44,404 nt of DNA from Anaerolineae bacterium (lineage in GTDB: Bacteria > Chloroflexota > Anaerolineae > S016-19). Below the pieces are notes generated by a model that was not told the origin of the DNA, did not search any database, and was given only the letters and a program-made list of their open reading frames with translations. Positions 1 through 44,404 of this stretch are shown in pieces. The first letter of the stretch is position 1. Each line of letters starts with the position of its first letter. Made by a program: the position numbers and the translations under genes. Location: positions 1 through 44,404 of the forward strand of contig WFSD01000025.1 in assembly GCA_015486235.1 (NCBI GenBank), in the 5' to 3' direction.

Positions 1-2
1 TG

Positions 3-1745
3 GCCGGATACGATTTCGTGGATGACGATTCTGACCCGGACGATGCCAACGGGCATGGAACACACGTGGCTGGCATAGCCGCCGCGGGCACCAACAACGG
101 TGTCGGAATAGCGGGAATATGCGGCAATTGCAGCGTGCTGCCAATACGTGTTTTGGATGCCAACGGCGTTGGGACATGGTCCCAGGTGGCTGACGGCATC
201 ATTTATGCTGCAGATCATGGAGCCAAAATCATCAATCTCAGCCTGACGGGCAAGTATCCCTCCAATGCGGTGGCCGATGCAGTGAACTATGCCTGGAACC
301 ACGGAGCTCTGATCGTGGCTGCGGCGGGCAATTCCGACTCATCCGAACCAGCGTATCCTGCCGCTTACGACAAAGTTATGGCGGTGGCGGCCTCCACCAC
401 GGATGACTCTAAGTGGGGGCTTTCCAACTATGGTGACTGGATTACCGTGGCGGCTCCCGGGGCTACGGTTTACAGCACCGTGCCTGGGGGCGGATACGAT
501 TTCAAGAGCGGCACTTCCATGGCTGCTCCTCATGTGTCTGGCCTTGCGGGGCTCATCTGGTCGGTGGACCCAAATTTGACGAACCAGGATGTATGGAACT
601 TGATTACCGGGCATGCTGATGACCTGGGCGACCCTGGCAAAGATGAGTACTTCGGGTGGGGAAGAATCGACGCTGCTGCCTCAGTCCGCGCAGCCGCTGC
701 AACCGCAGGAAGCACTTTGGAGGCAGTTGTCTGGTATGATAGGAATGGGGATGGCATCCAGCAGGCTGACGAGGAGCCCCTCCCAGGGGTCTCTGTCAGG
801 TTGCACTGGGCCGATGGAGATAGGGTGTACGAACCGGATGGCGACGATTACCTGGTGGCTGAAAACACCACGGACAGTACGGGAACCTATAGCTTCCACG
901 GATTGGAGCCCGGACATGGATACTGGGTGGAAGTAGATCAGTCCACGTTGCCAAAGGGGCTGGCTGCTACACCAAAACTGTTGTTCGCTCCGGGGAACAC
1001 GCAGGTGCAGGCACCGTTGGGCATTGGTTATCCGGCGGGACAGGCCTCAATGGCGTCTCCTTCATCAACGTCTGAGGCCGCGGCATCGGTGTCGGTGACC
1101 GAGCAAGTCACGTTGGTTGGCAAGGTATGGAACGATCTCGACGGGGATGGGGTTGTGGATCCCGGCGAGCCGGGCATGTCTGGGCGCACAGTGAAGATAT
1201 TTTCTTCAGATGGGTCTCAGGTGACGCAGGCGGTTACCGATGACAACGGGGATTTCACCGTGTCGGACCTGGCTGCCGGTACCTACACCATCTCCGCGGA
1301 TATTCCTGAGGGGTATGCCAGCACAACTTCGACGAGTGAAACGGTTTCTGTCGCCCCCGGTGCCACTAAATCGGACATAAACTTTGGTGTCGTTGCTCCT
1401 ACTGCGGTACAGGTAAGTTCTTTCGCCGTCAACCCCGAAGGCGGCGCAGTGCGTGTTGCATGGAGCACCACATTGGAAGAGGGTGTGACGTCGTTCGTCG
1501 TCCAGAGAGGGTTGAAGAGCAAAGGCCCATGGACCTCGGTAGGTGAAGTCCAAAGTGCCGGAGTAGGTGGGCAGGGGGCTGATTATGAATTCACTGACAC
1601 CGGTGTGAGGTCTGGCATGGTGTACTGGTATCGTGTCCAGGCTCAGCCATCGGGAGAAGCTGTGGGCCCTGTTTCCGTGAGCGTACCGATTGGCGGCAGT
1701 AGCAATGTCTTGCTCTTCGTGCCTGCCGTCATGGCATCCCGGTGA
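3..1745 (+). CDS. Subtilisin-like (S8) serine peptidase, 5'-truncated by the window edge, with SdrD/Cna-B-type repeats in the C-terminal half
   Basis: The reading frame is open to the window start. It has the His motif HGTHVAG and the Ser motif GTSMAAPHVSG. Two repeats of the type NGDG/DGDG...TDxxGxY...G.Y follow, then a hydrophobic C-terminal tail. Confidence 0.85.
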   Translation, partial: AGYDFVDDDSDPDDANGHGTHVAGIAAAGTNNGVGIAGICGNCSVLPIRVLDANGVGTWSQVADGIIYAADHGAKIINLSLTGKYPSNAVADAVNYAWNHGALIVAAAGNSDSSEPAYPAAYDKVMAVAASTTDDSKWGLSNYGDWITVAAPGATVYSTVPGGGYDFKSGTSMAAPHVSGLAGLIWSVDPNLTNQDVWNLITGHADDLGDPGKDEYFGWGRIDAAASVRAAAATAGSTLEAVVWYDRNGDGIQQADEEPLPGVSVRLHWADGDRVYEPDGDDYLVAENTTDSTGTYSFHGLEPGHGYWVEVDQSTLPKGLAATPKLLFAPGNTQVQAPLGIGYPAGQASMASPSSTSEAAASVSVTEQVTLVGKVWNDLDGDGVVDPGEPGMSGRTVKIFSSDGSQVTQAVTDDNGDFTVSDLAAGTYTISADIPEGYASTTSTSETVSVAPGATKSDINFGVVAPTAVQVSSFAVNPEGGAVRVAWSTTLEEGVTSFVVQRGLKSKGPWTSVGEVQSAGVGGQGADYEFTDTGVRSGMVYWYRVQAQPSGEAVGPVSVSVPIGGSSNVLLFVPAVMASR

Positions 1746-1787
1746 CTCGCGCTATTTCGTATAGTCACCAGACCTGCCAGCCTTCCC

Positions 1788-1818
1788 GTCGCTAGCCGGC
1801 TGGACGACGGCTAGCGAC
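1788..1818. terminator. Perfect 11-bp stem-loop between convergent genes (peptidase and wtpC); possible bidirectional terminator without a U-tract
   Basis: GTCGCTAGCCG-(9 nt)-CGGCTAGCGAC read directly. It lies in the 79-nt gap between two convergent stop codons. Confidence 0.5.
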
Positions 1819-1824
1819 CCCTCC

Positions 1825-2901
1825 TCAAAACAAATGCACTGCCGATGCTTTGAAGGTCATGTACACCCGCTCTCCCACGTGAAGATTCAGGTCTTCCCAT
1901 GAGCGGCGGGTTATCAGCACTTCGAACTCCGGCGGCACGTCCACAGTGACCCTTAGCACCCTGCCGTTGTCCACCACTCCTGCCAGTCGTCCTCGGAAGC
2001 AATTCCTGGCGCTGGACTCGAATGGGGTGGGGGATAGAAGGATGTCCTCCGGGCGCACCATAAGCGAGACAGTGCCCTTTGCATCTGTGGGAACGGCTAT
2101 ACGCATCTCTGGTAGTACTTTGATGTAACTATATCCATTTTCCTGAACTGCCGTCCCGCGGAAGAGGTTCCGCCCGCTGACGAACCGTGCCACAAATTCG
2201 GAGCTGGGCTTGCGGAATATCTCTTCTGGGGTACCGACTTGCACTATTTTGCCTTTACGACTGTCGCCATCAGCGCACATTTTCAGCACCGCCACTCTTT
2301 CCCCCAATGCAAACGCTTCCTCAAAGTCATGGGTCACGTGGATGGTGGTTGTGCCGATGTGATGGTGCAGGCGTTTCAGCTCCTGTTGGAGCGATTCTCG
2401 TGTGCCTGGGTCCAGGGCGCTAAGGGGTTCGTCCAAGAGAAGCAAATCCGGTTCAGTGATTAATGCCCTTGCCAGCGCTACCCGTTGTGCTTCGCCCCCG
2501 CTCAACGTGCCTGGCCAGCGGTCCAGCAAATGCTCTATTCCCAGGAGATTGCACATCCTCTCGACTTTCTTTTCGGCCTCTTTCTTGGCTACCCTCCGCA
2601 ACTGCAACCCGAAAGCGATGTTGTTCCTGACCGTAATGTGGGGGAAAAGAGCATAGTCCTGGTAGACGAACCCGACTTTCCTTCGCTCTGGTGAGAGATG
2701 TGTCACGTCGGAACCGTGGATCAAAACCTTTCCGGCGGTCGGCCTCCGCAGGCCTGCAATGGTTTCTAGCAGCACAGTTTTGCCCGCGCCAGTGGGACCG
2801 AGAACTATGAAATACTCCCCTCGAGCGACTGAGAGGGTTGCCTTTTCCAGAGAGAACCCCCCTGCTGTGATCTGCAAACCCTCGATCCGTAGCCCGTCCA
2901 T
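1825..2901 (-). CDS. wtpC: ABC transporter ATP-binding protein, molybdate/tungstate type with a C-terminal TOBE-like domain
   Basis: Walker A GPTGAGKT, signature LSGGEAQRV, Walker B LLLLDEP. The start is taken at MDGLRIEGL, whose ATG overlaps the wtpB stop (TGATG). The longer 437-aa ORF would overlap wtpB. The symbol is assigned from context with wtpA. Confidence 0.8.
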   Translation of the reverse strand: MDGLRIEGLQITAGGFSLEKATLSVARGEYFIVLGPTGAGKTVLLETIAGLRRPTAGKVLIHGSDVTHLSPERRKVGFVYQDYALFPHITVRNNIAFGLQLRRVAKKEAEKKVERMCNLLGIEHLLDRWPGTLSGGEAQRVALARALITEPDLLLLDEPLSALDPGTRESLQQELKRLHHHIGTTTIHVTHDFEEAFALGERVAVLKMCADGDSRKGKIVQVGTPEEIFRKPSSEFVARFVSGRNLFRGTAVQENGYSYIKVLPEMRIAVPTDAKGTVSLMVRPEDILLSPTPFESSARNCFRGRLAGVVDNGRVLRVTVDVPPEFEVLITRRSWEDLNLHVGERVYMTFKASAVHLF

Positions 2902-3707
2902 CACCTCGACCTCCGATTCGTCTGCCCGGGGAGCATTCTGAGCAAGGTGAACGCCGCAAGCCCGATCAGGATCATCAGGGCAGCTACTGGTCTGGCATAC
3001 TGCAGTCCAAAAGACTCGAAGCGTTCGTAAATCAGCACAGGAGCTATCATGGGATGGTATGCCAGGATGACGACTGCCCCAAATTCGCTGATCCCCCTCG
3101 CCCACATCAGGATGACGCCAGAGAGGATGCTCCGCCAAGCCAGCGGCAGCGATATGCGCCAGAATGTCTGCCAGGGTGACGCGCCCAGGGTACGGGCGAC
3201 TTTCTCCAGCCTGGGATCCACACCTTCAAAGCCGTCCTTGGCAGCGTCCACCAGAAACGAGAGGCTCACGAAAAGCATTGCTATCACGATACCTGGCGTT
3301 GCCGAGACGAAACGTACTCCGAACACGCTAAAGAGTTTCCCCACGGGTGCTTGCCGTCCGAACACTGTCAACAAAGCTATGCCTGCTGCAGAGTGAGGGA
3401 CTACGATCGGCACGTCTATGATCCCCTCGATCACTCGTTTTCCTGGAAAGTCCGTTCTGGCGAGGGTGTACGCCAGCGGGACTCCGGATACCAGGGCTAT
3501 GACCGTGGCAATCAGCGATGCGTAGAAAGTGAGCACTACGGCGGATCTCACTTCTCCGTCTTCGATAGTATCCCGGAAAGCAAGCGGAGGGTTGGTTACG
3601 ACTGTCTTCGTCAGCGGCCATACGATGAAAAGCAGTAATAGTCCTCCGAGGAGCAGGAAGAGTGCTCTTGTTTTGTTTTCACGGACTGTCCCTGGTAGCT
3701 TGTACAT
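2901..3707 (-). CDS. wtpB: ABC transporter permease, molybdate/tungstate family
   Basis: 268-aa polytopic membrane protein with a BPD-transporter-like core (ARTLGASPWQTFWRISLPL). It is translationally coupled to the downstream ATPase. Confidence 0.8.
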   Translation of the reverse strand: MYKLPGTVRENKTRALFLLLGGLLLLFIVWPLTKTVVTNPPLAFRDTIEDGEVRSAVVLTFYASLIATVIALVSGVPLAYTLARTDFPGKRVIEGIIDVPIVVPHSAAGIALLTVFGRQAPVGKLFSVFGVRFVSATPGIVIAMLFVSLSFLVDAAKDGFEGVDPRLEKVARTLGASPWQTFWRISLPLAWRSILSGVILMWARGISEFGAVVILAYHPMIAPVLIYERFESFGLQYARPVAALMILIGLAAFTLLRMLPGQTNRRSR

Positions 3708-3920
3708 GCTTGCGAATTTGTCCTTCCATGGGAGACGAGATTGGTCGCCGTGAGTTCATGCTTGCTGCATAACGAATGAAGATGGCCCGCCAATCGAGCC
3801 GACAGCAGTCGGCAGGTACTGGATTGTCACTCGCTATGGACAGCGATATCGTGCTCGACGTCCCCTGTGAAAATAGACAATTTCTGCCGGCTTGCGTTCC
3901 ACCGGTAGGAGCGCACTTAA

Positions 3921-3951
3921 GCGTAGAGCAGGCCGCAGGCCTGCTCTACGC
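3921..3951. other. Perfect 14-bp stem / 3-nt loop hairpin inside the long wtpB leader
   Basis: GCGTAGAGCAGGCC-GCA-GGCCTGCTCTACGC read directly. There is no U-tract on either strand. Confidence 0.6.
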
Positions 3952-4064
3952 CCCAACATCTAGTAAGTGGAGAGCACTCCAGACCTACTAAAAGCGCTTT
4001 CGGTAGCCACCACGGTTAATGGGGTGCTACCGTTCCACCTTCTTGATTCGAAAATGGATGTTTT

Positions 4065-4094
4065 TATATATGATACCATACCTCGCCTTCCCAA
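4065..4094 (-). promoter_or_regulatory. Weak sigma70-like promoter candidate downstream of repeat copy A, facing wtpB
   Basis: On the minus strand: TTGGGA-18 nt-TATATA. It sits at the position equivalent to the stronger promoters that follow copies B, C and D. Confidence 0.3.
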
Positions 4095-4113
4095 ACCAGC
4101 TTTCAAAGCAATC

Positions 4114-4274
4114 GGGATTTCGAAGCAAATCGTGGGGGCCCTACGGGCCCCCACGATTACCTCATGGGCCCGTTGGGCATCCATCAACCCCAGTTGGCAA
4201 GCCGTGCCTTCTATCAGATGCGTCGAGAAAGCCCCAAAGATGGATCTTTGGCTTTCGATTTACTTTGAAAGCCC
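4114..4274 (-). repeat. Structured MITE-like repeat, copy A (inverted relative to copies B-D)
   Basis: 19-bp imperfect terminal inverted repeats (GGGATTTCGAAGCAAATCG ... CGATTTACTTTGAAAGCCC). Internal hairpin AATCGTGGGGGCCC-TAC-GGGCCCCCACGATT at 4128-4158. Conserved core CTTGCC..GGGGTTGATG on the minus strand. Flanked by GCAATC at 4108-4113 and 4275-4280. Confidence 0.8.
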
Positions 4275-4338
4275 GCAATCTCAATGCGGGAAAGTGGGAG
4301 AGGGGGAAAGCGCTTACCACCTCAATACTGCCACTTCG

Positions 4339-5166
4339 TCAGCGTTGTTGGGCACGCAGGAGGGTGGGGGGGGTGGCAGGTTCGATTCGCGTTGTGGAAT
4401 CTAATGGATTTGCATAGTACGGTGCGGAAGTAATTATCGTGTCCGCAAATCTGGCAAAATCCTGTATGTTGCATTCGCCCACGTTCCCTGCAACCGCAAT
4501 CTCTACTCTTGGATTCAAGGCTTTTAACTTTGGAACAATTTTTGCGAGTTTCTGGGGAGTGTGGTGATCCAGCAGAAGAACATCCGCTACTTTTGCAAAT
4601 CTGAAAGCTTCTTCCTCGTTTCTTGGCTCAATCTCGATCTTTCTCGTCGATTTGAGGTCCCTTAACTCATCCACGAATCTCAAATGGTTGGGCGTTATCA
4701 GAACCGAATCGCTCAAAGAGTTCCTGTGAACTCGACCGCCACCCGCAATTACTGCTTTGAGTTCAAACCTTCTCATTCCAGGGTGGGCCTTCCTGGTTGT
4801 CGCTATCATGACATTTGGATTTACAGATTTGGCAAGACTTGCGAGCTTGTTTGTTTCAGTTGCAATAGCGCATGTTATGGATAAAAAAGTCTGCGATACC
4901 CTCCAGGACTTGAAAAGTGTTTTTACTTCTCCTTTTACCTCAAATATCACATCCCCAGCTCTGAACCTCTCCCCGCTTTCTACGAATCTCAATACATCTA
5001 TACCCTTCTTTTTGTAAAGTCCTGCCAAGTCTTCGGTGCAGGCCGATATCCCGTCTGCCCTCGTTATTATTCTCAGTGCTCCCTCACCTTGTATCTTCAA
5101 AAGCTCGACAGTGTCATCTTCATATGGGCAATCTTCATGCAGATAAAGTTCGAACAGATCAAACAT
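4339..5166 (-). CDS. modD: ModD-like protein (NadC/quinolinate phosphoribosyltransferase fold)
   Basis: NadC-like core TRKAHPGMRRFELKAVIAGGGRVHRNSLSDSVLITPNH. It lies immediately downstream of modABC on the same strand. Confidence 0.7.
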   Translation of the reverse strand: MFDLFELYLHEDCPYEDDTVELLKIQGEGALRIITRADGISACTEDLAGLYKKKGIDVLRFVESGERFRAGDVIFEVKGEVKTLFKSWRVSQTFLSITCAIATETNKLASLAKSVNPNVMIATTRKAHPGMRRFELKAVIAGGGRVHRNSLSDSVLITPNHLRFVDELRDLKSTRKIEIEPRNEEEAFRFAKVADVLLLDHHTPQKLAKIVPKLKALNPRVEIAVAGNVGECNIQDFARFADTIITSAPYYANPLDSTTRIEPATPPTLLRAQQR

Positions 5167-5171
5167 TTTGT

Positions 5172-6230
5172 TTACCCCACTATCTTGAGGTTTACAGCTT
5201 TGAACGAGGCGAAAACATCCTGCCCGACCACCAAGCCCATAGAAGCTATTGAACTTGGAGTCACGACCGCCTTGAGCCTCAAGCCGTCACAGCTTAAGAT
5301 CAACCAAGCTAAATTGACGCCCCTTATGACATCCTCCAATTTGCAATGGATCACATTTTTGGCGGAGCTTGCCAGCAGTGTGTTCGAGATGATTATATCC
5401 TCGGGTCTAATGGATACCTTCACTTTCTCGTCCCTCTCAGCCCGGTCGGTAGAGTAAAACACATGTTCGCTCGTCCTAATAAGCGTCAAACCATTTTCCT
5501 CACGTGCAACAATTCCATCCAAAATATTTGTTCCAACAAAATCCGCCACGAAGTCGTTTGAAGGTCTGCTGAAAACCTCTTCTGGCCTTCCGGTCTGTAT
5601 AGACTTCCCATCTTTTATGACGACAACCTTGTTCGCCAGGCTAAAAACGTCGTCGAAGTCATGTGTTACATGCAAAACCGTCGTGTTGTATTCTTTGACG
5701 GCTTTTCTTACAAGTTTTCTTAGGTTTTCCCTCATCTTTACATCCAGGGCACTGAAGGGTTCATCCATAAGCAGTAGCTTCGGCTGGACGACTAAAGCCC
5801 TTGCGATAGCAACCCTTTGCTGTTCTCCGCCACTCAGCGTCGTGGGTTTTCTGTGCAGAAGGTGGGATATACCCAGTATTTCCGTAATCCTTTTTATTTC
5901 TTCCTCAATTACGCCATTGCTATTTTCTCTTTTCTTTAGTCCGTAAGCTATGTTTTCGAAGATGTTCATGTGTGGGAAGAGGGCAAGATCTTGATATACT
6001 ATGCTAACCCCTCGCATTTCTGGGGGAAGCTGAGTTATATCCTTGCCTTCAATTTTAATGCTTCCCTTGAGTGGTTTATAGAACCCCGCTATTGTTTCAA
6101 GCAATATGGATTTACCACTGCCGGTAGGTCCAATTATTGTGACATAATCGCTCTTGCTGACCTTCAGGCTTACATCGTTTAGCTTGAACTCCCCTAGATC
6201 AGCACTTAGGTTTTCGATTTCGAGGATCAC
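5172..6230 (-). CDS. modC: Molybdate/tungstate ABC transporter ATP-binding protein with a C-terminal TOBE-like domain
   Basis: Walker A GPTGSGKS, signature LSGGEQQRV, Walker B LLLMDEP. There is a 4-nt ATGA overlap with modB. Confidence 0.85.
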   Translation of the reverse strand: MILEIENLSADLGEFKLNDVSLKVSKSDYVTIIGPTGSGKSILLETIAGFYKPLKGSIKIEGKDITQLPPEMRGVSIVYQDLALFPHMNIFENIAYGLKKRENSNGVIEEEIKRITEILGISHLLHRKPTTLSGGEQQRVAIARALVVQPKLLLMDEPFSALDVKMRENLRKLVRKAVKEYNTTVLHVTHDFDDVFSLANKVVVIKDGKSIQTGRPEEVFSRPSNDFVADFVGTNILDGIVAREENGLTLIRTSEHVFYSTDRAERDEKVKVSIRPEDIIISNTLLASSAKNVIHCKLEDVIRGVNLAWLILSCDGLRLKAVVTPSSIASMGLVVGQDVFASFKAVNLKIVG

Positions 6231-7006
6231 AGCTTGCCACCCTCCACCTTTTCAAACACAAGAATGGCCAGGAACGAGATAACAATCAAGACGATGCCGC
6301 TTGTCATTGCCATGGCTATGTTTCCGTAAGATATGTTCAGATAAAGCGTGATCGGCAATGTCTCGGTGTTCATGTAAGAACCACCTGCAAGTACCAACAC
6401 GGCACCGAATGCACCCATGCATCTTGCAGACGTGATTATTGTAGATGCAAAAATTCCTCCTCTTGCTAGTGGAAGCGTTATGTTCTTGAAAGTTTCAAAT
6501 TCACCGTATCCTAAACTCCTCGATACTAACTCGAATCTTGGATTGACTGATTCGAATGTTGAGCAGAGTATCCTTGTCGCGTAAGGGAAGGCGGTGAAAA
6601 CCTGTGCAATCACCACGCCAAGCTTGGTGAAGACGATTTTAATGCCGATGAACTCCAGTGCTTTGCCCATGGGTGTCTGGCCAAATAGAATGAGTAGCGA
6701 GAGACCTAACACAAGTTCTGGGAATGCTATTGGCAGGTCCAGTACAGACTTGACGATGCTTTTTCCGGGAAAAGAGAATCTGGCAAGGGAATACCCGATG
6801 GGTATTCCCAAAGCCAGAACAATGGCGGTTGAGATGCCTGAAGTGAATAGCGAGAGCTTGATTGAGTATATCATCTCTTCGGTTCGAAGAGAGTTCAGGA
6901 TTTCTCTTGGATTCGGAACGAAGAAAAGCGATGCTATTGCTAAAAAGAGAATGAGGGTGAAGAAAAACGACGTGAGAATGCACAGAGTTCTAAACTTCAC
7001 TTGCAT
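6227..7006 (-). CDS. modB: Molybdate/tungstate ABC transporter permease
   Basis: 259-aa polytopic membrane protein with the permease motif SRSLGYGEFETFKNITLPL. It overlaps the modA stop by 10 nt. Confidence 0.8.
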   Translation of the reverse strand: MQVKFRTLCILTSFFFTLILFLAIASLFFVPNPREILNSLRTEEMIYSIKLSLFTSGISTAIVLALGIPIGYSLARFSFPGKSIVKSVLDLPIAFPELVLGLSLLILFGQTPMGKALEFIGIKIVFTKLGVVIAQVFTAFPYATRILCSTFESVNPRFELVSRSLGYGEFETFKNITLPLARGGIFASTIITSARCMGAFGAVLVLAGGSYMNTETLPITLYLNISYGNIAMAMTSGIVLIVISFLAILVFEKVEGGKL

Positions 7007-7836
7007 GGTTTAAACCCCCACTTCTCCCAGATTTTCACCCCTTTTTCATTCGTTATGTAATCGTTAAAAGCTTTTGCAATTTCAAAGTTACCGCTTTTCT
7101 TGGCACGGAGTGTTACAGCAGTGGGGATGGTTTTTATTGCATTTTGTTCCGGAGGGATTTGGACGACCTCAATTTTCCCCTTAGCTTGCGCCCAGGTTGT
7201 CATATCCTCCCAGATTGTTGTGCCATCGGCTTGTCCTGTTGCTATGTATATCAAGAGCTGGTTTACAGTAGGTGTGAACACGACAACATTCTTGCTAACA
7301 TTTTTCCATAGGCCATTCTTCTCGAATATCTTCTTGGAAACTTTGCCTATGGCGGCTGCCTTAGGGTCGCCGAGGACTACCCTGACGCCTGGTTTTGTCA
7401 GATCCTTTAGTGAGTGGATATTCGCAGGGTTCCCTTTTGGGACCGCTATGACGGGGACATGCAAAGTCACGTTTTTTACAGTATCGTTCACAATGTATCC
7501 CTTTGATATTGCATTCTTGGTGTAGTAGTAGGCACCGGGAACGAAGATATCGCAGCCTGTGGTGGTTAGGACTCCATATATTTCGGCACTTCCTCCATAA
7601 TGAACTTCTACTTTCGCCCCGGTTCCCCTTTCAAAGGTTTTTATTAATTCGTTCATGGGCTTCATCAGGCCGGCCCCAGAACAGACGACTATTGTCTTTC
7701 CAGAGAACTTTTCCTGGGGTTTTGCGATGTTGGAGTTCGAAAATGCGTGTATGCCTACCACCACCACAGAGCCAATTACCAGGACTGCCGCCAAAATGCG
7801 ATACCACTTTTTAATAAATGTTACCGTCTTTTCCAT
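6997..7836 (-). CDS. modA: ModA-family periplasmic molybdate/tungstate-binding protein
   Basis: The start is taken at MEKTVTF, preceded by GAAGGAGGAG. It has an N-terminal hydrophobic anchor and a ModA-like core (VVCSGAGLMKPMNELIKTFE...GGSAEIYG). Confidence 0.75.
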   Translation of the reverse strand: MEKTVTFIKKWYRILAAVLVIGSVVVVGIHAFSNSNIAKPQEKFSGKTIVVCSGAGLMKPMNELIKTFERGTGAKVEVHYGGSAEIYGVLTTTGCDIFVPGAYYYTKNAISKGYIVNDTVKNVTLHVPVIAVPKGNPANIHSLKDLTKPGVRVVLGDPKAAAIGKVSKKIFEKNGLWKNVSKNVVVFTPTVNQLLIYIATGQADGTTIWEDMTTWAQAKGKIEVVQIPPEQNAIKTIPTAVTLRAKKSGNFEIAKAFNDYITNEKGVKIWEKWGFKPCK

Positions 7837-8071
7837 TACTCCTCCTTCTTCGGGACAAAGGGATCTGATTGGCAAATCGGCCTGTTTGTCCAAAGTCTGA
7901 TTATCTCGCCAACCCGACAGTTGTACATTGACATCATAATCATCAATAGCGTGCCCTCTCCACACCCTTGCTAATGATAGAGGAAGGGAATAAGTGGTAG
8001 GGGCGATAGTTCGTTTCTCGCCCCGTTGGGGGTGGATAAAGGCACACAGTCAGCGCTTTAAGCGCTCCCCG

Positions 8072-9067
8072 CTACTTCACCAAAGGTTTAAGCGGCGCCG
8101 GCAATTTGTCTTTCCCCGTAGCGGCTACTGGCGGGACGATGGGAGGCTGCCCGAGCTTGTTCAGTATTGCCTGCCCTTTGTCGCTCAGTAAGAACTGCAC
8201 AAACTCCACTCCAAGCTCGTGGTGTGGAGCGTTTTTGGGCACGGTCACCCCGTAAACGATGGGCTTACCCTCCTTGATTAAAGTCGTTCCTGGTTTCTTC
8301 CCCGAGATCTCCACCTTTGCCTGGCGGTAAAAGTCCTTGAACTTGACGGAGGAGAGGTTTATTTCCTCCGGCAATTCCACAAATTTGAGTCCATGCTGTA
8401 CTGCCACAGAACGGTACTCGAAAGCGTAGTCCATGTCCCCGGATTGCAGCAATGCGATCAACTCCACGGACTTGGGCCGGACATTCTCCGGAGGGCAGTG
8501 ATCCTGGAGCCGTTTGTACAGCCCGGGGACCTTGTAGTACTTCTCTGCCAGTTGCCACACCATGAGTGTTCGATATCCGCATGGATCGGCGTTGGGGTCT
8601 GAATGCCCGTAGACTACACCGTCCCTGGTGAGCACATCATACCAGTTGTCTGGGGTGATCTCGTTGGCGTATTTCGACTTGTTGGTGTACACGAGCACCA
8701 TCATGTTCCGGGCAAACTGGATGTTCCAATCCGCGAATTTGGGGATAAGCAGGTTGTCGATGACTGTGTAGTCAGCGGACATCATCACGTCGGCTTGCCT
8801 TCCGAGGTCGCTTATCTTGCGGGCGGCCGTAACGCTGCCAGACGCCTCGGTCTCTATCTCCACACCTGGGTGGTTCGTCTTGAAAGCTTCTGACATCTCT
8901 TTCAGTGGCACAGTCAGGCTGCCTGCATGGAAAATCACGATTTTTTGGCTGACGTGGGTCGGTTCCTGGGGCGGTGATGCGCTCTTCCCTGTGCCGGGCC
9001 CACACCCGGAGGCGATCAACATGACGAAGATCATTGCTAATGCAATCCATGTGTAGCGCTTTCTCAT
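8072..9067 (-). CDS. wtpA: WtpA-type tungstate/molybdate-binding lipoprotein
   Basis: The start is at MRKRYTW, preceded by GGAGGA. Lipobox LIASGC. Long collinear matches to WtpA as I recall it (FHAGSL, SGSV, SADY, NPNADPCGYRT, PIVYG.TVP.NAPH). Confidence 0.75.
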   Translation of the reverse strand: MRKRYTWIALAMIFVMLIASGCGPGTGKSASPPQEPTHVSQKIVIFHAGSLTVPLKEMSEAFKTNHPGVEIETEASGSVTAARKISDLGRQADVMMSADYTVIDNLLIPKFADWNIQFARNMMVLVYTNKSKYANEITPDNWYDVLTRDGVVYGHSDPNADPCGYRTLMVWQLAEKYYKVPGLYKRLQDHCPPENVRPKSVELIALLQSGDMDYAFEYRSVAVQHGLKFVELPEEINLSSVKFKDFYRQAKVEISGKKPGTTLIKEGKPIVYGVTVPKNAPHHELGVEFVQFLLSDKGQAILNKLGQPPIVPPVAATGKDKLPAPLKPLVK

Positions 9068-9077
9068 TGTTTCCTCC

Positions 9078-10181
9078 TCACAACCAGGTTTCCTTACCCG
9101 TATCCCGGGTATCGTACCCTCCCATTGCTTCCACGGCATCATGAAATTCAGTGGTACGTGCCAGTGCCAGTAACGCCTGTACCCCTTCTGTCTTCCACGC
9201 TTTTTGGTCAATCACCAGGTCGTACTCTTCGCGCGTGAGTTGTACGAAATCCAGGCCATAAGCCGTAGCCGCAGCCTGAATCCCTAGTCCAACGTCGGCG
9301 TGTCCTTCGGCCACTGCTTTGGCAACGCTCGTGTGGGTGATTTCTATGGTGTCGTAGCCTTTAACTTCCTCAGGCGATACTCCGAGCGACCGCAGGTGTG
9401 CATCCAGCCACACACGAGTACCGGACCCCTCCTGCCTGTTTATGAACCTTACATCTGATCTTGATAGGTCCTCGATCCTCTCGATATGGAGAGGATTGTC
9501 CGGAGCCACAATCAGCCCGAGGCGTCGATACACCAGTGTGAAGATAGCGACTTTCCGTCCTGGTAGCACCCGCCGCACGTATGGAATGTTGTACGTGCCG
9601 GATTGCTCATCCCACAAATGGCACCCTGCCAAGTCCGCCTCGCCGCGGGCCATGGCGATAAGCCCGCCAAGGCTGCCCTTGTACTCTACGTCGAAATCGA
9701 TATCGGGGTGTTTTCGCTTCAGTATCTGGAAGAGGTACTCAACTGCCAGGTCATGGCTACCCACAAATCGGATGCAGGTGATCGTGGGGCTTTCCGTTGG
9801 TGCGGTCGGGTGGTCCTGGCTTTCGTTCCACCGTGCCAACGCTTGCGCTAGCGCTGCCTGTGCCTCGGCGGGCGTGTGGCCTGCTCCTATAGCGTCCAGT
9901 AGGTAGCGCTCTGCCCGGTTCACCAGGACTGTCCATCGCCATGCCGAGCGCTCATGGGCGAGAGGGCCTGTCGCGACGTGGGTGCCGCCTCCGCGCTGCC
10001 CTACCACCAAGCCTTCGCGTGCAAGCTCCGCATAGGCGCTGTTCACCGTGCCCGGCGAGCACTTCCACTGGCTGGCGAGTTCACGCACAGGTGGTAGCCT
10101 GTCGCCGGGTCCGAGTTTGCCCTGGGCTATCTGCTTTCGTATGGATTCTGCAATTCTGAGGTAAGCCGGCGCCTGTTTCAC
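9078..10181 (-). CDS. Transcriptional regulator: GntR-type winged HTH fused to a periplasmic-binding-protein-like (putative oxyanion-binding) domain
   Basis: N-terminal RLPPVRELASQWKCSPGTVNSAYAELAREGLV and a C-terminal ~230-aa PBP-like region. The start is taken at the GTG at 10181 behind AGAGGGGA; the ORF could extend to 10322. Its stop lies 11 nt before the wtpA start. Confidence 0.7.
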   Translation of the reverse strand: MKQAPAYLRIAESIRKQIAQGKLGPGDRLPPVRELASQWKCSPGTVNSAYAELAREGLVVGQRGGGTHVATGPLAHERSAWRWTVLVNRAERYLLDAIGAGHTPAEAQAALAQALARWNESQDHPTAPTESPTITCIRFVGSHDLAVEYLFQILKRKHPDIDFDVEYKGSLGGLIAMARGEADLAGCHLWDEQSGTYNIPYVRRVLPGRKVAIFTLVYRRLGLIVAPDNPLHIERIEDLSRSDVRFINRQEGSGTRVWLDAHLRSLGVSPEEVKGYDTIEITHTSVAKAVAEGHADVGLGIQAAATAYGLDFVQLTREEYDLVIDQKAWKTEGVQALLALARTTEFHDAVEAMGGYDTRDTGKETWL

Positions 10182-10302
10182 TTGATCCCCTCTTGTTTCA
10201 GACTGCTTTTGTACCGCTATGCCCGATTCAAGGGAAAAAGACTGTGCCCAGCTGGATATCGCTATCCGTCCTTCCTTATTCCTCCCCCGACAGAAGGGGA
10301 GT

Positions 10303-10328
10303 GTATACTTGTATGGCAACAAGTGTAC
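10303..10328. promoter_or_regulatory. Inverted repeat GTATACTTGT-N6-ACAAGTGTAC upstream of the GntR/PBP regulator gene; candidate operator
   Basis: 10-bp arms with one mismatch, read directly. It contains GT..AC half-sites typical of GntR-family operators and overlaps a possible minus-strand promoter TTGTAC-17-TATACA. Confidence 0.4.
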
Positions 10329-10460
10329 AACACACTCTATGCCGACGTCAAGTTCAAGATGGAGAAATCAAACGTGGCATCGAAAAACCTCCTGATTCTA
10401 TCGGCGAGGCAGGAGTGATGTATGGCGCTTCTCAGGGATTACTTCGTTTTCCAAGACCAG

Positions 10461-10616
10461 GGCTTTCGAAGCAAATCGGAAGCCCGAAGTCGTTTCAGAA
10501 GCTTCCTCGGCGCTTCTGAAGCAATCTGCTACTTGCCGTTGGGGTTGATGTGGAGCGATAACGGTTCTGGGGATTCCTGGGGGCCCGTAGGGCCCCCAGG
10601 AATTGCTTCGCCCTCC
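10461..10616 (+). repeat. Structured MITE-like repeat, copy B
   Basis: 5' end GGCTTTCGAAGCAAATCG. Local stem TTCAGAAGC/GCTTCTGAA (10494-10520). Core CTTGCCGTTGGGGTTGATG. Hairpin ATTCCTGGGGGCCC-GTA-GGGCCCCCAGGAAT (10573-10603). 3' end TTGCTTCG. Confidence 0.8.
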
Positions 10617-10632
10617 CGCCAGATTTGGGAAC

Positions 10633-10662
10633 TTGACGGATAGGTAGTGAACGACGTACAAT
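10633..10662 (+). promoter_or_regulatory. Sigma70-like promoter following repeat copy B
   Basis: TTGACG-18 nt-TACAAT. The -35 box starts 30 nt after the hairpin. Confidence 0.5.
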
Positions 10663-10677
10663 TGAGCATAAAAGAAA

Positions 10678-10708
10678 ACCTCGCCGGGTAGTGCTTTGCC
10701 GGCGAGGT
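10678..10708 (+). other. 10-bp perfect stem-loop just downstream of the copy-B promoter
   Basis: ACCTCGCCGG-(11 nt)-CCGGCGAGGT read directly. It begins about 10-15 nt after the predicted transcription start and has no U-tract. Confidence 0.5.
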
Positions 10709-10905
10709 GATGACCGGAGCGGTGATGCTTTACTTGTGAAAGGAGTCGGGGGAAGAAGCCCTGGTACCTCACCTGGTATAAACGGATAAGTAGATACAAA
10801 TAGAGAACATGAGGCGTCTTTCTTACGGAGTTTGGAACGCGGTTGTCCACCTCGCTCTGGATACTCTGGGGTCTAGAAGATGGGGTACACTCTGGGGGCT
10901 GACAT

Positions 10906-12096
10906 ATGGGTAGAAAATCAGATGGGGAGGATCACTCGAGGCATAAGCTTCACCCCCATGAAGATTACACCGGCGAGAAGCTTAACAGATTTGCGCGGAT
11001 AGTGGAGGTGAGCTTCGCTTTATCCAGCAACACCGACTTGGAGTCGCTACTGCAAAAGATCGCCGATTCCGCTACAGAGCTCACCGGGGCTGAATTCGGG
11101 GGTCTGTTGGTATTGAGCAAAGACGGGAGCAAGTACGAATACTTCAATATCTCCGGCCCTTTCAAGTTGAATGGTTTCCCCGATGACAAAGGAATATTTA
11201 GCATCCCGTACAGGAAGGGAACGCCACTCATACTGGATGATGTCAGGGAATACCCTGAAGCGGTAGGAATACCGCCTGGACATCCTCCGGTAAAGGCTTT
11301 TATCGGAGTGCCTCTTAGTTTCAGAGACAAAATTCTCGGCTCCCTCTTTGTAGGAAACAGCCCCAGTCGCGGGAATTTTTGCGAAGAAGACAAGGATTTG
11401 CTGATGGCCCTTGCTGCCCTGGCAGCCGTAGCAATAGAGAATACACGCCTGTATCAGCAGTCAAAACAGCTAGCAAGATTGGAGGAGCGAAAACGCATTG
11501 CGCAATCGTTACACGAAACAGTGTTGCAGTATCTGTTTACCACTGGCTTGGAAGTCGAAAAATGTTTGGATCAGGCAGATCCTTGCCTAGAGAAATTACT
11601 CATAATACAGCGTTTGATCGACCGCGCGAGTGAAGATCTTAGAAGTACTGTCTTTGCCCTCTCATCCCACTCATCTGCGGATATGAAAGAACTACCTGCT
11701 ATTCTGGCTGAGTTGATAGAAGAGTTCGAGGTCACTTCCGGGGTACGTTCATCGCTCCTCTTGCCTCGGCACATGCCATCAGAGATTCCCCCCGCCGTGT
11801 CTGAGGCGATATACCGTATAGCCCGGGAAGCTCTCTCCAACGTGAAAAAACATGCACGCGCTTCTGCTGTTGCTGTCACCCTCTCGTGTGATGAACATTT
11901 CGTTTCAATAACCATCCAGGATAATGGCCGCGGTCTGGATATGTCAGGCACCTCGGGATTGCATTTCGGGTTGCTCACGATGAAGGAGGTAGCCTCCAAT
12001 GCCAACGGCGAGATTGTTATTTTGAGCAATGAAGATGATGAGGGTACAATAGTACGGGCTATTTTTCCTGTGTCTGGTGGGGAGAAGAAGACATAA
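10906..12096 (+). CDS. Cytoplasmic sensor histidine kinase (GAF domain + HisKA_3 + HATPase_c)
   Basis: No transmembrane segments. GAF-like N-terminal half. H-box ERKRIAQSLHETV, N-box EALSNVKKHA, G-box QDNGRG. Confidence 0.8.
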   Translation: MGRKSDGEDHSRHKLHPHEDYTGEKLNRFARIVEVSFALSSNTDLESLLQKIADSATELTGAEFGGLLVLSKDGSKYEYFNISGPFKLNGFPDDKGIFSIPYRKGTPLILDDVREYPEAVGIPPGHPPVKAFIGVPLSFRDKILGSLFVGNSPSRGNFCEEDKDLLMALAALAAVAIENTRLYQQSKQLARLEERKRIAQSLHETVLQYLFTTGLEVEKCLDQADPCLEKLLIIQRLIDRASEDLRSTVFALSSHSSADMKELPAILAELIEEFEVTSGVRSSLLLPRHMPSEIPPAVSEAIYRIAREALSNVKKHARASAVAVTLSCDEHFVSITIQDNGRGLDMSGTSGLHFGLLTMKEVASNANGEIVILSNEDDEGTIVRAIFPVSGGEKKT

Positions 12097-12728
12097 TGAA
12101 GATCATACGTGTGGCTATTGTGGATAATCACTGGATTGTGCGAGAGGGACTGAAGTCTGTCTTGGAGTCCGACCCTCTGTTTCACATCGTTGGCGAGGCT
12201 TCTGACGGCGAAGGAGCCATAGAACTCCTACGCAAGGAAAAGCCTGATGTGGCACTGGTCGACATAAAACTGCCGGATATGAGCGGGATCGAGATATGCC
12301 AAAGAATTACTTCGGAAGGATTGCCTACCGCGACAGTGATATTCACAGCTTTCCTGGAATGGAAACTGGTGCAACGTTGTCTCGATGCTGGGGCGAGAGG
12401 CTATATCCTCAAGGATGCAAAGCACCTCAACCTGAAAGAGAAATTGCTGTCCGTGGCCCGTGGGGAGACGGTATTAGACCCCAGGGTAGTCACCATTTTG
12501 ACGGATCACGTGCGCGGGCGCCTGCTCCAAGAAAACCCGATTCTTTCGGCGCGTGAACTGGAAATATTGCGGCTTATGGCTCAGGGTTTGAGCAACAAAG
12601 AAATTGGGGAACGGCTCTTTTTAAGCCGGAGCAGTGTGAAGCACTACGTAGGCAGTATTCTGCGCAAGCTAGATGCAAAAAACCGCGTCGAGGCAATCCT
12701 GATAGCCACGCGCTCTGAGATCCTGTGA
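12096..12728 (+). CDS. NarL/LuxR-family response regulator
   Basis: Receiver domain (VDNH...DVALVDIKLPDMSG) plus a C-terminal LuxR HTH (LSARELEILRLMAQGLSNKEIGERLFLSRSSVKHYV). Its ATG overlaps the kinase stop (TAATG). Confidence 0.85.
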   Translation: MKIIRVAIVDNHWIVREGLKSVLESDPLFHIVGEASDGEGAIELLRKEKPDVALVDIKLPDMSGIEICQRITSEGLPTATVIFTAFLEWKLVQRCLDAGARGYILKDAKHLNLKEKLLSVARGETVLDPRVVTILTDHVRGRLLQENPILSARELEILRLMAQGLSNKEIGERLFLSRSSVKHYVGSILRKLDAKNRVEAILIATRSEIL

Positions 12729-13210
12729 GGTATTCTTTTCAAGTCCTCAAACCGAGGTACAAAGATCATGCCAGATCTTGTGGGTTGTTCCTCTCTAGAC
12801 TCACACTCCGCCCTGCACTTCTGCCTCTCCGATCGAATTTTGCCCCACGTTGTCTCGATCTGCGCTGGAACCACAGAAAAGAACTTACGAGTCAGCACGC
12901 CGAATGGAGTTCGGCTCTAAGGACGCCTGTAGCGCCGAACCGTACGCCCAGCTGACAAGATCGTTCTTCCGTTAGAAAAACGTCATAGGACAAATAACAT
13001 TCAGGCCAGCAGGCGCACGGTACGAGCACAGGGACACTGTGCCCTAACAAGCCAACCCTGTCCAGAGAGCCATAAACCGAGGAGTTCTCGTAATTGACCA
13101 CTTGGGCATGGCATAATTGTCCATGTGACCGTCAACACGAAACCCAACGTACCCGGATAACCCCTCCCAAAATTACCCCCCTGGGTATCCAGTGTTTGTC
13201 CACATAACCA

Positions 13211-13239
13211 TTGACGTTAGTCAGGCACACTCTTATAAT
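13211..13239 (+). promoter_or_regulatory. Near-consensus sigma70-like promoter upstream of the formate dehydrogenase gene
   Basis: TTGACG-17 nt-TATAAT, about 105 nt upstream of the fdhA start. The leader contains a 9-bp stem GCCATCCTC/GAGGATGGC (13268-13306). Confidence 0.55.
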
Positions 13240-13343
13240 TTGGTAAGAGGCATTTCCTTGGCCAATTGCCATCCTCAGGCCAGGTTCATTTCGTCAAGAG
13301 GATGGCCCGAAAAGTTCAAGTACTCAACAAAGAGGAGCAGCAG

Positions 13344-15407
13344 ATGAGAGAAAAACATCTTATTGTTTGTCCTTACTGCAGTGTGGGGTGCAGGATGTAC
13401 GTGGAAACAGAAGATGGATATCCTGTGGGAATAGAGTATGCTGATGATATCCCAGGGATACCCAACAAAGGGGGAAAGCTCTGTCCGAAGGGAAATGTTG
13501 CGTTTCAATACGCGAAAAGCGAGGATAGGCTGACCAAACCTCTCAAGAAAGTTGCCCCAGGAAAGTTCCAGGAAATTAGCTGGCAGGAAGCGCTGGATGA
13601 AGTGGCAGGCCAGATAAATGAGATAAAGGAGAAACATGGCCCAGGAGCTTTGGCATTTCTTGGAAGCGAAAAGTGCTCCGTAGAAGACAACTACCTTATC
13701 CAGAAACTTGCCAGGGCGATGGGAAGTAATAATGTAGAATTCGCAGGGAGATTGTGTCAGTCGTCGAATGTCCTTGCTAGAACTAAGATCCTCGGAAGTG
13801 CTCCTCAAACGAATCCTTCTGACGATGTGCTGAAATCTGATGTAGTCGTGCTTTGGGGATATAATCCTGCGGCGACCAATCCGGTGCTCTTTGGACAGTA
13901 CATAGAAAAGGCCATCCTGGATAATGGGGCAAAATTCATTGCTGTCGATACAGTAAAAACACAATCCAACAAATATGCTAACCTCTACCTTCAGCCTTAT
14001 CCGGGCACCGATCTTGCCATCATTTTGGCTATGATCAACTACGTGGTCGGGAACAATCTTTACGACAAAGATTTCGTCAATAAACGAGTCAAAGGTTTTG
14101 GCGAACTCGCAAAGACCGTCAAGGAATATACGCCAAAGTGGGCTGAAAAGATGAGCGGAGTTTCGGCGGACCTCATTGAGCAGGCCGCCAGGATTTTTGC
14201 CACGGGCGGGAAAGTCGCCGTATTTGCAAATGAGGGCATAAACCAGCATATCAATGGCACTACGGCCATGATGGCTTTGACAGATCTGATCTTGATAACG
14301 GGCAACATAGGCAAAGAGGGTGTGATGTCTGGTGTCATACCGGGCGCTTTCAATGGGATGGGCGCTTCTATCACAGGGGTCAACTGTGCCCAACTTCCAG
14401 GTGCAGTTCCCGTGGTGGATGGGGAAGGAAGGAGAAGGATCGAAAGAGCTTGGGGCCTTGAAATACCCGATAAGCCAGGGTTGCATTATGTGGCGATGTT
14501 CGGAGCTGCGTACGAAGGCAGTGTCAAAGGGCTTTATATAATGGGGCAGAACCCCGCCAGATCACTCCCTGATTCCGCGTTCGTAGAGAAAGCGCTGGAG
14601 AAGGCCGAGTTTGTTGTCGTGCAGGATATTTTCCCCACTGAAACCACCAAATACGCTGACATAATCCTGCCGGCTGCAGCCTGGCACGAGAGAGAGGGAA
14701 CTGCGATAAGCTCCAACAGGAGGGTTCAATGGAGCTTCAAGGCAGCGGATGCTCCAGGGGAAGCGAAGCCGGACTGGGAGATAATCGTGGATGTTGCCAA
14801 AGCTTTGGGGCTCGGAAAGTATTTTTACTACTCAAGCACCGACGACGTCCTGAGCGAGGTAAACAAGGTCATACCAGCCCTGAAAGGAGCGACACCGCAA
14901 AGACTTCGGGATAACGTCGAAGGATGTATGTTCCCCTGTCCAGACGAGAAGAGCGAAACCCCGAGGCTATTCTTGAACGGCTTCCCGACGCCAGATGGGA
15001 AGGCCAACCTGATTGCTCCAAAGTATATTCCGCCGGGGGAGGTGCCTGACGAGGAATACCCATTCTGGCTGTCGAACTTCAGGCTAGTTGGGCATTTTCA
15101 CACAGGGACTATGAGCTTCAGGAGCAAGAGTTTGGAGGATAGGTGGCCTGAAAGATTTGTATACATCAACGAGCAGGACGCGAGGAAACTCGGGGTCGAC
15201 GACGGAGATCTAGTCAACATAGAAACCAGAAGAAATTCGTTGACGGCTAGAGTTGAGGTTACACCACACATCAAGAGAGGAGTAGTATCAATGCCGTGGC
15301 ACTGGGGTTTCAACCTCCTGACAAAGGATGCTGTCGATGACCTTTCGAAGATACCCGGGTACAAGACCGCTGCTTGTAAGATCTCCAAGGTGGGGGGTGA
15401 TTTATGA
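13344..15407 (+). CDS. fdhA: Formate dehydrogenase catalytic subunit (FdhH-like molybdo/tungstopterin enzyme), Cys-type
   Basis: The start is at MREKHLIVCPYCSVGC behind AGAGGAG. N-terminal 4Fe-4S motif CPYC..GC. RLCQSS occupies the position where Sec enzymes carry U. No in-frame TGA. Confidence 0.85.
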   Translation: MREKHLIVCPYCSVGCRMYVETEDGYPVGIEYADDIPGIPNKGGKLCPKGNVAFQYAKSEDRLTKPLKKVAPGKFQEISWQEALDEVAGQINEIKEKHGPGALAFLGSEKCSVEDNYLIQKLARAMGSNNVEFAGRLCQSSNVLARTKILGSAPQTNPSDDVLKSDVVVLWGYNPAATNPVLFGQYIEKAILDNGAKFIAVDTVKTQSNKYANLYLQPYPGTDLAIILAMINYVVGNNLYDKDFVNKRVKGFGELAKTVKEYTPKWAEKMSGVSADLIEQAARIFATGGKVAVFANEGINQHINGTTAMMALTDLILITGNIGKEGVMSGVIPGAFNGMGASITGVNCAQLPGAVPVVDGEGRRRIERAWGLEIPDKPGLHYVAMFGAAYEGSVKGLYIMGQNPARSLPDSAFVEKALEKAEFVVVQDIFPTETTKYADIILPAAAWHEREGTAISSNRRVQWSFKAADAPGEAKPDWEIIVDVAKALGLGKYFYYSSTDDVLSEVNKVIPALKGATPQRLRDNVEGCMFPCPDEKSETPRLFLNGFPTPDGKANLIAPKYIPPGEVPDEEYPFWLSNFRLVGHFHTGTMSFRSKSLEDRWPERFVYINEQDARKLGVDDGDLVNIETRRNSLTARVEVTPHIKRGVVSMPWHWGFNLLTKDAVDDLSKIPGYKTAACKISKVGGDL

Positions 15408-15871
15408 GCAAAAAGATATTCATCGATTACGGACGGTGTATTGGTTGCAAGGCGTGTGAAGTCGCTTGCGAGAGAGAACACGGCGAGTCCAGGATCAAAG
15501 TCTTCCAGTTTCCGGATTTGACCAATGTCTCTTTCAATTGCAGGCATTGTGAAAAAGCCCCGTGTATGGAGGTTTGTCCAGTCAATGCGCTCTGGAGAGA
15601 CGAAGATGGGGCGGTAATTGTAGACCCACTCAGGTGCATTGGCTGCGGCATGTGCACATTAGTCTGTCCGTTTGGTATCCCTAAGATCAACGAACTTAAT
15701 AAGGTAATGGTCAAATGTGATCTTTGTGCCGATAGAAGAGAGGAAGGAAAACTCCCGGCTTGTGTCACAACCTGTCCGACTGAGGCATTGAAGTTCGGCG
15801 AAATGGACGACATCACTCTGGCGAAAGAGGAAAGGGTCATTTCAAACCTCATAGAAAGGGGAGAGAAATGA
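15404..15871 (+). CDS. 4Fe-4S ferredoxin-type electron-transfer subunit (HycB-like)
   Basis: Several CxxCxxCxxxC clusters (CIGCKACEVAC, CRHCEKAPC, CIGCGMCTLVC, CDLC). ATGA overlap with fdhA. Confidence 0.8.
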   Translation: MSKKIFIDYGRCIGCKACEVACEREHGESRIKVFQFPDLTNVSFNCRHCEKAPCMEVCPVNALWRDEDGAVIVDPLRCIGCGMCTLVCPFGIPKINELNKVMVKCDLCADRREEGKLPACVTTCPTEALKFGEMDDITLAKEERVISNLIERGEK

Positions 15872-15992
15872 CTATCTTTAGAAAATGGCAGAACCCAACC
15901 CAGGACATCATCTAACGGAGCGAGCATCAGGTTGACGTTTAGTGAACCTGTGCCTCATTTGTTTAGTGAAAAGTCCGCAGGAGGCAAGCAAT

Positions 15993-17456
15993 ATGAATTC
16001 AACGATTTTTCTCTTGTCCTTTTTAATCCCACTAGTCCTTGGTGTGATAGAATTCAAGCTAGATAAGAAGAAAGCAGATGCTGTAATGTTGATCTCTGCG
16101 CTCCTTTCCCTGGTTCTGACAAGCTACGGGCTTGCGGTATTCCTTGGGAATAGAGGGACGTACCACTTAGTATACATCCAAAGCCAGGGACTTGGTGAGG
16201 TTTTCGGATTTGTGGTGGATACGACGAGTGTTTTAATGGCGTTCATTGTAAGCCTGACTGCGCTTCTGATCCTGCTGTATGCCATAGATTACATGGGTCC
16301 CTCCAACAAATCGAATCCCATAGCGAGCGGAAAGGGAACTTTCTACGGCTGGATGCTCATTCTCGAGGGCGCAGTTTTAGGCTTTTTGTTTTCTTCGAGC
16401 CTCTTAAGTTTCCTGGTCTTCGCCGAGGTTGTAACGATAGCAACGTGGGGGGTGACAAGATACTACAAAACTCCAAATGCCAGGCTTGCTGCAAACAAGG
16501 CATTTGGGTTCGTAAACCTTTCAGCGCTGGTTGGGCTTCTTCCCGTCGTTATCTTTGGGCTGGTGAAATATCATGACACAAGCCTGTACGCTCTCAGACA
16601 GCTTGGCAGCGAGGAGAAGCTTTGGGTGTTTCTTGGTATTATGTTTACAGCCATAACCATGAGTTCCCAGTTCCCTCTTTACTCATGGCTGCCGGACTCC
16701 ACGGAAGCCCCGGCACCGGCAAGTGCTTTTACCCACGGCATCGGGATTGTAGAGGCTGGACTCTTCATGATGATTAGGATTGTCCAGTTTATGGGCAGTA
16801 TTCCAAAAACCGGCTATTACGTAATAGCCCTTCTAATCGTCATAACGCAGGTGATGAGCATTTTCTACTACCCGCTTCAGAAGGATGCAAAGCGTTTGTT
16901 AGCATATTCGACTATAGCCCAGGTCGGGATTATGTACGTCGCCCTCCTAGGCGCCATATTGGGCTCTGCAGGAGGTCTGCAGGCATCGGTCTATCAGCTT
17001 CTCAACCACTCGCTTGTGAAGAGCCTGGCCTTCCTGGCTGCTGGTACTTTTGGCTTTAGCTTCGGCACATTTGATATGAAGAAAATAAAAGGCCTGAGGT
17101 GGATTCTCCCAGGAGCGGCCGTAGGGTGGTTCCTTGCGCTCTTAGGATTGGCTGGAGTACCCCCAATGGGCTTGTTCTTGAGCAAGGCGAATGTGATCAT
17201 GACGGGAACAATGGCCGTAAGAGGGGCTTCGTGGATAGAGTGGATTCCTATACTTCTGGTTCTCGTCGATGCTACGGTATTCTTTATGGTAGCAGTCCTC
17301 TGGATGAAGTCGATGCTCTTCGGTGAGCCGAGCTATGAGAATGGCAAGATGAGCCCACTGATGTGCGCAGTACTCGTCGTGCTCATAGTAGTGATGACTG
17401 TCTCTCCTTTCCTGACCCTTCACCTCACGGAGAGCATAAGATTTATAGGAGGATGA
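15993..17456 (+). CDS. Antiporter-like (NuoL/M/N, HyfB/D/F-type) membrane subunit of the hydrogenase complex
   Basis: The start is at MNSTIF behind GCAGGAGG. 487-aa polytopic protein with Mrp/Nuo-type motifs (WLPDSTEAPAPASAF, LAYSTIAQVG). Confidence 0.75.
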   Translation: MNSTIFLLSFLIPLVLGVIEFKLDKKKADAVMLISALLSLVLTSYGLAVFLGNRGTYHLVYIQSQGLGEVFGFVVDTTSVLMAFIVSLTALLILLYAIDYMGPSNKSNPIASGKGTFYGWMLILEGAVLGFLFSSSLLSFLVFAEVVTIATWGVTRYYKTPNARLAANKAFGFVNLSALVGLLPVVIFGLVKYHDTSLYALRQLGSEEKLWVFLGIMFTAITMSSQFPLYSWLPDSTEAPAPASAFTHGIGIVEAGLFMMIRIVQFMGSIPKTGYYVIALLIVITQVMSIFYYPLQKDAKRLLAYSTIAQVGIMYVALLGAILGSAGGLQASVYQLLNHSLVKSLAFLAAGTFGFSFGTFDMKKIKGLRWILPGAAVGWFLALLGLAGVPPMGLFLSKANVIMTGTMAVRGASWIEWIPILLVLVDATVFFMVAVLWMKSMLFGEPSYENGKMSPLMCAVLVVLIVVMTVSPFLTLHLTESIRFIGG

Positions 17457-17459
17457 AAA

Positions 17460-19454
17460 ATGGTAATTTACCTTCTTGAACTCTCGTTAGCGTTGTTTGC
17501 ACTTGGGGCAATCTCTGGCATTGTCTCGGAGTACAAGAGTGTCATGAGACTGTCGAGCGCGTTTGCAACCCTGGCGTCGCTCTCGCTTATTGCTCTGATC
17601 GTAGAGGCTTATGAACGTCTGCCCATCAAGGGTGAGATATTGGGAACTCCAATAACGATAGATGGGTTGAGCCTGGTATTTCTGACCATCATCGGGGTGG
17701 TTGGCCTCGCCGATGCTATCTATACGTTCAACTACATGGACAAGTACGAAAAGCTTGGAAAGGCATGGGTCTTTGCATTAGCTTACAATGCCTTCTTAGC
17801 ATCAATGGTGTTGATTGTCACGACATCCCATCTTGTTTGGTTTGTGTTCTGGTGGGAAATAATGACGTTTAGCTCATTTGTACTTGTGATCTGGGACGAA
17901 AAAGATAGCCTCTGGGATGGAGTGGAGTATTACATAACAATGCACCTGGCCAGCACATTGCCGCTCCTGTTGGCAATGGCGATAGGCTACTCTGTCGTTG
18001 GCTCATTTGATGGTATGGGCTTTTCAGACATTGCTGCCCATATTGGAACCCTCTCGCCGGCCTTGGTGAAGCTCCTGTATGCCTCTTTTCTCCTGGCTTT
18101 CATGGCTAAAGCCGGCGTGGTGCCTCTTCACTTTTGGCTTCCTCCAGCGCACTCGAGTGCACCAAGTGACGTGTCGACTCTGCTGAGCGGTGTAATGATA
18201 AAAATGGCGGTCTATGGTTTAGTCAGGACAACTTTCTTCATCCTGAAGCCAAACATGACTTTTGGTTACACAGTCGCGATACTCGGAGTTGTAACGTTAG
18301 TGGTTGGCACATTGTATGCACTGAAGCAGACGAATGCAAAGCGCCTGCTGGCATATCACAGCGTTGGTCAGATGGGCTATATCTGGCTGGGTGTGGGAAT
18401 TGGAATAACCCTCATAGGAAGCTCTAATCCCACTCTGGCTTTCATAGGTGCCCTGGGGTTGACCGCGGGGCTGTTCCATGCCCTAAACCATGCTCTATTT
18501 AAAGGTTCACTGTTTCTCTCTGCCGGGGCCATTGAGTACGCATCCGGCACCAAGAACCTGGACAAGCTCAGTGGGCTGTACAAGCTTATGCCCTGGACGG
18601 GAATATTCGCCCTGTTTGCATCCCTGGGGATATCGGGTGTTCCGTTGTTCAACGGCTTTGTCTCGAAGTGGATGATCTATGAGGCGGGGTACTATTCCAA
18701 GAATTTCTGGTTCGTGCTTGGAGCGATCTTTGCCCTGTTGATAAGTGCTGTGACATTAGCTTCGTTCGTTAAGTTCTATAATTCAGCTTTCGGGGGAGAA
18801 CCGAACGAGCTTACAGGCAAGGCTAAGGAGGTGCCGGGGTCGATGCTGGTCGGACAGGCCATACTCTCGCTTCTCTGTCTCGTGATCGGCATTTTCCCAG
18901 CCACAGCACTTGCAATAGTTGCTCTGCCAGTAGGAAAGGGAGTTATCACTAGCGGGGTATTGGGTCTGAGTTTCCATTCTATCTACTTCTCACCAGTTCT
19001 CCTGGCGATAGTCTTAGGGGTGCTTTTCATGGCATTCCTTCTCTTGTTGCCAGCAAGGGCCAAAGAGACGGCGAAGCCATGGGATTGTGGTTCCACATTT
19101 TTCCCGGAAGAAAGATACAGGTTAAGAGCGAGTGATTATTATCGCCCATATGAAAAGAAGATAAGTGCTTTCTACGCCTCTGGGGGGTTCTTTAGCGATT
19201 TGGGCTCAGAAGTGATAAACCGTGTGATAGCAGCCTATGTCTGGGTGGGTAAGTACTTTGTGAGGACCGCCGAGATCCCTTGGGTAACGGTCAGAAGTGT
19301 GGATGACCTCAGGGACGGGGTAGCTCTCCACTTAGACGATGCCCTGATAATGCCGGTCGTCAGATTCGTTAAGGTTGTAGGCATGCTTTCGAAGGCTGCT
19401 GTTGTGCTCGTGCTAATCGTGGTTGTGGCCATCTTGGCAGCTTTGATATGGTGA
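17460..19454 (+). CDS. Antiporter-like (HycC/HyfB, NuoL-type) membrane subunit of the hydrogenase complex
   Basis: 664-aa polytopic protein with the motifs WLPPAHSSAPSDVSTLLSG and LAYHSVGQMGY. Confidence 0.75.
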   Translation: MVIYLLELSLALFALGAISGIVSEYKSVMRLSSAFATLASLSLIALIVEAYERLPIKGEILGTPITIDGLSLVFLTIIGVVGLADAIYTFNYMDKYEKLGKAWVFALAYNAFLASMVLIVTTSHLVWFVFWWEIMTFSSFVLVIWDEKDSLWDGVEYYITMHLASTLPLLLAMAIGYSVVGSFDGMGFSDIAAHIGTLSPALVKLLYASFLLAFMAKAGVVPLHFWLPPAHSSAPSDVSTLLSGVMIKMAVYGLVRTTFFILKPNMTFGYTVAILGVVTLVVGTLYALKQTNAKRLLAYHSVGQMGYIWLGVGIGITLIGSSNPTLAFIGALGLTAGLFHALNHALFKGSLFLSAGAIEYASGTKNLDKLSGLYKLMPWTGIFALFASLGISGVPLFNGFVSKWMIYEAGYYSKNFWFVLGAIFALLISAVTLASFVKFYNSAFGGEPNELTGKAKEVPGSMLVGQAILSLLCLVIGIFPATALAIVALPVGKGVITSGVLGLSFHSIYFSPVLLAIVLGVLFMAFLLLLPARAKETAKPWDCGSTFFPEERYRLRASDYYRPYEKKISAFYASGGFFSDLGSEVINRVIAAYVWVGKYFVRTAEIPWVTVRSVDDLRDGVALHLDDALIMPVVRFVKVVGMLSKAAVVLVLIVVVAILAALIW

Positions 19455-19465
19455 GGTGATCAAAA

Positions 19466-20392
19466 ATGATGAAAATAAGTGCAAGCGTGATTGGGATTAT
19501 CGTAGGGATCGTTCTGGTCGTTTTCTTGCCTCCGTTCCTTGACGGAGTCGCACGGAAAGTGAAGGCCCGGGTGCAGTACAGAGTAGGCCCTCCGATACTG
19601 CAGACATTCTATGACCTGCAGAAGTTATTCGGGTTGCCTTCGTTGAGGCCCACAGAAAACAGGTGGTTCCGAGTAGCTCCGTACCTGGCCCTGGCATCAG
19701 TATTCTCGGCTGCTTTTCTGTTACCGTACGGGAAATGGGTTCCAGTCAGGTTCAGTGGCGACATAATCGTGTTCCTTTACGTTCTGGCGATGGTTAGCAT
19801 TGCCATCATGATCGGGGCATTCAGCACCCAGAACGCCCATTCAAACATTGGTGGGCACAGGGAAATGATGATGATGCTGAGTGTCGAGCCAGTATTAGGG
19901 ATAGCTTTGGGAATATTCGCATTCAAGGCGGGCACCCTTTCTCTTTCAGAGATCCCACTGAAAGTCCCGGCAAGCTTTTCAACAGTGCTGGCTTATCTGT
20001 TATTGATATATGCAGCTTATGCCGAGGGTGGATTTGTCCCCTTCGACGTAGCAGAGGCGGAAACAGAAATAGCAGGAGGTGTTTTGGTTGAGTATAGCGG
20101 AAGACTTCTGGGAGTGCTTGAATACGCGATGTTGGCAAAGAGACTCGTCTTACTCTGGCTACTCTCGACGTTCCTGACAATCCCCATACTTAGGGGCATA
20201 CAGCTGACCGGGATCGCCGGGGGGGTGGTTGTGCTGGTGGTTCAACTGATATTAGTTCTTGTAGCCTATCCCATCATAGCAGCATTGGAGGCAACAAATG
20301 CTCGTTATAGGATAGACCAGGCGGTTGCACTGAATACCAGGATCTTTTTGCTCTCACTAGTTGTGTTAGCTGTAGCGGCAGTGGGGTGGTAA
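19466..20392 (+). CDS. hycD: HycD/NuoH-like membrane subunit
   Basis: 308-aa polytopic protein with the N-terminal signature R..KARVQYRVGPP..Q.FYDL.KL, typical of NuoH/HycD. Confidence 0.75.
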   Translation: MMKISASVIGIIVGIVLVVFLPPFLDGVARKVKARVQYRVGPPILQTFYDLQKLFGLPSLRPTENRWFRVAPYLALASVFSAAFLLPYGKWVPVRFSGDIIVFLYVLAMVSIAIMIGAFSTQNAHSNIGGHREMMMMLSVEPVLGIALGIFAFKAGTLSLSEIPLKVPASFSTVLAYLLLIYAAYAEGGFVPFDVAEAETEIAGGVLVEYSGRLLGVLEYAMLAKRLVLLWLLSTFLTIPILRGIQLTGIAGGVVVLVVQLILVLVAYPIIAALEATNARYRIDQAVALNTRIFLLSLVVLAVAAVGW

Positions 20393-20423
20393 TCAAGCAC
20401 ATCTCAGTTAAGGAGGAGGTATT

Positions 20424-22121
20424 GTGGTTACAAAAGAGCGTCTTGCGGAATTCGAGGATAAGTTCAAGGGCGAGATAAGGGAGAAGAAAATCCTTACTCC
20501 TACTCAGATTCTTTACCTTGTGGATAAGAAAGGCCTGCCGGATATGGCGCATTACCTGCAGTACCATCCGGAATTCGATGAATCGTACTATGTTATGGGA
20601 GTCGGATCAGATGAGAGGCAACTGACAGGCAGGTTTGCTTATGCACCGGTCATAAACATGCTGGACAGTAGTGAGAAGCGCGAGAATTTCTACGTGATTC
20701 TGAAAGCCAGGTTGGACAAGGACAAACCGGAATTCCCGTCTGTCGCGCAAAAGCTCCCGGCAGCCCTTTGGGCCGAAAGAGAAGTTCGTGATCTGCTCGG
20801 GTTCAAGCCATTGGATCACCCTGACTTGAGAAGGCTTATTGCCCCAGAGGATTGGCCCGAGGGCGTCTATCCTCTGCGGAAAGACCATGAGTACAATGCC
20901 TCTCCCCCTGGCGAACTTCAGAATGCTTACAAGGAAGGACCTGCGGATACGTCGACGGTCCCGATCGGGCCGTATCACATGGCTCTGGATGAGCCTGCTC
21001 ATTTCAGGCTTTTCGTGAAAGGCGAAGAGATCGTTGATGTTGACTACAGGGGCTTTTATTCCCACCGGGGGATTGAGAAAATTGGGGAAGGCAGGCTGAC
21101 CTATAACCAAATATTCTACATAGCCGAGAGGATATGCGGAATATGTGGCTTCCAGCACTCTTGTGCGTATGCAATGGCCGTAGAGAACATAGCCGGTGTC
21201 GAAATACCGGAGAGGGCTCAGTATATTAGAACAATACTGCTCGAGATCGAGAGGATCCATTCACATCTGTTGTGGGCCGGAGTGGCGTGTCATTTGGTAG
21301 GCTTTGATACTGGCTTTATGCACGCGTGGCGCATAAGGGAAGATCCTGTCATGTGGCTGCCCGAAAGGCTGACGGGCGGCAGGAAAACCTACGGGATGAA
21401 TGTAGTCGGGGGTGTAAGAAGAGATTTCCTGGACTACAGGAAGGCAGAAATCCTCGATAAGATGAAACAGCTCAGGAAAGACGTCGAGAAGCTCTATAGC
21501 ATCGTGCTGAGCTCCGATATATTGATCAAGAGAGCGAAGGACGTAGGGGTCCTGCCTTACGAAGTAGCAAAGGCTTATGGAGTGGTCGGCCCTACTGCAA
21601 GGGCGTCGGGGCGAAACATAGACATCAGAAGGGACCACAAGGTATTTGCATACAAACATATAGACTTCGAAGTCCCCGTTTATCAGGAAGGGGATGTCTT
21701 GGCCCGGGTGCTGGTTCGGCTTGACGAGGTCTTGCAGAGCATAAACATCATAGAGCAAGCCGTGGATCAAATGCCCGAGGGCGATATTTTCACACCGATC
21801 GGGAAGCTCCCGGCTTACCATGAGGCGCTTGGGTATACCGAGGCCCACCGAGGCGAGGTAATACACTACGTGCTAACTGGCACTAACAACAAAGTCTACA
21901 GATGGAAAGTCAGGGCGCCAACTTACAACAACCTGCCAGCAGTTCCGGAGATGCTCAAAGGCTACAGGGTAGCCGATGCACCGTTGATCATAGCAAGTAT
22001 CGACCCCTGTTACGCATGCACAGAAAGGGTGCAGATAGTCGACGTGAAGACCGGCAAGATGAAAGTCCTGAATGAAGCTGAGTTCAACGAACTTTCGATT
22101 AGGGCTTCGGAGGGGTTATGA
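20424..22121 (+). CDS. hycE: Group 4 [NiFe]-hydrogenase large subunit (HycE-like, NuoC-NuoD fusion)
   Basis: GTG start behind AGGAGGAGG. Ni-binding motifs RICGICGFQH and DPCYACTER, followed by a ~30-aa C-terminal extension of the kind removed by HycI. Confidence 0.9.
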   Translation: MVTKERLAEFEDKFKGEIREKKILTPTQILYLVDKKGLPDMAHYLQYHPEFDESYYVMGVGSDERQLTGRFAYAPVINMLDSSEKRENFYVILKARLDKDKPEFPSVAQKLPAALWAEREVRDLLGFKPLDHPDLRRLIAPEDWPEGVYPLRKDHEYNASPPGELQNAYKEGPADTSTVPIGPYHMALDEPAHFRLFVKGEEIVDVDYRGFYSHRGIEKIGEGRLTYNQIFYIAERICGICGFQHSCAYAMAVENIAGVEIPERAQYIRTILLEIERIHSHLLWAGVACHLVGFDTGFMHAWRIREDPVMWLPERLTGGRKTYGMNVVGGVRRDFLDYRKAEILDKMKQLRKDVEKLYSIVLSSDILIKRAKDVGVLPYEVAKAYGVVGPTARASGRNIDIRRDHKVFAYKHIDFEVPVYQEGDVLARVLVRLDEVLQSINIIEQAVDQMPEGDIFTPIGKLPAYHEALGYTEAHRGEVIHYVLTGTNNKVYRWKVRAPTYNNLPAVPEMLKGYRVADAPLIIASIDPCYACTERVQIVDVKTGKMKVLNEAEFNELSIRASEGL

Positions 22122-22732
22122 TGGAAGATGTGAAAAAGATGTCTTATACTGAAACCTTGATGTCTTGGGAGCGACCTGACCTGAGGGTAGGGATCCCTGT
22201 GACTGTGAAATACCCTCTCGTCCCGACAGAGAAACCACCGGAGTACAGAGGGAAGCCTCATATCGATCCCAATGTGTGCATAGGCTGTGGGGCGTGTGTC
22301 CAAGCATGCCCGGCGAATGCCTTAACGGCCGAGTGGGATTTCGAGAGCGGTCTGAAGAGCATAGTTTCCAACCCTGCAAGATGTATCAGGTGCGGGAGAT
22401 GTCAAGAGGCATGCCCCACCGGGGCCATGAAGCTCACCCTGGAGTTCGAGCTTGCAACGCCGAACAAGGAGGATCTGGTTGAGGTTGTGGAACATCATCT
22501 GACGAAATGCAAGAAGTGCGGCAAGTACACTGAGTTTACCGAACGGCAGGTGAAGAAAGCGTTACAGATCTTGCCTAAGGAGATAATAGAGGCACGTGCT
22601 CTTGAGGAGAAAATGCAGCTGTGCCGAGAATGTAGAATGGAGGAAAGTGTAAAGGCTCTGGCGACACAGGAACATGTCATCGGCGATCCGTCACTCTTGC
22701 CCCCAGAGCGCACAAAGGGAGGGAAAGAATAA
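22118..22732 (+). CDS. hycF: HycF/NuoI-like 2x[4Fe-4S] subunit
   Basis: CIGCGACVQACP and CIRCGRCQEACP motifs. 4-nt overlap with hycE. Confidence 0.8.
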   Translation: MMEDVKKMSYTETLMSWERPDLRVGIPVTVKYPLVPTEKPPEYRGKPHIDPNVCIGCGACVQACPANALTAEWDFESGLKSIVSNPARCIRCGRCQEACPTGAMKLTLEFELATPNKEDLVEVVEHHLTKCKKCGKYTEFTERQVKKALQILPKEIIEARALEEKMQLCRECRMEESVKALATQEHVIGDPSLLPPERTKGGKE

Positions 22733-23523
22733 TGGGAAAACCAGCGCTTAAGTCAGTCTGGGTCTTCCATGTCGACAGTGGAAGCTGCAATGGTTGCGAT
22801 ATCGAGGTACTGGATATGCTCACTCCATACTACGATCCAGAGCGTTTTGGCATAAAGCTCGTTGGCACTCCCAGGCACGCCGATGCGTTGCTTGTCACTG
22901 GTGCAATGACCAGGCAGTGTCGCTATGCCGTGAAAAAGGTCTATGAAGCTATGCCTCCTAAACCAAGGATAGTCATCGCTGTGGGAACGTGTGCCTCTAG
23001 CGGCGGCATTTTCTACGATGGGTACCCGATCTACAGGAGCAAAGATCGTTTTGGAAGGGACAGGTTGAGGAGCGGAGGTGTCGAGGAGGTATTGCCTGTT
23101 GATATGTACATCCCTGGTTGCCCCCCGAGTCCTGAGGAAATACTCTTTGGAATAGCTCAGCTTTTAGGGATGAAAGAGAAAAGAGTGAAAGGAGAACATT
23201 ACACGGACAGGGAGACGGAGTTCAAGCTCCTCCAATATCCTATAGCAGAGCGCATCAGGCTGAGCTTACGGGAGTCCTTGAAGAAAGTCATTGGATATTT
23301 CGATAGAGACAGGGTTCTGGAAGATTTCATGGAAATGGCAGGAGAGGCAAATGGGGCGAAAGACCCAAAAGAAAAACTTCATGCTCTGGTTACAAGCTAC
23401 TTCTTGAAAGAGACAGACTCCCGCATGAAGTTTTCGATGAAATTCTTGGAGAACGAGTACTGGAGACTGAAAGATGCCTACGAAGCAAAGCACGTGGCAC
23501 TTACTGAAACTCATGTACCGTAA
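22732..23523 (+). CDS. hycG: Group 4 [NiFe]-hydrogenase small subunit (HycG/NuoB-like)
   Basis: CNGCDIE, GTCASSGG and IPGCPPSPE cluster ligand motifs. Its ATG overlaps the hycF stop. Confidence 0.85.
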   Translation: MGKPALKSVWVFHVDSGSCNGCDIEVLDMLTPYYDPERFGIKLVGTPRHADALLVTGAMTRQCRYAVKKVYEAMPPKPRIVIAVGTCASSGGIFYDGYPIYRSKDRFGRDRLRSGGVEEVLPVDMYIPGCPPSPEEILFGIAQLLGMKEKRVKGEHYTDRETEFKLLQYPIAERIRLSLRESLKKVIGYFDRDRVLEDFMEMAGEANGAKDPKEKLHALVTSYFLKETDSRMKFSMKFLENEYWRLKDAYEAKHVALTETHVP

Positions 23524-23566
23524 CCCTCCCTACGTGTCTCAATCTTTGGGACATTTTGCGGGAGAT

Positions 23567-23782
23567 ATGGCTATACTGGAGGAGATTGGGGAGCTTAGCG
23601 AGGAAGCGGTAGGGATAATCAAGGAAAGCCTCGCAACAGAGAAATCCGAAATAGACCTGACTTTCCCTGATCTGTCCCTCATCCCGATCGATCGGCTCCC
23701 GGAGAAGGATAAAGAGCTTCTCCTCAACTCTGCTAAAGAGCTCGAGGGCGACGCAAAACTCAAAATACTGAGATTGAGGTAA
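23567..23782 (+). CDS. Small acidic hypothetical protein (71 aa)
   Basis: The ORF is in operon orientation directly after hycG, and the start choice is uncertain. I recognise no motif. Confidence 0.3.
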   Translation: MAILEEIGELSEEAVGIIKESLATEKSEIDLTFPDLSLIPIDRLPEKDKELLLNSAKELEGDAKLKILRLR

Positions 23783-23783
23783 C

Positions 23784-24203
23784 ATGTGCAACAGCCGAGA
23801 AGAGAAAGCTGCCTTAGTCAAGCGCCTTATGGAGTACTACGGTGACAATCTGCTTTCTGTGATTTTCTATGGAGCTCATCTTAAGGGCATACTTGATGAA
23901 ATTGATGTATTCGTGATCATCGAGGAACCCACCGATCCTGTTAAGCTTAACAGACTCGCAGACTTCATCGAAGATATCAAGGAACCAATCGAGAGGAAAT
24001 ACGGGTGTCCGGTGGCCTTTGAGCTTTACATAAAGGAAGATGCCGACAGTTTCCATGCCGTTTACCTTGATATTGCAAAGGCTTACGAGATCGCCTATGA
24101 TAGGGGCAACTATTTCGCCGGGCTTCTTAGCAAGATGACCGATCCAGAAGTCTCGATGCACTATGTCCAGTATCTGAGCACAATCGAGATAATAGAGAGT
24201 TGA
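23784..24203 (+). CDS. Putative minimal nucleotidyltransferase-fold protein
   Basis: FYGAHLKG....DEIDVFVII resembles the G[SA]xxxG...DxD motif of Pol-beta-type nucleotidyltransferases. It starts 2 nt after the preceding ORF. Confidence 0.4.
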   Translation: MCNSREEKAALVKRLMEYYGDNLLSVIFYGAHLKGILDEIDVFVIIEEPTDPVKLNRLADFIEDIKEPIERKYGCPVAFELYIKEDADSFHAVYLDIAKAYEIAYDRGNYFAGLLSKMTDPEVSMHYVQYLSTIEIIES

Positions 24204-24424
24204 TGCATTGCGTGTCATAGGGTGGAGAATCTACAAGACCTCCCCTCGCCTGCAGAATGTTCTCAATGGAAGGTAACCTGGCAGTTCGGCAGAAGGGGGT
24301 TCCAATAGTCGCGTCTTCGACATCGAGAACGTGGAAGCGTCCCAGAGGGATAGGGGCGCTTTTTGTGGTTCACACTTGCGACGCTATGATTGCGAGTTTG
24401 CGAAATGCCTGACGGGAGAGTAAA

Positions 24425-24916
24425 TTGGAAAGGTTTTGGAAAACTCTCGAAGAATGCAGGAAGTGCGTCATTTGCGGAATAGGGAATCCTGAAAGAGGAG
24501 ACGATGCATTTGGTACCGTCGTAGCAAGGAAACTGAAAGATCGCCTCCGGGGAAGATCAAGTGTGGTCGTGTTGGACTGTGAGGGCGTGCCCGAAAAGTA
24601 CACCGACAAGATTATTGCAGTAGACCCGTCCCACGTCATTTTCGTGGACACGATAGACTTCGGGGGCAATCCCGGCGAGGTGGCCATCGTCGATCCGGAG
24701 GATACGGTTGGTTCGCTTCAATCGGTACATCGGTTACCTCTAAAGCTTCTGGTGCATTATCTGAAGGCGTACATAGATCCGGTTTTCTTGCTGGTGGGAT
24801 GTCAGCCGGTAGATACCGAGCTTTTCAGCGATATGAGCGATGATGTCGAGAAGGCTGTGCAGCCGGTGGTGGGAATGCTACTTGAGGCGGTCGCACGGGG
24901 GCCCGTCAGCTCATGA
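24425..24916 (+). CDS. hycI: Hydrogenase maturation endopeptidase
   Basis: GIGNPERGDDAFG motif with a later conserved His region. TTG start behind GGGAGAG. Confidence 0.75.
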   Translation: MERFWKTLEECRKCVICGIGNPERGDDAFGTVVARKLKDRLRGRSSVVVLDCEGVPEKYTDKIIAVDPSHVIFVDTIDFGGNPGEVAIVDPEDTVGSLQSVHRLPLKLLVHYLKAYIDPVFLLVGCQPVDTELFSDMSDDVEKAVQPVVGMLLEAVARGPVSS

Positions 24917-24989
24917 TGCTGTTGAACAGGCCTGCGACGAGGAAGAAAGCAGCGAAAGGAATGGTGCTATTTATGGGGGTAAGTCTGAC

Positions 24990-25331
24990 ATGCATGAATT
25001 GCCTTTTGTCGAAAGCGTTCTTAAAATAGCCTTAGAACAGGCCGAGCAAGCCAAAGCCAAGCGTGTTGTGGGAGTAACTCTGGTAATTGGTGATTTATCC
25101 AGTATGGTGGATGAATCTGTCCAGTTTTACTGGGACATAATAAGCGAGGGGACAATCGCCGAAGGCGCGAAATTACATTTCAAACGTCTTCCTGTAGTAT
25201 TTCAGTGCAAGGACTGTGGAACAAAGTACCAGTTAGATGGCGAGCATCTTGCATGTCCCAAGTGTGGGAGCACTCGCGTCTCTATAGTGAGCGGAGACGA
25301 GGCACGTTTTGAAAGCATAGAGGTGGAGTGA
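24990..25331 (+). CDS. hypA: Hydrogenase nickel-incorporation protein HypA
   Basis: N-terminal MHE and the zinc motif CKDCG...CPKCG. 113 aa. Confidence 0.85.
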   Translation: MHELPFVESVLKIALEQAEQAKAKRVVGVTLVIGDLSSMVDESVQFYWDIISEGTIAEGAKLHFKRLPVVFQCKDCGTKYQLDGEHLACPKCGSTRVSIVSGDEARFESIEVE

Positions 25332-25398
25332 AGTCGCCTTGTGCCAAGGAATGATCGCTGACATATCAACGTGTAACGCGAGAAAACAGAGGAGAGTT

Positions 25399-26067
25399 AT
25401 GAGCACAAGAACTATACCTGTCGTTGAGAATATTTTAGGCGCTAATGACCGGATAGCCCAGGCCAACCAAGGGATCTTTGATTCCACCAGGACGTTTGCC
25501 GTTAACTTCATGGCATCCCCTGGTGCTGGGAAAACAAGCGTCATCCTGCGCACCGTTCAGGCTTTACAGGGCCGTTACAGAATGGCCGGCGTGGATGGGG
25601 ATGTTGCAACCACCATTGACGCCGACCGGATGGCCTCCAATGGCATCCCCGCGGTGCAAATCAACACTGGCGGAACCTGCCATCTGGATGCTGTAATGCT
25701 ATCTGGGGCCCTCCCGAAACTGAATCTGGATGAAGTTGACCTTCTCATCATCGAGAACGTAGGTAACTTGATCTGTCCTGCCAGTTTCAAGCTTGGGTCT
25801 CATTTAGATGTGCTCATTGCGAGCGTGCCTGAGGGGGACGACAAGCCGTACAAATACCCCAAAATGTACCGCGGCGTGAAAGCTGTCCTCCTGAACAAGA
25901 TCGACCTGCTGCCGTACTTCGATTTCGACATGGATTATTTTCGCAAGGGGGTAGAAGTGCTTAATCCTGGATTGGCATTCTTCCCGGTATCCGCTAAGAC
26001 AGGCAAGGGGTTGGACGATTACATTCGGTGGCTTACAGAGCAGGTGGATTTGTACCTCGCCCTGTAG
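25399..26067 (+). CDS. hypB: Hydrogenase nickel-incorporation GTPase HypB
   Basis: The start is at MSTRTIP behind GAGGAG. P-loop SPGAGKT, then ENVGNLICP and NKIDL motifs. Confidence 0.85.
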   Translation: MSTRTIPVVENILGANDRIAQANQGIFDSTRTFAVNFMASPGAGKTSVILRTVQALQGRYRMAGVDGDVATTIDADRMASNGIPAVQINTGGTCHLDAVMLSGALPKLNLDEVDLLIIENVGNLICPASFKLGSHLDVLIASVPEGDDKPYKYPKMYRGVKAVLLNKIDLLPYFDFDMDYFRKGVEVLNPGLAFFPVSAKTGKGLDDYIRWLTEQVDLYLAL

Positions 26068-26129
26068 GGGCAGGCCTTGTGCCTGCCCGGTCGCGTGCTT
26101 GCCCAGGTCGAGCCAGACGGCTCGACCTG
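26068..26129 (+). terminator. Two consecutive GC-rich stem-loops after hypB (8 bp and 11 bp), no U-tract
   Basis: GGGCAGGC-CTTGT-GCCTGCCC (26068-26088) and CAGGTCGAGCC-AGAC-GGCTCGACCTG (26104-26129), read directly. Confidence 0.4.
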
Positions 26130-26148
26130 CAAACTGACGTGGTGAAAA

Positions 26149-28458
26149 TTGGACAGAGAATTCGTTCGTTACGAACATATCCATATAGACGGCATCGTGC
26201 AAGGGGTCGGGTTCCGGCCGTTTGTCTACAGGCTGGCGAAGCGATATGGCCTGCGAGGCTGGGTCCGCAACAGCAGCCAGGGCGTAGACATCCGCGTTCT
26301 GGGCGATGTCGACTCGCTGGACGGCTTCGCGGCCTCCCTTGGTGTGGAAGCGCCCCCTTTGGCGCGGATAACGAACATCAGTCGAAAAACCCTTTCCTCG
26401 GACGGCCACGACCTTCCGGATGATTTCGTAATCGTCGAAAGCAAGGATGAAAGCGGCTTCACGCTGGTCTCGCCAGATGTAGCCACCTGCAAGGACTGCC
26501 TGCGGGAGCTTTTCGATCCCAGCGACCGACGATACCGGTACCCGTTCATCAACTGCACCAACTGCGGACCACGGTTTAGCATCATCAAGTCGCTTCCCTA
26601 CGATCGTCCAAACACTACCATGGCGATTTTCCCCATGTGCGAGGAGTGCCGGAGCGAGTACGAAGACCCCATGAACCGCCGCTTCCACGCACAGCCAAAT
26701 GCCTGCCCGAAATGTGGTCCAGAGGTGTGGCTGGAGGTGAAGCCGGAATGGCAGTCGGGAGTACCAAAGGCGGCTGTCGATGACATCGCCAGGACAGCGG
26801 CGCTGTTGCGAGAGGGGGCGATCCTGGCAATCAAGGGGCTGGGTGGATTTCACCTTGCCTGCGACGCAACCAACGAGAACGCGGTGCTGAAATTGCGGGA
26901 ACGGAAAATGCGCCCACACAAGCCGCTGGCGATAATGATCCAGGACCTGGACGCGGTTCGGGAATGCTGTGAACTTTCGCCAGAGGAGGAGACTTTGCTT
27001 ACCTCACCTGCGGCGCCGATCTTGCTCCTGACACCAAAGCAGGGGAACAGCATTGCACCGAACGTGGCTCCAGGGCAACGTACAATCGGTGTGATGCTTC
27101 CGTACACGCCGTTACATCACATCCTGCTTCGAGATGCGGACCGTCCCCTGGTGATGACCAGTGGCAACCGGCAGGATGAGCCGATCGCCCGCACCAACGA
27201 GGAAGCGCGTGAAAAGCTCGATTCTATCGTGGACGGTTACCTCTGGCATAACCGTCCCATTCATAACAGGATAGACGATAGTGTGTGGATGCCGAGCAGA
27301 CTTGGGGCTTTCCCCATCCGGCGGTCCCGTGGATACGTGCCGTATCCGATCATGTTGAATTTCGAATCGCCCGTAACGGTGCTGGCGGTTGGGAGCCAGA
27401 TGAAGAACACTTTTTGCCTGCTGGATGGCCGCTACGCTTTCCTGAGCCAGCATATCGGTGAGATGGATTACCTTAGCACGTGGGAGTTCTTCGCGGAAAG
27501 TGCCAGGCGGTTCATGGAGCTTTTCAGACTCCATCCCACGGTGGTGGCCTACGATATGCATCCCGATTTCAGCGAGGCTGCGGAGGCGGCGCTGGCAAAC
27601 CTGCCCGGTATGGGGAGTGCCCACCGCGTGCAGGTACAGCACCATCACGCGCATATCGCATCCTGCCTGGCAGAGAACGGCGTAGCAGGACCGGTGATTG
27701 GGCTCGCGTTCGACGGGACCGGGTATGGCCCCGACGGCACGGTCTGGGGCGGGGAGTTCCTGCTGGCGGATTTGCACAGCTACAAGCGGATTGGACATCT
27801 TTCCACATTTCCGCTTCCCGGTGGCGATCTGGCGATCCGGAATCCGTACCGGATCGCGCTGGTGTTGCTCCAGCAGGCTTTTGGTGAGATGCCGGAAGAT
27901 CTGGGTTTCTGGCAGCGTGTGCCGGAAATAGAACGCAAGCTGATCCTCGCCCAGGTGGAGAGAGGGCTGAATTCGCCAATGACCTCCAGTTGCGGGCGGC
28001 TGTTCGACGCCGTGTCGGCCATGCTAGGTGTGTGCGACCGCACGACCTACGAGGGTCAGGCCGCCATCGAATTGGAGACCCTGGCAGCGCAGGCGGCATG
28101 TGTCTCGCCGTATCCTCTTGCGCCGATGGAGACTGACTCAGAGGTTATGCTGCCAACCGAGGCGATCTTCCGGGCAGCAACGGAGGATTTCATCTCGGGA
28201 ACGTCTGCCACCGTGGTTGCGGCACGTTTCCACCTGACCATGATAGAGCTCTCACTTGCGGCGGTAGAGATGCTGGGACAGGAGTTTGGTGTTCATGAGG
28301 TTGCTCTAAGCGGAGGTTGCTTCCAAAACAGGATCTTTCTGGAAGGACTGGTGGAGGGTCTGCGGCGGCGTGGGTTCGAGGTTTACACGCATCACCTGGT
28401 TCCGCCTGGGGACGGAGGCATTTCGCTGGGGCAGGCAGTAGTAGCCGCTGGAGGGTAG
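26149..28458 (+). CDS. hypF: Carbamoyltransferase HypF
   Basis: Acylphosphatase-like N-terminus (GIVQGVGFRPFVYRLA). Two zinc-finger pairs (CKDC...CTNCGPRFS and CEEC...CPKCGP). YrdC-like and Kae1-like C-terminal domains. The TTG start is uncertain. Confidence 0.9.
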   Translation: MDREFVRYEHIHIDGIVQGVGFRPFVYRLAKRYGLRGWVRNSSQGVDIRVLGDVDSLDGFAASLGVEAPPLARITNISRKTLSSDGHDLPDDFVIVESKDESGFTLVSPDVATCKDCLRELFDPSDRRYRYPFINCTNCGPRFSIIKSLPYDRPNTTMAIFPMCEECRSEYEDPMNRRFHAQPNACPKCGPEVWLEVKPEWQSGVPKAAVDDIARTAALLREGAILAIKGLGGFHLACDATNENAVLKLRERKMRPHKPLAIMIQDLDAVRECCELSPEEETLLTSPAAPILLLTPKQGNSIAPNVAPGQRTIGVMLPYTPLHHILLRDADRPLVMTSGNRQDEPIARTNEEAREKLDSIVDGYLWHNRPIHNRIDDSVWMPSRLGAFPIRRSRGYVPYPIMLNFESPVTVLAVGSQMKNTFCLLDGRYAFLSQHIGEMDYLSTWEFFAESARRFMELFRLHPTVVAYDMHPDFSEAAEAALANLPGMGSAHRVQVQHHHAHIASCLAENGVAGPVIGLAFDGTGYGPDGTVWGGEFLLADLHSYKRIGHLSTFPLPGGDLAIRNPYRIALVLLQQAFGEMPEDLGFWQRVPEIERKLILAQVERGLNSPMTSSCGRLFDAVSAMLGVCDRTTYEGQAAIELETLAAQAACVSPYPLAPMETDSEVMLPTEAIFRAATEDFISGTSATVVAARFHLTMIELSLAAVEMLGQEFGVHEVALSGGCFQNRIFLEGLVEGLRRRGFEVYTHHLVPPGDGGISLGQAVVAAGG

Positions 28459-28579
28459 TCGGTTCCTTGGGGCAAACCTGCATGCCATGCGGTGAAGCAT
28501 TGTTCAGCAAAAGGAGTCATCATATTATTGACAAAGCTTTTTCGATGTTGGTGCCATAACTGGTTACAAGGAGGGTGGT

Positions 28580-28837
28580 ATGTGCCTTGCAGTACCATCA
28601 AAAATTCTAGAAATTCAAGACGATAGGGCAAAAGCCGACTTTGGAGGTGTCCATCGCACCATTAGCCTTCAGTTGATGCCGGATGTCAGAGTAGGAGATT
28701 ACGTGCTGGTCCATACAGGCTTCGCCATTGGTAAAGTAGACCCTGGAGAGGCCAGGTTGACACTTGAGTTGGTTTCCAAAATGGGGGACCTGAGCCCGTC
28801 TCGATTGTTGGAATTGGGGAGGAGGAGCGAAAAGTGA
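28580..28837 (+). CDS. hypC: Hydrogenase assembly chaperone HypC
   Basis: N-terminal MCLAVP signature. 85 aa. Confidence 0.85.
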   Translation: MCLAVPSKILEIQDDRAKADFGGVHRTISLQLMPDVRVGDYVLVHTGFAIGKVDPGEARLTLELVSKMGDLSPSRLLELGRRSEK

Positions 28838-28840
28838 ACT

Positions 28841-29929
28841 ATGCGGTTCGTAGATGAGTTTCGAGACCCTCTTCTGGCGCGCAAACTTCTCGATGAAATT
28901 GCGGAAATGGCTACAAAACCGATGTCTTTCATGGAATTCTGTGGAGGTCACACACACGCCATCATGCAATTTGGCATTCGACAGTTATTGCCGCCTCAAG
29001 TAAAGTTGCTCTCCGGGCCGGGATGCCCGGTCTGTGTGACTTCCCAGGCAGATATCGACCAGGCAATCGCTCTTTCTCGCATCCCCAATGTGATATTGAC
29101 TTCTTTCGGGGACATGATACGCGTTCCTGGGACGACTTACACTTTGCAAGAGGCTTCCGCCAGCGGTTCTGATGTGCGGATTGTGTATTCTCCATTGGAC
29201 GCAGTTCAACTTGCTGTGGAGAATCCGGATAGAGAAGTCATATTTCTTGGCGTGGGATTTGAGACCACTGCTCCCGGAGTGGCCGCTTCAATTCTAGAGG
29301 CAGCGCGGTTGGGCCTCAGGAATTATTCGGTCTTTTCCATGCACAAATACACCCCCCCGGCAATGAAAGGGATCCTCAATGGTGGGGAGGTACGACTCAG
29401 CGGGGTTATAGGCCCAGGTCATGTTGCTACGATCATCGGCTCGGATGCCTGGCGGTTCCTGCCAGAGAGATATAACATGCCAGTTGTGGTATCCGGGTTT
29501 GAGCCGGTGGATATTCTGCTCACAGTGCACGAGTTAGTTAGTCAGGTTGTGGATGGCGTTGCCACGGTGGAAAATGCCTATACCCGCTCAGTGCTCCCGG
29601 AGGGTAACTTAGCCGCGCTAAAGATCATGGACGAGGTCTTTGAGGTGGCCGATGCCGATTGGCGCGGGTTTGGGGTGCTGCCACTCAGTGGGATGGCCAT
29701 CCGTGCTAAGTACGCTCACTATGATGCCAAAGTGCGTTTCTCTATGCCGCAGGTGCCATCCCGAGAGCCACCCGGATGCCGATGTGGTGAAGTGCTGCGG
29801 GGCATTGTCGAACCTCCAGAATGTCCTTTGTTTGCCAAAGCATGCACTCCCGATCACCCCAAAGGACCCTGCATGGTCTCGGATGAAGGCGCTTGTTCCG
29901 CTTATTACCTCTACGGGCGGTCAAGCTGA
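28841..29929 (+). CDS. hypD: Hydrogenase maturation factor HypD
   Basis: MRFVDEFRD, FMEFCGGHTH, GPGCPVCV and GFETT motifs. Confidence 0.9.
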   Translation: MRFVDEFRDPLLARKLLDEIAEMATKPMSFMEFCGGHTHAIMQFGIRQLLPPQVKLLSGPGCPVCVTSQADIDQAIALSRIPNVILTSFGDMIRVPGTTYTLQEASASGSDVRIVYSPLDAVQLAVENPDREVIFLGVGFETTAPGVAASILEAARLGLRNYSVFSMHKYTPPAMKGILNGGEVRLSGVIGPGHVATIIGSDAWRFLPERYNMPVVVSGFEPVDILLTVHELVSQVVDGVATVENAYTRSVLPEGNLAALKIMDEVFEVADADWRGFGVLPLSGMAIRAKYAHYDAKVRFSMPQVPSREPPGCRCGEVLRGIVEPPECPLFAKACTPDHPKGPCMVSDEGACSAYYLYGRSS

Positions 29930-29945
29930 TAATCAGGAGGTGTTG

Positions 29946-30959
29946 ATGTCCAAAGAAGAACGCATTACGATGGCCCACGGCACTGGCGGACGGATGACAC
30001 AACAGATCATAGAGAAGGTTTTTGGTAGGCGATTCAGCAATCCGATTCTGGATCGAATGAACGATGCTGCCCTTCTCTCCGTCGGGAGCGGCAGGCTAGC
30101 GTTTAGCATAGATGGCCATGTGGTGAATCCCCTTTTCTTCCCCGGAGGTGACATAGGGAAAATCGCCATCTACGGCACTGTGAACGACCTGGCGATGATG
30201 GGCGCAAGACCGCTGTGGCTGGTGGTGTCTTTTATCATTGAGGAAGGATTGCCGGTTCACACATTGCATAGGATTGCCGAATCCATGGCAGAAGCTGTTG
30301 AAAAGGCGGGGGTTCAAATGGTCGGTGGCGATACGAAAGTCGTGGAGAAAGGGAAAGGAGATGGCGTCTACGTGTCCGTGGCTGGCGTTGGCATCGTTCC
30401 CGAGGGCAGGAACATCGACGCTGGCAACGCCCGCCCTGGCGATGTGCTGATCCTCAGCGGCCCCATCGGCAACCACGGGATCACGATAATGACCCTGCGA
30501 GAGGGTCTGGAGTTCGACGTGGAAATCGCCAGCGATACTGCCCCTCTAAACGGTATTGTGGAAGATTTGCTAGAGGCTGCGCCTCATGTTCATGTGATGC
30601 GGGATGCCAGTAGAGGCGGACTTGCTACAGTGTTAAACGAGTTAGCTACGGCTTCTGGCATAGGTATTGAGATGGATGAAGATGCTATACCGGTAGAGGA
30701 ACCCGTGGAGCGGGCGTGTGCTTTACTGGGGCTGGATCCCCTCTACGTGGCAAACGAGGGGACATTTGTCGCGATAGTGCCTCCCGAGGAAGGGGATGCG
30801 GCTCTTGAAGCAATGCGGGCGCATCCTGTGGGGCAGAAATCGGTGAAGATAGGCGAGGTGGTGGAGTCGCATCCAGGGCGCGTGGTGCTAAGGACAGCGT
30901 TGGGTGCGCAACGAATTGTTGGACCGCTAAGCGGGGATTTACTCCCTCGGATTTGTTAA
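29946..30959 (+). CDS. hypE: Hydrogenase maturation factor HypE
   Basis: The start is at MSKEERITMAHGTGG behind AGGAGG. AIR-synthase-like fold. C-terminal PRIC. Confidence 0.9.
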   Translation: MSKEERITMAHGTGGRMTQQIIEKVFGRRFSNPILDRMNDAALLSVGSGRLAFSIDGHVVNPLFFPGGDIGKIAIYGTVNDLAMMGARPLWLVVSFIIEEGLPVHTLHRIAESMAEAVEKAGVQMVGGDTKVVEKGKGDGVYVSVAGVGIVPEGRNIDAGNARPGDVLILSGPIGNHGITIMTLREGLEFDVEIASDTAPLNGIVEDLLEAAPHVHVMRDASRGGLATVLNELATASGIGIEMDEDAIPVEEPVERACALLGLDPLYVANEGTFVAIVPPEEGDAALEAMRAHPVGQKSVKIGEVVESHPGRVVLRTALGAQRIVGPLSGDLLPRIC

Positions 30960-31143
30960 CATCTCGAAATTTTGTTTGCCAACGTACTGCGCAAGCCGAG
31001 AGTACTTCCGACAGACTGGCCTGTGCAAAAACAGCCAGCGTTCTTGTGGCAACGTCGGGCTGCCGGAGAGATCGTGTATGGAGCGCAAAATGGTGTCGCG
31101 GGGATCTACTGACAACGTAACGGGCTCGCAAAAGCAACCTCGT

Positions 31144-31572
31144 ATGCTTTCCATTTTGGATAAATCGGAAAGTGCTGTTTACTACGCGACAATATCGGTG
31201 TTGATATTTGCAGCCGGTATTCTGCTGGTATTTGGGTTTTTCCGCTTCATAATCAACATCAATGCTAACATACACGACAACGTGCTCCAGCTGTTGCAAT
31301 GCCTTTTACTGGTCATGATGTTGATGGAAATACTCCATACCGTTGAGATTTCCATCAGCCAGCACAAACTGATAGCCGATCCGTTTTTGGTTGTAGGCAT
31401 CATTGCGGCCATCCGCAGGATGTTGGTAGTAACCGTGAAATTAGAGCAGACAAGTGCGATTAGCTCTCAAAGTAATGATTCCTTTCTCCTGTGGGAGCTA
31501 GGTTTATTGGCGTTAGTCACGCTGGCGCTCTCTATATGTATTTATATCCTGAGAAGCAAAAGGGAGTTCTGA
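31144..31572 (+). CDS. PsiE-like small membrane protein
   Basis: Four hydrophobic segments and the stretch MEILHTV...DPFLVVGIIAAIRRML, which resembles the PsiE family. The start is uncertain (alternatives at 31078 and 31090). Confidence 0.45.
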   Translation: MLSILDKSESAVYYATISVLIFAAGILLVFGFFRFIININANIHDNVLQLLQCLLLVMMLMEILHTVEISISQHKLIADPFLVVGIIAAIRRMLVVTVKLEQTSAISSQSNDSFLLWELGLLALVTLALSICIYILRSKREF

Positions 31573-31808
31573 GGCAAGCCGACATCCCTCAGCCATGTCG
31601 TCCCTGGCGCAGCTGCCGCGCGAGCAGGTGTGGTTACCAATCAAGAACTCATAGGGCAGACGAATGTTGGAACCTGTGACTGGATTGTTCGTACTCCATC
31701 CGGGTCGGGAAGTCGGGATGACTCGCGGACAACACGAAAAGTGTGGGACAGGTATCCCCAATATCTGAGATGGCAATGTCTGCATCGATCGAAGTAAAAC
31801 TCACCCAA

Positions 31809-33740
31809 ATGAAACCTGGACACGGATATGTCGGCAAGATATTGCATGTCGACTTGACCTCCAAAAACCTGTGGACAGAAGAGCCCGGTGAGGAATGGTA
31901 TCGCCTGTACTGGGGTGGCAGTGCATTGGGTGTTTATCATGCTTTGAGATTGATCCCGCCTGGTGCCGATCCTCTTGGTCCGGAGAATGTGCTGATATTT
32001 GCCATCAGCCCACTGACCGGAGTGCCCGTGGCCGGAAACAGCCGACTTACGGTCACGGCCCTCTCTCCCTTGACTGGTGCCATTGGTGATTCCCAGAGCG
32101 GTGGCTTTCTACCCGCGGAGATGAAATTCGCTGGGTTCGATGCCGTGGTGATCCGTGGAAAGGCCTCAAAACCGGTTTACCTGTGGCTCCACGATGGTGA
32201 AGCGGAGCTGCGTCCAGCAGAGCACATCTGGGGAAAAGTCACCGGGGAGACCGAGGACATCCTCCGTCGGGAGTTGGGCGACCCGCAGATCCAGATTGCC
32301 GAAATCGGCCCCGCGGGCGAGAAGATGGTGCGGTTTTCGGCGATCATGCATATGGCCAACCGCGCTAACGGTCGTGCCGGGTTGGGGGCGGTCATGGGGA
32401 GCAAGAACCTGAAAGCGATCGCCGTGCGCGGGCATGGCAAGCCAGCGGTGGCAGATCCGAAGGGAATCAAACGTCTCATAGCCATTACCATGGATCGGAT
32501 AAGGCAATCACGCTGGGCACAATCCCTGAGCGCCTACGGCACCGCCGGAACGCTGAGCTACCAGAACAGCACTGGTGGGCTTCTGACGAACAATTACACC
32601 AGCGGCAAGCGGATGAAGGAGACGATCCTCCAGAGAATGGAGACATGTTTCGCCTGCCCTATCGCCTGCAAACCTGTGGTGAAAGTGGAAAGCGGCCCGT
32701 GGAAAGTAGATCCAAGGTACGGAGGCCCGGAGTACGAAACTCTGGCGGCGTTCGGTTCATACTGCGGCGTCAGCGACTTGGGAGCCATCGCCAAGGCAAA
32801 CGAGCTTTGCTCCAAATATGGGGTAGATACCATCTCCTGCGGCGCTACGGTGGCGTGGGCGATGGAAGCGTATCAGAACGGATTCATTCGGCGCAGGCTT
32901 GAAGACGGCCTAGAACGCCTGCGTCCTCACTTCGGTGACACAGCTTCCATGCTCCGTCTCATGGCCTTGACCCTGACCCGCGAAGGGATAGGCGATCTTC
33001 TGGCAGAGGGGCCTGCGCGTGCAGCCAGGGCCATCGGCCCGGAGGCGGAGGAATTGCTTGCCCAGGTAAAGAGACGGGATGCTCCGGCACACATGCCACA
33101 GATCAAACGATCGCTGGGCGTGATCTACGCTGTCAACGCTTTCGGCGCGGATCACAATCCGTCGGCTCACGATTCATCCCACCGTCCCAGGCTGAAGAAA
33201 GAACGCCCTGAGAGGCTTGCTGAACTTGGGATCACCAGGCCGCAACCCATGAACGTCCTGAATGATGAGAAAATTCGCTTTGCCCTACGGGCTCAATACT
33301 TCTACAGTGCGATGGACATCCTGAACGTCTGCCAGTTCGTCTTTGGTGTCGGGGATCAACCCTTCGGACCGAAAGACCTGGTGGACTTTGCCCGCGCTAC
33401 CACTGGCTGGGATGTGACAACAGACGAGTTGATGAAGCTGGGAGCCCGGCGGATCAGCATGATGCGCATGTTCAATGTTCGACACGGGATTGGTCCGGAA
33501 GAGGATAGACTTTCCCGCCGAATGCTCAGAGCGCTGGTCGGAGGTGCTGCGGATGGGACAAAGCTGGGCGAGGAAGAAATCGCCAACGCGGTGAGACGGT
33601 ACTACGAAATAGCTGGTTGGGACGAATTGGGTGTGCCAAAGCCAGAAACGCTGGATGCACTTGGGCTGGGATGGCTTGAGGAAAGCTCCGCCTTGTTGGC
33701 AGTGATCCCATCGCCAAACAGAAGTTTCATGAACGGTTGA
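31809..33740 (+). CDS. aor: Aldehyde:ferredoxin oxidoreductase family tungstopterin enzyme
   Basis: N-terminal GYVGKILHVDLT, 4Fe-4S ligands CFACPIAC, and EYETLAAFGSYCG. The start is uncertain (ATG at 31770, 31776 or 31809). Confidence 0.85.
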   Translation: MKPGHGYVGKILHVDLTSKNLWTEEPGEEWYRLYWGGSALGVYHALRLIPPGADPLGPENVLIFAISPLTGVPVAGNSRLTVTALSPLTGAIGDSQSGGFLPAEMKFAGFDAVVIRGKASKPVYLWLHDGEAELRPAEHIWGKVTGETEDILRRELGDPQIQIAEIGPAGEKMVRFSAIMHMANRANGRAGLGAVMGSKNLKAIAVRGHGKPAVADPKGIKRLIAITMDRIRQSRWAQSLSAYGTAGTLSYQNSTGGLLTNNYTSGKRMKETILQRMETCFACPIACKPVVKVESGPWKVDPRYGGPEYETLAAFGSYCGVSDLGAIAKANELCSKYGVDTISCGATVAWAMEAYQNGFIRRRLEDGLERLRPHFGDTASMLRLMALTLTREGIGDLLAEGPARAARAIGPEAEELLAQVKRRDAPAHMPQIKRSLGVIYAVNAFGADHNPSAHDSSHRPRLKKERPERLAELGITRPQPMNVLNDEKIRFALRAQYFYSAMDILNVCQFVFGVGDQPFGPKDLVDFARATTGWDVTTDELMKLGARRISMMRMFNVRHGIGPEEDRLSRRMLRALVGGAADGTKLGEEEIANAVRRYYEIAGWDELGVPKPETLDALGLGWLEESSALLAVIPSPNRSFMNG

Positions 33741-34339
33741 AGGTTAGCGCAGATTTCGCTGATTTTTCGGAAGGGTTCGGGAAATGCGAGTAACTCCACA
33801 GCGCGTCGCACTGCTCAAACGGGAAGAAACGCTTGCTCTAGGGGCGCACCGTGCTGCACCCATCGTTGAATCCGAAAAGGGAGTTGTGTTGGCGCTTGCA
33901 AGCGCCGGATGATAAAAACACAAACCCTTGGCGGATGGCTTGGCAGTGCCAGCCTTACCGCCTCGGTTTGGGATGACGATGTAGCGGCGGGAGGCATTGC
34001 TTTTCCAGGAACTCATCTCCAAAATCAGCGAAAAGTCCGGTTAGTGTTCTCAATCTACCAATTTGAAGGCTCCTGTCTACTCGCCTGAACATCAGTTTCA
34101 CTCGGTGACTACCCATATCTCGCTGTTCTACGCCATTCCGGTCCGAGCTTCTACGAAGTGAGGAGTCTTGTCCGCAATCGGCGAATCAACGAGTGGGCGA
34201 GGTTCGTTGATTTACTCACTTGTTGATTCGCTGATTTCGATTTCCCCTCTACAGGAGCTCCCTGGCCCGACCCTGGATGACTGTCCATACTCGAGAAGAT
34301 CATCCTAGCTCTTTGGTTTGAAAAGCCCTGCCCTTGGGG

Positions 34340-34496
34340 GGCTTTCGAAGCAAATCGAGGCCGGGGAACGCCCTTGGGAGCCCTCACAGTCGATACAGGG
34401 CTTGTGCTGTGGCTTGCCAGGGGTTGACGAGAACCTCCCGAAAGGCAGGTTAATTCCTGGGGACCCTACGGGTCCCCAGGAATTACTTCGCTCTCC
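34340..34496 (+). repeat. Structured MITE-like repeat, copy C
   Basis: Nearly identical to copy D. Hairpin TAATTCCTGGGGACCC-TAC-GGGTCCCCAGGAATTA at 34451-34485. Confidence 0.85.
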
Positions 34497-34513
34497 CAGC
34501 CCAAATATGGTAC

Positions 34514-34542
34514 TTGACAATGTCGTATTTTTGATGTATAAT
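34514..34542 (+). promoter_or_regulatory. Consensus sigma70-like promoter following repeat copy C
   Basis: TTGACA-17 nt-TATAAT read directly, about 210 nt upstream of the SDR gene. Confidence 0.65.
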
Positions 34543-34769
34543 GATCGGTGGACAGACCAGCAGATGGTATGTTGTGTATCTCTAATCATTCTGTGGCAGA
34601 GGGCAAGCGGCGTTCTCGTTAGAGCTTATCCTTGCTGGCTTATCGCCTCGAGGATGAGGAACCATTGTTTGCGGATAGCTTCCCTTCACTTAAAGAGTGT
34701 CTGCTGATCAGTAGCAGGAAGTTCACACAAGAACATAAAGATAAGGAGACAAGCACATTGGTCACACAA

Positions 34770-35540
34770 ATGAACTTGGAAGGCAAGGTCTCTCTTGTTA
34801 CAGGTGGGGCAGGTGGAATTGGGGCAAGCATTTGCGAGAAGCTTGCAGCGTTGGGATCGTTCGTCTATGTTTGTGACATCAAGGGAGCGACGCAAGTCGC
34901 GGATCGCATAAACGCAGGGTACCAGATGCCAAGAGCTGCACCTGCAGAGTGTGATATATCAGACAAGAGAGAAGTCAAGGCCACGTATGATCGCATCTCG
35001 GAACAAAAGGGCGGGGTAGACATACTCATTAACAATGCGGCGGTGTATGGCCCCTTGAAGTCTCATCACTTTCCTGACATCTCGTATGAGGATTTCGTAA
35101 AAACAATTCAAGTGGACCTTTCCGGTGCTATGTATTGCACGCTTTTAGCACTTCCTTACATGAAACGGAAAGGGTGGGGTAGGATTATTTTCACTGCAGC
35201 TCCGATGTCTTCCTCAGGGATTCCATCGCCGTATCTTGCAGGGAAGGCTGGTTTTATTGGCCTTACGAAGTATCTCTCAATGAAATACAGTCAAGGCGGT
35301 ATATTGACATTTGCCCTGGCGCTGAGACACGTGGATACCCCAATGATAAGAAGGGTTATAGAAAGCAGGGGGGGAGATGTCAAGGAGGGCATCAAGGCGA
35401 TGCACAAAAAATCTCTGACTGGTAGGATGATCACTCCGGAAGAGGTAGCTGACATATATGCGTACTTCGTCTCGACCGCTCCTTCTGGTGTTAGCGGGGC
35501 AGTCATCCTTGCAGACGGTGGAATCACGTACCTGCGATGA
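34770..35540 (+). CDS. Short-chain dehydrogenase/reductase (classical SDR)
   Basis: TGGAGGIG cofactor motif, NNAA, catalytic YLAGK. An alternative TTG start at 34758 lies 9 nt after AAGGAG. Confidence 0.85.
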   Translation: MNLEGKVSLVTGGAGGIGASICEKLAALGSFVYVCDIKGATQVADRINAGYQMPRAAPAECDISDKREVKATYDRISEQKGGVDILINNAAVYGPLKSHHFPDISYEDFVKTIQVDLSGAMYCTLLALPYMKRKGWGRIIFTAAPMSSSGIPSPYLAGKAGFIGLTKYLSMKYSQGGILTFALALRHVDTPMIRRVIESRGGDVKEGIKAMHKKSLTGRMITPEEVADIYAYFVSTAPSGVSGAVILADGGITYLR

Positions 35541-35556
35541 GAGGAGGAAAGACACG

Positions 35557-36264
35557 GTGAAAGAATCAACGGAAGAGTATGAAGGTAAGAATTGTGTAAT
35601 ATTTGGGGCGAATAGCATTGTTGGCGTAGGGATAGGCAAATTCCTTGCCAGGAGTGGTATCAATCTTGGTCTGGTAGATATTGATTCTTATAAGGAGGAT
35701 ACTCTTGTAGAGAAGGTAATGGGCTCTAGGGCCAAGGTCGTCTACAGGACAGTCTCATCCTCCAGCGAGGAGAGCTTTGAGAAAGCCGCGGCTGAGATCA
35801 ATAATAGCTTGGGTGGTATAGACTGTCTGATCTGTACATATTATTTTGAAGAAGAGAGGAAAAGGATAGACGAGAACGATATGTGTGTGGACGCTTGGGA
35901 TAGATGGCTTAATCACTGGGTGCTGAGTTACTTCCTTGCTATGAAGGCAATTGTCCCATATATGATGCAGAGGAAGGCGGGAAAGGTGATCTTTGTGAAT
36001 ACTACTACAGGGTATACCGGGGAGGGCGAAGGAGAGGGGGGACTTACCGGGAATGGATCTATCTATGAGTGTGCTTCCTCGAGTGCTATCACGGGGATGA
36101 TGACGTCGATAGCGAGGGATGTTATTCCGAGGGGGATCTCGGTGAATGGGATATCTCTTGGTCCTGGTTATAGGGATGATATGGAAAGCATAACTTGGAC
36201 AGTCAGGCTGTGGCTTTCGGGAATGTGCGAATATGCTTGCGCACAAATTCTTAGATTATATTAG
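35557..36264 (+). CDS. Divergent SDR-like Rossmann protein lacking the canonical YxxxK lysine
   Basis: GTG start behind GAGGAGGA. GANSIVGVGIG glycine-rich loop. YECAS stands where YxxxK is expected. There is an unusual GEGEGEGG insertion. Confidence 0.65.
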   Translation: MKESTEEYEGKNCVIFGANSIVGVGIGKFLARSGINLGLVDIDSYKEDTLVEKVMGSRAKVVYRTVSSSSEESFEKAAAEINNSLGGIDCLICTYYFEEERKRIDENDMCVDAWDRWLNHWVLSYFLAMKAIVPYMMQRKAGKVIFVNTTTGYTGEGEGEGGLTGNGSIYECASSSAITGMMTSIARDVIPRGISVNGISLGPGYRDDMESITWTVRLWLSGMCEYACAQILRLY

Positions 36265-36275
36265 GAGGCATTACA

Positions 36276-36908
36276 GTGGATGACGGTTTGAGGAGCAAGA
36301 TTCTGGCAGAATGGGGGATTGGTAGCCTAAGCTTCGATCAGAAAGTGATCAGAATTTTCGAGAAGGTGAGGGACATACCATTCGGGCAGATTGGTTCCAG
36401 GGATCCAAAGGACGTTTATGAGCAGAACAAAGGGACATGCTCAGGGAAGAACTTCCTGCTAAGAGAGCTATACAAAGGGATTGGGGTGCAGACGAAGGAC
36501 ATGATATGTTTGCAGCGCTGGAAGGACCTAACGTGGTTCCCGGACGACACCTACGGGATTGTCAACTTCCCTGATGAACTGGTGCACATGTTGGAGACAA
36601 CCGATGTCGTGGATTTCCACAATTACATAAAAATACTGGTAGGTGGTAGATGGATTACACTTGATGCTACGATTGATCCCCCTCTTAGAGACCTGGGATT
36701 CTATACCACAGAACATTGGGATGGCGTATCCGATATGCCGCTGTGTTTTGTTGGTACGCATAAGGTGTGGGATTGTGGTGATAACGGTTCGGAAATAAAA
36801 GCACAGCTGATCGCGATGCTTCCGGAAGAGATCCGGGAAGCAAGGCACCTGTTCCTTGTGAAACTAACAAAGTGGGTTAATGATTTCAGGGAGGAAAGGA
36901 TGAGGTAA
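36276..36908 (+). CDS. Transglutaminase-like (papain-fold) domain protein
   Basis: Candidate Cys-His-Asp triad: GTCSGKNF, DFHNYIKI, ITLDAT. No signal peptide. Confidence 0.55.
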   Translation: MDDGLRSKILAEWGIGSLSFDQKVIRIFEKVRDIPFGQIGSRDPKDVYEQNKGTCSGKNFLLRELYKGIGVQTKDMICLQRWKDLTWFPDDTYGIVNFPDELVHMLETTDVVDFHNYIKILVGGRWITLDATIDPPLRDLGFYTTEHWDGVSDMPLCFVGTHKVWDCGDNGSEIKAQLIAMLPEEIREARHLFLVKLTKWVNDFREERMR

Positions 36909-37044
36909 CCTGTGTTTCTTCCCTTGGGGAAGCTGGAAGGAGGTGAATGCAAACATGACATGAGTTGATTGTCCGGTAGTGATGCGTCGGTTTTGCACAG
37001 AGTTGGCAATTGGCGGAGGTCAACAACATTTAAGGAGGTCAAAA

Positions 37045-38286
37045 ATGGAAGAGCGGAGTTCGTCCGGATACGCGTGGTGGGTAGCGATTATCAGCACGAT
37101 TGGGTCGCTTACCGTTTTCTCTACCATGACTTCGTATTCGATGACATCGCCCCAGCTTGCTAAAGCACTAAGTTCTACCCAGAGTGCAGTTATGTTCGGG
37201 GAGACGGTTCGAATGATCTTTTGGGTAGTGGGGCTTATCGTGGGCGGGGCAGTTATTGGTAAAATAGGTGTTAAGAAAACTGTTGTTCTGGCGATGGCTT
37301 GTCTGCTTGTCCCTCAGTTCCTGTTTCCATACATCGGCGATTATACATTGTTGTTAGTGCTCAAGGCCATCCAGGGTTTTGCCTCTATGTCTTGGCCTGC
37401 ATTCGTCGTAGCGACTATGGGGTGGGTGCGAGGAAAGCAGATAGGGCTCGCCTCCGGGATATTCCTCGGAGGTAGCCTGGCTGGCGGTGGAATCGGTGGC
37501 GTTATTGTTGGCCATGTCATACCTTCAATGGGGTGGCGGGCATCTTTCTGGGTGCTTGGGCTGATCTCGCTTGTAGTAACTGCCATTTGGTATGTAACTG
37601 TAAAAACTGCTCCTGCACAAGCTCCGGAGACATCAGCTGTTACTAAGGAAGAGTCCACAACAGGCCCTTCGCCATTCTCTAAGATGCTGCGAATGCCCGA
37701 AACATGGCTGCTTTCCCTGATTATGCTAGGAAGCACTTGGATGCTGTTTGGCTTATTATCAACTCTCCCGATCTATGGGGCTAGCATGGGGTATAATGTA
37801 ACAAAAGTCGGCAACTTGATGACTGCAGTATCCATTGGGTACATTATTGCAGCCTTGATTGGGGGCTCCATATCGGATGTGTTTGCTACGAAAATGAAAA
37901 ATCAGCTGAAAGGGAGATCTATGACGATGGCTGTCGGGTTCATAATTGCCGTTGTCGGAGCAGCCCTTCTGCCGTTGCTCGCTCCAGTGAGCTTCGGCGC
38001 ATTTTATTTCGTAGCCCTTCTCTCTGCATTTGGTAACTCCTGGCCGCAAGCAGCTTTTTGGGCTGTACCTTCAGTAGCATATACACCTGACGTGGAAGCT
38101 GCAGGGACCGGGTTTGTTGGAGGTATCGGGAACATATCTGACCCAATTTCTCCATTAGTTATTGGGACTATCTTGGGTGGAGCAGGTTTGTGGAATGTGG
38201 GCTGGTGGACATGCGCGATTGCGAGCGCTGTTGCATTGCTTGCGTCGCTAGCTCTTGCCGCTCGAGGCAAGCCAGATGCGTCTTGA
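37045..38286 (+). CDS. MFS-type transporter
   Basis: The start is at MEERSSS behind AAGGAGG. About 12 hydrophobic segments with a central hydrophilic loop. Confidence 0.7.
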   Translation: MEERSSSGYAWWVAIISTIGSLTVFSTMTSYSMTSPQLAKALSSTQSAVMFGETVRMIFWVVGLIVGGAVIGKIGVKKTVVLAMACLLVPQFLFPYIGDYTLLLVLKAIQGFASMSWPAFVVATMGWVRGKQIGLASGIFLGGSLAGGGIGGVIVGHVIPSMGWRASFWVLGLISLVVTAIWYVTVKTAPAQAPETSAVTKEESTTGPSPFSKMLRMPETWLLSLIMLGSTWMLFGLLSTLPIYGASMGYNVTKVGNLMTAVSIGYIIAALIGGSISDVFATKMKNQLKGRSMTMAVGFIIAVVGAALLPLLAPVSFGAFYFVALLSAFGNSWPQAAFWAVPSVAYTPDVEAAGTGFVGGIGNISDPISPLVIGTILGGAGLWNVGWWTCAIASAVALLASLALAARGKPDAS

Positions 38287-38602
38287 CCCCAGATAGTCAC
38301 AATAGGATGTAGGTCATGAGTTATGTTCACGCTAGCAGTATAGCAAACGGAGATGGCGGGCGATTCGATCTCAGTTTGCTTGTGTGATGGAGTTTGCCGT
38401 CTGGGCGGGCCTACGCGGCCGCCCAGACGGCACCCTGGACGTGCCTGCGTCACAGCCCCGCCGAGCTCGAAGACGTATTCGCATTACTGTGGAAAATTAC
38501 ATATCCTCGCAGGCACTGCACAGGCCGAAGGGACCGAAATGTAACATGGTAAAGAGCGATAGAGAAAGTTCACGAAGAGAGATAAAGGAGGGTAAGTCCA
38601 AA

Positions 38603-40177
38603 ATGGCCGGTAAGTACATACTTGTCCACGATCTAGGTACCACTGGCAATAAGGCGGTTATCGTCAACGAGAATCTTGAGCTCCTAGCCAGCGGGTATAC
38701 CCCGTTCAAGCAGTATTATCCACGTGCGAACTGGGTCGAGCAGCGTCCGGAAGAATGGTGGACGGCAGTTGTTGAGAGTACCAAGGAAGCACTTGAGACC
38801 AGTGGAATCGACCCTGCGGATATAGCAGTGGTCAGTTTCAGTGCCCAGATGATGAGCCAAACTCCGGTGAGTAAGGAGGGCGAGTTACTTGTAGATCGCA
38901 CTGCCATATGGGCAGATTGCCGGAGCAGTGAACAGGCAAATCGAATTCACGAGTACTTTGGGGGTCGGGATAATTATTACAAGATCCATGGAGTGGGATG
39001 GCAGTCTGAGCTCCATGTGATCAACAAATTGCGCTGGATAAAGGATAACATGCCGGAAGTCTACAAAAAGACCTATAAATTCCTGCAAGCAAAGGAATTC
39101 ATCGCTCAACGGCTAACCGGCAACTTTGCGACAGAGTGGGGCGATGCCTCGATGTGTGCGTATATGGACATCAAGAAACGCAAGCTTTCGGAGGAAATTT
39201 TCAAGGCGGCCGGAATTGACATGGATAAGATCCCCGATGTCCTTGAATCGCACGACATTATGGGCTATATCACGCCCGAAGCAGCTGAGGTCACAGGGCT
39301 GAAGGCTGGGACGCCAGTCTGCTTGGGTTCTGGGGACGTAATTTGCTCGGATATTGGAGCAGGCGTCGTCAAACCTGGCATGGCCTACACGTACATCGGC
39401 TCCGCTAACTGGACTGGCGTGTTCCGGGAGTCACCCAGTACAGATCCGAAGGTGAAAATGAATTGTAGTACCTGCCTTCCGTGGCCCAATGCATATCATT
39501 TGGTACTGATCACAGCGGCTGGCGGCATCGCCCAACAATGGGCCAAAGATAATTTTTACAGCCTTGAGGACTATGTGGCCGAGAAACTTGGCGCCAAGAT
39601 ATACGACGTAATGACCAATGAAGCGGCTAAGATTCCCCCGGGATCGGACGGCATGATTTTCCTACCTTATTTGCGCGGCGGTGGCGCTCCACACTTTGAT
39701 ATCAATGCCCGCGGCGCTTACCTGGGTGGGGTCTTGCCGCACAAACGGGGGCACTTCCTGCGAGCGCTTTACGAAGGTATCTGCTTCAATATTCGGTGGC
39801 TGTATGAGTTGTTCGAGTCAGTCAATGTCCCAATTTTCAGCCTGGACGAGATACGTGCCATCGGCGGCGGCGTGCTAAATGATCTGTGGATGCAGATCTA
39901 TGCGGATGTGAATAACTTACCTTTCGCACGCGTTTCAAACCCGCAGCAGGCAACGGCGGTCGGCGCGGCTATCATAGGAGGCGTTGGTGTGGGTATTTGG
40001 AATAGTTACGAGGAGGCGGCCGAACTGGTAAAGATATCCAAACGATTCACACCGAATCCTGAGGCTACGGAAATGTACAATCAGCTCTATCCAGTTTACA
40101 AGGGCGCGTACCCGGCTCTTAAAGAGACTTTCGACAAGATTTCTGAGTTCCAAGTCAAGTACATGCATGAAGAGTAG
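38603..40177 (+). CDS. FGGY-family carbohydrate kinase (xylulokinase/glycerol-kinase-like)
   Basis: The start is at MAGKYILVHDLGTTGNK behind AAGGAGGG. C-terminal IGGGVLNDLWMQIYADV motif. Confidence 0.8.
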   Translation: MAGKYILVHDLGTTGNKAVIVNENLELLASGYTPFKQYYPRANWVEQRPEEWWTAVVESTKEALETSGIDPADIAVVSFSAQMMSQTPVSKEGELLVDRTAIWADCRSSEQANRIHEYFGGRDNYYKIHGVGWQSELHVINKLRWIKDNMPEVYKKTYKFLQAKEFIAQRLTGNFATEWGDASMCAYMDIKKRKLSEEIFKAAGIDMDKIPDVLESHDIMGYITPEAAEVTGLKAGTPVCLGSGDVICSDIGAGVVKPGMAYTYIGSANWTGVFRESPSTDPKVKMNCSTCLPWPNAYHLVLITAAGGIAQQWAKDNFYSLEDYVAEKLGAKIYDVMTNEAAKIPPGSDGMIFLPYLRGGGAPHFDINARGAYLGGVLPHKRGHFLRALYEGICFNIRWLYELFESVNVPIFSLDEIRAIGGGVLNDLWMQIYADVNNLPFARVSNPQQATAVGAAIIGGVGVGIWNSYEEAAELVKISKRFTPNPEATEMYNQLYPVYKGAYPALKETFDKISEFQVKYMHEE

Positions 40178-40226
40178 AGACAAGGAGGCGAACCGGTTAA
40201 GATCAAGCTATTTCGACGAGCTGACA

Positions 40227-40271
40227 CCACCACTGGTCTGCTGAAACCCTGTTTTCGGCTGCCAGTGGTGG
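40227..40271. terminator. 10-bp stem with a large loop between convergent genes (kinase and FadR-type regulator)
   Basis: CCACCACTGG-(25 nt)-CCAGTGGTGG read directly. Confidence 0.4.
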
Positions 40272-40305
40272 CGGGTCCTTATGGAAAAACAAGGAGGAAC
40301 CACGA

Positions 40306-41025
40306 TTATTTCGCTTTGACATGATCGAATAATCCTTCTCGTTTCAGGTCTTCCAAAGCATTCTTGAGGTGTTGCTCCATGGCTTGCCTGGCGGCCTCAG
40401 GATTTTTTTCTTCAATGGCTTGCAATATTTTCCTGTGCTCTGGAATAGACTTCTGAGCTCTATCGGGGATCCTGAGAGTAGCTTTCCATCCCTCCTTGAG
40501 ATATTTCACAAAGGTATCCATGAGATACATTAGCGTGCGGTTACGGGTAGCCTTGGCGATTCTGTGATGAAAACTGCTATCTGCCAGAATTACCCCGGCA
40601 AGGTCTCCTTTGTCTATTTTTTCTTTCATCTCTTCCAAGGTCTTACGCATAGCCTGGATGTCTTCTTTTGTGGCTCTCTGAGCGGCTAGATAGGCAGCGC
40701 CGGGTTCGATCACCTGTCTTACCTCAAAGTGCTCCAGTAAATCTTCTCTATGTAATAAAAGCCAGGAACCAAGAGGAGTGTCCGTGATGTCTTCGGTTCT
40801 CTCCCTCACAAACGTACCGTGCCCTGGTCTCACTTCCACAATGCCTAACGCTTCCAAAACCCTTATTGCTTCCCTGACAGTGCTGCGTCCAACTCCCAGT
40901 TCTTGAGTGAGCTGGCGCTCCGCTGGGAGCTGAGAACCAGGTTTCAATTCCCCTTCGGCGATGAGCTCTTTGATCCTCTCTACGACGAGGTTGGGAAGAT
41001 TGACTTTCCTCACAGGTTGAAGCAT
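40306..41025 (-). CDS. GntR-family regulator, FadR subfamily (FCD ligand-binding domain)
   Basis: wHTH QLPAERQLTQELGVGRSTVREAIRVLEALGIV plus an all-helical C-terminal domain. Confidence 0.85.
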   Translation of the reverse strand: MLQPVRKVNLPNLVVERIKELIAEGELKPGSQLPAERQLTQELGVGRSTVREAIRVLEALGIVEVRPGHGTFVRERTEDITDTPLGSWLLLHREDLLEHFEVRQVIEPGAAYLAAQRATKEDIQAMRKTLEEMKEKIDKGDLAGVILADSSFHHRIAKATRNRTLMYLMDTFVKYLKEGWKATLRIPDRAQKSIPEHRKILQAIEEKNPEAARQAMEQHLKNALEDLKREGLFDHVKAK

Positions 41026-41057
41026 TTTCTCTCGTTCCTCCTAAACTGTAAACTACA

Positions 41058-41067
41058 ATACTAGTAT
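41058..41067. promoter_or_regulatory. Perfect 10-bp palindrome ATACTAGTAT in the FadR-type regulator promoter region
   Basis: Read directly. It overlaps a minus-strand -10 candidate TATACT about 30 nt upstream of the ATG, with TTGCGG 18 nt further upstream. Confidence 0.35.
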
Positions 41068-41221
41068 ACCATGACGCAGCCTCCGGCCGCAACCAAATGC
41101 CTGGAGTTCAGACGGCAGTTCGGACACGGCAGGTAGCGGTGCATCGTTAGCAAGGCATAACTGTTCAGCCTTGAACAAGTCGAACGCAGGTACCGTAGGT
41201 AAAGCAAATGAACAAGAAAAG

Positions 41222-41248
41222 ATCAGCGAGAATCAGCGCCTATCAGCG
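41222..41248 (+). repeat. Three ATCAGCG direct repeats with exact 10-bp phasing
   Basis: gATCAGCGagaATCAGCGcctATCAGCG read directly. Confidence 0.6.
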
Positions 41249-41294
41249 TTCTACTGCTGGGGAAGCTGAGTAGTAACAGCAAGGCAACATTCGG

Positions 41295-41328
41295 TCGGTA
41301 CGGGTGCAGCATGCTGCACCCGTACCGA
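41295..41328. other. 34-nt perfect palindrome
   Basis: TCGGTACGGGTGCAGCATGCTGCACCCGTACCGA read directly. It lies in the intergenic region between divergent genes. Confidence 0.7.
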
Positions 41329-41375
41329 TTCACTCCGGCTAAGAGACGATGTCCGAACTCATGTCGAAAGGCCAG

Positions 41376-41538
41376 GGACTTCGAAGCAAATCGAGGCCGG
41401 GGAACGCCCTTGGGAGCCCTCGCCCTCACAGTCGATACAGGGCTTGTGCTGTGGCTTGCCAGGGGTTGACGAGAACCTCTCCGAAAGGCAGGTTAATTCC
41501 TGGGGACCCTACGGGTCCCCAGGAATTGCTTCGTTTTC
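41376..41538 (+). repeat. Structured MITE-like repeat, copy D
   Basis: Hairpin AATTCCTGGGGACCC-TAC-GGGTCCCCAGGAATT at 41495-41527. Flanked by GGCCAG at 41370-41375 and 41539-41544. Confidence 0.85.
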
Positions 41539-41552
41539 GGCCAGTTCACCTC

Positions 41553-41581
41553 TTGACAAAGCACCCCCTTCATGCTACAAT
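41553..41581 (+). promoter_or_regulatory. Near-consensus sigma70-like promoter following repeat copy D
   Basis: TTGACA-17 nt-TACAAT read directly. Confidence 0.6.
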
Positions 41582-41589
41582 ATTGTTAG

Positions 41590-41601
41590 TTAAACGTTTA
41601 A
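41590..41601. promoter_or_regulatory. LacI-type operator candidate O1 (TTAAACGTTTAA)
   Basis: Perfect 12-bp palindrome with a central CG, starting 9 nt after the -10 box. Confidence 0.55.
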
Positions 41602-41824
41602 GTCAGATGCTGGGGGAACAATGGCCATTCGGCCAAAGCTTTGCGCGAAGTCGCATGGTGGAAAGCCAGTTGGTCTCGCCGTGGCGCTTTTTTGACGGGG
41701 ATCAGCCCCAAGTAGGGGGCTCACCACCAGCACACCAGCCGGACGGCGCTTGTTGGAAAGGATGACTGGGGCTAAACTTGCCTCCTTCGCAAGACCTTGA
41801 AGGCTTTTATTTTTGACAAAGGAG

Positions 41825-41836
41825 TTAAACGTTTAA
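41825..41836. promoter_or_regulatory. LacI-type operator candidate O2 (TTAAACGTTTAA)
   Basis: Identical 12-bp palindrome (14 nt shared, AGTTAAACGTTTAA) between the AAGGAG RBS and the ATG of the LacI-family gene. Confidence 0.55.
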
Positions 41837-41837
41837 A

Positions 41838-42869
41838 ATGTCTAATGTGACTATCCGTGATGTCGCCAGAGAAGCTGGCGTCTCCATTGCGACAGTCTCT
41901 TACGTACAGAATAACTCCCGTCCTGTGAGTGAAGAGACCCGTCAGCGCGTGCTCCAGGCAGCCAAACGTTTGGGCTATCGCGCGAACATCACGGCGCGCA
42001 ACCTGCAGGCCAGCGAAACCAGGCTATTTGGCTATTCCTGGCGTCCCAGCCCGCCTGATTACTCCAATCCCATCCTGGACCGTTTTTTGCAGGCCATGGC
42101 CGAAGCGGCGGCGGTTCATGGCTATCACGTGCTAACGTTCCCATTCCCGACCGTCGAGGACGAAGTGGCCGCCTACGCAGAGATGATACTGACCGGGCAG
42201 GTGGATGGTTTTGTGCTCTCCAACACCAATTTGAACGACCAACGCGTACGTAGTCTATTGGACAGCGGATTCCCGTTTGTGGCCTTTGGCCGTTCTAACC
42301 CAGACTGGGATTTCCCCTGGGTGGACGTGGACGGGAAAACCGGTGTGCGCATGGCCACACAGCATCTGATTGCACAGGGGCACCAACGTATTGCCTGTCT
42401 GGCCTGGCCCGAAACATCGCTAAGCGGCCAGTACCGCTTGAGCGGCTACATGGAAGCTATGGAGGCAGCCAATTTGCCGGTGGATCCTGCCTGGATCGAG
42501 CGGGTCAAGAATTCCCATAACGACGCTTACGCTGCTTCATGGCGGCTGCTGAATCAACCGGCGGATCGCCGGCCCAGCGCGATTGTCGCTTTCACCGATC
42601 TCATGGCACTGGGCGTGATCAATGCCGCTTGGGACGCGGGGCTGAAGCCCGGCCGCAACCTGGCTGTGACCGGGTTCGATGACGCTCCGATAGCCCGCTT
42701 CCTCCGTCCACCGCTAACCAGCTTGCGCCAGCCTATCGCTGAAGTGGGGGAGCGTTTGATAACCATGTTGGTGGATATCGTGCAGGGGAGGCCTCTCGCC
42801 GAGCCCCATGTCTTGTTGCAACCTGAATTGGTCGTGCGTGCCTCCAGCGTCGTGTTGTATGAGGAGTGA
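41838..42869 (+). CDS. LacI-family transcriptional regulator
   Basis: N-terminal HTH VTIRDVAREAGVSIATVSYVQN plus a periplasmic-binding-fold sugar-sensor domain. Confidence 0.9.
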   Translation: MSNVTIRDVAREAGVSIATVSYVQNNSRPVSEETRQRVLQAAKRLGYRANITARNLQASETRLFGYSWRPSPPDYSNPILDRFLQAMAEAAAVHGYHVLTFPFPTVEDEVAAYAEMILTGQVDGFVLSNTNLNDQRVRSLLDSGFPFVAFGRSNPDWDFPWVDVDGKTGVRMATQHLIAQGHQRIACLAWPETSLSGQYRLSGYMEAMEAANLPVDPAWIERVKNSHNDAYAASWRLLNQPADRRPSAIVAFTDLMALGVINAAWDAGLKPGRNLAVTGFDDAPIARFLRPPLTSLRQPIAEVGERLITMLVDIVQGRPLAEPHVLLQPELVVRASSVVLYEE

Positions 42870-42921
42870 GGCCAGTGATGACGATACCGCGGAACATCTA
42901 TTGCCGGAAAGCGAGTAATCT

Positions 42922-44404
42922 GTGAACCTACAAGCTGTCATCTTTGATCTGGATGGCGTCGTTACCGACACTGCTGAATATCACTACCAGGCCTGGAAGC
43001 GATTGGCCGATGAGGAAGGGCTGCCCTTCGATCGGGAGATCAACGAAAGGCTGCGTGGTGTGTCCCGGCGCGCCTCGCTGGAGATCATCCTGGGTGACCG
43101 ACAGGCAACCGAGGCGCAAATAGCCGAGATGATGGAGCGCAAAAACAGCTACTACGTCGCCATGCTGAAGCAGGTAACGCAGGCGGATCTGCTGCCGGGA
43201 GTGTTGCCACTGCTCCAGGAGCTCCACGCAGCCGGGATCAAAATCGCCATCGGCTCGGCCAGCAAGAATGCCAGAACTGTGCTGGCTGCCCTCGGCATCG
43301 AAGACCTGCTGGACGCCATAGCCGACGGGTACAGCACCGGGCGCCCCAAGCCAGCACCAGATCTTTTCCTCAAAGCAGCAGAGATGTTGAACGTGTCCCC
43401 GGGTAACTGTGCGGTGGTCGAGGATGCCGCAGCCGGGATCGACGCCGCGCTGGCGGCCGGGATGTGGTCTATCGGTTTAGGGCCAGACGAGCGGGTCGGG
43501 CATGCGCATGCCCGCTTCGACAGTCTTGATGGTGTCACGCTGGCCGACATCCGCAACGCGCTGGAGGCAGCCTCCTGGACTGTGACCGAGCCAACTTTCG
43601 ATCCCGCTAGTCAGCATCAAAAAGAGACAATGTTTACGGTCGGCAACGGCTATCTGTGCGTGCGCGGCACTTTCGAAGAGGGTTACCCCGGCGACAGGCC
43701 AGCCTCCTTTGTCCATCGAGTGTGGGATGACAGGCCAGTCAACTTTACCGAGCTGGCCAACATTCCCCACTGGTGGGGGGTGGACATCTGGATCAATGGT
43801 GTCCGTTTTCAACTGAACAAAGGTAAGGTGCTGAGTTACCGCCGACAATTGGATCTGCGCACCGGCGTTCTATCCCGGACTGTACGATGGCAGCCGGTTG
43901 CCGACGGCCCGGTGGTTGACATCCATTTCGAGCGCTTTGCCAGCCTGGCCAATCCCCATCTTGCTGCCGTGCAAGCACAAATTCGAGCGGTCGAAGGGCA
44001 GGCAGATCTGCGGCTACGCACGGGGCTGAACGTCCACGTGGAGAACACCGGCCTGCTCCATTGGCAGTTGGTCGAGCAGGAGCAGATGCCTGACGAAGTC
44101 CGGCTCCACGCGCGTACCCGGTCTACTGGCATCGAGTTAGCCATGGTGGCAACAGTAAGCATGTCTGGCACCATTCCCTGGACTATTGGAACCTGCGACG
44201 CCGATGGACAGCCTGCTATAGAGCGGCGGGCAGTACTACATGCGGGTGATTACCTGGTAGTGGACAAGTTCGTCGGGATAGTCACAAACAACGAGTCCAC
44301 TGACCCCATGCAGACAGCAACAGATGTGGCCCGGGAGGCTGCGACACGCGGGTACGTGGCTTTGCGAACCGCCAGTGACGCCGAGTGGGCCAAGGCCTGG
44401 GAAA
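42922..44404 (+). CDS. Beta-phosphoglucomutase (HAD) fused in frame to a GH65 disaccharide phosphorylase; 3'-truncated by the window edge
   Basis: This ORF is not in the supplied track because it has no stop codon. I translated frame 1 by hand from the GTG at 42922 (in-frame TAA at 42916) to the window end and found no stop. HAD motifs: FDLDGVVTDT, GSASKN, KPAPD, VEDAAAG. These are followed by the GH65 N-terminal signature ETMFTVGNGYLCVRGTFEEGYPG. Confidence 0.8.
   Translation, partial: MNLQAVIFDLDGVVTDTAEYHYQAWKRLADEEGLPFDREINERLRGVSRRASLEIILGDRQATEAQIAEMMERKNSYYVAMLKQVTQADLLPGVLPLLQELHAAGIKIAIGSASKNARTVLAALGIEDLLDAIADGYSTGRPKPAPDLFLKAAEMLNVSPGNCAVVEDAAAGIDAALAAGMWSIGLGPDERVGHAHARFDSLDGVTLADIRNALEAASWTVTEPTFDPASQHQKETMFTVGNGYLCVRGTFEEGYPGDRPASFVHRVWDDRPVNFTELANIPHWWGVDIWINGVRFQLNKGKVLSYRRQLDLRTGVLSRTVRWQPVADGPVVDIHFERFASLANPHLAAVQAQIRAVEGQADLRLRTGLNVHVENTGLLHWQLVEQEQMPDEVRLHARTRSTGIELAMVATVSMSGTIPWTIGTCDADGQPAIERRAVLHAGDYLVVDKFVGIVTNNESTDPMQTATDVAREAATRGYVALRTASDAEWAKAWE

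Follow-up and report, generated by a model that had tools for sequence, protein, structure and literature searches.

Promoter-directed transposition in bacteria is known only from two transposase lineages, TnGBS/ISLre2 and part of the ISKra4 group. Elements of TnGBS/ISLre2 (p-MULT 3) and of the ISKra4 lineage are inserted 15-17 bp upstream of the -35 hexamer of sigmaA promoters (Guerillot et al. 2014, PMC3942029). Insertion of TnGBS/ISLre2 is oriented, with the right inverted repeat facing the promoter, and this orientation has been attributed to the asymmetry of the inverted repeats; the ISKra4 group, which belongs to p-MULT 4, has Mutator-like DDE transposases, and 8-9-bp direct repeats are left by both lineages (PMC3942029). 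A targeting signature has been published for the transposases of these promoter-targeting elements. MITEs receive no mention in that study (PMC3942029). In the wider literature, no MITE was found reported in Chloroflexi, and none was found derived from ISKra4 or ISLre2.

The repeat described in this study resembles well-known bacterial MITEs (Correia/NEMIS, RUP, MITEAba12) in its small size, its inverted repeats and duplications, its dispersed, intergenic and non-coding copies, and the assembly breaks that accompany them. To our knowledge, none of the known bacterial MITEs is positioned upstream of host promoters at a set distance and in a set orientation, and a literature search found none; Correia elements carry promoter parts themselves. 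Among other miniature elements, those derived from Tn3 (TIMEs) have a 5-bp target duplication and G-rich termini, and Tn3-family inverted repeats are ~38 bp long, start with GGGG and end with TAAG. The present family shares the 5-bp duplication and the G-rich termini with TIMEs, but its inverted repeats span only ~13-19 bp, start with GGG followed by A, C or T, and have no TAAG. We know of no promoter targeting by Tn3.

Four copies of the repeat, designated A to D, were found in the window, that is, the whole 44,404-nt stretch of Anaerolineae DNA analysed here. The repeat probably constitutes a family of non-autonomous MITEs of Anaerolineae, ~158-165 bp in length, which are moved in trans and insert upstream of sigma-70/sigmaA-type promoters, with 13-16 nt between the 3' end of the element and the -35 hexamer.

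Further members were collected with a pattern built from two conserved blocks, TTCRAAGYAAATCG and GGGGTTGA, which was scanned over species-representative genomes. The scan recognised 51 stretches in genome contigs, ~45 of which are true copies, and the hosts of all these true copies are Anaerolineae, Anaerolineales or Chloroflexota MAGs; ~17 near-identical copies reside in a single fragmentary MAG, CAZCPK01. A metagenome scan added 18 further loci, and an nhmmer family model gave 76 matches over the collected DNA. After removal of duplicates and truncated copies, the non-redundant full-length set comprised 51 copies from the window, Anaerolineae/Chloroflexota MAGs and metagenomes; an earlier copy set used for duplication scoring comprised 43.

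Copies are ~140-180 bp long, typically 155-167 bp, and the element encodes no gene. The internal spacing is very constant: GGGGTTGA follows the 5' block at 76 nt, and GCTTCG follows GGGGTTGA at 64 nt. Family members end 5'-GGG...CCC-3' and are bounded by an imperfect inverted repeat of ~13-19 bp, the consensus of the ends being GGGnWTTCGAAGCAAATCG (5') and, on the reverse strand, GGGnnnnCGAAGC (3'). Across copies, the terminal 19 nt of both ends match at 8-16 positions, with 16 in copy A. Where copy bodies are near-identical, unrelated flanks begin exactly at GGG and CCC.

Several subtypes were distinguished. Type 1, found in the window and in MAG CAZDOZ01, has GC-rich hairpins and fairly symmetric inverted repeats, while type 2, found in most MAGs, contains an internal third copy of the terminal repeat that is able to pair with the 3' end; a more divergent group is metagenomic (L066-L072, the L numbers denoting collected loci). 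A short form of 92 bp, which comprises the right half only and has perfect GGGCAAACGAAGC inverted repeats at its limits, was observed at 3060-3149 of L006. One end of this short form is 13 nt away from a promoter (TTGCGC, 16-nt spacer, TATAAT), which suggests that the GCTTCGTTTGCCC end is the one facing promoters.

Other repeats were noted in the collected loci. A second MITE of ~92 bp is nested in two copies, in opposite orientations (L018 ~5035-5120 and L026 ~4840-4925); its inverted repeat reads ~GTTCCA(G/A)AAA.T.AAACCT.CCAAA, and a 5-bp duplication, CTTAG, is present in L018. MAG CAZDOZ01 contains a third repeat family, starting GGACTTT(C/T)GACAATCGGGCT.CCCTGCTGGGCTGAG..., at ~270-410 of L022 and at ~2985-3050 of L043, in the latter case just to the right of the element. 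The L022 copy of this third repeat, ~140 nt long, is located in the leader of a dehydrogenase operon, where the window has none.

The four window copies, all of type 1, and the direct repeats flanking copies A and D are the following.

4114-4274, minus strand (family orientation): MITE copy A, type 1, 161 bp, matched by nhmmer to positions 1-158, the full family model
4108-4113, unstranded: duplication of copy A, GCAATC as read on the plus strand, adjoining the 3' end of the element; perfect (6/6) and in register with 4275-4280
4275-4280, unstranded: duplication of copy A, GCAATC, adjoining the 5' end of the element; in-register repeat of 4108-4113
10460-10617, plus strand: MITE copy B, type 1, 158 bp
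34339-34497, plus strand: MITE copy C, type 1, 159 bp
41375-41538, plus strand: MITE copy D, type 1, 164 bp, with an internal 6-nt duplication, GCCCTC
41370-41374, unstranded: left duplication of copy D, GGCCA, 5 bp, with boundaries from the family alignment
41539-41543, unstranded: right duplication of copy D, GGCCA, 5 bp, read from the sequence

Copy A has the GGG...CCC ends of the family, and its imperfect 19-bp inverted repeats, GGGATTTCGAAGCAAATCG and GGGCTTTCAAAGTAAATCG, are identical at 16 of 19 positions, in agreement with the first-pass annotation, which had also recognised GCAATC on both sides of this copy (4108-4113 and 4275-4280). The 6-mers abut the family termini exactly, and the duplication of copy A is a true 6-bp one. 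The same annotation had described GGCCAG on both sides of copy D, and these strings are present as well (41370-41375 and 41539-41544). Its further proposition that the two perfect 6-mers occupy homologous boundaries holds for the strings but not for the homology, the boundaries of D and B not being strictly equivalent to those of A. The G at 41375, the last of the left 6-mer, is also the first G of the GGG terminus of copy D, and the 3' end of this copy, GCTTCGTTTTC (last base 41538), falls two C short of the family consensus, GCTTCGnnnnCCC. Since the 6-mer borrows a G from the element and the 3' end is two bases short, the repeat in register is one of 5 bp; the duplication of copy D thus reads best as GGCCA, with the sixth base, G, ambiguous. 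For copy B the reported agreement at four of six positions (GACCAG against CGCCAG) was reproduced, and its immediate flanks, ACCAG and GCCAG, match at 4/5 positions only with a 1-nt shift; the duplication here is degraded. Copy C, as had been noted, has no recognisable direct repeat in its flanks.

Scoring the flanks of all copies for direct repeats, which the first-pass annotation had put forward as a check, revealed perfect in-register repeats in 25 of the 51 copies (5 bp in 18, 6 bp in six and 7 bp in one). Chance would yield ~0.08 (~0.06 for 5 bp, 0.02 for 6 bp and 0 for 7 bp), an expectation obtained by combining every left flank with right flanks taken from other copies, the family model having set the boundaries. 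Repeats with one mismatch were observed in 10 more copies against ~1.3 expected, no duplication was seen in 16, and no in-register 8- or 9-mer was found among the 51. A chance origin of the duplications is therefore excluded at the family level. Ordinarily the duplicated stretch is 5 bp long, lengths of 6-7 bp being less frequent. The MITE interpretation offered by the first-pass annotation is thus supported for the family by these in-register repeats, although the 6 bp that it gave as the length of the duplication is not the usual one (six copies against 18 with 5 bp). By eye, the duplicated sequences have no consensus (e.g. ATAAT, TACCAT, GTGATC, CGGGA).

The position of the element relative to promoters, a feature that the first-pass annotation had not recognised, is also regular. 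The promoters considered here are predicted ones, being matches to consensus hexamers in uncultured organisms that have no mapped transcription starts. A strict scan for TTGACA-like and TATAAT-like hexamers, with a 16-18-nt spacer and invariant T/A positions, found a match on the outward strand of the 3' flank in 22 of the 51 copies. For 20 of these 22 flanks (20/51 copies, B, C and D among them) the start of the -35 falls at positions 13-19 past the 3' end of the element; the gap between the two is 13-16 nt (once 18), with a mode of 15, and the promoter reads outward. The controls gave two matches on the opposite strand of the 3' flank and two on the 5' flank read inward, and no match had that offset. 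The same promoter geometry occurs at the 5' end in four copies. About 60% of the 51 copies fail the strict scan, many of them having weaker promoter-like hexamers at the same offset when inspected by eye. Outward ORFs do not discriminate orientation, being present on the 3' side in 31/47 cases and on the 5' side in 30/52.

The promoter features predicted beside the window copies are listed below.

4070-4078, minus strand: predicted extended -10, TGgTATCAT, downstream of copy A, recognised by eye and below the threshold of the strict scan
10633-10662, plus strand: predicted promoter by copy B, TTGACG, 18-nt spacer, TACAAT, 15 nt from the element end
34514-34542, plus strand: predicted promoter by copy C, TTGACA, 17-nt spacer, TATAAT, 16 nt from the element end
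41553-41581, plus strand: predicted promoter by copy D, TTGACA, 17-nt spacer, TACAAT, 14 nt from the element end (41538)

The predicted -10 by copy A starts 39 nt past the element end, an offset equal to that in B and C, and is accompanied by a weak -35, TGGTTT; judged from these hexamers, all four window copies fit the promoter geometry. The duplication sits between the element and the -35, and the promoter is therefore part of the target and not of the element. The promoter sequences adjoining near-identical copy bodies are unrelated to one another. The choice of target appears to be non-random, directed to promoters that read away from the 3' end of the element.

The fixed geometry might instead have been made by selection. 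Transposition would then be approximately random, copies would survive only where they are harmless or useful, and the 3' arm would act as a portable upstream module, for example a factor-binding site or an insulator, effective only at ~15 bp from a -35. With this spacing the 3' inverted repeat does fall at ~-50 to -65, where activators are typically found (class I activation); the GGGGTTGAT core and both repeat ends are conserved, at constant spacing, in all subtypes; and the strong hairpins of type 1 could stop read-through. However, the youngest subfamily, that of CAZCPK01, already has the geometry in L029, L031, L038, L042 and L051, and its copies are near-identical, which leaves little time for selection. 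Moreover, there are almost no copies with a promoter at other distances, and true targeting has a mechanistic precedent (PMC3942029). Targeting is thus favoured over selection as the source of the geometry, and an origin by selection is considered rather unlikely.

Comparison with related loci suggests in addition that the promoters exist with or without the element. The locus L022 (CAZDOZ010000068.1) is syntenic with 34732-41102 of the window at ~85% identity. Copy C is absent from the orthologous site in L022, L060 and L061, in all three of which the promoter is conserved, and L022 retains 12/12 nt of the left flank of copy C together with the promoter on the right. In L022, TGAAAAGCCCTG and GGTACTTGACA are 13 nt apart, whereas the window has 8 nt, copy C and 11 nt between them; the six extra flank nucleotides are what a diverged 5-6-bp duplication would leave. 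The reverse situation is found at the GntR/FCD gene, where a family member in L022 ends 14 nt upstream of the -35 and the window has no element.

41063-41106, minus strand: unoccupied target, comprising the promoter of the GntR/FCD gene (TTGCGG 41092-41087, TATACT 41068-41063) and 14 nt upstream

As these promoters are kept without the element, they are independent of it, and the element comes and goes there. The search for empty sites at related loci, another proposal of the first-pass annotation, was thus successful in showing the absence of copy C (L022, L060, L061) but did not provide a clean single-copy target. A clean single 5-bp empty site is not reconstructable in the L022 comparisons (~85% identity) because the junction sequence has diverged; the empty site of L022, GGGCCCCC, could be an excision footprint. 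BLAST of the joined flanks against the collected loci returned no further empty sites, and the neighbourhoods of two xylulokinase homologues, P0002 and P0007, are not syntenic with the window.

Same-strain assemblies (ENA, REYS20-1, and GCA_027073775.1) were also compared, and their contigs break at copies B and D, which is what repeats dispersed over a genome would be expected to cause. The contigs L057 and L058 begin ~100-140 nt downstream of copy D, and L059 begins inside the last bases of copy B. Another contig of the same strain, L056, spans copy D with the element in place, and none of the same-strain contigs encoding proteins identical to those of the window shows an empty site. In L020 and L040, from MAGs of different species, the element occupies one orthologous site; its flanks there are 91% identical and include the same imperfect 6-bp repeat (ATTATC/CTTATC), and the insertion is older than the split of the two.

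The first-pass annotation had stated that no transposase gene is present in the window, and indeed no match to transposase families was found among its 30 largest ORFs. The search for an autonomous element was extended by fuzzy terminal-repeat matching in all loci, inspection of solo hits and BLAST of a solo end found in L047; neither an autonomous copy nor a transposase with matching ends was recognised in the window or in ~80 related loci (~0.5 Mb). No autonomous partner having been found, we infer mobilisation in trans rather than observe it. The solo 5' terminal repeat of L047, GGAATTTCGAAGCAAATCG, is located at 1-145 (minus strand, contig start), where it is followed by non-MITE sequence that the contig end truncates; a longer relative, perhaps an autonomous one, may terminate in this repeat.

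Under the preferred reading of a MITE family directed to promoters, a transposase whose gene lies elsewhere would act in trans; most likely it would be a DDE enzyme binding to the repeats with GGG termini. What the transposase complex would recognise is either the architecture of the promoter or promoter DNA to which RNA polymerase is bound, and its cut, with a 5-bp stagger, would have its centre ~12 nt upstream of the -35. If the centre of the cut is fixed, a 9-bp stagger at 16 bp and a 5-bp stagger at 14-15 bp would both be centred at that point. The asymmetry between the two inverted repeats would determine orientation, as has been suggested for TnGBS/ISLre2. A site just upstream of a promoter would offer the element a safe haven in which genes are left unbroken, and insertion would displace the DNA upstream of ~-50, such as UP elements or activator sites.

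By analogy, the family may work like the promoter-targeting elements of TnGBS/ISLre2 and ISKra4. It resembles the ISKra4 lineage in its fixed insertion, which in that lineage lies ~16 bp upstream of the sigmaA -35, and in its GGG...CCC termini, which are given for the ISKra4 group in five rows of supplementary table S1; in addition, p-MULT 4 includes elements from Chloroflexi, the phylum of the MITE hosts (PMC3942029). However, elements of the ISKra4 group are 1.4-2 kb long, encode their own transposase and have 9-bp or no repeats, whereas the present elements are 158-165 bp, non-coding and flanked by 5-bp (6-7-bp) repeats. Beyond GGG the repeat sequences are unrelated, with GGGTGC or GGGCG in the ISKra4 group and GGGnWTTCGAAGC in the MITE family. 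Promoter-targeting ISKra4 members have near-perfect inverted repeats and occur in both orientations, while the MITE family is strongly oriented, and the inverted repeats of p-MULT elements in general (18-39 bp, with a conserved terminal C) are longer and less imperfect than those found here (~13-19 bp). The distance to the -35 is 15-17 bp for TnGBS/ISLre2 as against 13-16 nt, mode 15, for the MITE family; TnGBS/ISLre2 elements differ further in being autonomous, in their 8-9-bp repeats and in their hosts, which are Firmicutes, Fusobacteria and Synergistetes. Given a duplication of 5-7 bp and not 8-9 bp, the family has not been filed as a member of p-MULT. What is new here is the miniature form of a promoter-targeting transposon, the host group and the different length of the duplication.

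It may tentatively be proposed that an undescribed transposase with a 5-bp stagger, which would not be a classical p-MULT enzyme, reads the architecture of sigmaA promoters or of promoter DNA in complex with RNA polymerase and integrates the element, in a set orientation, ~15 bp upstream of the -35; we regard this as possible, though on the doubtful side. If it is true, promoter targeting would have arisen a further time, in Chloroflexota, and dozens of promoters in each genome would be marked, and perhaps rewired or insulated, by an abundant non-autonomous element. More generally, a high-copy miniature element with this geometry extends promoter-directed transposition to Anaerolineae and points to a partner transposase. 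Each copy serves as a mark of a likely promoter in mostly uncultured organisms for which transcription starts have not been mapped, and the repeats fragment metagenome assemblies at predictable places. Should the element displace upstream regulatory DNA or block read-through, regulation would be altered by it throughout the genome.

A quite different reading, according to which the repeat is a multi-copy gene for a structured non-coding RNA, or a cis-regulatory RNA, with flanking 6-mers that are coincidental, is very improbable. It is true that the window copies fold far better than shuffles (z ~-4.8 to -5.1) and that the hairpin arms vary between copies with pairing kept. However, type 1 folds with the same strength on either strand (z about -4 to -7), a sign of DNA palindromes, and the recently amplified type 2 copies fold like shuffles (z ~0). 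The element is also located upstream, not downstream, of promoters, and family-wide target duplications are foreign to RNA genes. In Rfam 15 there was no match in the window or the element at the gathering threshold, with only noise up to E-value 10. RNAalifold on 20 type 2 copies gave only the pairing between the internal third repeat and the 3' end, and the z-scores show no family-wide structure; the RNA gene was accordingly rejected as a candidate. Scans of the window for tRNA and tmRNA were negative.

It is hardly credible, finally, that the 6-mers in the flanks are part of some longer conserved element or a product of chance, with no real duplication in the window: CCAG occurs in the flanks of both B and D, copy C has no repeat and the 6-mer of D needs boundaries shifted relative to those of A, but flanks beyond the termini are unrelated over 51 copies, the duplications have no consensus by eye, the 6-mer of A is in register with the family termini and so is the 5-mer of D once a 2-nt terminal loss is allowed. 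The caveat of a longer element, raised in the first-pass annotation, fails since near-identical copies have flanks of unrelated sequence. One sequence shared by the flanks of A and B, TTTGGGAA, had been taken as a possible continuation of the element; it lies at different offsets, 20 and 7 nt from the element end, and is therefore no such continuation. Nor does CCAG, suggested as a target preference, appear to be a general target motif, since the perfect duplications have no consensus by eye.

Two other identities were considered for the repeat. REP/REPIN elements are palindromes of 20-40 bp, often tagged GTAG or CGTC, which occur singly or as inverted pairs and make no duplication (in part after PMC3733652). 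This identity is ruled out by the ~160-bp unit and the target duplications. Palindrome elements derived from IS200/IS605 have neither terminal inverted repeats nor a duplication and insert 3' of a fixed tetra- or pentanucleotide. A derivative of this kind is ruled out by the inverted repeats, the duplications and the flanks, which have no fixed motif.

The window itself is an ordinary stretch of chromosome, with genes for a subtilase, for two Mod-type ABC transporters with TOBE domains, for solute-binding proteins and for quinolinate phosphoribosyltransferase; among its regulators are a GntR protein with a periplasmic-binding-protein-like domain, a histidine kinase with a response regulator, and proteins of the GntR/FCD and LacI types. 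A molybdopterin oxidoreductase with a formate-hydrogenlyase-like membrane hydrogenase, Hyp maturation genes, an aldehyde:ferredoxin oxidoreductase, short-chain dehydrogenases, an MFS transporter and xylulokinase were also recognised. It was observed that 1825-9211 and 13266-33740 are dense in functions related to molybdenum or tungsten, namely the Mod-type transporters, the GntR regulator, the molybdopterin oxidoreductase/hydrogenlyase-like complex and the aldehyde:ferredoxin oxidoreductase.

Two non-coding stretches near the window copies deserve mention. The leader downstream of the copy C promoter, at ~34549-34700, shows strong conservation in L022 and partial conservation in L060 and L061 (GGACAGACCAGCAGATGGTATG..., GGCGTTCTC.TTAGAGCTTATCC.TGCTGGCTTATCGCC); no Rfam match was found for this leader, which precedes the short-chain dehydrogenase genes and is a candidate cis-regulatory RNA. 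Between the copy A promoter and the gene for a ModB-like permease there is an untranslated gap of ~360 nt (3708-4069), and at 3919-3956 within it lies a near-perfect GC-rich palindrome, gcgtagagcaggccgcaggcctgctctacgc. The palindrome gave only noise in Rfam and could be an attenuator or terminator hairpin.

Follow-up and report, generated by a model that had tools for sequence, protein, structure and literature searches.

A structured intergenic repeat, probably a MITE-like mobile element, in a narrow lineage of uncultured Anaerolineae-like Chloroflexota

Four copies of a roughly 160-bp structured repeat lie in a 44,404-nucleotide contig of an Anaerolineae bacterium (the window, that is, the whole stretch of DNA that was analyzed), and each carries a long hairpin whose arms differ from copy to copy. 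The question is what keeps those arms paired: selection on a transcript or events in the DNA itself. The first-pass annotation had taken the mirrored changes as a sign of a selected RNA or single-stranded DNA structure. We consider the repeat to be probably a small noncoding, MITE-like mobile DNA element belonging to a narrow lineage of uncultured Anaerolineae-like Chloroflexota. This reading draws upon its terminal inverted repeats, its lineage-specific presence, the replacement of one allele by another at site B, the flip of a hairpin loop at site A, candidate 6-bp duplications at copies A and D, decayed copies elsewhere, the placement of copies B and D upstream of promoters, and the resemblance of its ends to those of IS903, together with the lack of a match in Rfam. 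Among named homologues, the best matches to the proteins encoded in the window come from Anaerolineae, Caldilineae, and other Chloroflexi metagenome-assembled genomes (MAGs).

Anatomy and range of the repeat

Alignment recovered all four annotated copies, every one of them intergenic. Copy A occupies positions 4114 to 4274 on the minus strand, with a 5' terminal box at 4274-4256, a core box at 4201-4182, hairpin arms at 4158-4145 and 4141-4128 around a GTA loop (4144-4142), and a 3' terminal box at 4132-4114. The other three are on the plus strand. Copy B spans 10460 to 10617 (5' box, 10460-10478; core, 10532-10550; hairpin arms, 10573-10586 and 10590-10603; 3' box, 10603-10617), and copy C spans 34339 to 34497 (5' box, 34339-34357; core, 34413-34429; arms, 34451-34466 and 34470-34485; 3' box, 34483-34497). 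Copy D, at 41375 to 41538, has its 5' box at 41375-41393, its core at 41455-41471, its arms at 41495-41509 and 41513-41527, and its 3' box at 41526-41538.

In the four-way alignment, all copies share the 5' box GGG(C/A)(T/C)TTC(G/A)AAG(C/T)AAATCG and the 3' box TT(G/A)CTTCG. The core box is also present in all four, although its internal spacer varies from 1 to 4 nucleotides rather than the 2 or 3 originally given; the consensus is CTTGCC-N1-4-GGGGTTGAYG, which can also be written CTTGCC-N1-4-GGGGTTGA(T/C)G. The hairpins are perfect, with 3-nucleotide loops and arms of 14 bp in A and B, 16 bp in C, and 15 bp in D, and the differences between the arms of different copies are mirrored in the opposite arm exactly as annotated. 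Copies C and D are 91% identical and differ by a GCCCTC indel, a 1-nucleotide indel, and a few substitutions. Apart from this pair and two copies found outside the window (L010 and L048, 85%), pairwise identity is 57 to 77%. The common architecture includes a variable second stem, which defines subfamilies, and a G+C-rich palindrome in a subterminal position, directly next to the 3' terminal repeat. Despite 30 to 40% divergence elsewhere, the core box is invariant in seven of the eight copies now known.

The two ends of the element had been described as able to pair. Their complementarity stands, and we prefer to read them as terminal inverted repeats of 17 to 19 nucleotides, with GGG-N3-4-CGAAGCAAAT(CG) as the 5' end and the inverse sequence as the 3' end. 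Copy A has the best-matched ends (GGGCTTTCAAAGTAAATCG versus the inverse of GGGATTTCGAAGCAAATCG), and a repeat family, D2, takes in an inverted copy at 4107-4132. The terminal sequence that would bound a parent insertion sequence (IS) is GGGCTTTCGAAGCAAATCG. The motif CGAAGCAAWY occurs six times in the window, compared with 0.54 expected, and always inside an element, while a profile built from the copies and run over the window matched exactly four sites, with no other full or partial copy, which together indicate that the pattern is not due to chance. No tRNA genes were found in the window.

Overall, eight distinct copies were found: A to D, L010, L048, L088, and B'. The first pattern used on the genome collection, AAATCG-N-CTTGCC-N-GGGGTTGAYG, was loose. 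It matched at least 79 loci, of which the 79 listed comprise 77 chance matches and two true copies (L010 and L048, from one uncultured Anaerolineae MAG), and rarity in genomes cannot be inferred from those listed. A tighter pattern gave one true copy (L088) among six matches in the metagenome collection and no copy in viral contigs. At least three true copies among the matches listed thus lie outside the population of the window, and the eighth distinct copy, B', comes from population variants of the window's own loci. No further copies were present in about 20 kb of adjacent sequence, and a profile search over 1.65 Mb of collected sequence found nothing beyond the eight. On the matches listed, the high genome-wide copy number implied in the first-pass annotation is not supported. 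L088 is in the opposite orientation, between two codirectional genes. The hairpins of the copies outside the window's population have decayed, with G.T, A.C, and G.G mismatches, as would fit dead copies of a mobile element.

In several assemblies of the window's population, contigs break or have gaps or deletions where elements and hairpins lie. A high copy number was not taken as proved by the breaks at copies C and D, because an unrelated strong hairpin also interrupts assemblies. The FGGY kinase genes found next to elements were likewise rejected as marking orthologous insertions; the kinases are just 23 to 29% identical. Two other palindromes in the window should be mentioned here. A perfect 14-bp hairpin, GCGTAGAGCAGGCC-TGC-GGCCTGCTCTACGC, lies at 3921-3951 on the minus strand, in the leader downstream of copy A; at this hairpin, one assembly of the same population (L099) ends, another (L097) has a run of N, and a third (L098) lacks about 95 nucleotides, which reflects either a second polymorphic insertion or hairpin-induced assembly failure. 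A perfect 34-nucleotide palindrome without a loop, TCGGTACGGGTGCAGCA followed by TGCTGCACCCGTACCGA, is found at 41295-41328, 47 nucleotides upstream of copy D, and its sequence is unrelated to the element.

The genes between the copies have features of their own. In the region from 4339 to 9211, a gene assigned by Pfam to QRPTase is ModD-like and has archaeal proteins (Thermococcus and Methanosarcina, 53 to 67% identity) as its best named homologues. It stands with Mo/W-type ABC transporter genes at a G+C content of 45 to 47%, versus 50 to 59% elsewhere, and the region may have been acquired horizontally. A formate-hydrogenlyase-like cluster (13266-31572) encodes a molybdopterin oxidoreductase, a 4Fe-4S protein, Mrp/Nuo-type membrane subunits, the large subunit of a NiFe hydrogenase, HycI, and the products of HypA/B/F/D/E maturation genes, and it is followed by a tungsten-type aldehyde:ferredoxin oxidoreductase (31743-33740). 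The synteny of the cluster is kept in two relatives (L201 and L203).

Pairing, loop inversion, and allele replacement

The RNAalifold consensus structure from seven copies contains the big hairpin, the second stem, a terminal helix formed by the 5' and 3' boxes, and pairing across the core that is rich in G.U. Across these copies, 93.8% of cells are paired, and pairing falls to 33 to 57% when partners are slid by 1 to 3 columns in either direction. Both sides have changed in 8 of the 37 pairs, and none of 500 shuffles reached the observed covariation score. The retention of pairing is therefore real and beyond chance, as first proposed, yet it does not distinguish RNA from DNA. Folding energies are similar on the two strands and so carry no information on strand. 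No Rfam family matched the window at gathering thresholds, and copy D gave only chance-level matches at an E value of ≤10, in keeping with the initial impression that the family was not a known one.

One explanation is that the repeat is transcribed, as a small RNA, a 3' untranslated region, or a read-through segment, and that its hairpins are selected as RNA, for example, as a terminator or stabilizer of the upstream transcript. The pairing and its eight double changes are what this predicts, and copy A and L010 lie immediately downstream of a gene on the same strand. However, copies B and D lie in divergent intergenic regions, upstream of promoters and outside predicted transcription units, where no gene on the same strand feeds into them, and the inverted position of L088 between its codirectional neighbors is similarly hard to accommodate. 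There is also no conserved promoter within or before the element. In a simple scan for terminators (a G+C-rich stem plus a T run), copy D passes, with the tail CTTCGTTTTC, but A, B, and C fail; the tail is TTGCTTCG. Departures from strict pairing in the big hairpin on the element strand are slightly more often G.T (5 to 7) than A.C (2) by our own count, in the direction expected of an RNA, but the asymmetry is not significant, and the equal folding of both strands does not favor a transcript either. In view of the comparisons among strains described below, we regard a selected RNA as quite unlikely.

At site A, the window has GTA in the loop, whereas TAC is found there in four further assemblies from its population (L096 to L099: two MAGs, a metagenome assembly, and a Logan assembly); over more than 400 nucleotides, these assemblies are otherwise identical to the window. 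This difference is read as an inversion in place, on the basis of assemblies rather than reads; the arms and loop together span 31 nucleotides, so that ordinary k-mer sizes should resolve the orientation of the loop. The contrast noted in the first-pass annotation between GTA in copies A and B and TAC in copies C and D is the same flip. A flip is likewise seen in L088, there in the loop of the small hairpin at the 5' end.

At site B, the flanks in the window and in three of these assemblies (L096, L097, and L099) are 97 to 99% identical (261 to 266 of 268 to 269 positions and 182 of 185 positions), but the element between them matches at only 106 of 158 positions (67%), with an additional 27 gapped columns. 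Near-identical flanks around divergent elements indicate a single locus that holds two members of the family in near-identical strains. Copies B and B' are 70% identical, and B' is about equally similar to A, B, and L010 (70 to 72%), so that an impression by eye that B' belongs to the subfamily of copy A was rejected. In the B' allele, which is found at the same promoter as B, the core is degenerate and the hairpin is imperfect. The strain-variable block (10439-10622, plus strand) comprises element B with 21 nucleotides to its left and 5 to its right, from just after ...CTTCTCAGGGA to just before ATTTGGGAACTTGACG. An empty site would read ...CTTCTCAGGGA joined directly to ATTTGGGAAC, and no such precise empty site was found in a conspecific strain. 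The swap could represent ectopic gene conversion rather than transposition.

Immediately to the left of copy B, the fragment at 10439-10459, (GGGA)TTACTTCGTTTTCCAAGACCA, looks like the 3' end of another element (compare GGAATTGCTTCGTTTTCGGCCAG in copy D). It is missing from the B' allele, which suggests nested or successive insertions at site B.

Neither the loop flip nor the swap to a 70%-identical version between almost identical flanks would be expected of a functional RNA gene. Furthermore, template switching from arm to arm can give "compensatory" changes without any selection on RNA. The step from compensated arms to a selected RNA is therefore not supported, given loops that flip in place among assemblies of one population, one locus with two versions of the element in near-identical strains, the inverted repeats at the ends, the position of two copies in divergent regions before promoters, and a weak G.U/A.C asymmetry. 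More generally, the loop inversion and the whole-element replacement show palindrome dynamics at the level of DNA, and mirrored arm substitutions in a repeat are thus insufficient for inferring a functional RNA.

Comparison with relatives shows where the element is missing. At site D, loci with LacI orthologues of 90, 84, 75, and 72% identity all keep the promoter and operators and lack the element (4 of 4), and at site B, three relatives whose kinase orthologues are 69 to 72% identical have no element upstream. Within the population, copy D is identical in two other assemblies (L080 and L198) and has one substitution in L199. This C-to-G change at 41438, inside the element, is the sole difference between L199 and the window in 630 nucleotides, and it converts a C.C mismatch in the second stem into a C-G pair (GCCCTC...GAGGGC).

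Two copies have candidate target site duplications. Copy A, on the minus strand, is flanked by GATTGC at 4275-4280 (5' end) and 4113-4108 (3' end), a 6/6 match with offsets of 0/0. Copy D, on the plus strand, is flanked by GGCCAG at 41370-41375 (5') and 41539-41544 (3'), also 6/6, with offsets of +1/-4. The frequency of a 6/6 match between flanks within 4 nucleotides on either side is 1.6% in shuffles and 2.5% in cross-copy controls. A search over 48-nucleotide flanks was not significant (P = 0.15 to 0.8), and only the comparison restricted by position is suggestive; a clean abutting repeat is wanting in five of seven copies. The left flanks differ from one another (GATTGC, AGACCA, CTTGGG, GGCCA, and CACAGA) and contain no conserved tetra- or pentanucleotide target.

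Neighboring promoters and operators

The best-scoring sigma70-like sites in the scanned stretches are found just after copies B, C, and D. A -35-like TTGAC(A/G) begins 10 to 16 nucleotides past the end of the element in B (there, past the swapped block), C, D, and L010, for which we estimate a chance of about 0.006 per copy. The promoter after copy B, TTGACG-18-TACAAT (10633-10662, plus strand), is of the host sigma70 type and lies 10 nucleotides past, and outside, the swapped block. Copy C is followed after 16 nucleotides by a host-type promoter with a 12/12 match, TTGACA-17-TATAAT (34514-34542, plus strand). Fourteen nucleotides past copy D is the native promoter of a LacI-family gene, TTGACA-17-TACAAT with a TG extension, which together with an operator occupies 41553-41601 on the plus strand; the proximal operator itself, TTAAACGTTTAA, is at 41590-41601 on the same strand. 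No promoter follows the element in L088 or L048.

These promoters were considered as possible parts of the repeat, and that idea was rejected. The -35 at site B is outside the swapped block in the comparison of B with B', and at site D the -35, -10, and operators are kept in relatives that do not have the element, where the LacI loci retain CTCTTGACAA-N17-TGCTATACT and flanking TTAAACGTTTA-type operators. This conservation of promoter and operators at orthologous loci without the element indicates that the adjacent promoter belongs to the host. The element is therefore found just upstream of promoters through either an insertion preference or selection.

The LacI-family gene itself (41838-42869) appears to be autoregulated, judging from the palindrome TTAAACGTTTAA, which follows the -10 and recurs at 41825-41836, before the start codon. 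Both operator sites and the promoter are conserved at the orthologous loci of 90 to 72% identity. A third, distal operator, TGAAACGTTTAAC, is located just upstream of the -35 in three of the four relatives and is missing in the window, where copy D occupies its place. The leader of the gene (approximately 41610-41790) contains about 180 nucleotides that are missing from all four relatives and end in a terminator-like hairpin (41784-41803) followed by CTTTTATTTTT; this extra stretch may represent a further insertion, or it may be a small RNA or the region of a leader peptide. Upstream of copy D, at about 41220-41255, ATCAGCG occurs three times (GATCAGCGAGAATCAGCGCCTATCAGCG), and a longer tandem array of it (GATCAGCGTTGATCAGCGCGCA...) is found upstream of a kinase gene in the relative L203 (approximately 1520-1580). 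These repeats may form a binding array for a regulator.

Such placement raises the possibility that the repeat is a cis-regulatory DNA module of the host, in which the core box and hairpin make up a protein-binding or insulator cassette, about 45 to 200 bp upstream of promoters, that is kept by selection for its effect on them. The spacing to the -35, the near invariance of the core, and the position of copy D at a displaced operator are all compatible with such a role. However, the genes that lie downstream have no function in common (their products are an ABC permease, a histidine kinase, a short-chain dehydrogenase, and a regulator of the LacI family), the same promoters occur without the element in relatives, and L088 and L048 have the element without the promoter. 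The B' allele combines a degenerate core and an imperfect hairpin with the same promoter as B, and a regulatory site would need neither terminal inverted repeats nor the replacement of one allele by another. We consider such a module very unlikely.

A bolder variant of the mobile-element reading is that the element homes to DNA just upstream of sigma70-type promoters and then acts as a portable insulator or terminator that displaces upstream operators. It is suggested by four independent insertions in which the element (for B, the swapped block) ends 10 to 16 nucleotides before the -35, and we offer it as a rather doubtful proposal. If it is true, promoter-proximal placement would be a property of the insertion mechanism or of strong selection and not an accident, and if the placement proves to be targeted, the element would be a useful natural system for the study of promoter-directed insertion.

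Mobility and comparison with known elements

Returning to a MITE-like mobile element as the preferred reading, we propose that a transposase encoded elsewhere would move it in trans. In the window, neither a transposase gene nor an autonomous element sharing the ends of the repeat was found. The leading candidate for the mover would be a DDE enzyme like those of IS5/IS903, because the terminal repeat resembles the end of IS903. The perfect palindromes and their "compensatory" changes may be kept through exchange between the arms (intrastrand template switching or gene conversion), through a restriction of transposition to copies with an intact hairpin, or through both, and selection on RNA would not be required. 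Inversion of the loop would be a by-product of this palindrome maintenance. Any effect on the host would be secondary, such as a block to read-through into the downstream promoter or the displacement of an upstream operator. Selfish mobility alone explains neither the near invariance of the internal box nor the regular distance to the -35.

The terminal repeat aligns with the IS903 end GGCTTTGTTGAATAAATC, which was verified on an annotated plasmid copy of 1,057 bp, at a P value of 0.0002 to 0.0014 versus shuffles, with IS903 having been chosen post hoc. The 5' end of the element, GGCTTTC(G/A)AAG(C/T)AAATCGAA, aligns with GGCTTTGTTGAATAAATCGAA of IS903, and the shared blocks are GGCTT and AAATCGAA. 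The IS903 group makes 9-bp duplications, whereas the candidate duplications of the element are 6 bp. No transposase of the IS5 family lies beside the element in the window, and the host phylum is unrelated. IS5 inserts upstream of promoters in Escherichia coli.

An alternative route of movement would resemble that of REP- or PATE-like sequences, with single-stranded DNA mobilized by an HUH tyrosine transposase (a RAYT or a relative of IS200/IS605) or with purely palindrome-based recombination. The small 5' hairpin paired with a perfect subterminal 3' hairpin fits such a route, as do the GTAG/CTAC within the big hairpin and the lack of a clean duplication in most copies. All six perfect hairpins of the contig with arms of at least 14 bp cluster in the four spacers that bear elements, and the terminal box CGAAGCAAT/ATTGCTTCG is common to a widespread nested palindrome of about 77 nucleotides. 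However, GTAG is in the loop and flips, rather than marking the foot of the stem as in REPs, the window has no RAYT or IS200 gene, and the left flanks offer no conserved target. A profile of the small palindrome run against the elements gave nonsignificant E values of 0.5 to 5, and no transposase recurs beside the small palindromes. We therefore view hairpin-directed movement as unlikely.

The nested palindrome has the form GTCATTGCGAG-CGnAG-CGAAGCAATCCAG-(variable center)-CTGGATTGCTTCG-...-CTCGCAATGAC and occurs in at least 96 IMG/VR viral contigs (L101 to L196), as well as in relatives of the window's organism (L089, 2700-2785; L094, 5667-5743 and 8314-8390). A search beside it for a recurring transposase met only phage structural genes. 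It matches no Rfam family and is not described in the literature searched. As in the element, its CGAAGCAAT/ATTGCTTCG box abuts a G+C-rich stem (CCAGGGGCCC... versus CCTGGGGGCCC...). In contrast, its outer arms, TCATTGCGAG, are missing from the element, and it has neither the core box nor the interior of about 110 nucleotides. The loop of the L089 palindrome (GACTTGC...GGGG) resembles the core box. Derivation of the element from this palindrome is not established, the similarity being too short and the profile E values being 0.5 to 5.

Among known families, REP/BIME sequences, with their RAYT transposases, are, like the element, G+C-rich palindromes outside genes that cluster as mosaics in intergenic spacers, are suspected to be mobile, and may act in termination or mRNA stability (PMC3733652). 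The element unit is 160 bp with terminal inverted repeats, whereas a REP is 20 to 40 bp; GTAG tags the foot of the REP stem, whereas GTAG/CTAC lies across the loop of the element, with no RAYT gene nearby. PATEs of the IS200/IS605 type have no terminal inverted repeats and insert 3' of a short conserved target, in contrast to the element, which has terminal repeats.

Minute inversions associated with hairpins are found in chloroplast noncoding DNA, and template switching at quasipalindromes is known from mutagenesis studies of E. coli. These processes resemble what is seen here in the in-place inversion of a short loop between perfect arms, its recurrence in close relatives, and the concerted changes on both arms. 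They are mutational processes and not element families, and they explain the flips and the mirrored substitutions but not the spread of the repeat.

The closest overall likeness is to the bacterial MITEs, such as Correia in Neisseria, ERIC/IRU, RUP, and Nezha, which, like the element, are noncoding, intergenic, and 70 to 300 bp long, with terminal inverted repeats of 15 to 30 bp, strong secondary structure, subfamilies, presence or absence according to lineage, positions next to promoters, and possible effects on neighboring genes (PMC3733652). MITEs are expected to be noncoding, dispersed, and shorter than 300 bp, and here there are four copies of about 160 bp in 44 kb. They are also expected to be polymorphic for insertion, and four relatives lack the element at site D and three lack it at site B, while B and B' differ. 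It departs from known MITEs in that its duplications are only candidates, no parent IS was found in the window, and the adjacent promoter is that of the host (shown for D) and not carried by the element. In place of a single hairpin running from end to end, it also has an invariant internal box and a separate, perfect palindrome in a subterminal position. Neither a description of MITEs in Chloroflexi or Anaerolineae nor sequence strings of the element appeared in the literature searched, so the element would add a structured mobile repeat family to the Chloroflexota (class Anaerolineae), where we found none described. Such elements beside promoters and operators can confuse MAG assembly, strain comparison, and the prediction of regulons. 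The unusual points of the family described here are the regular placement before the -35, the swap of a whole element at one locus, and loops that flip in place.
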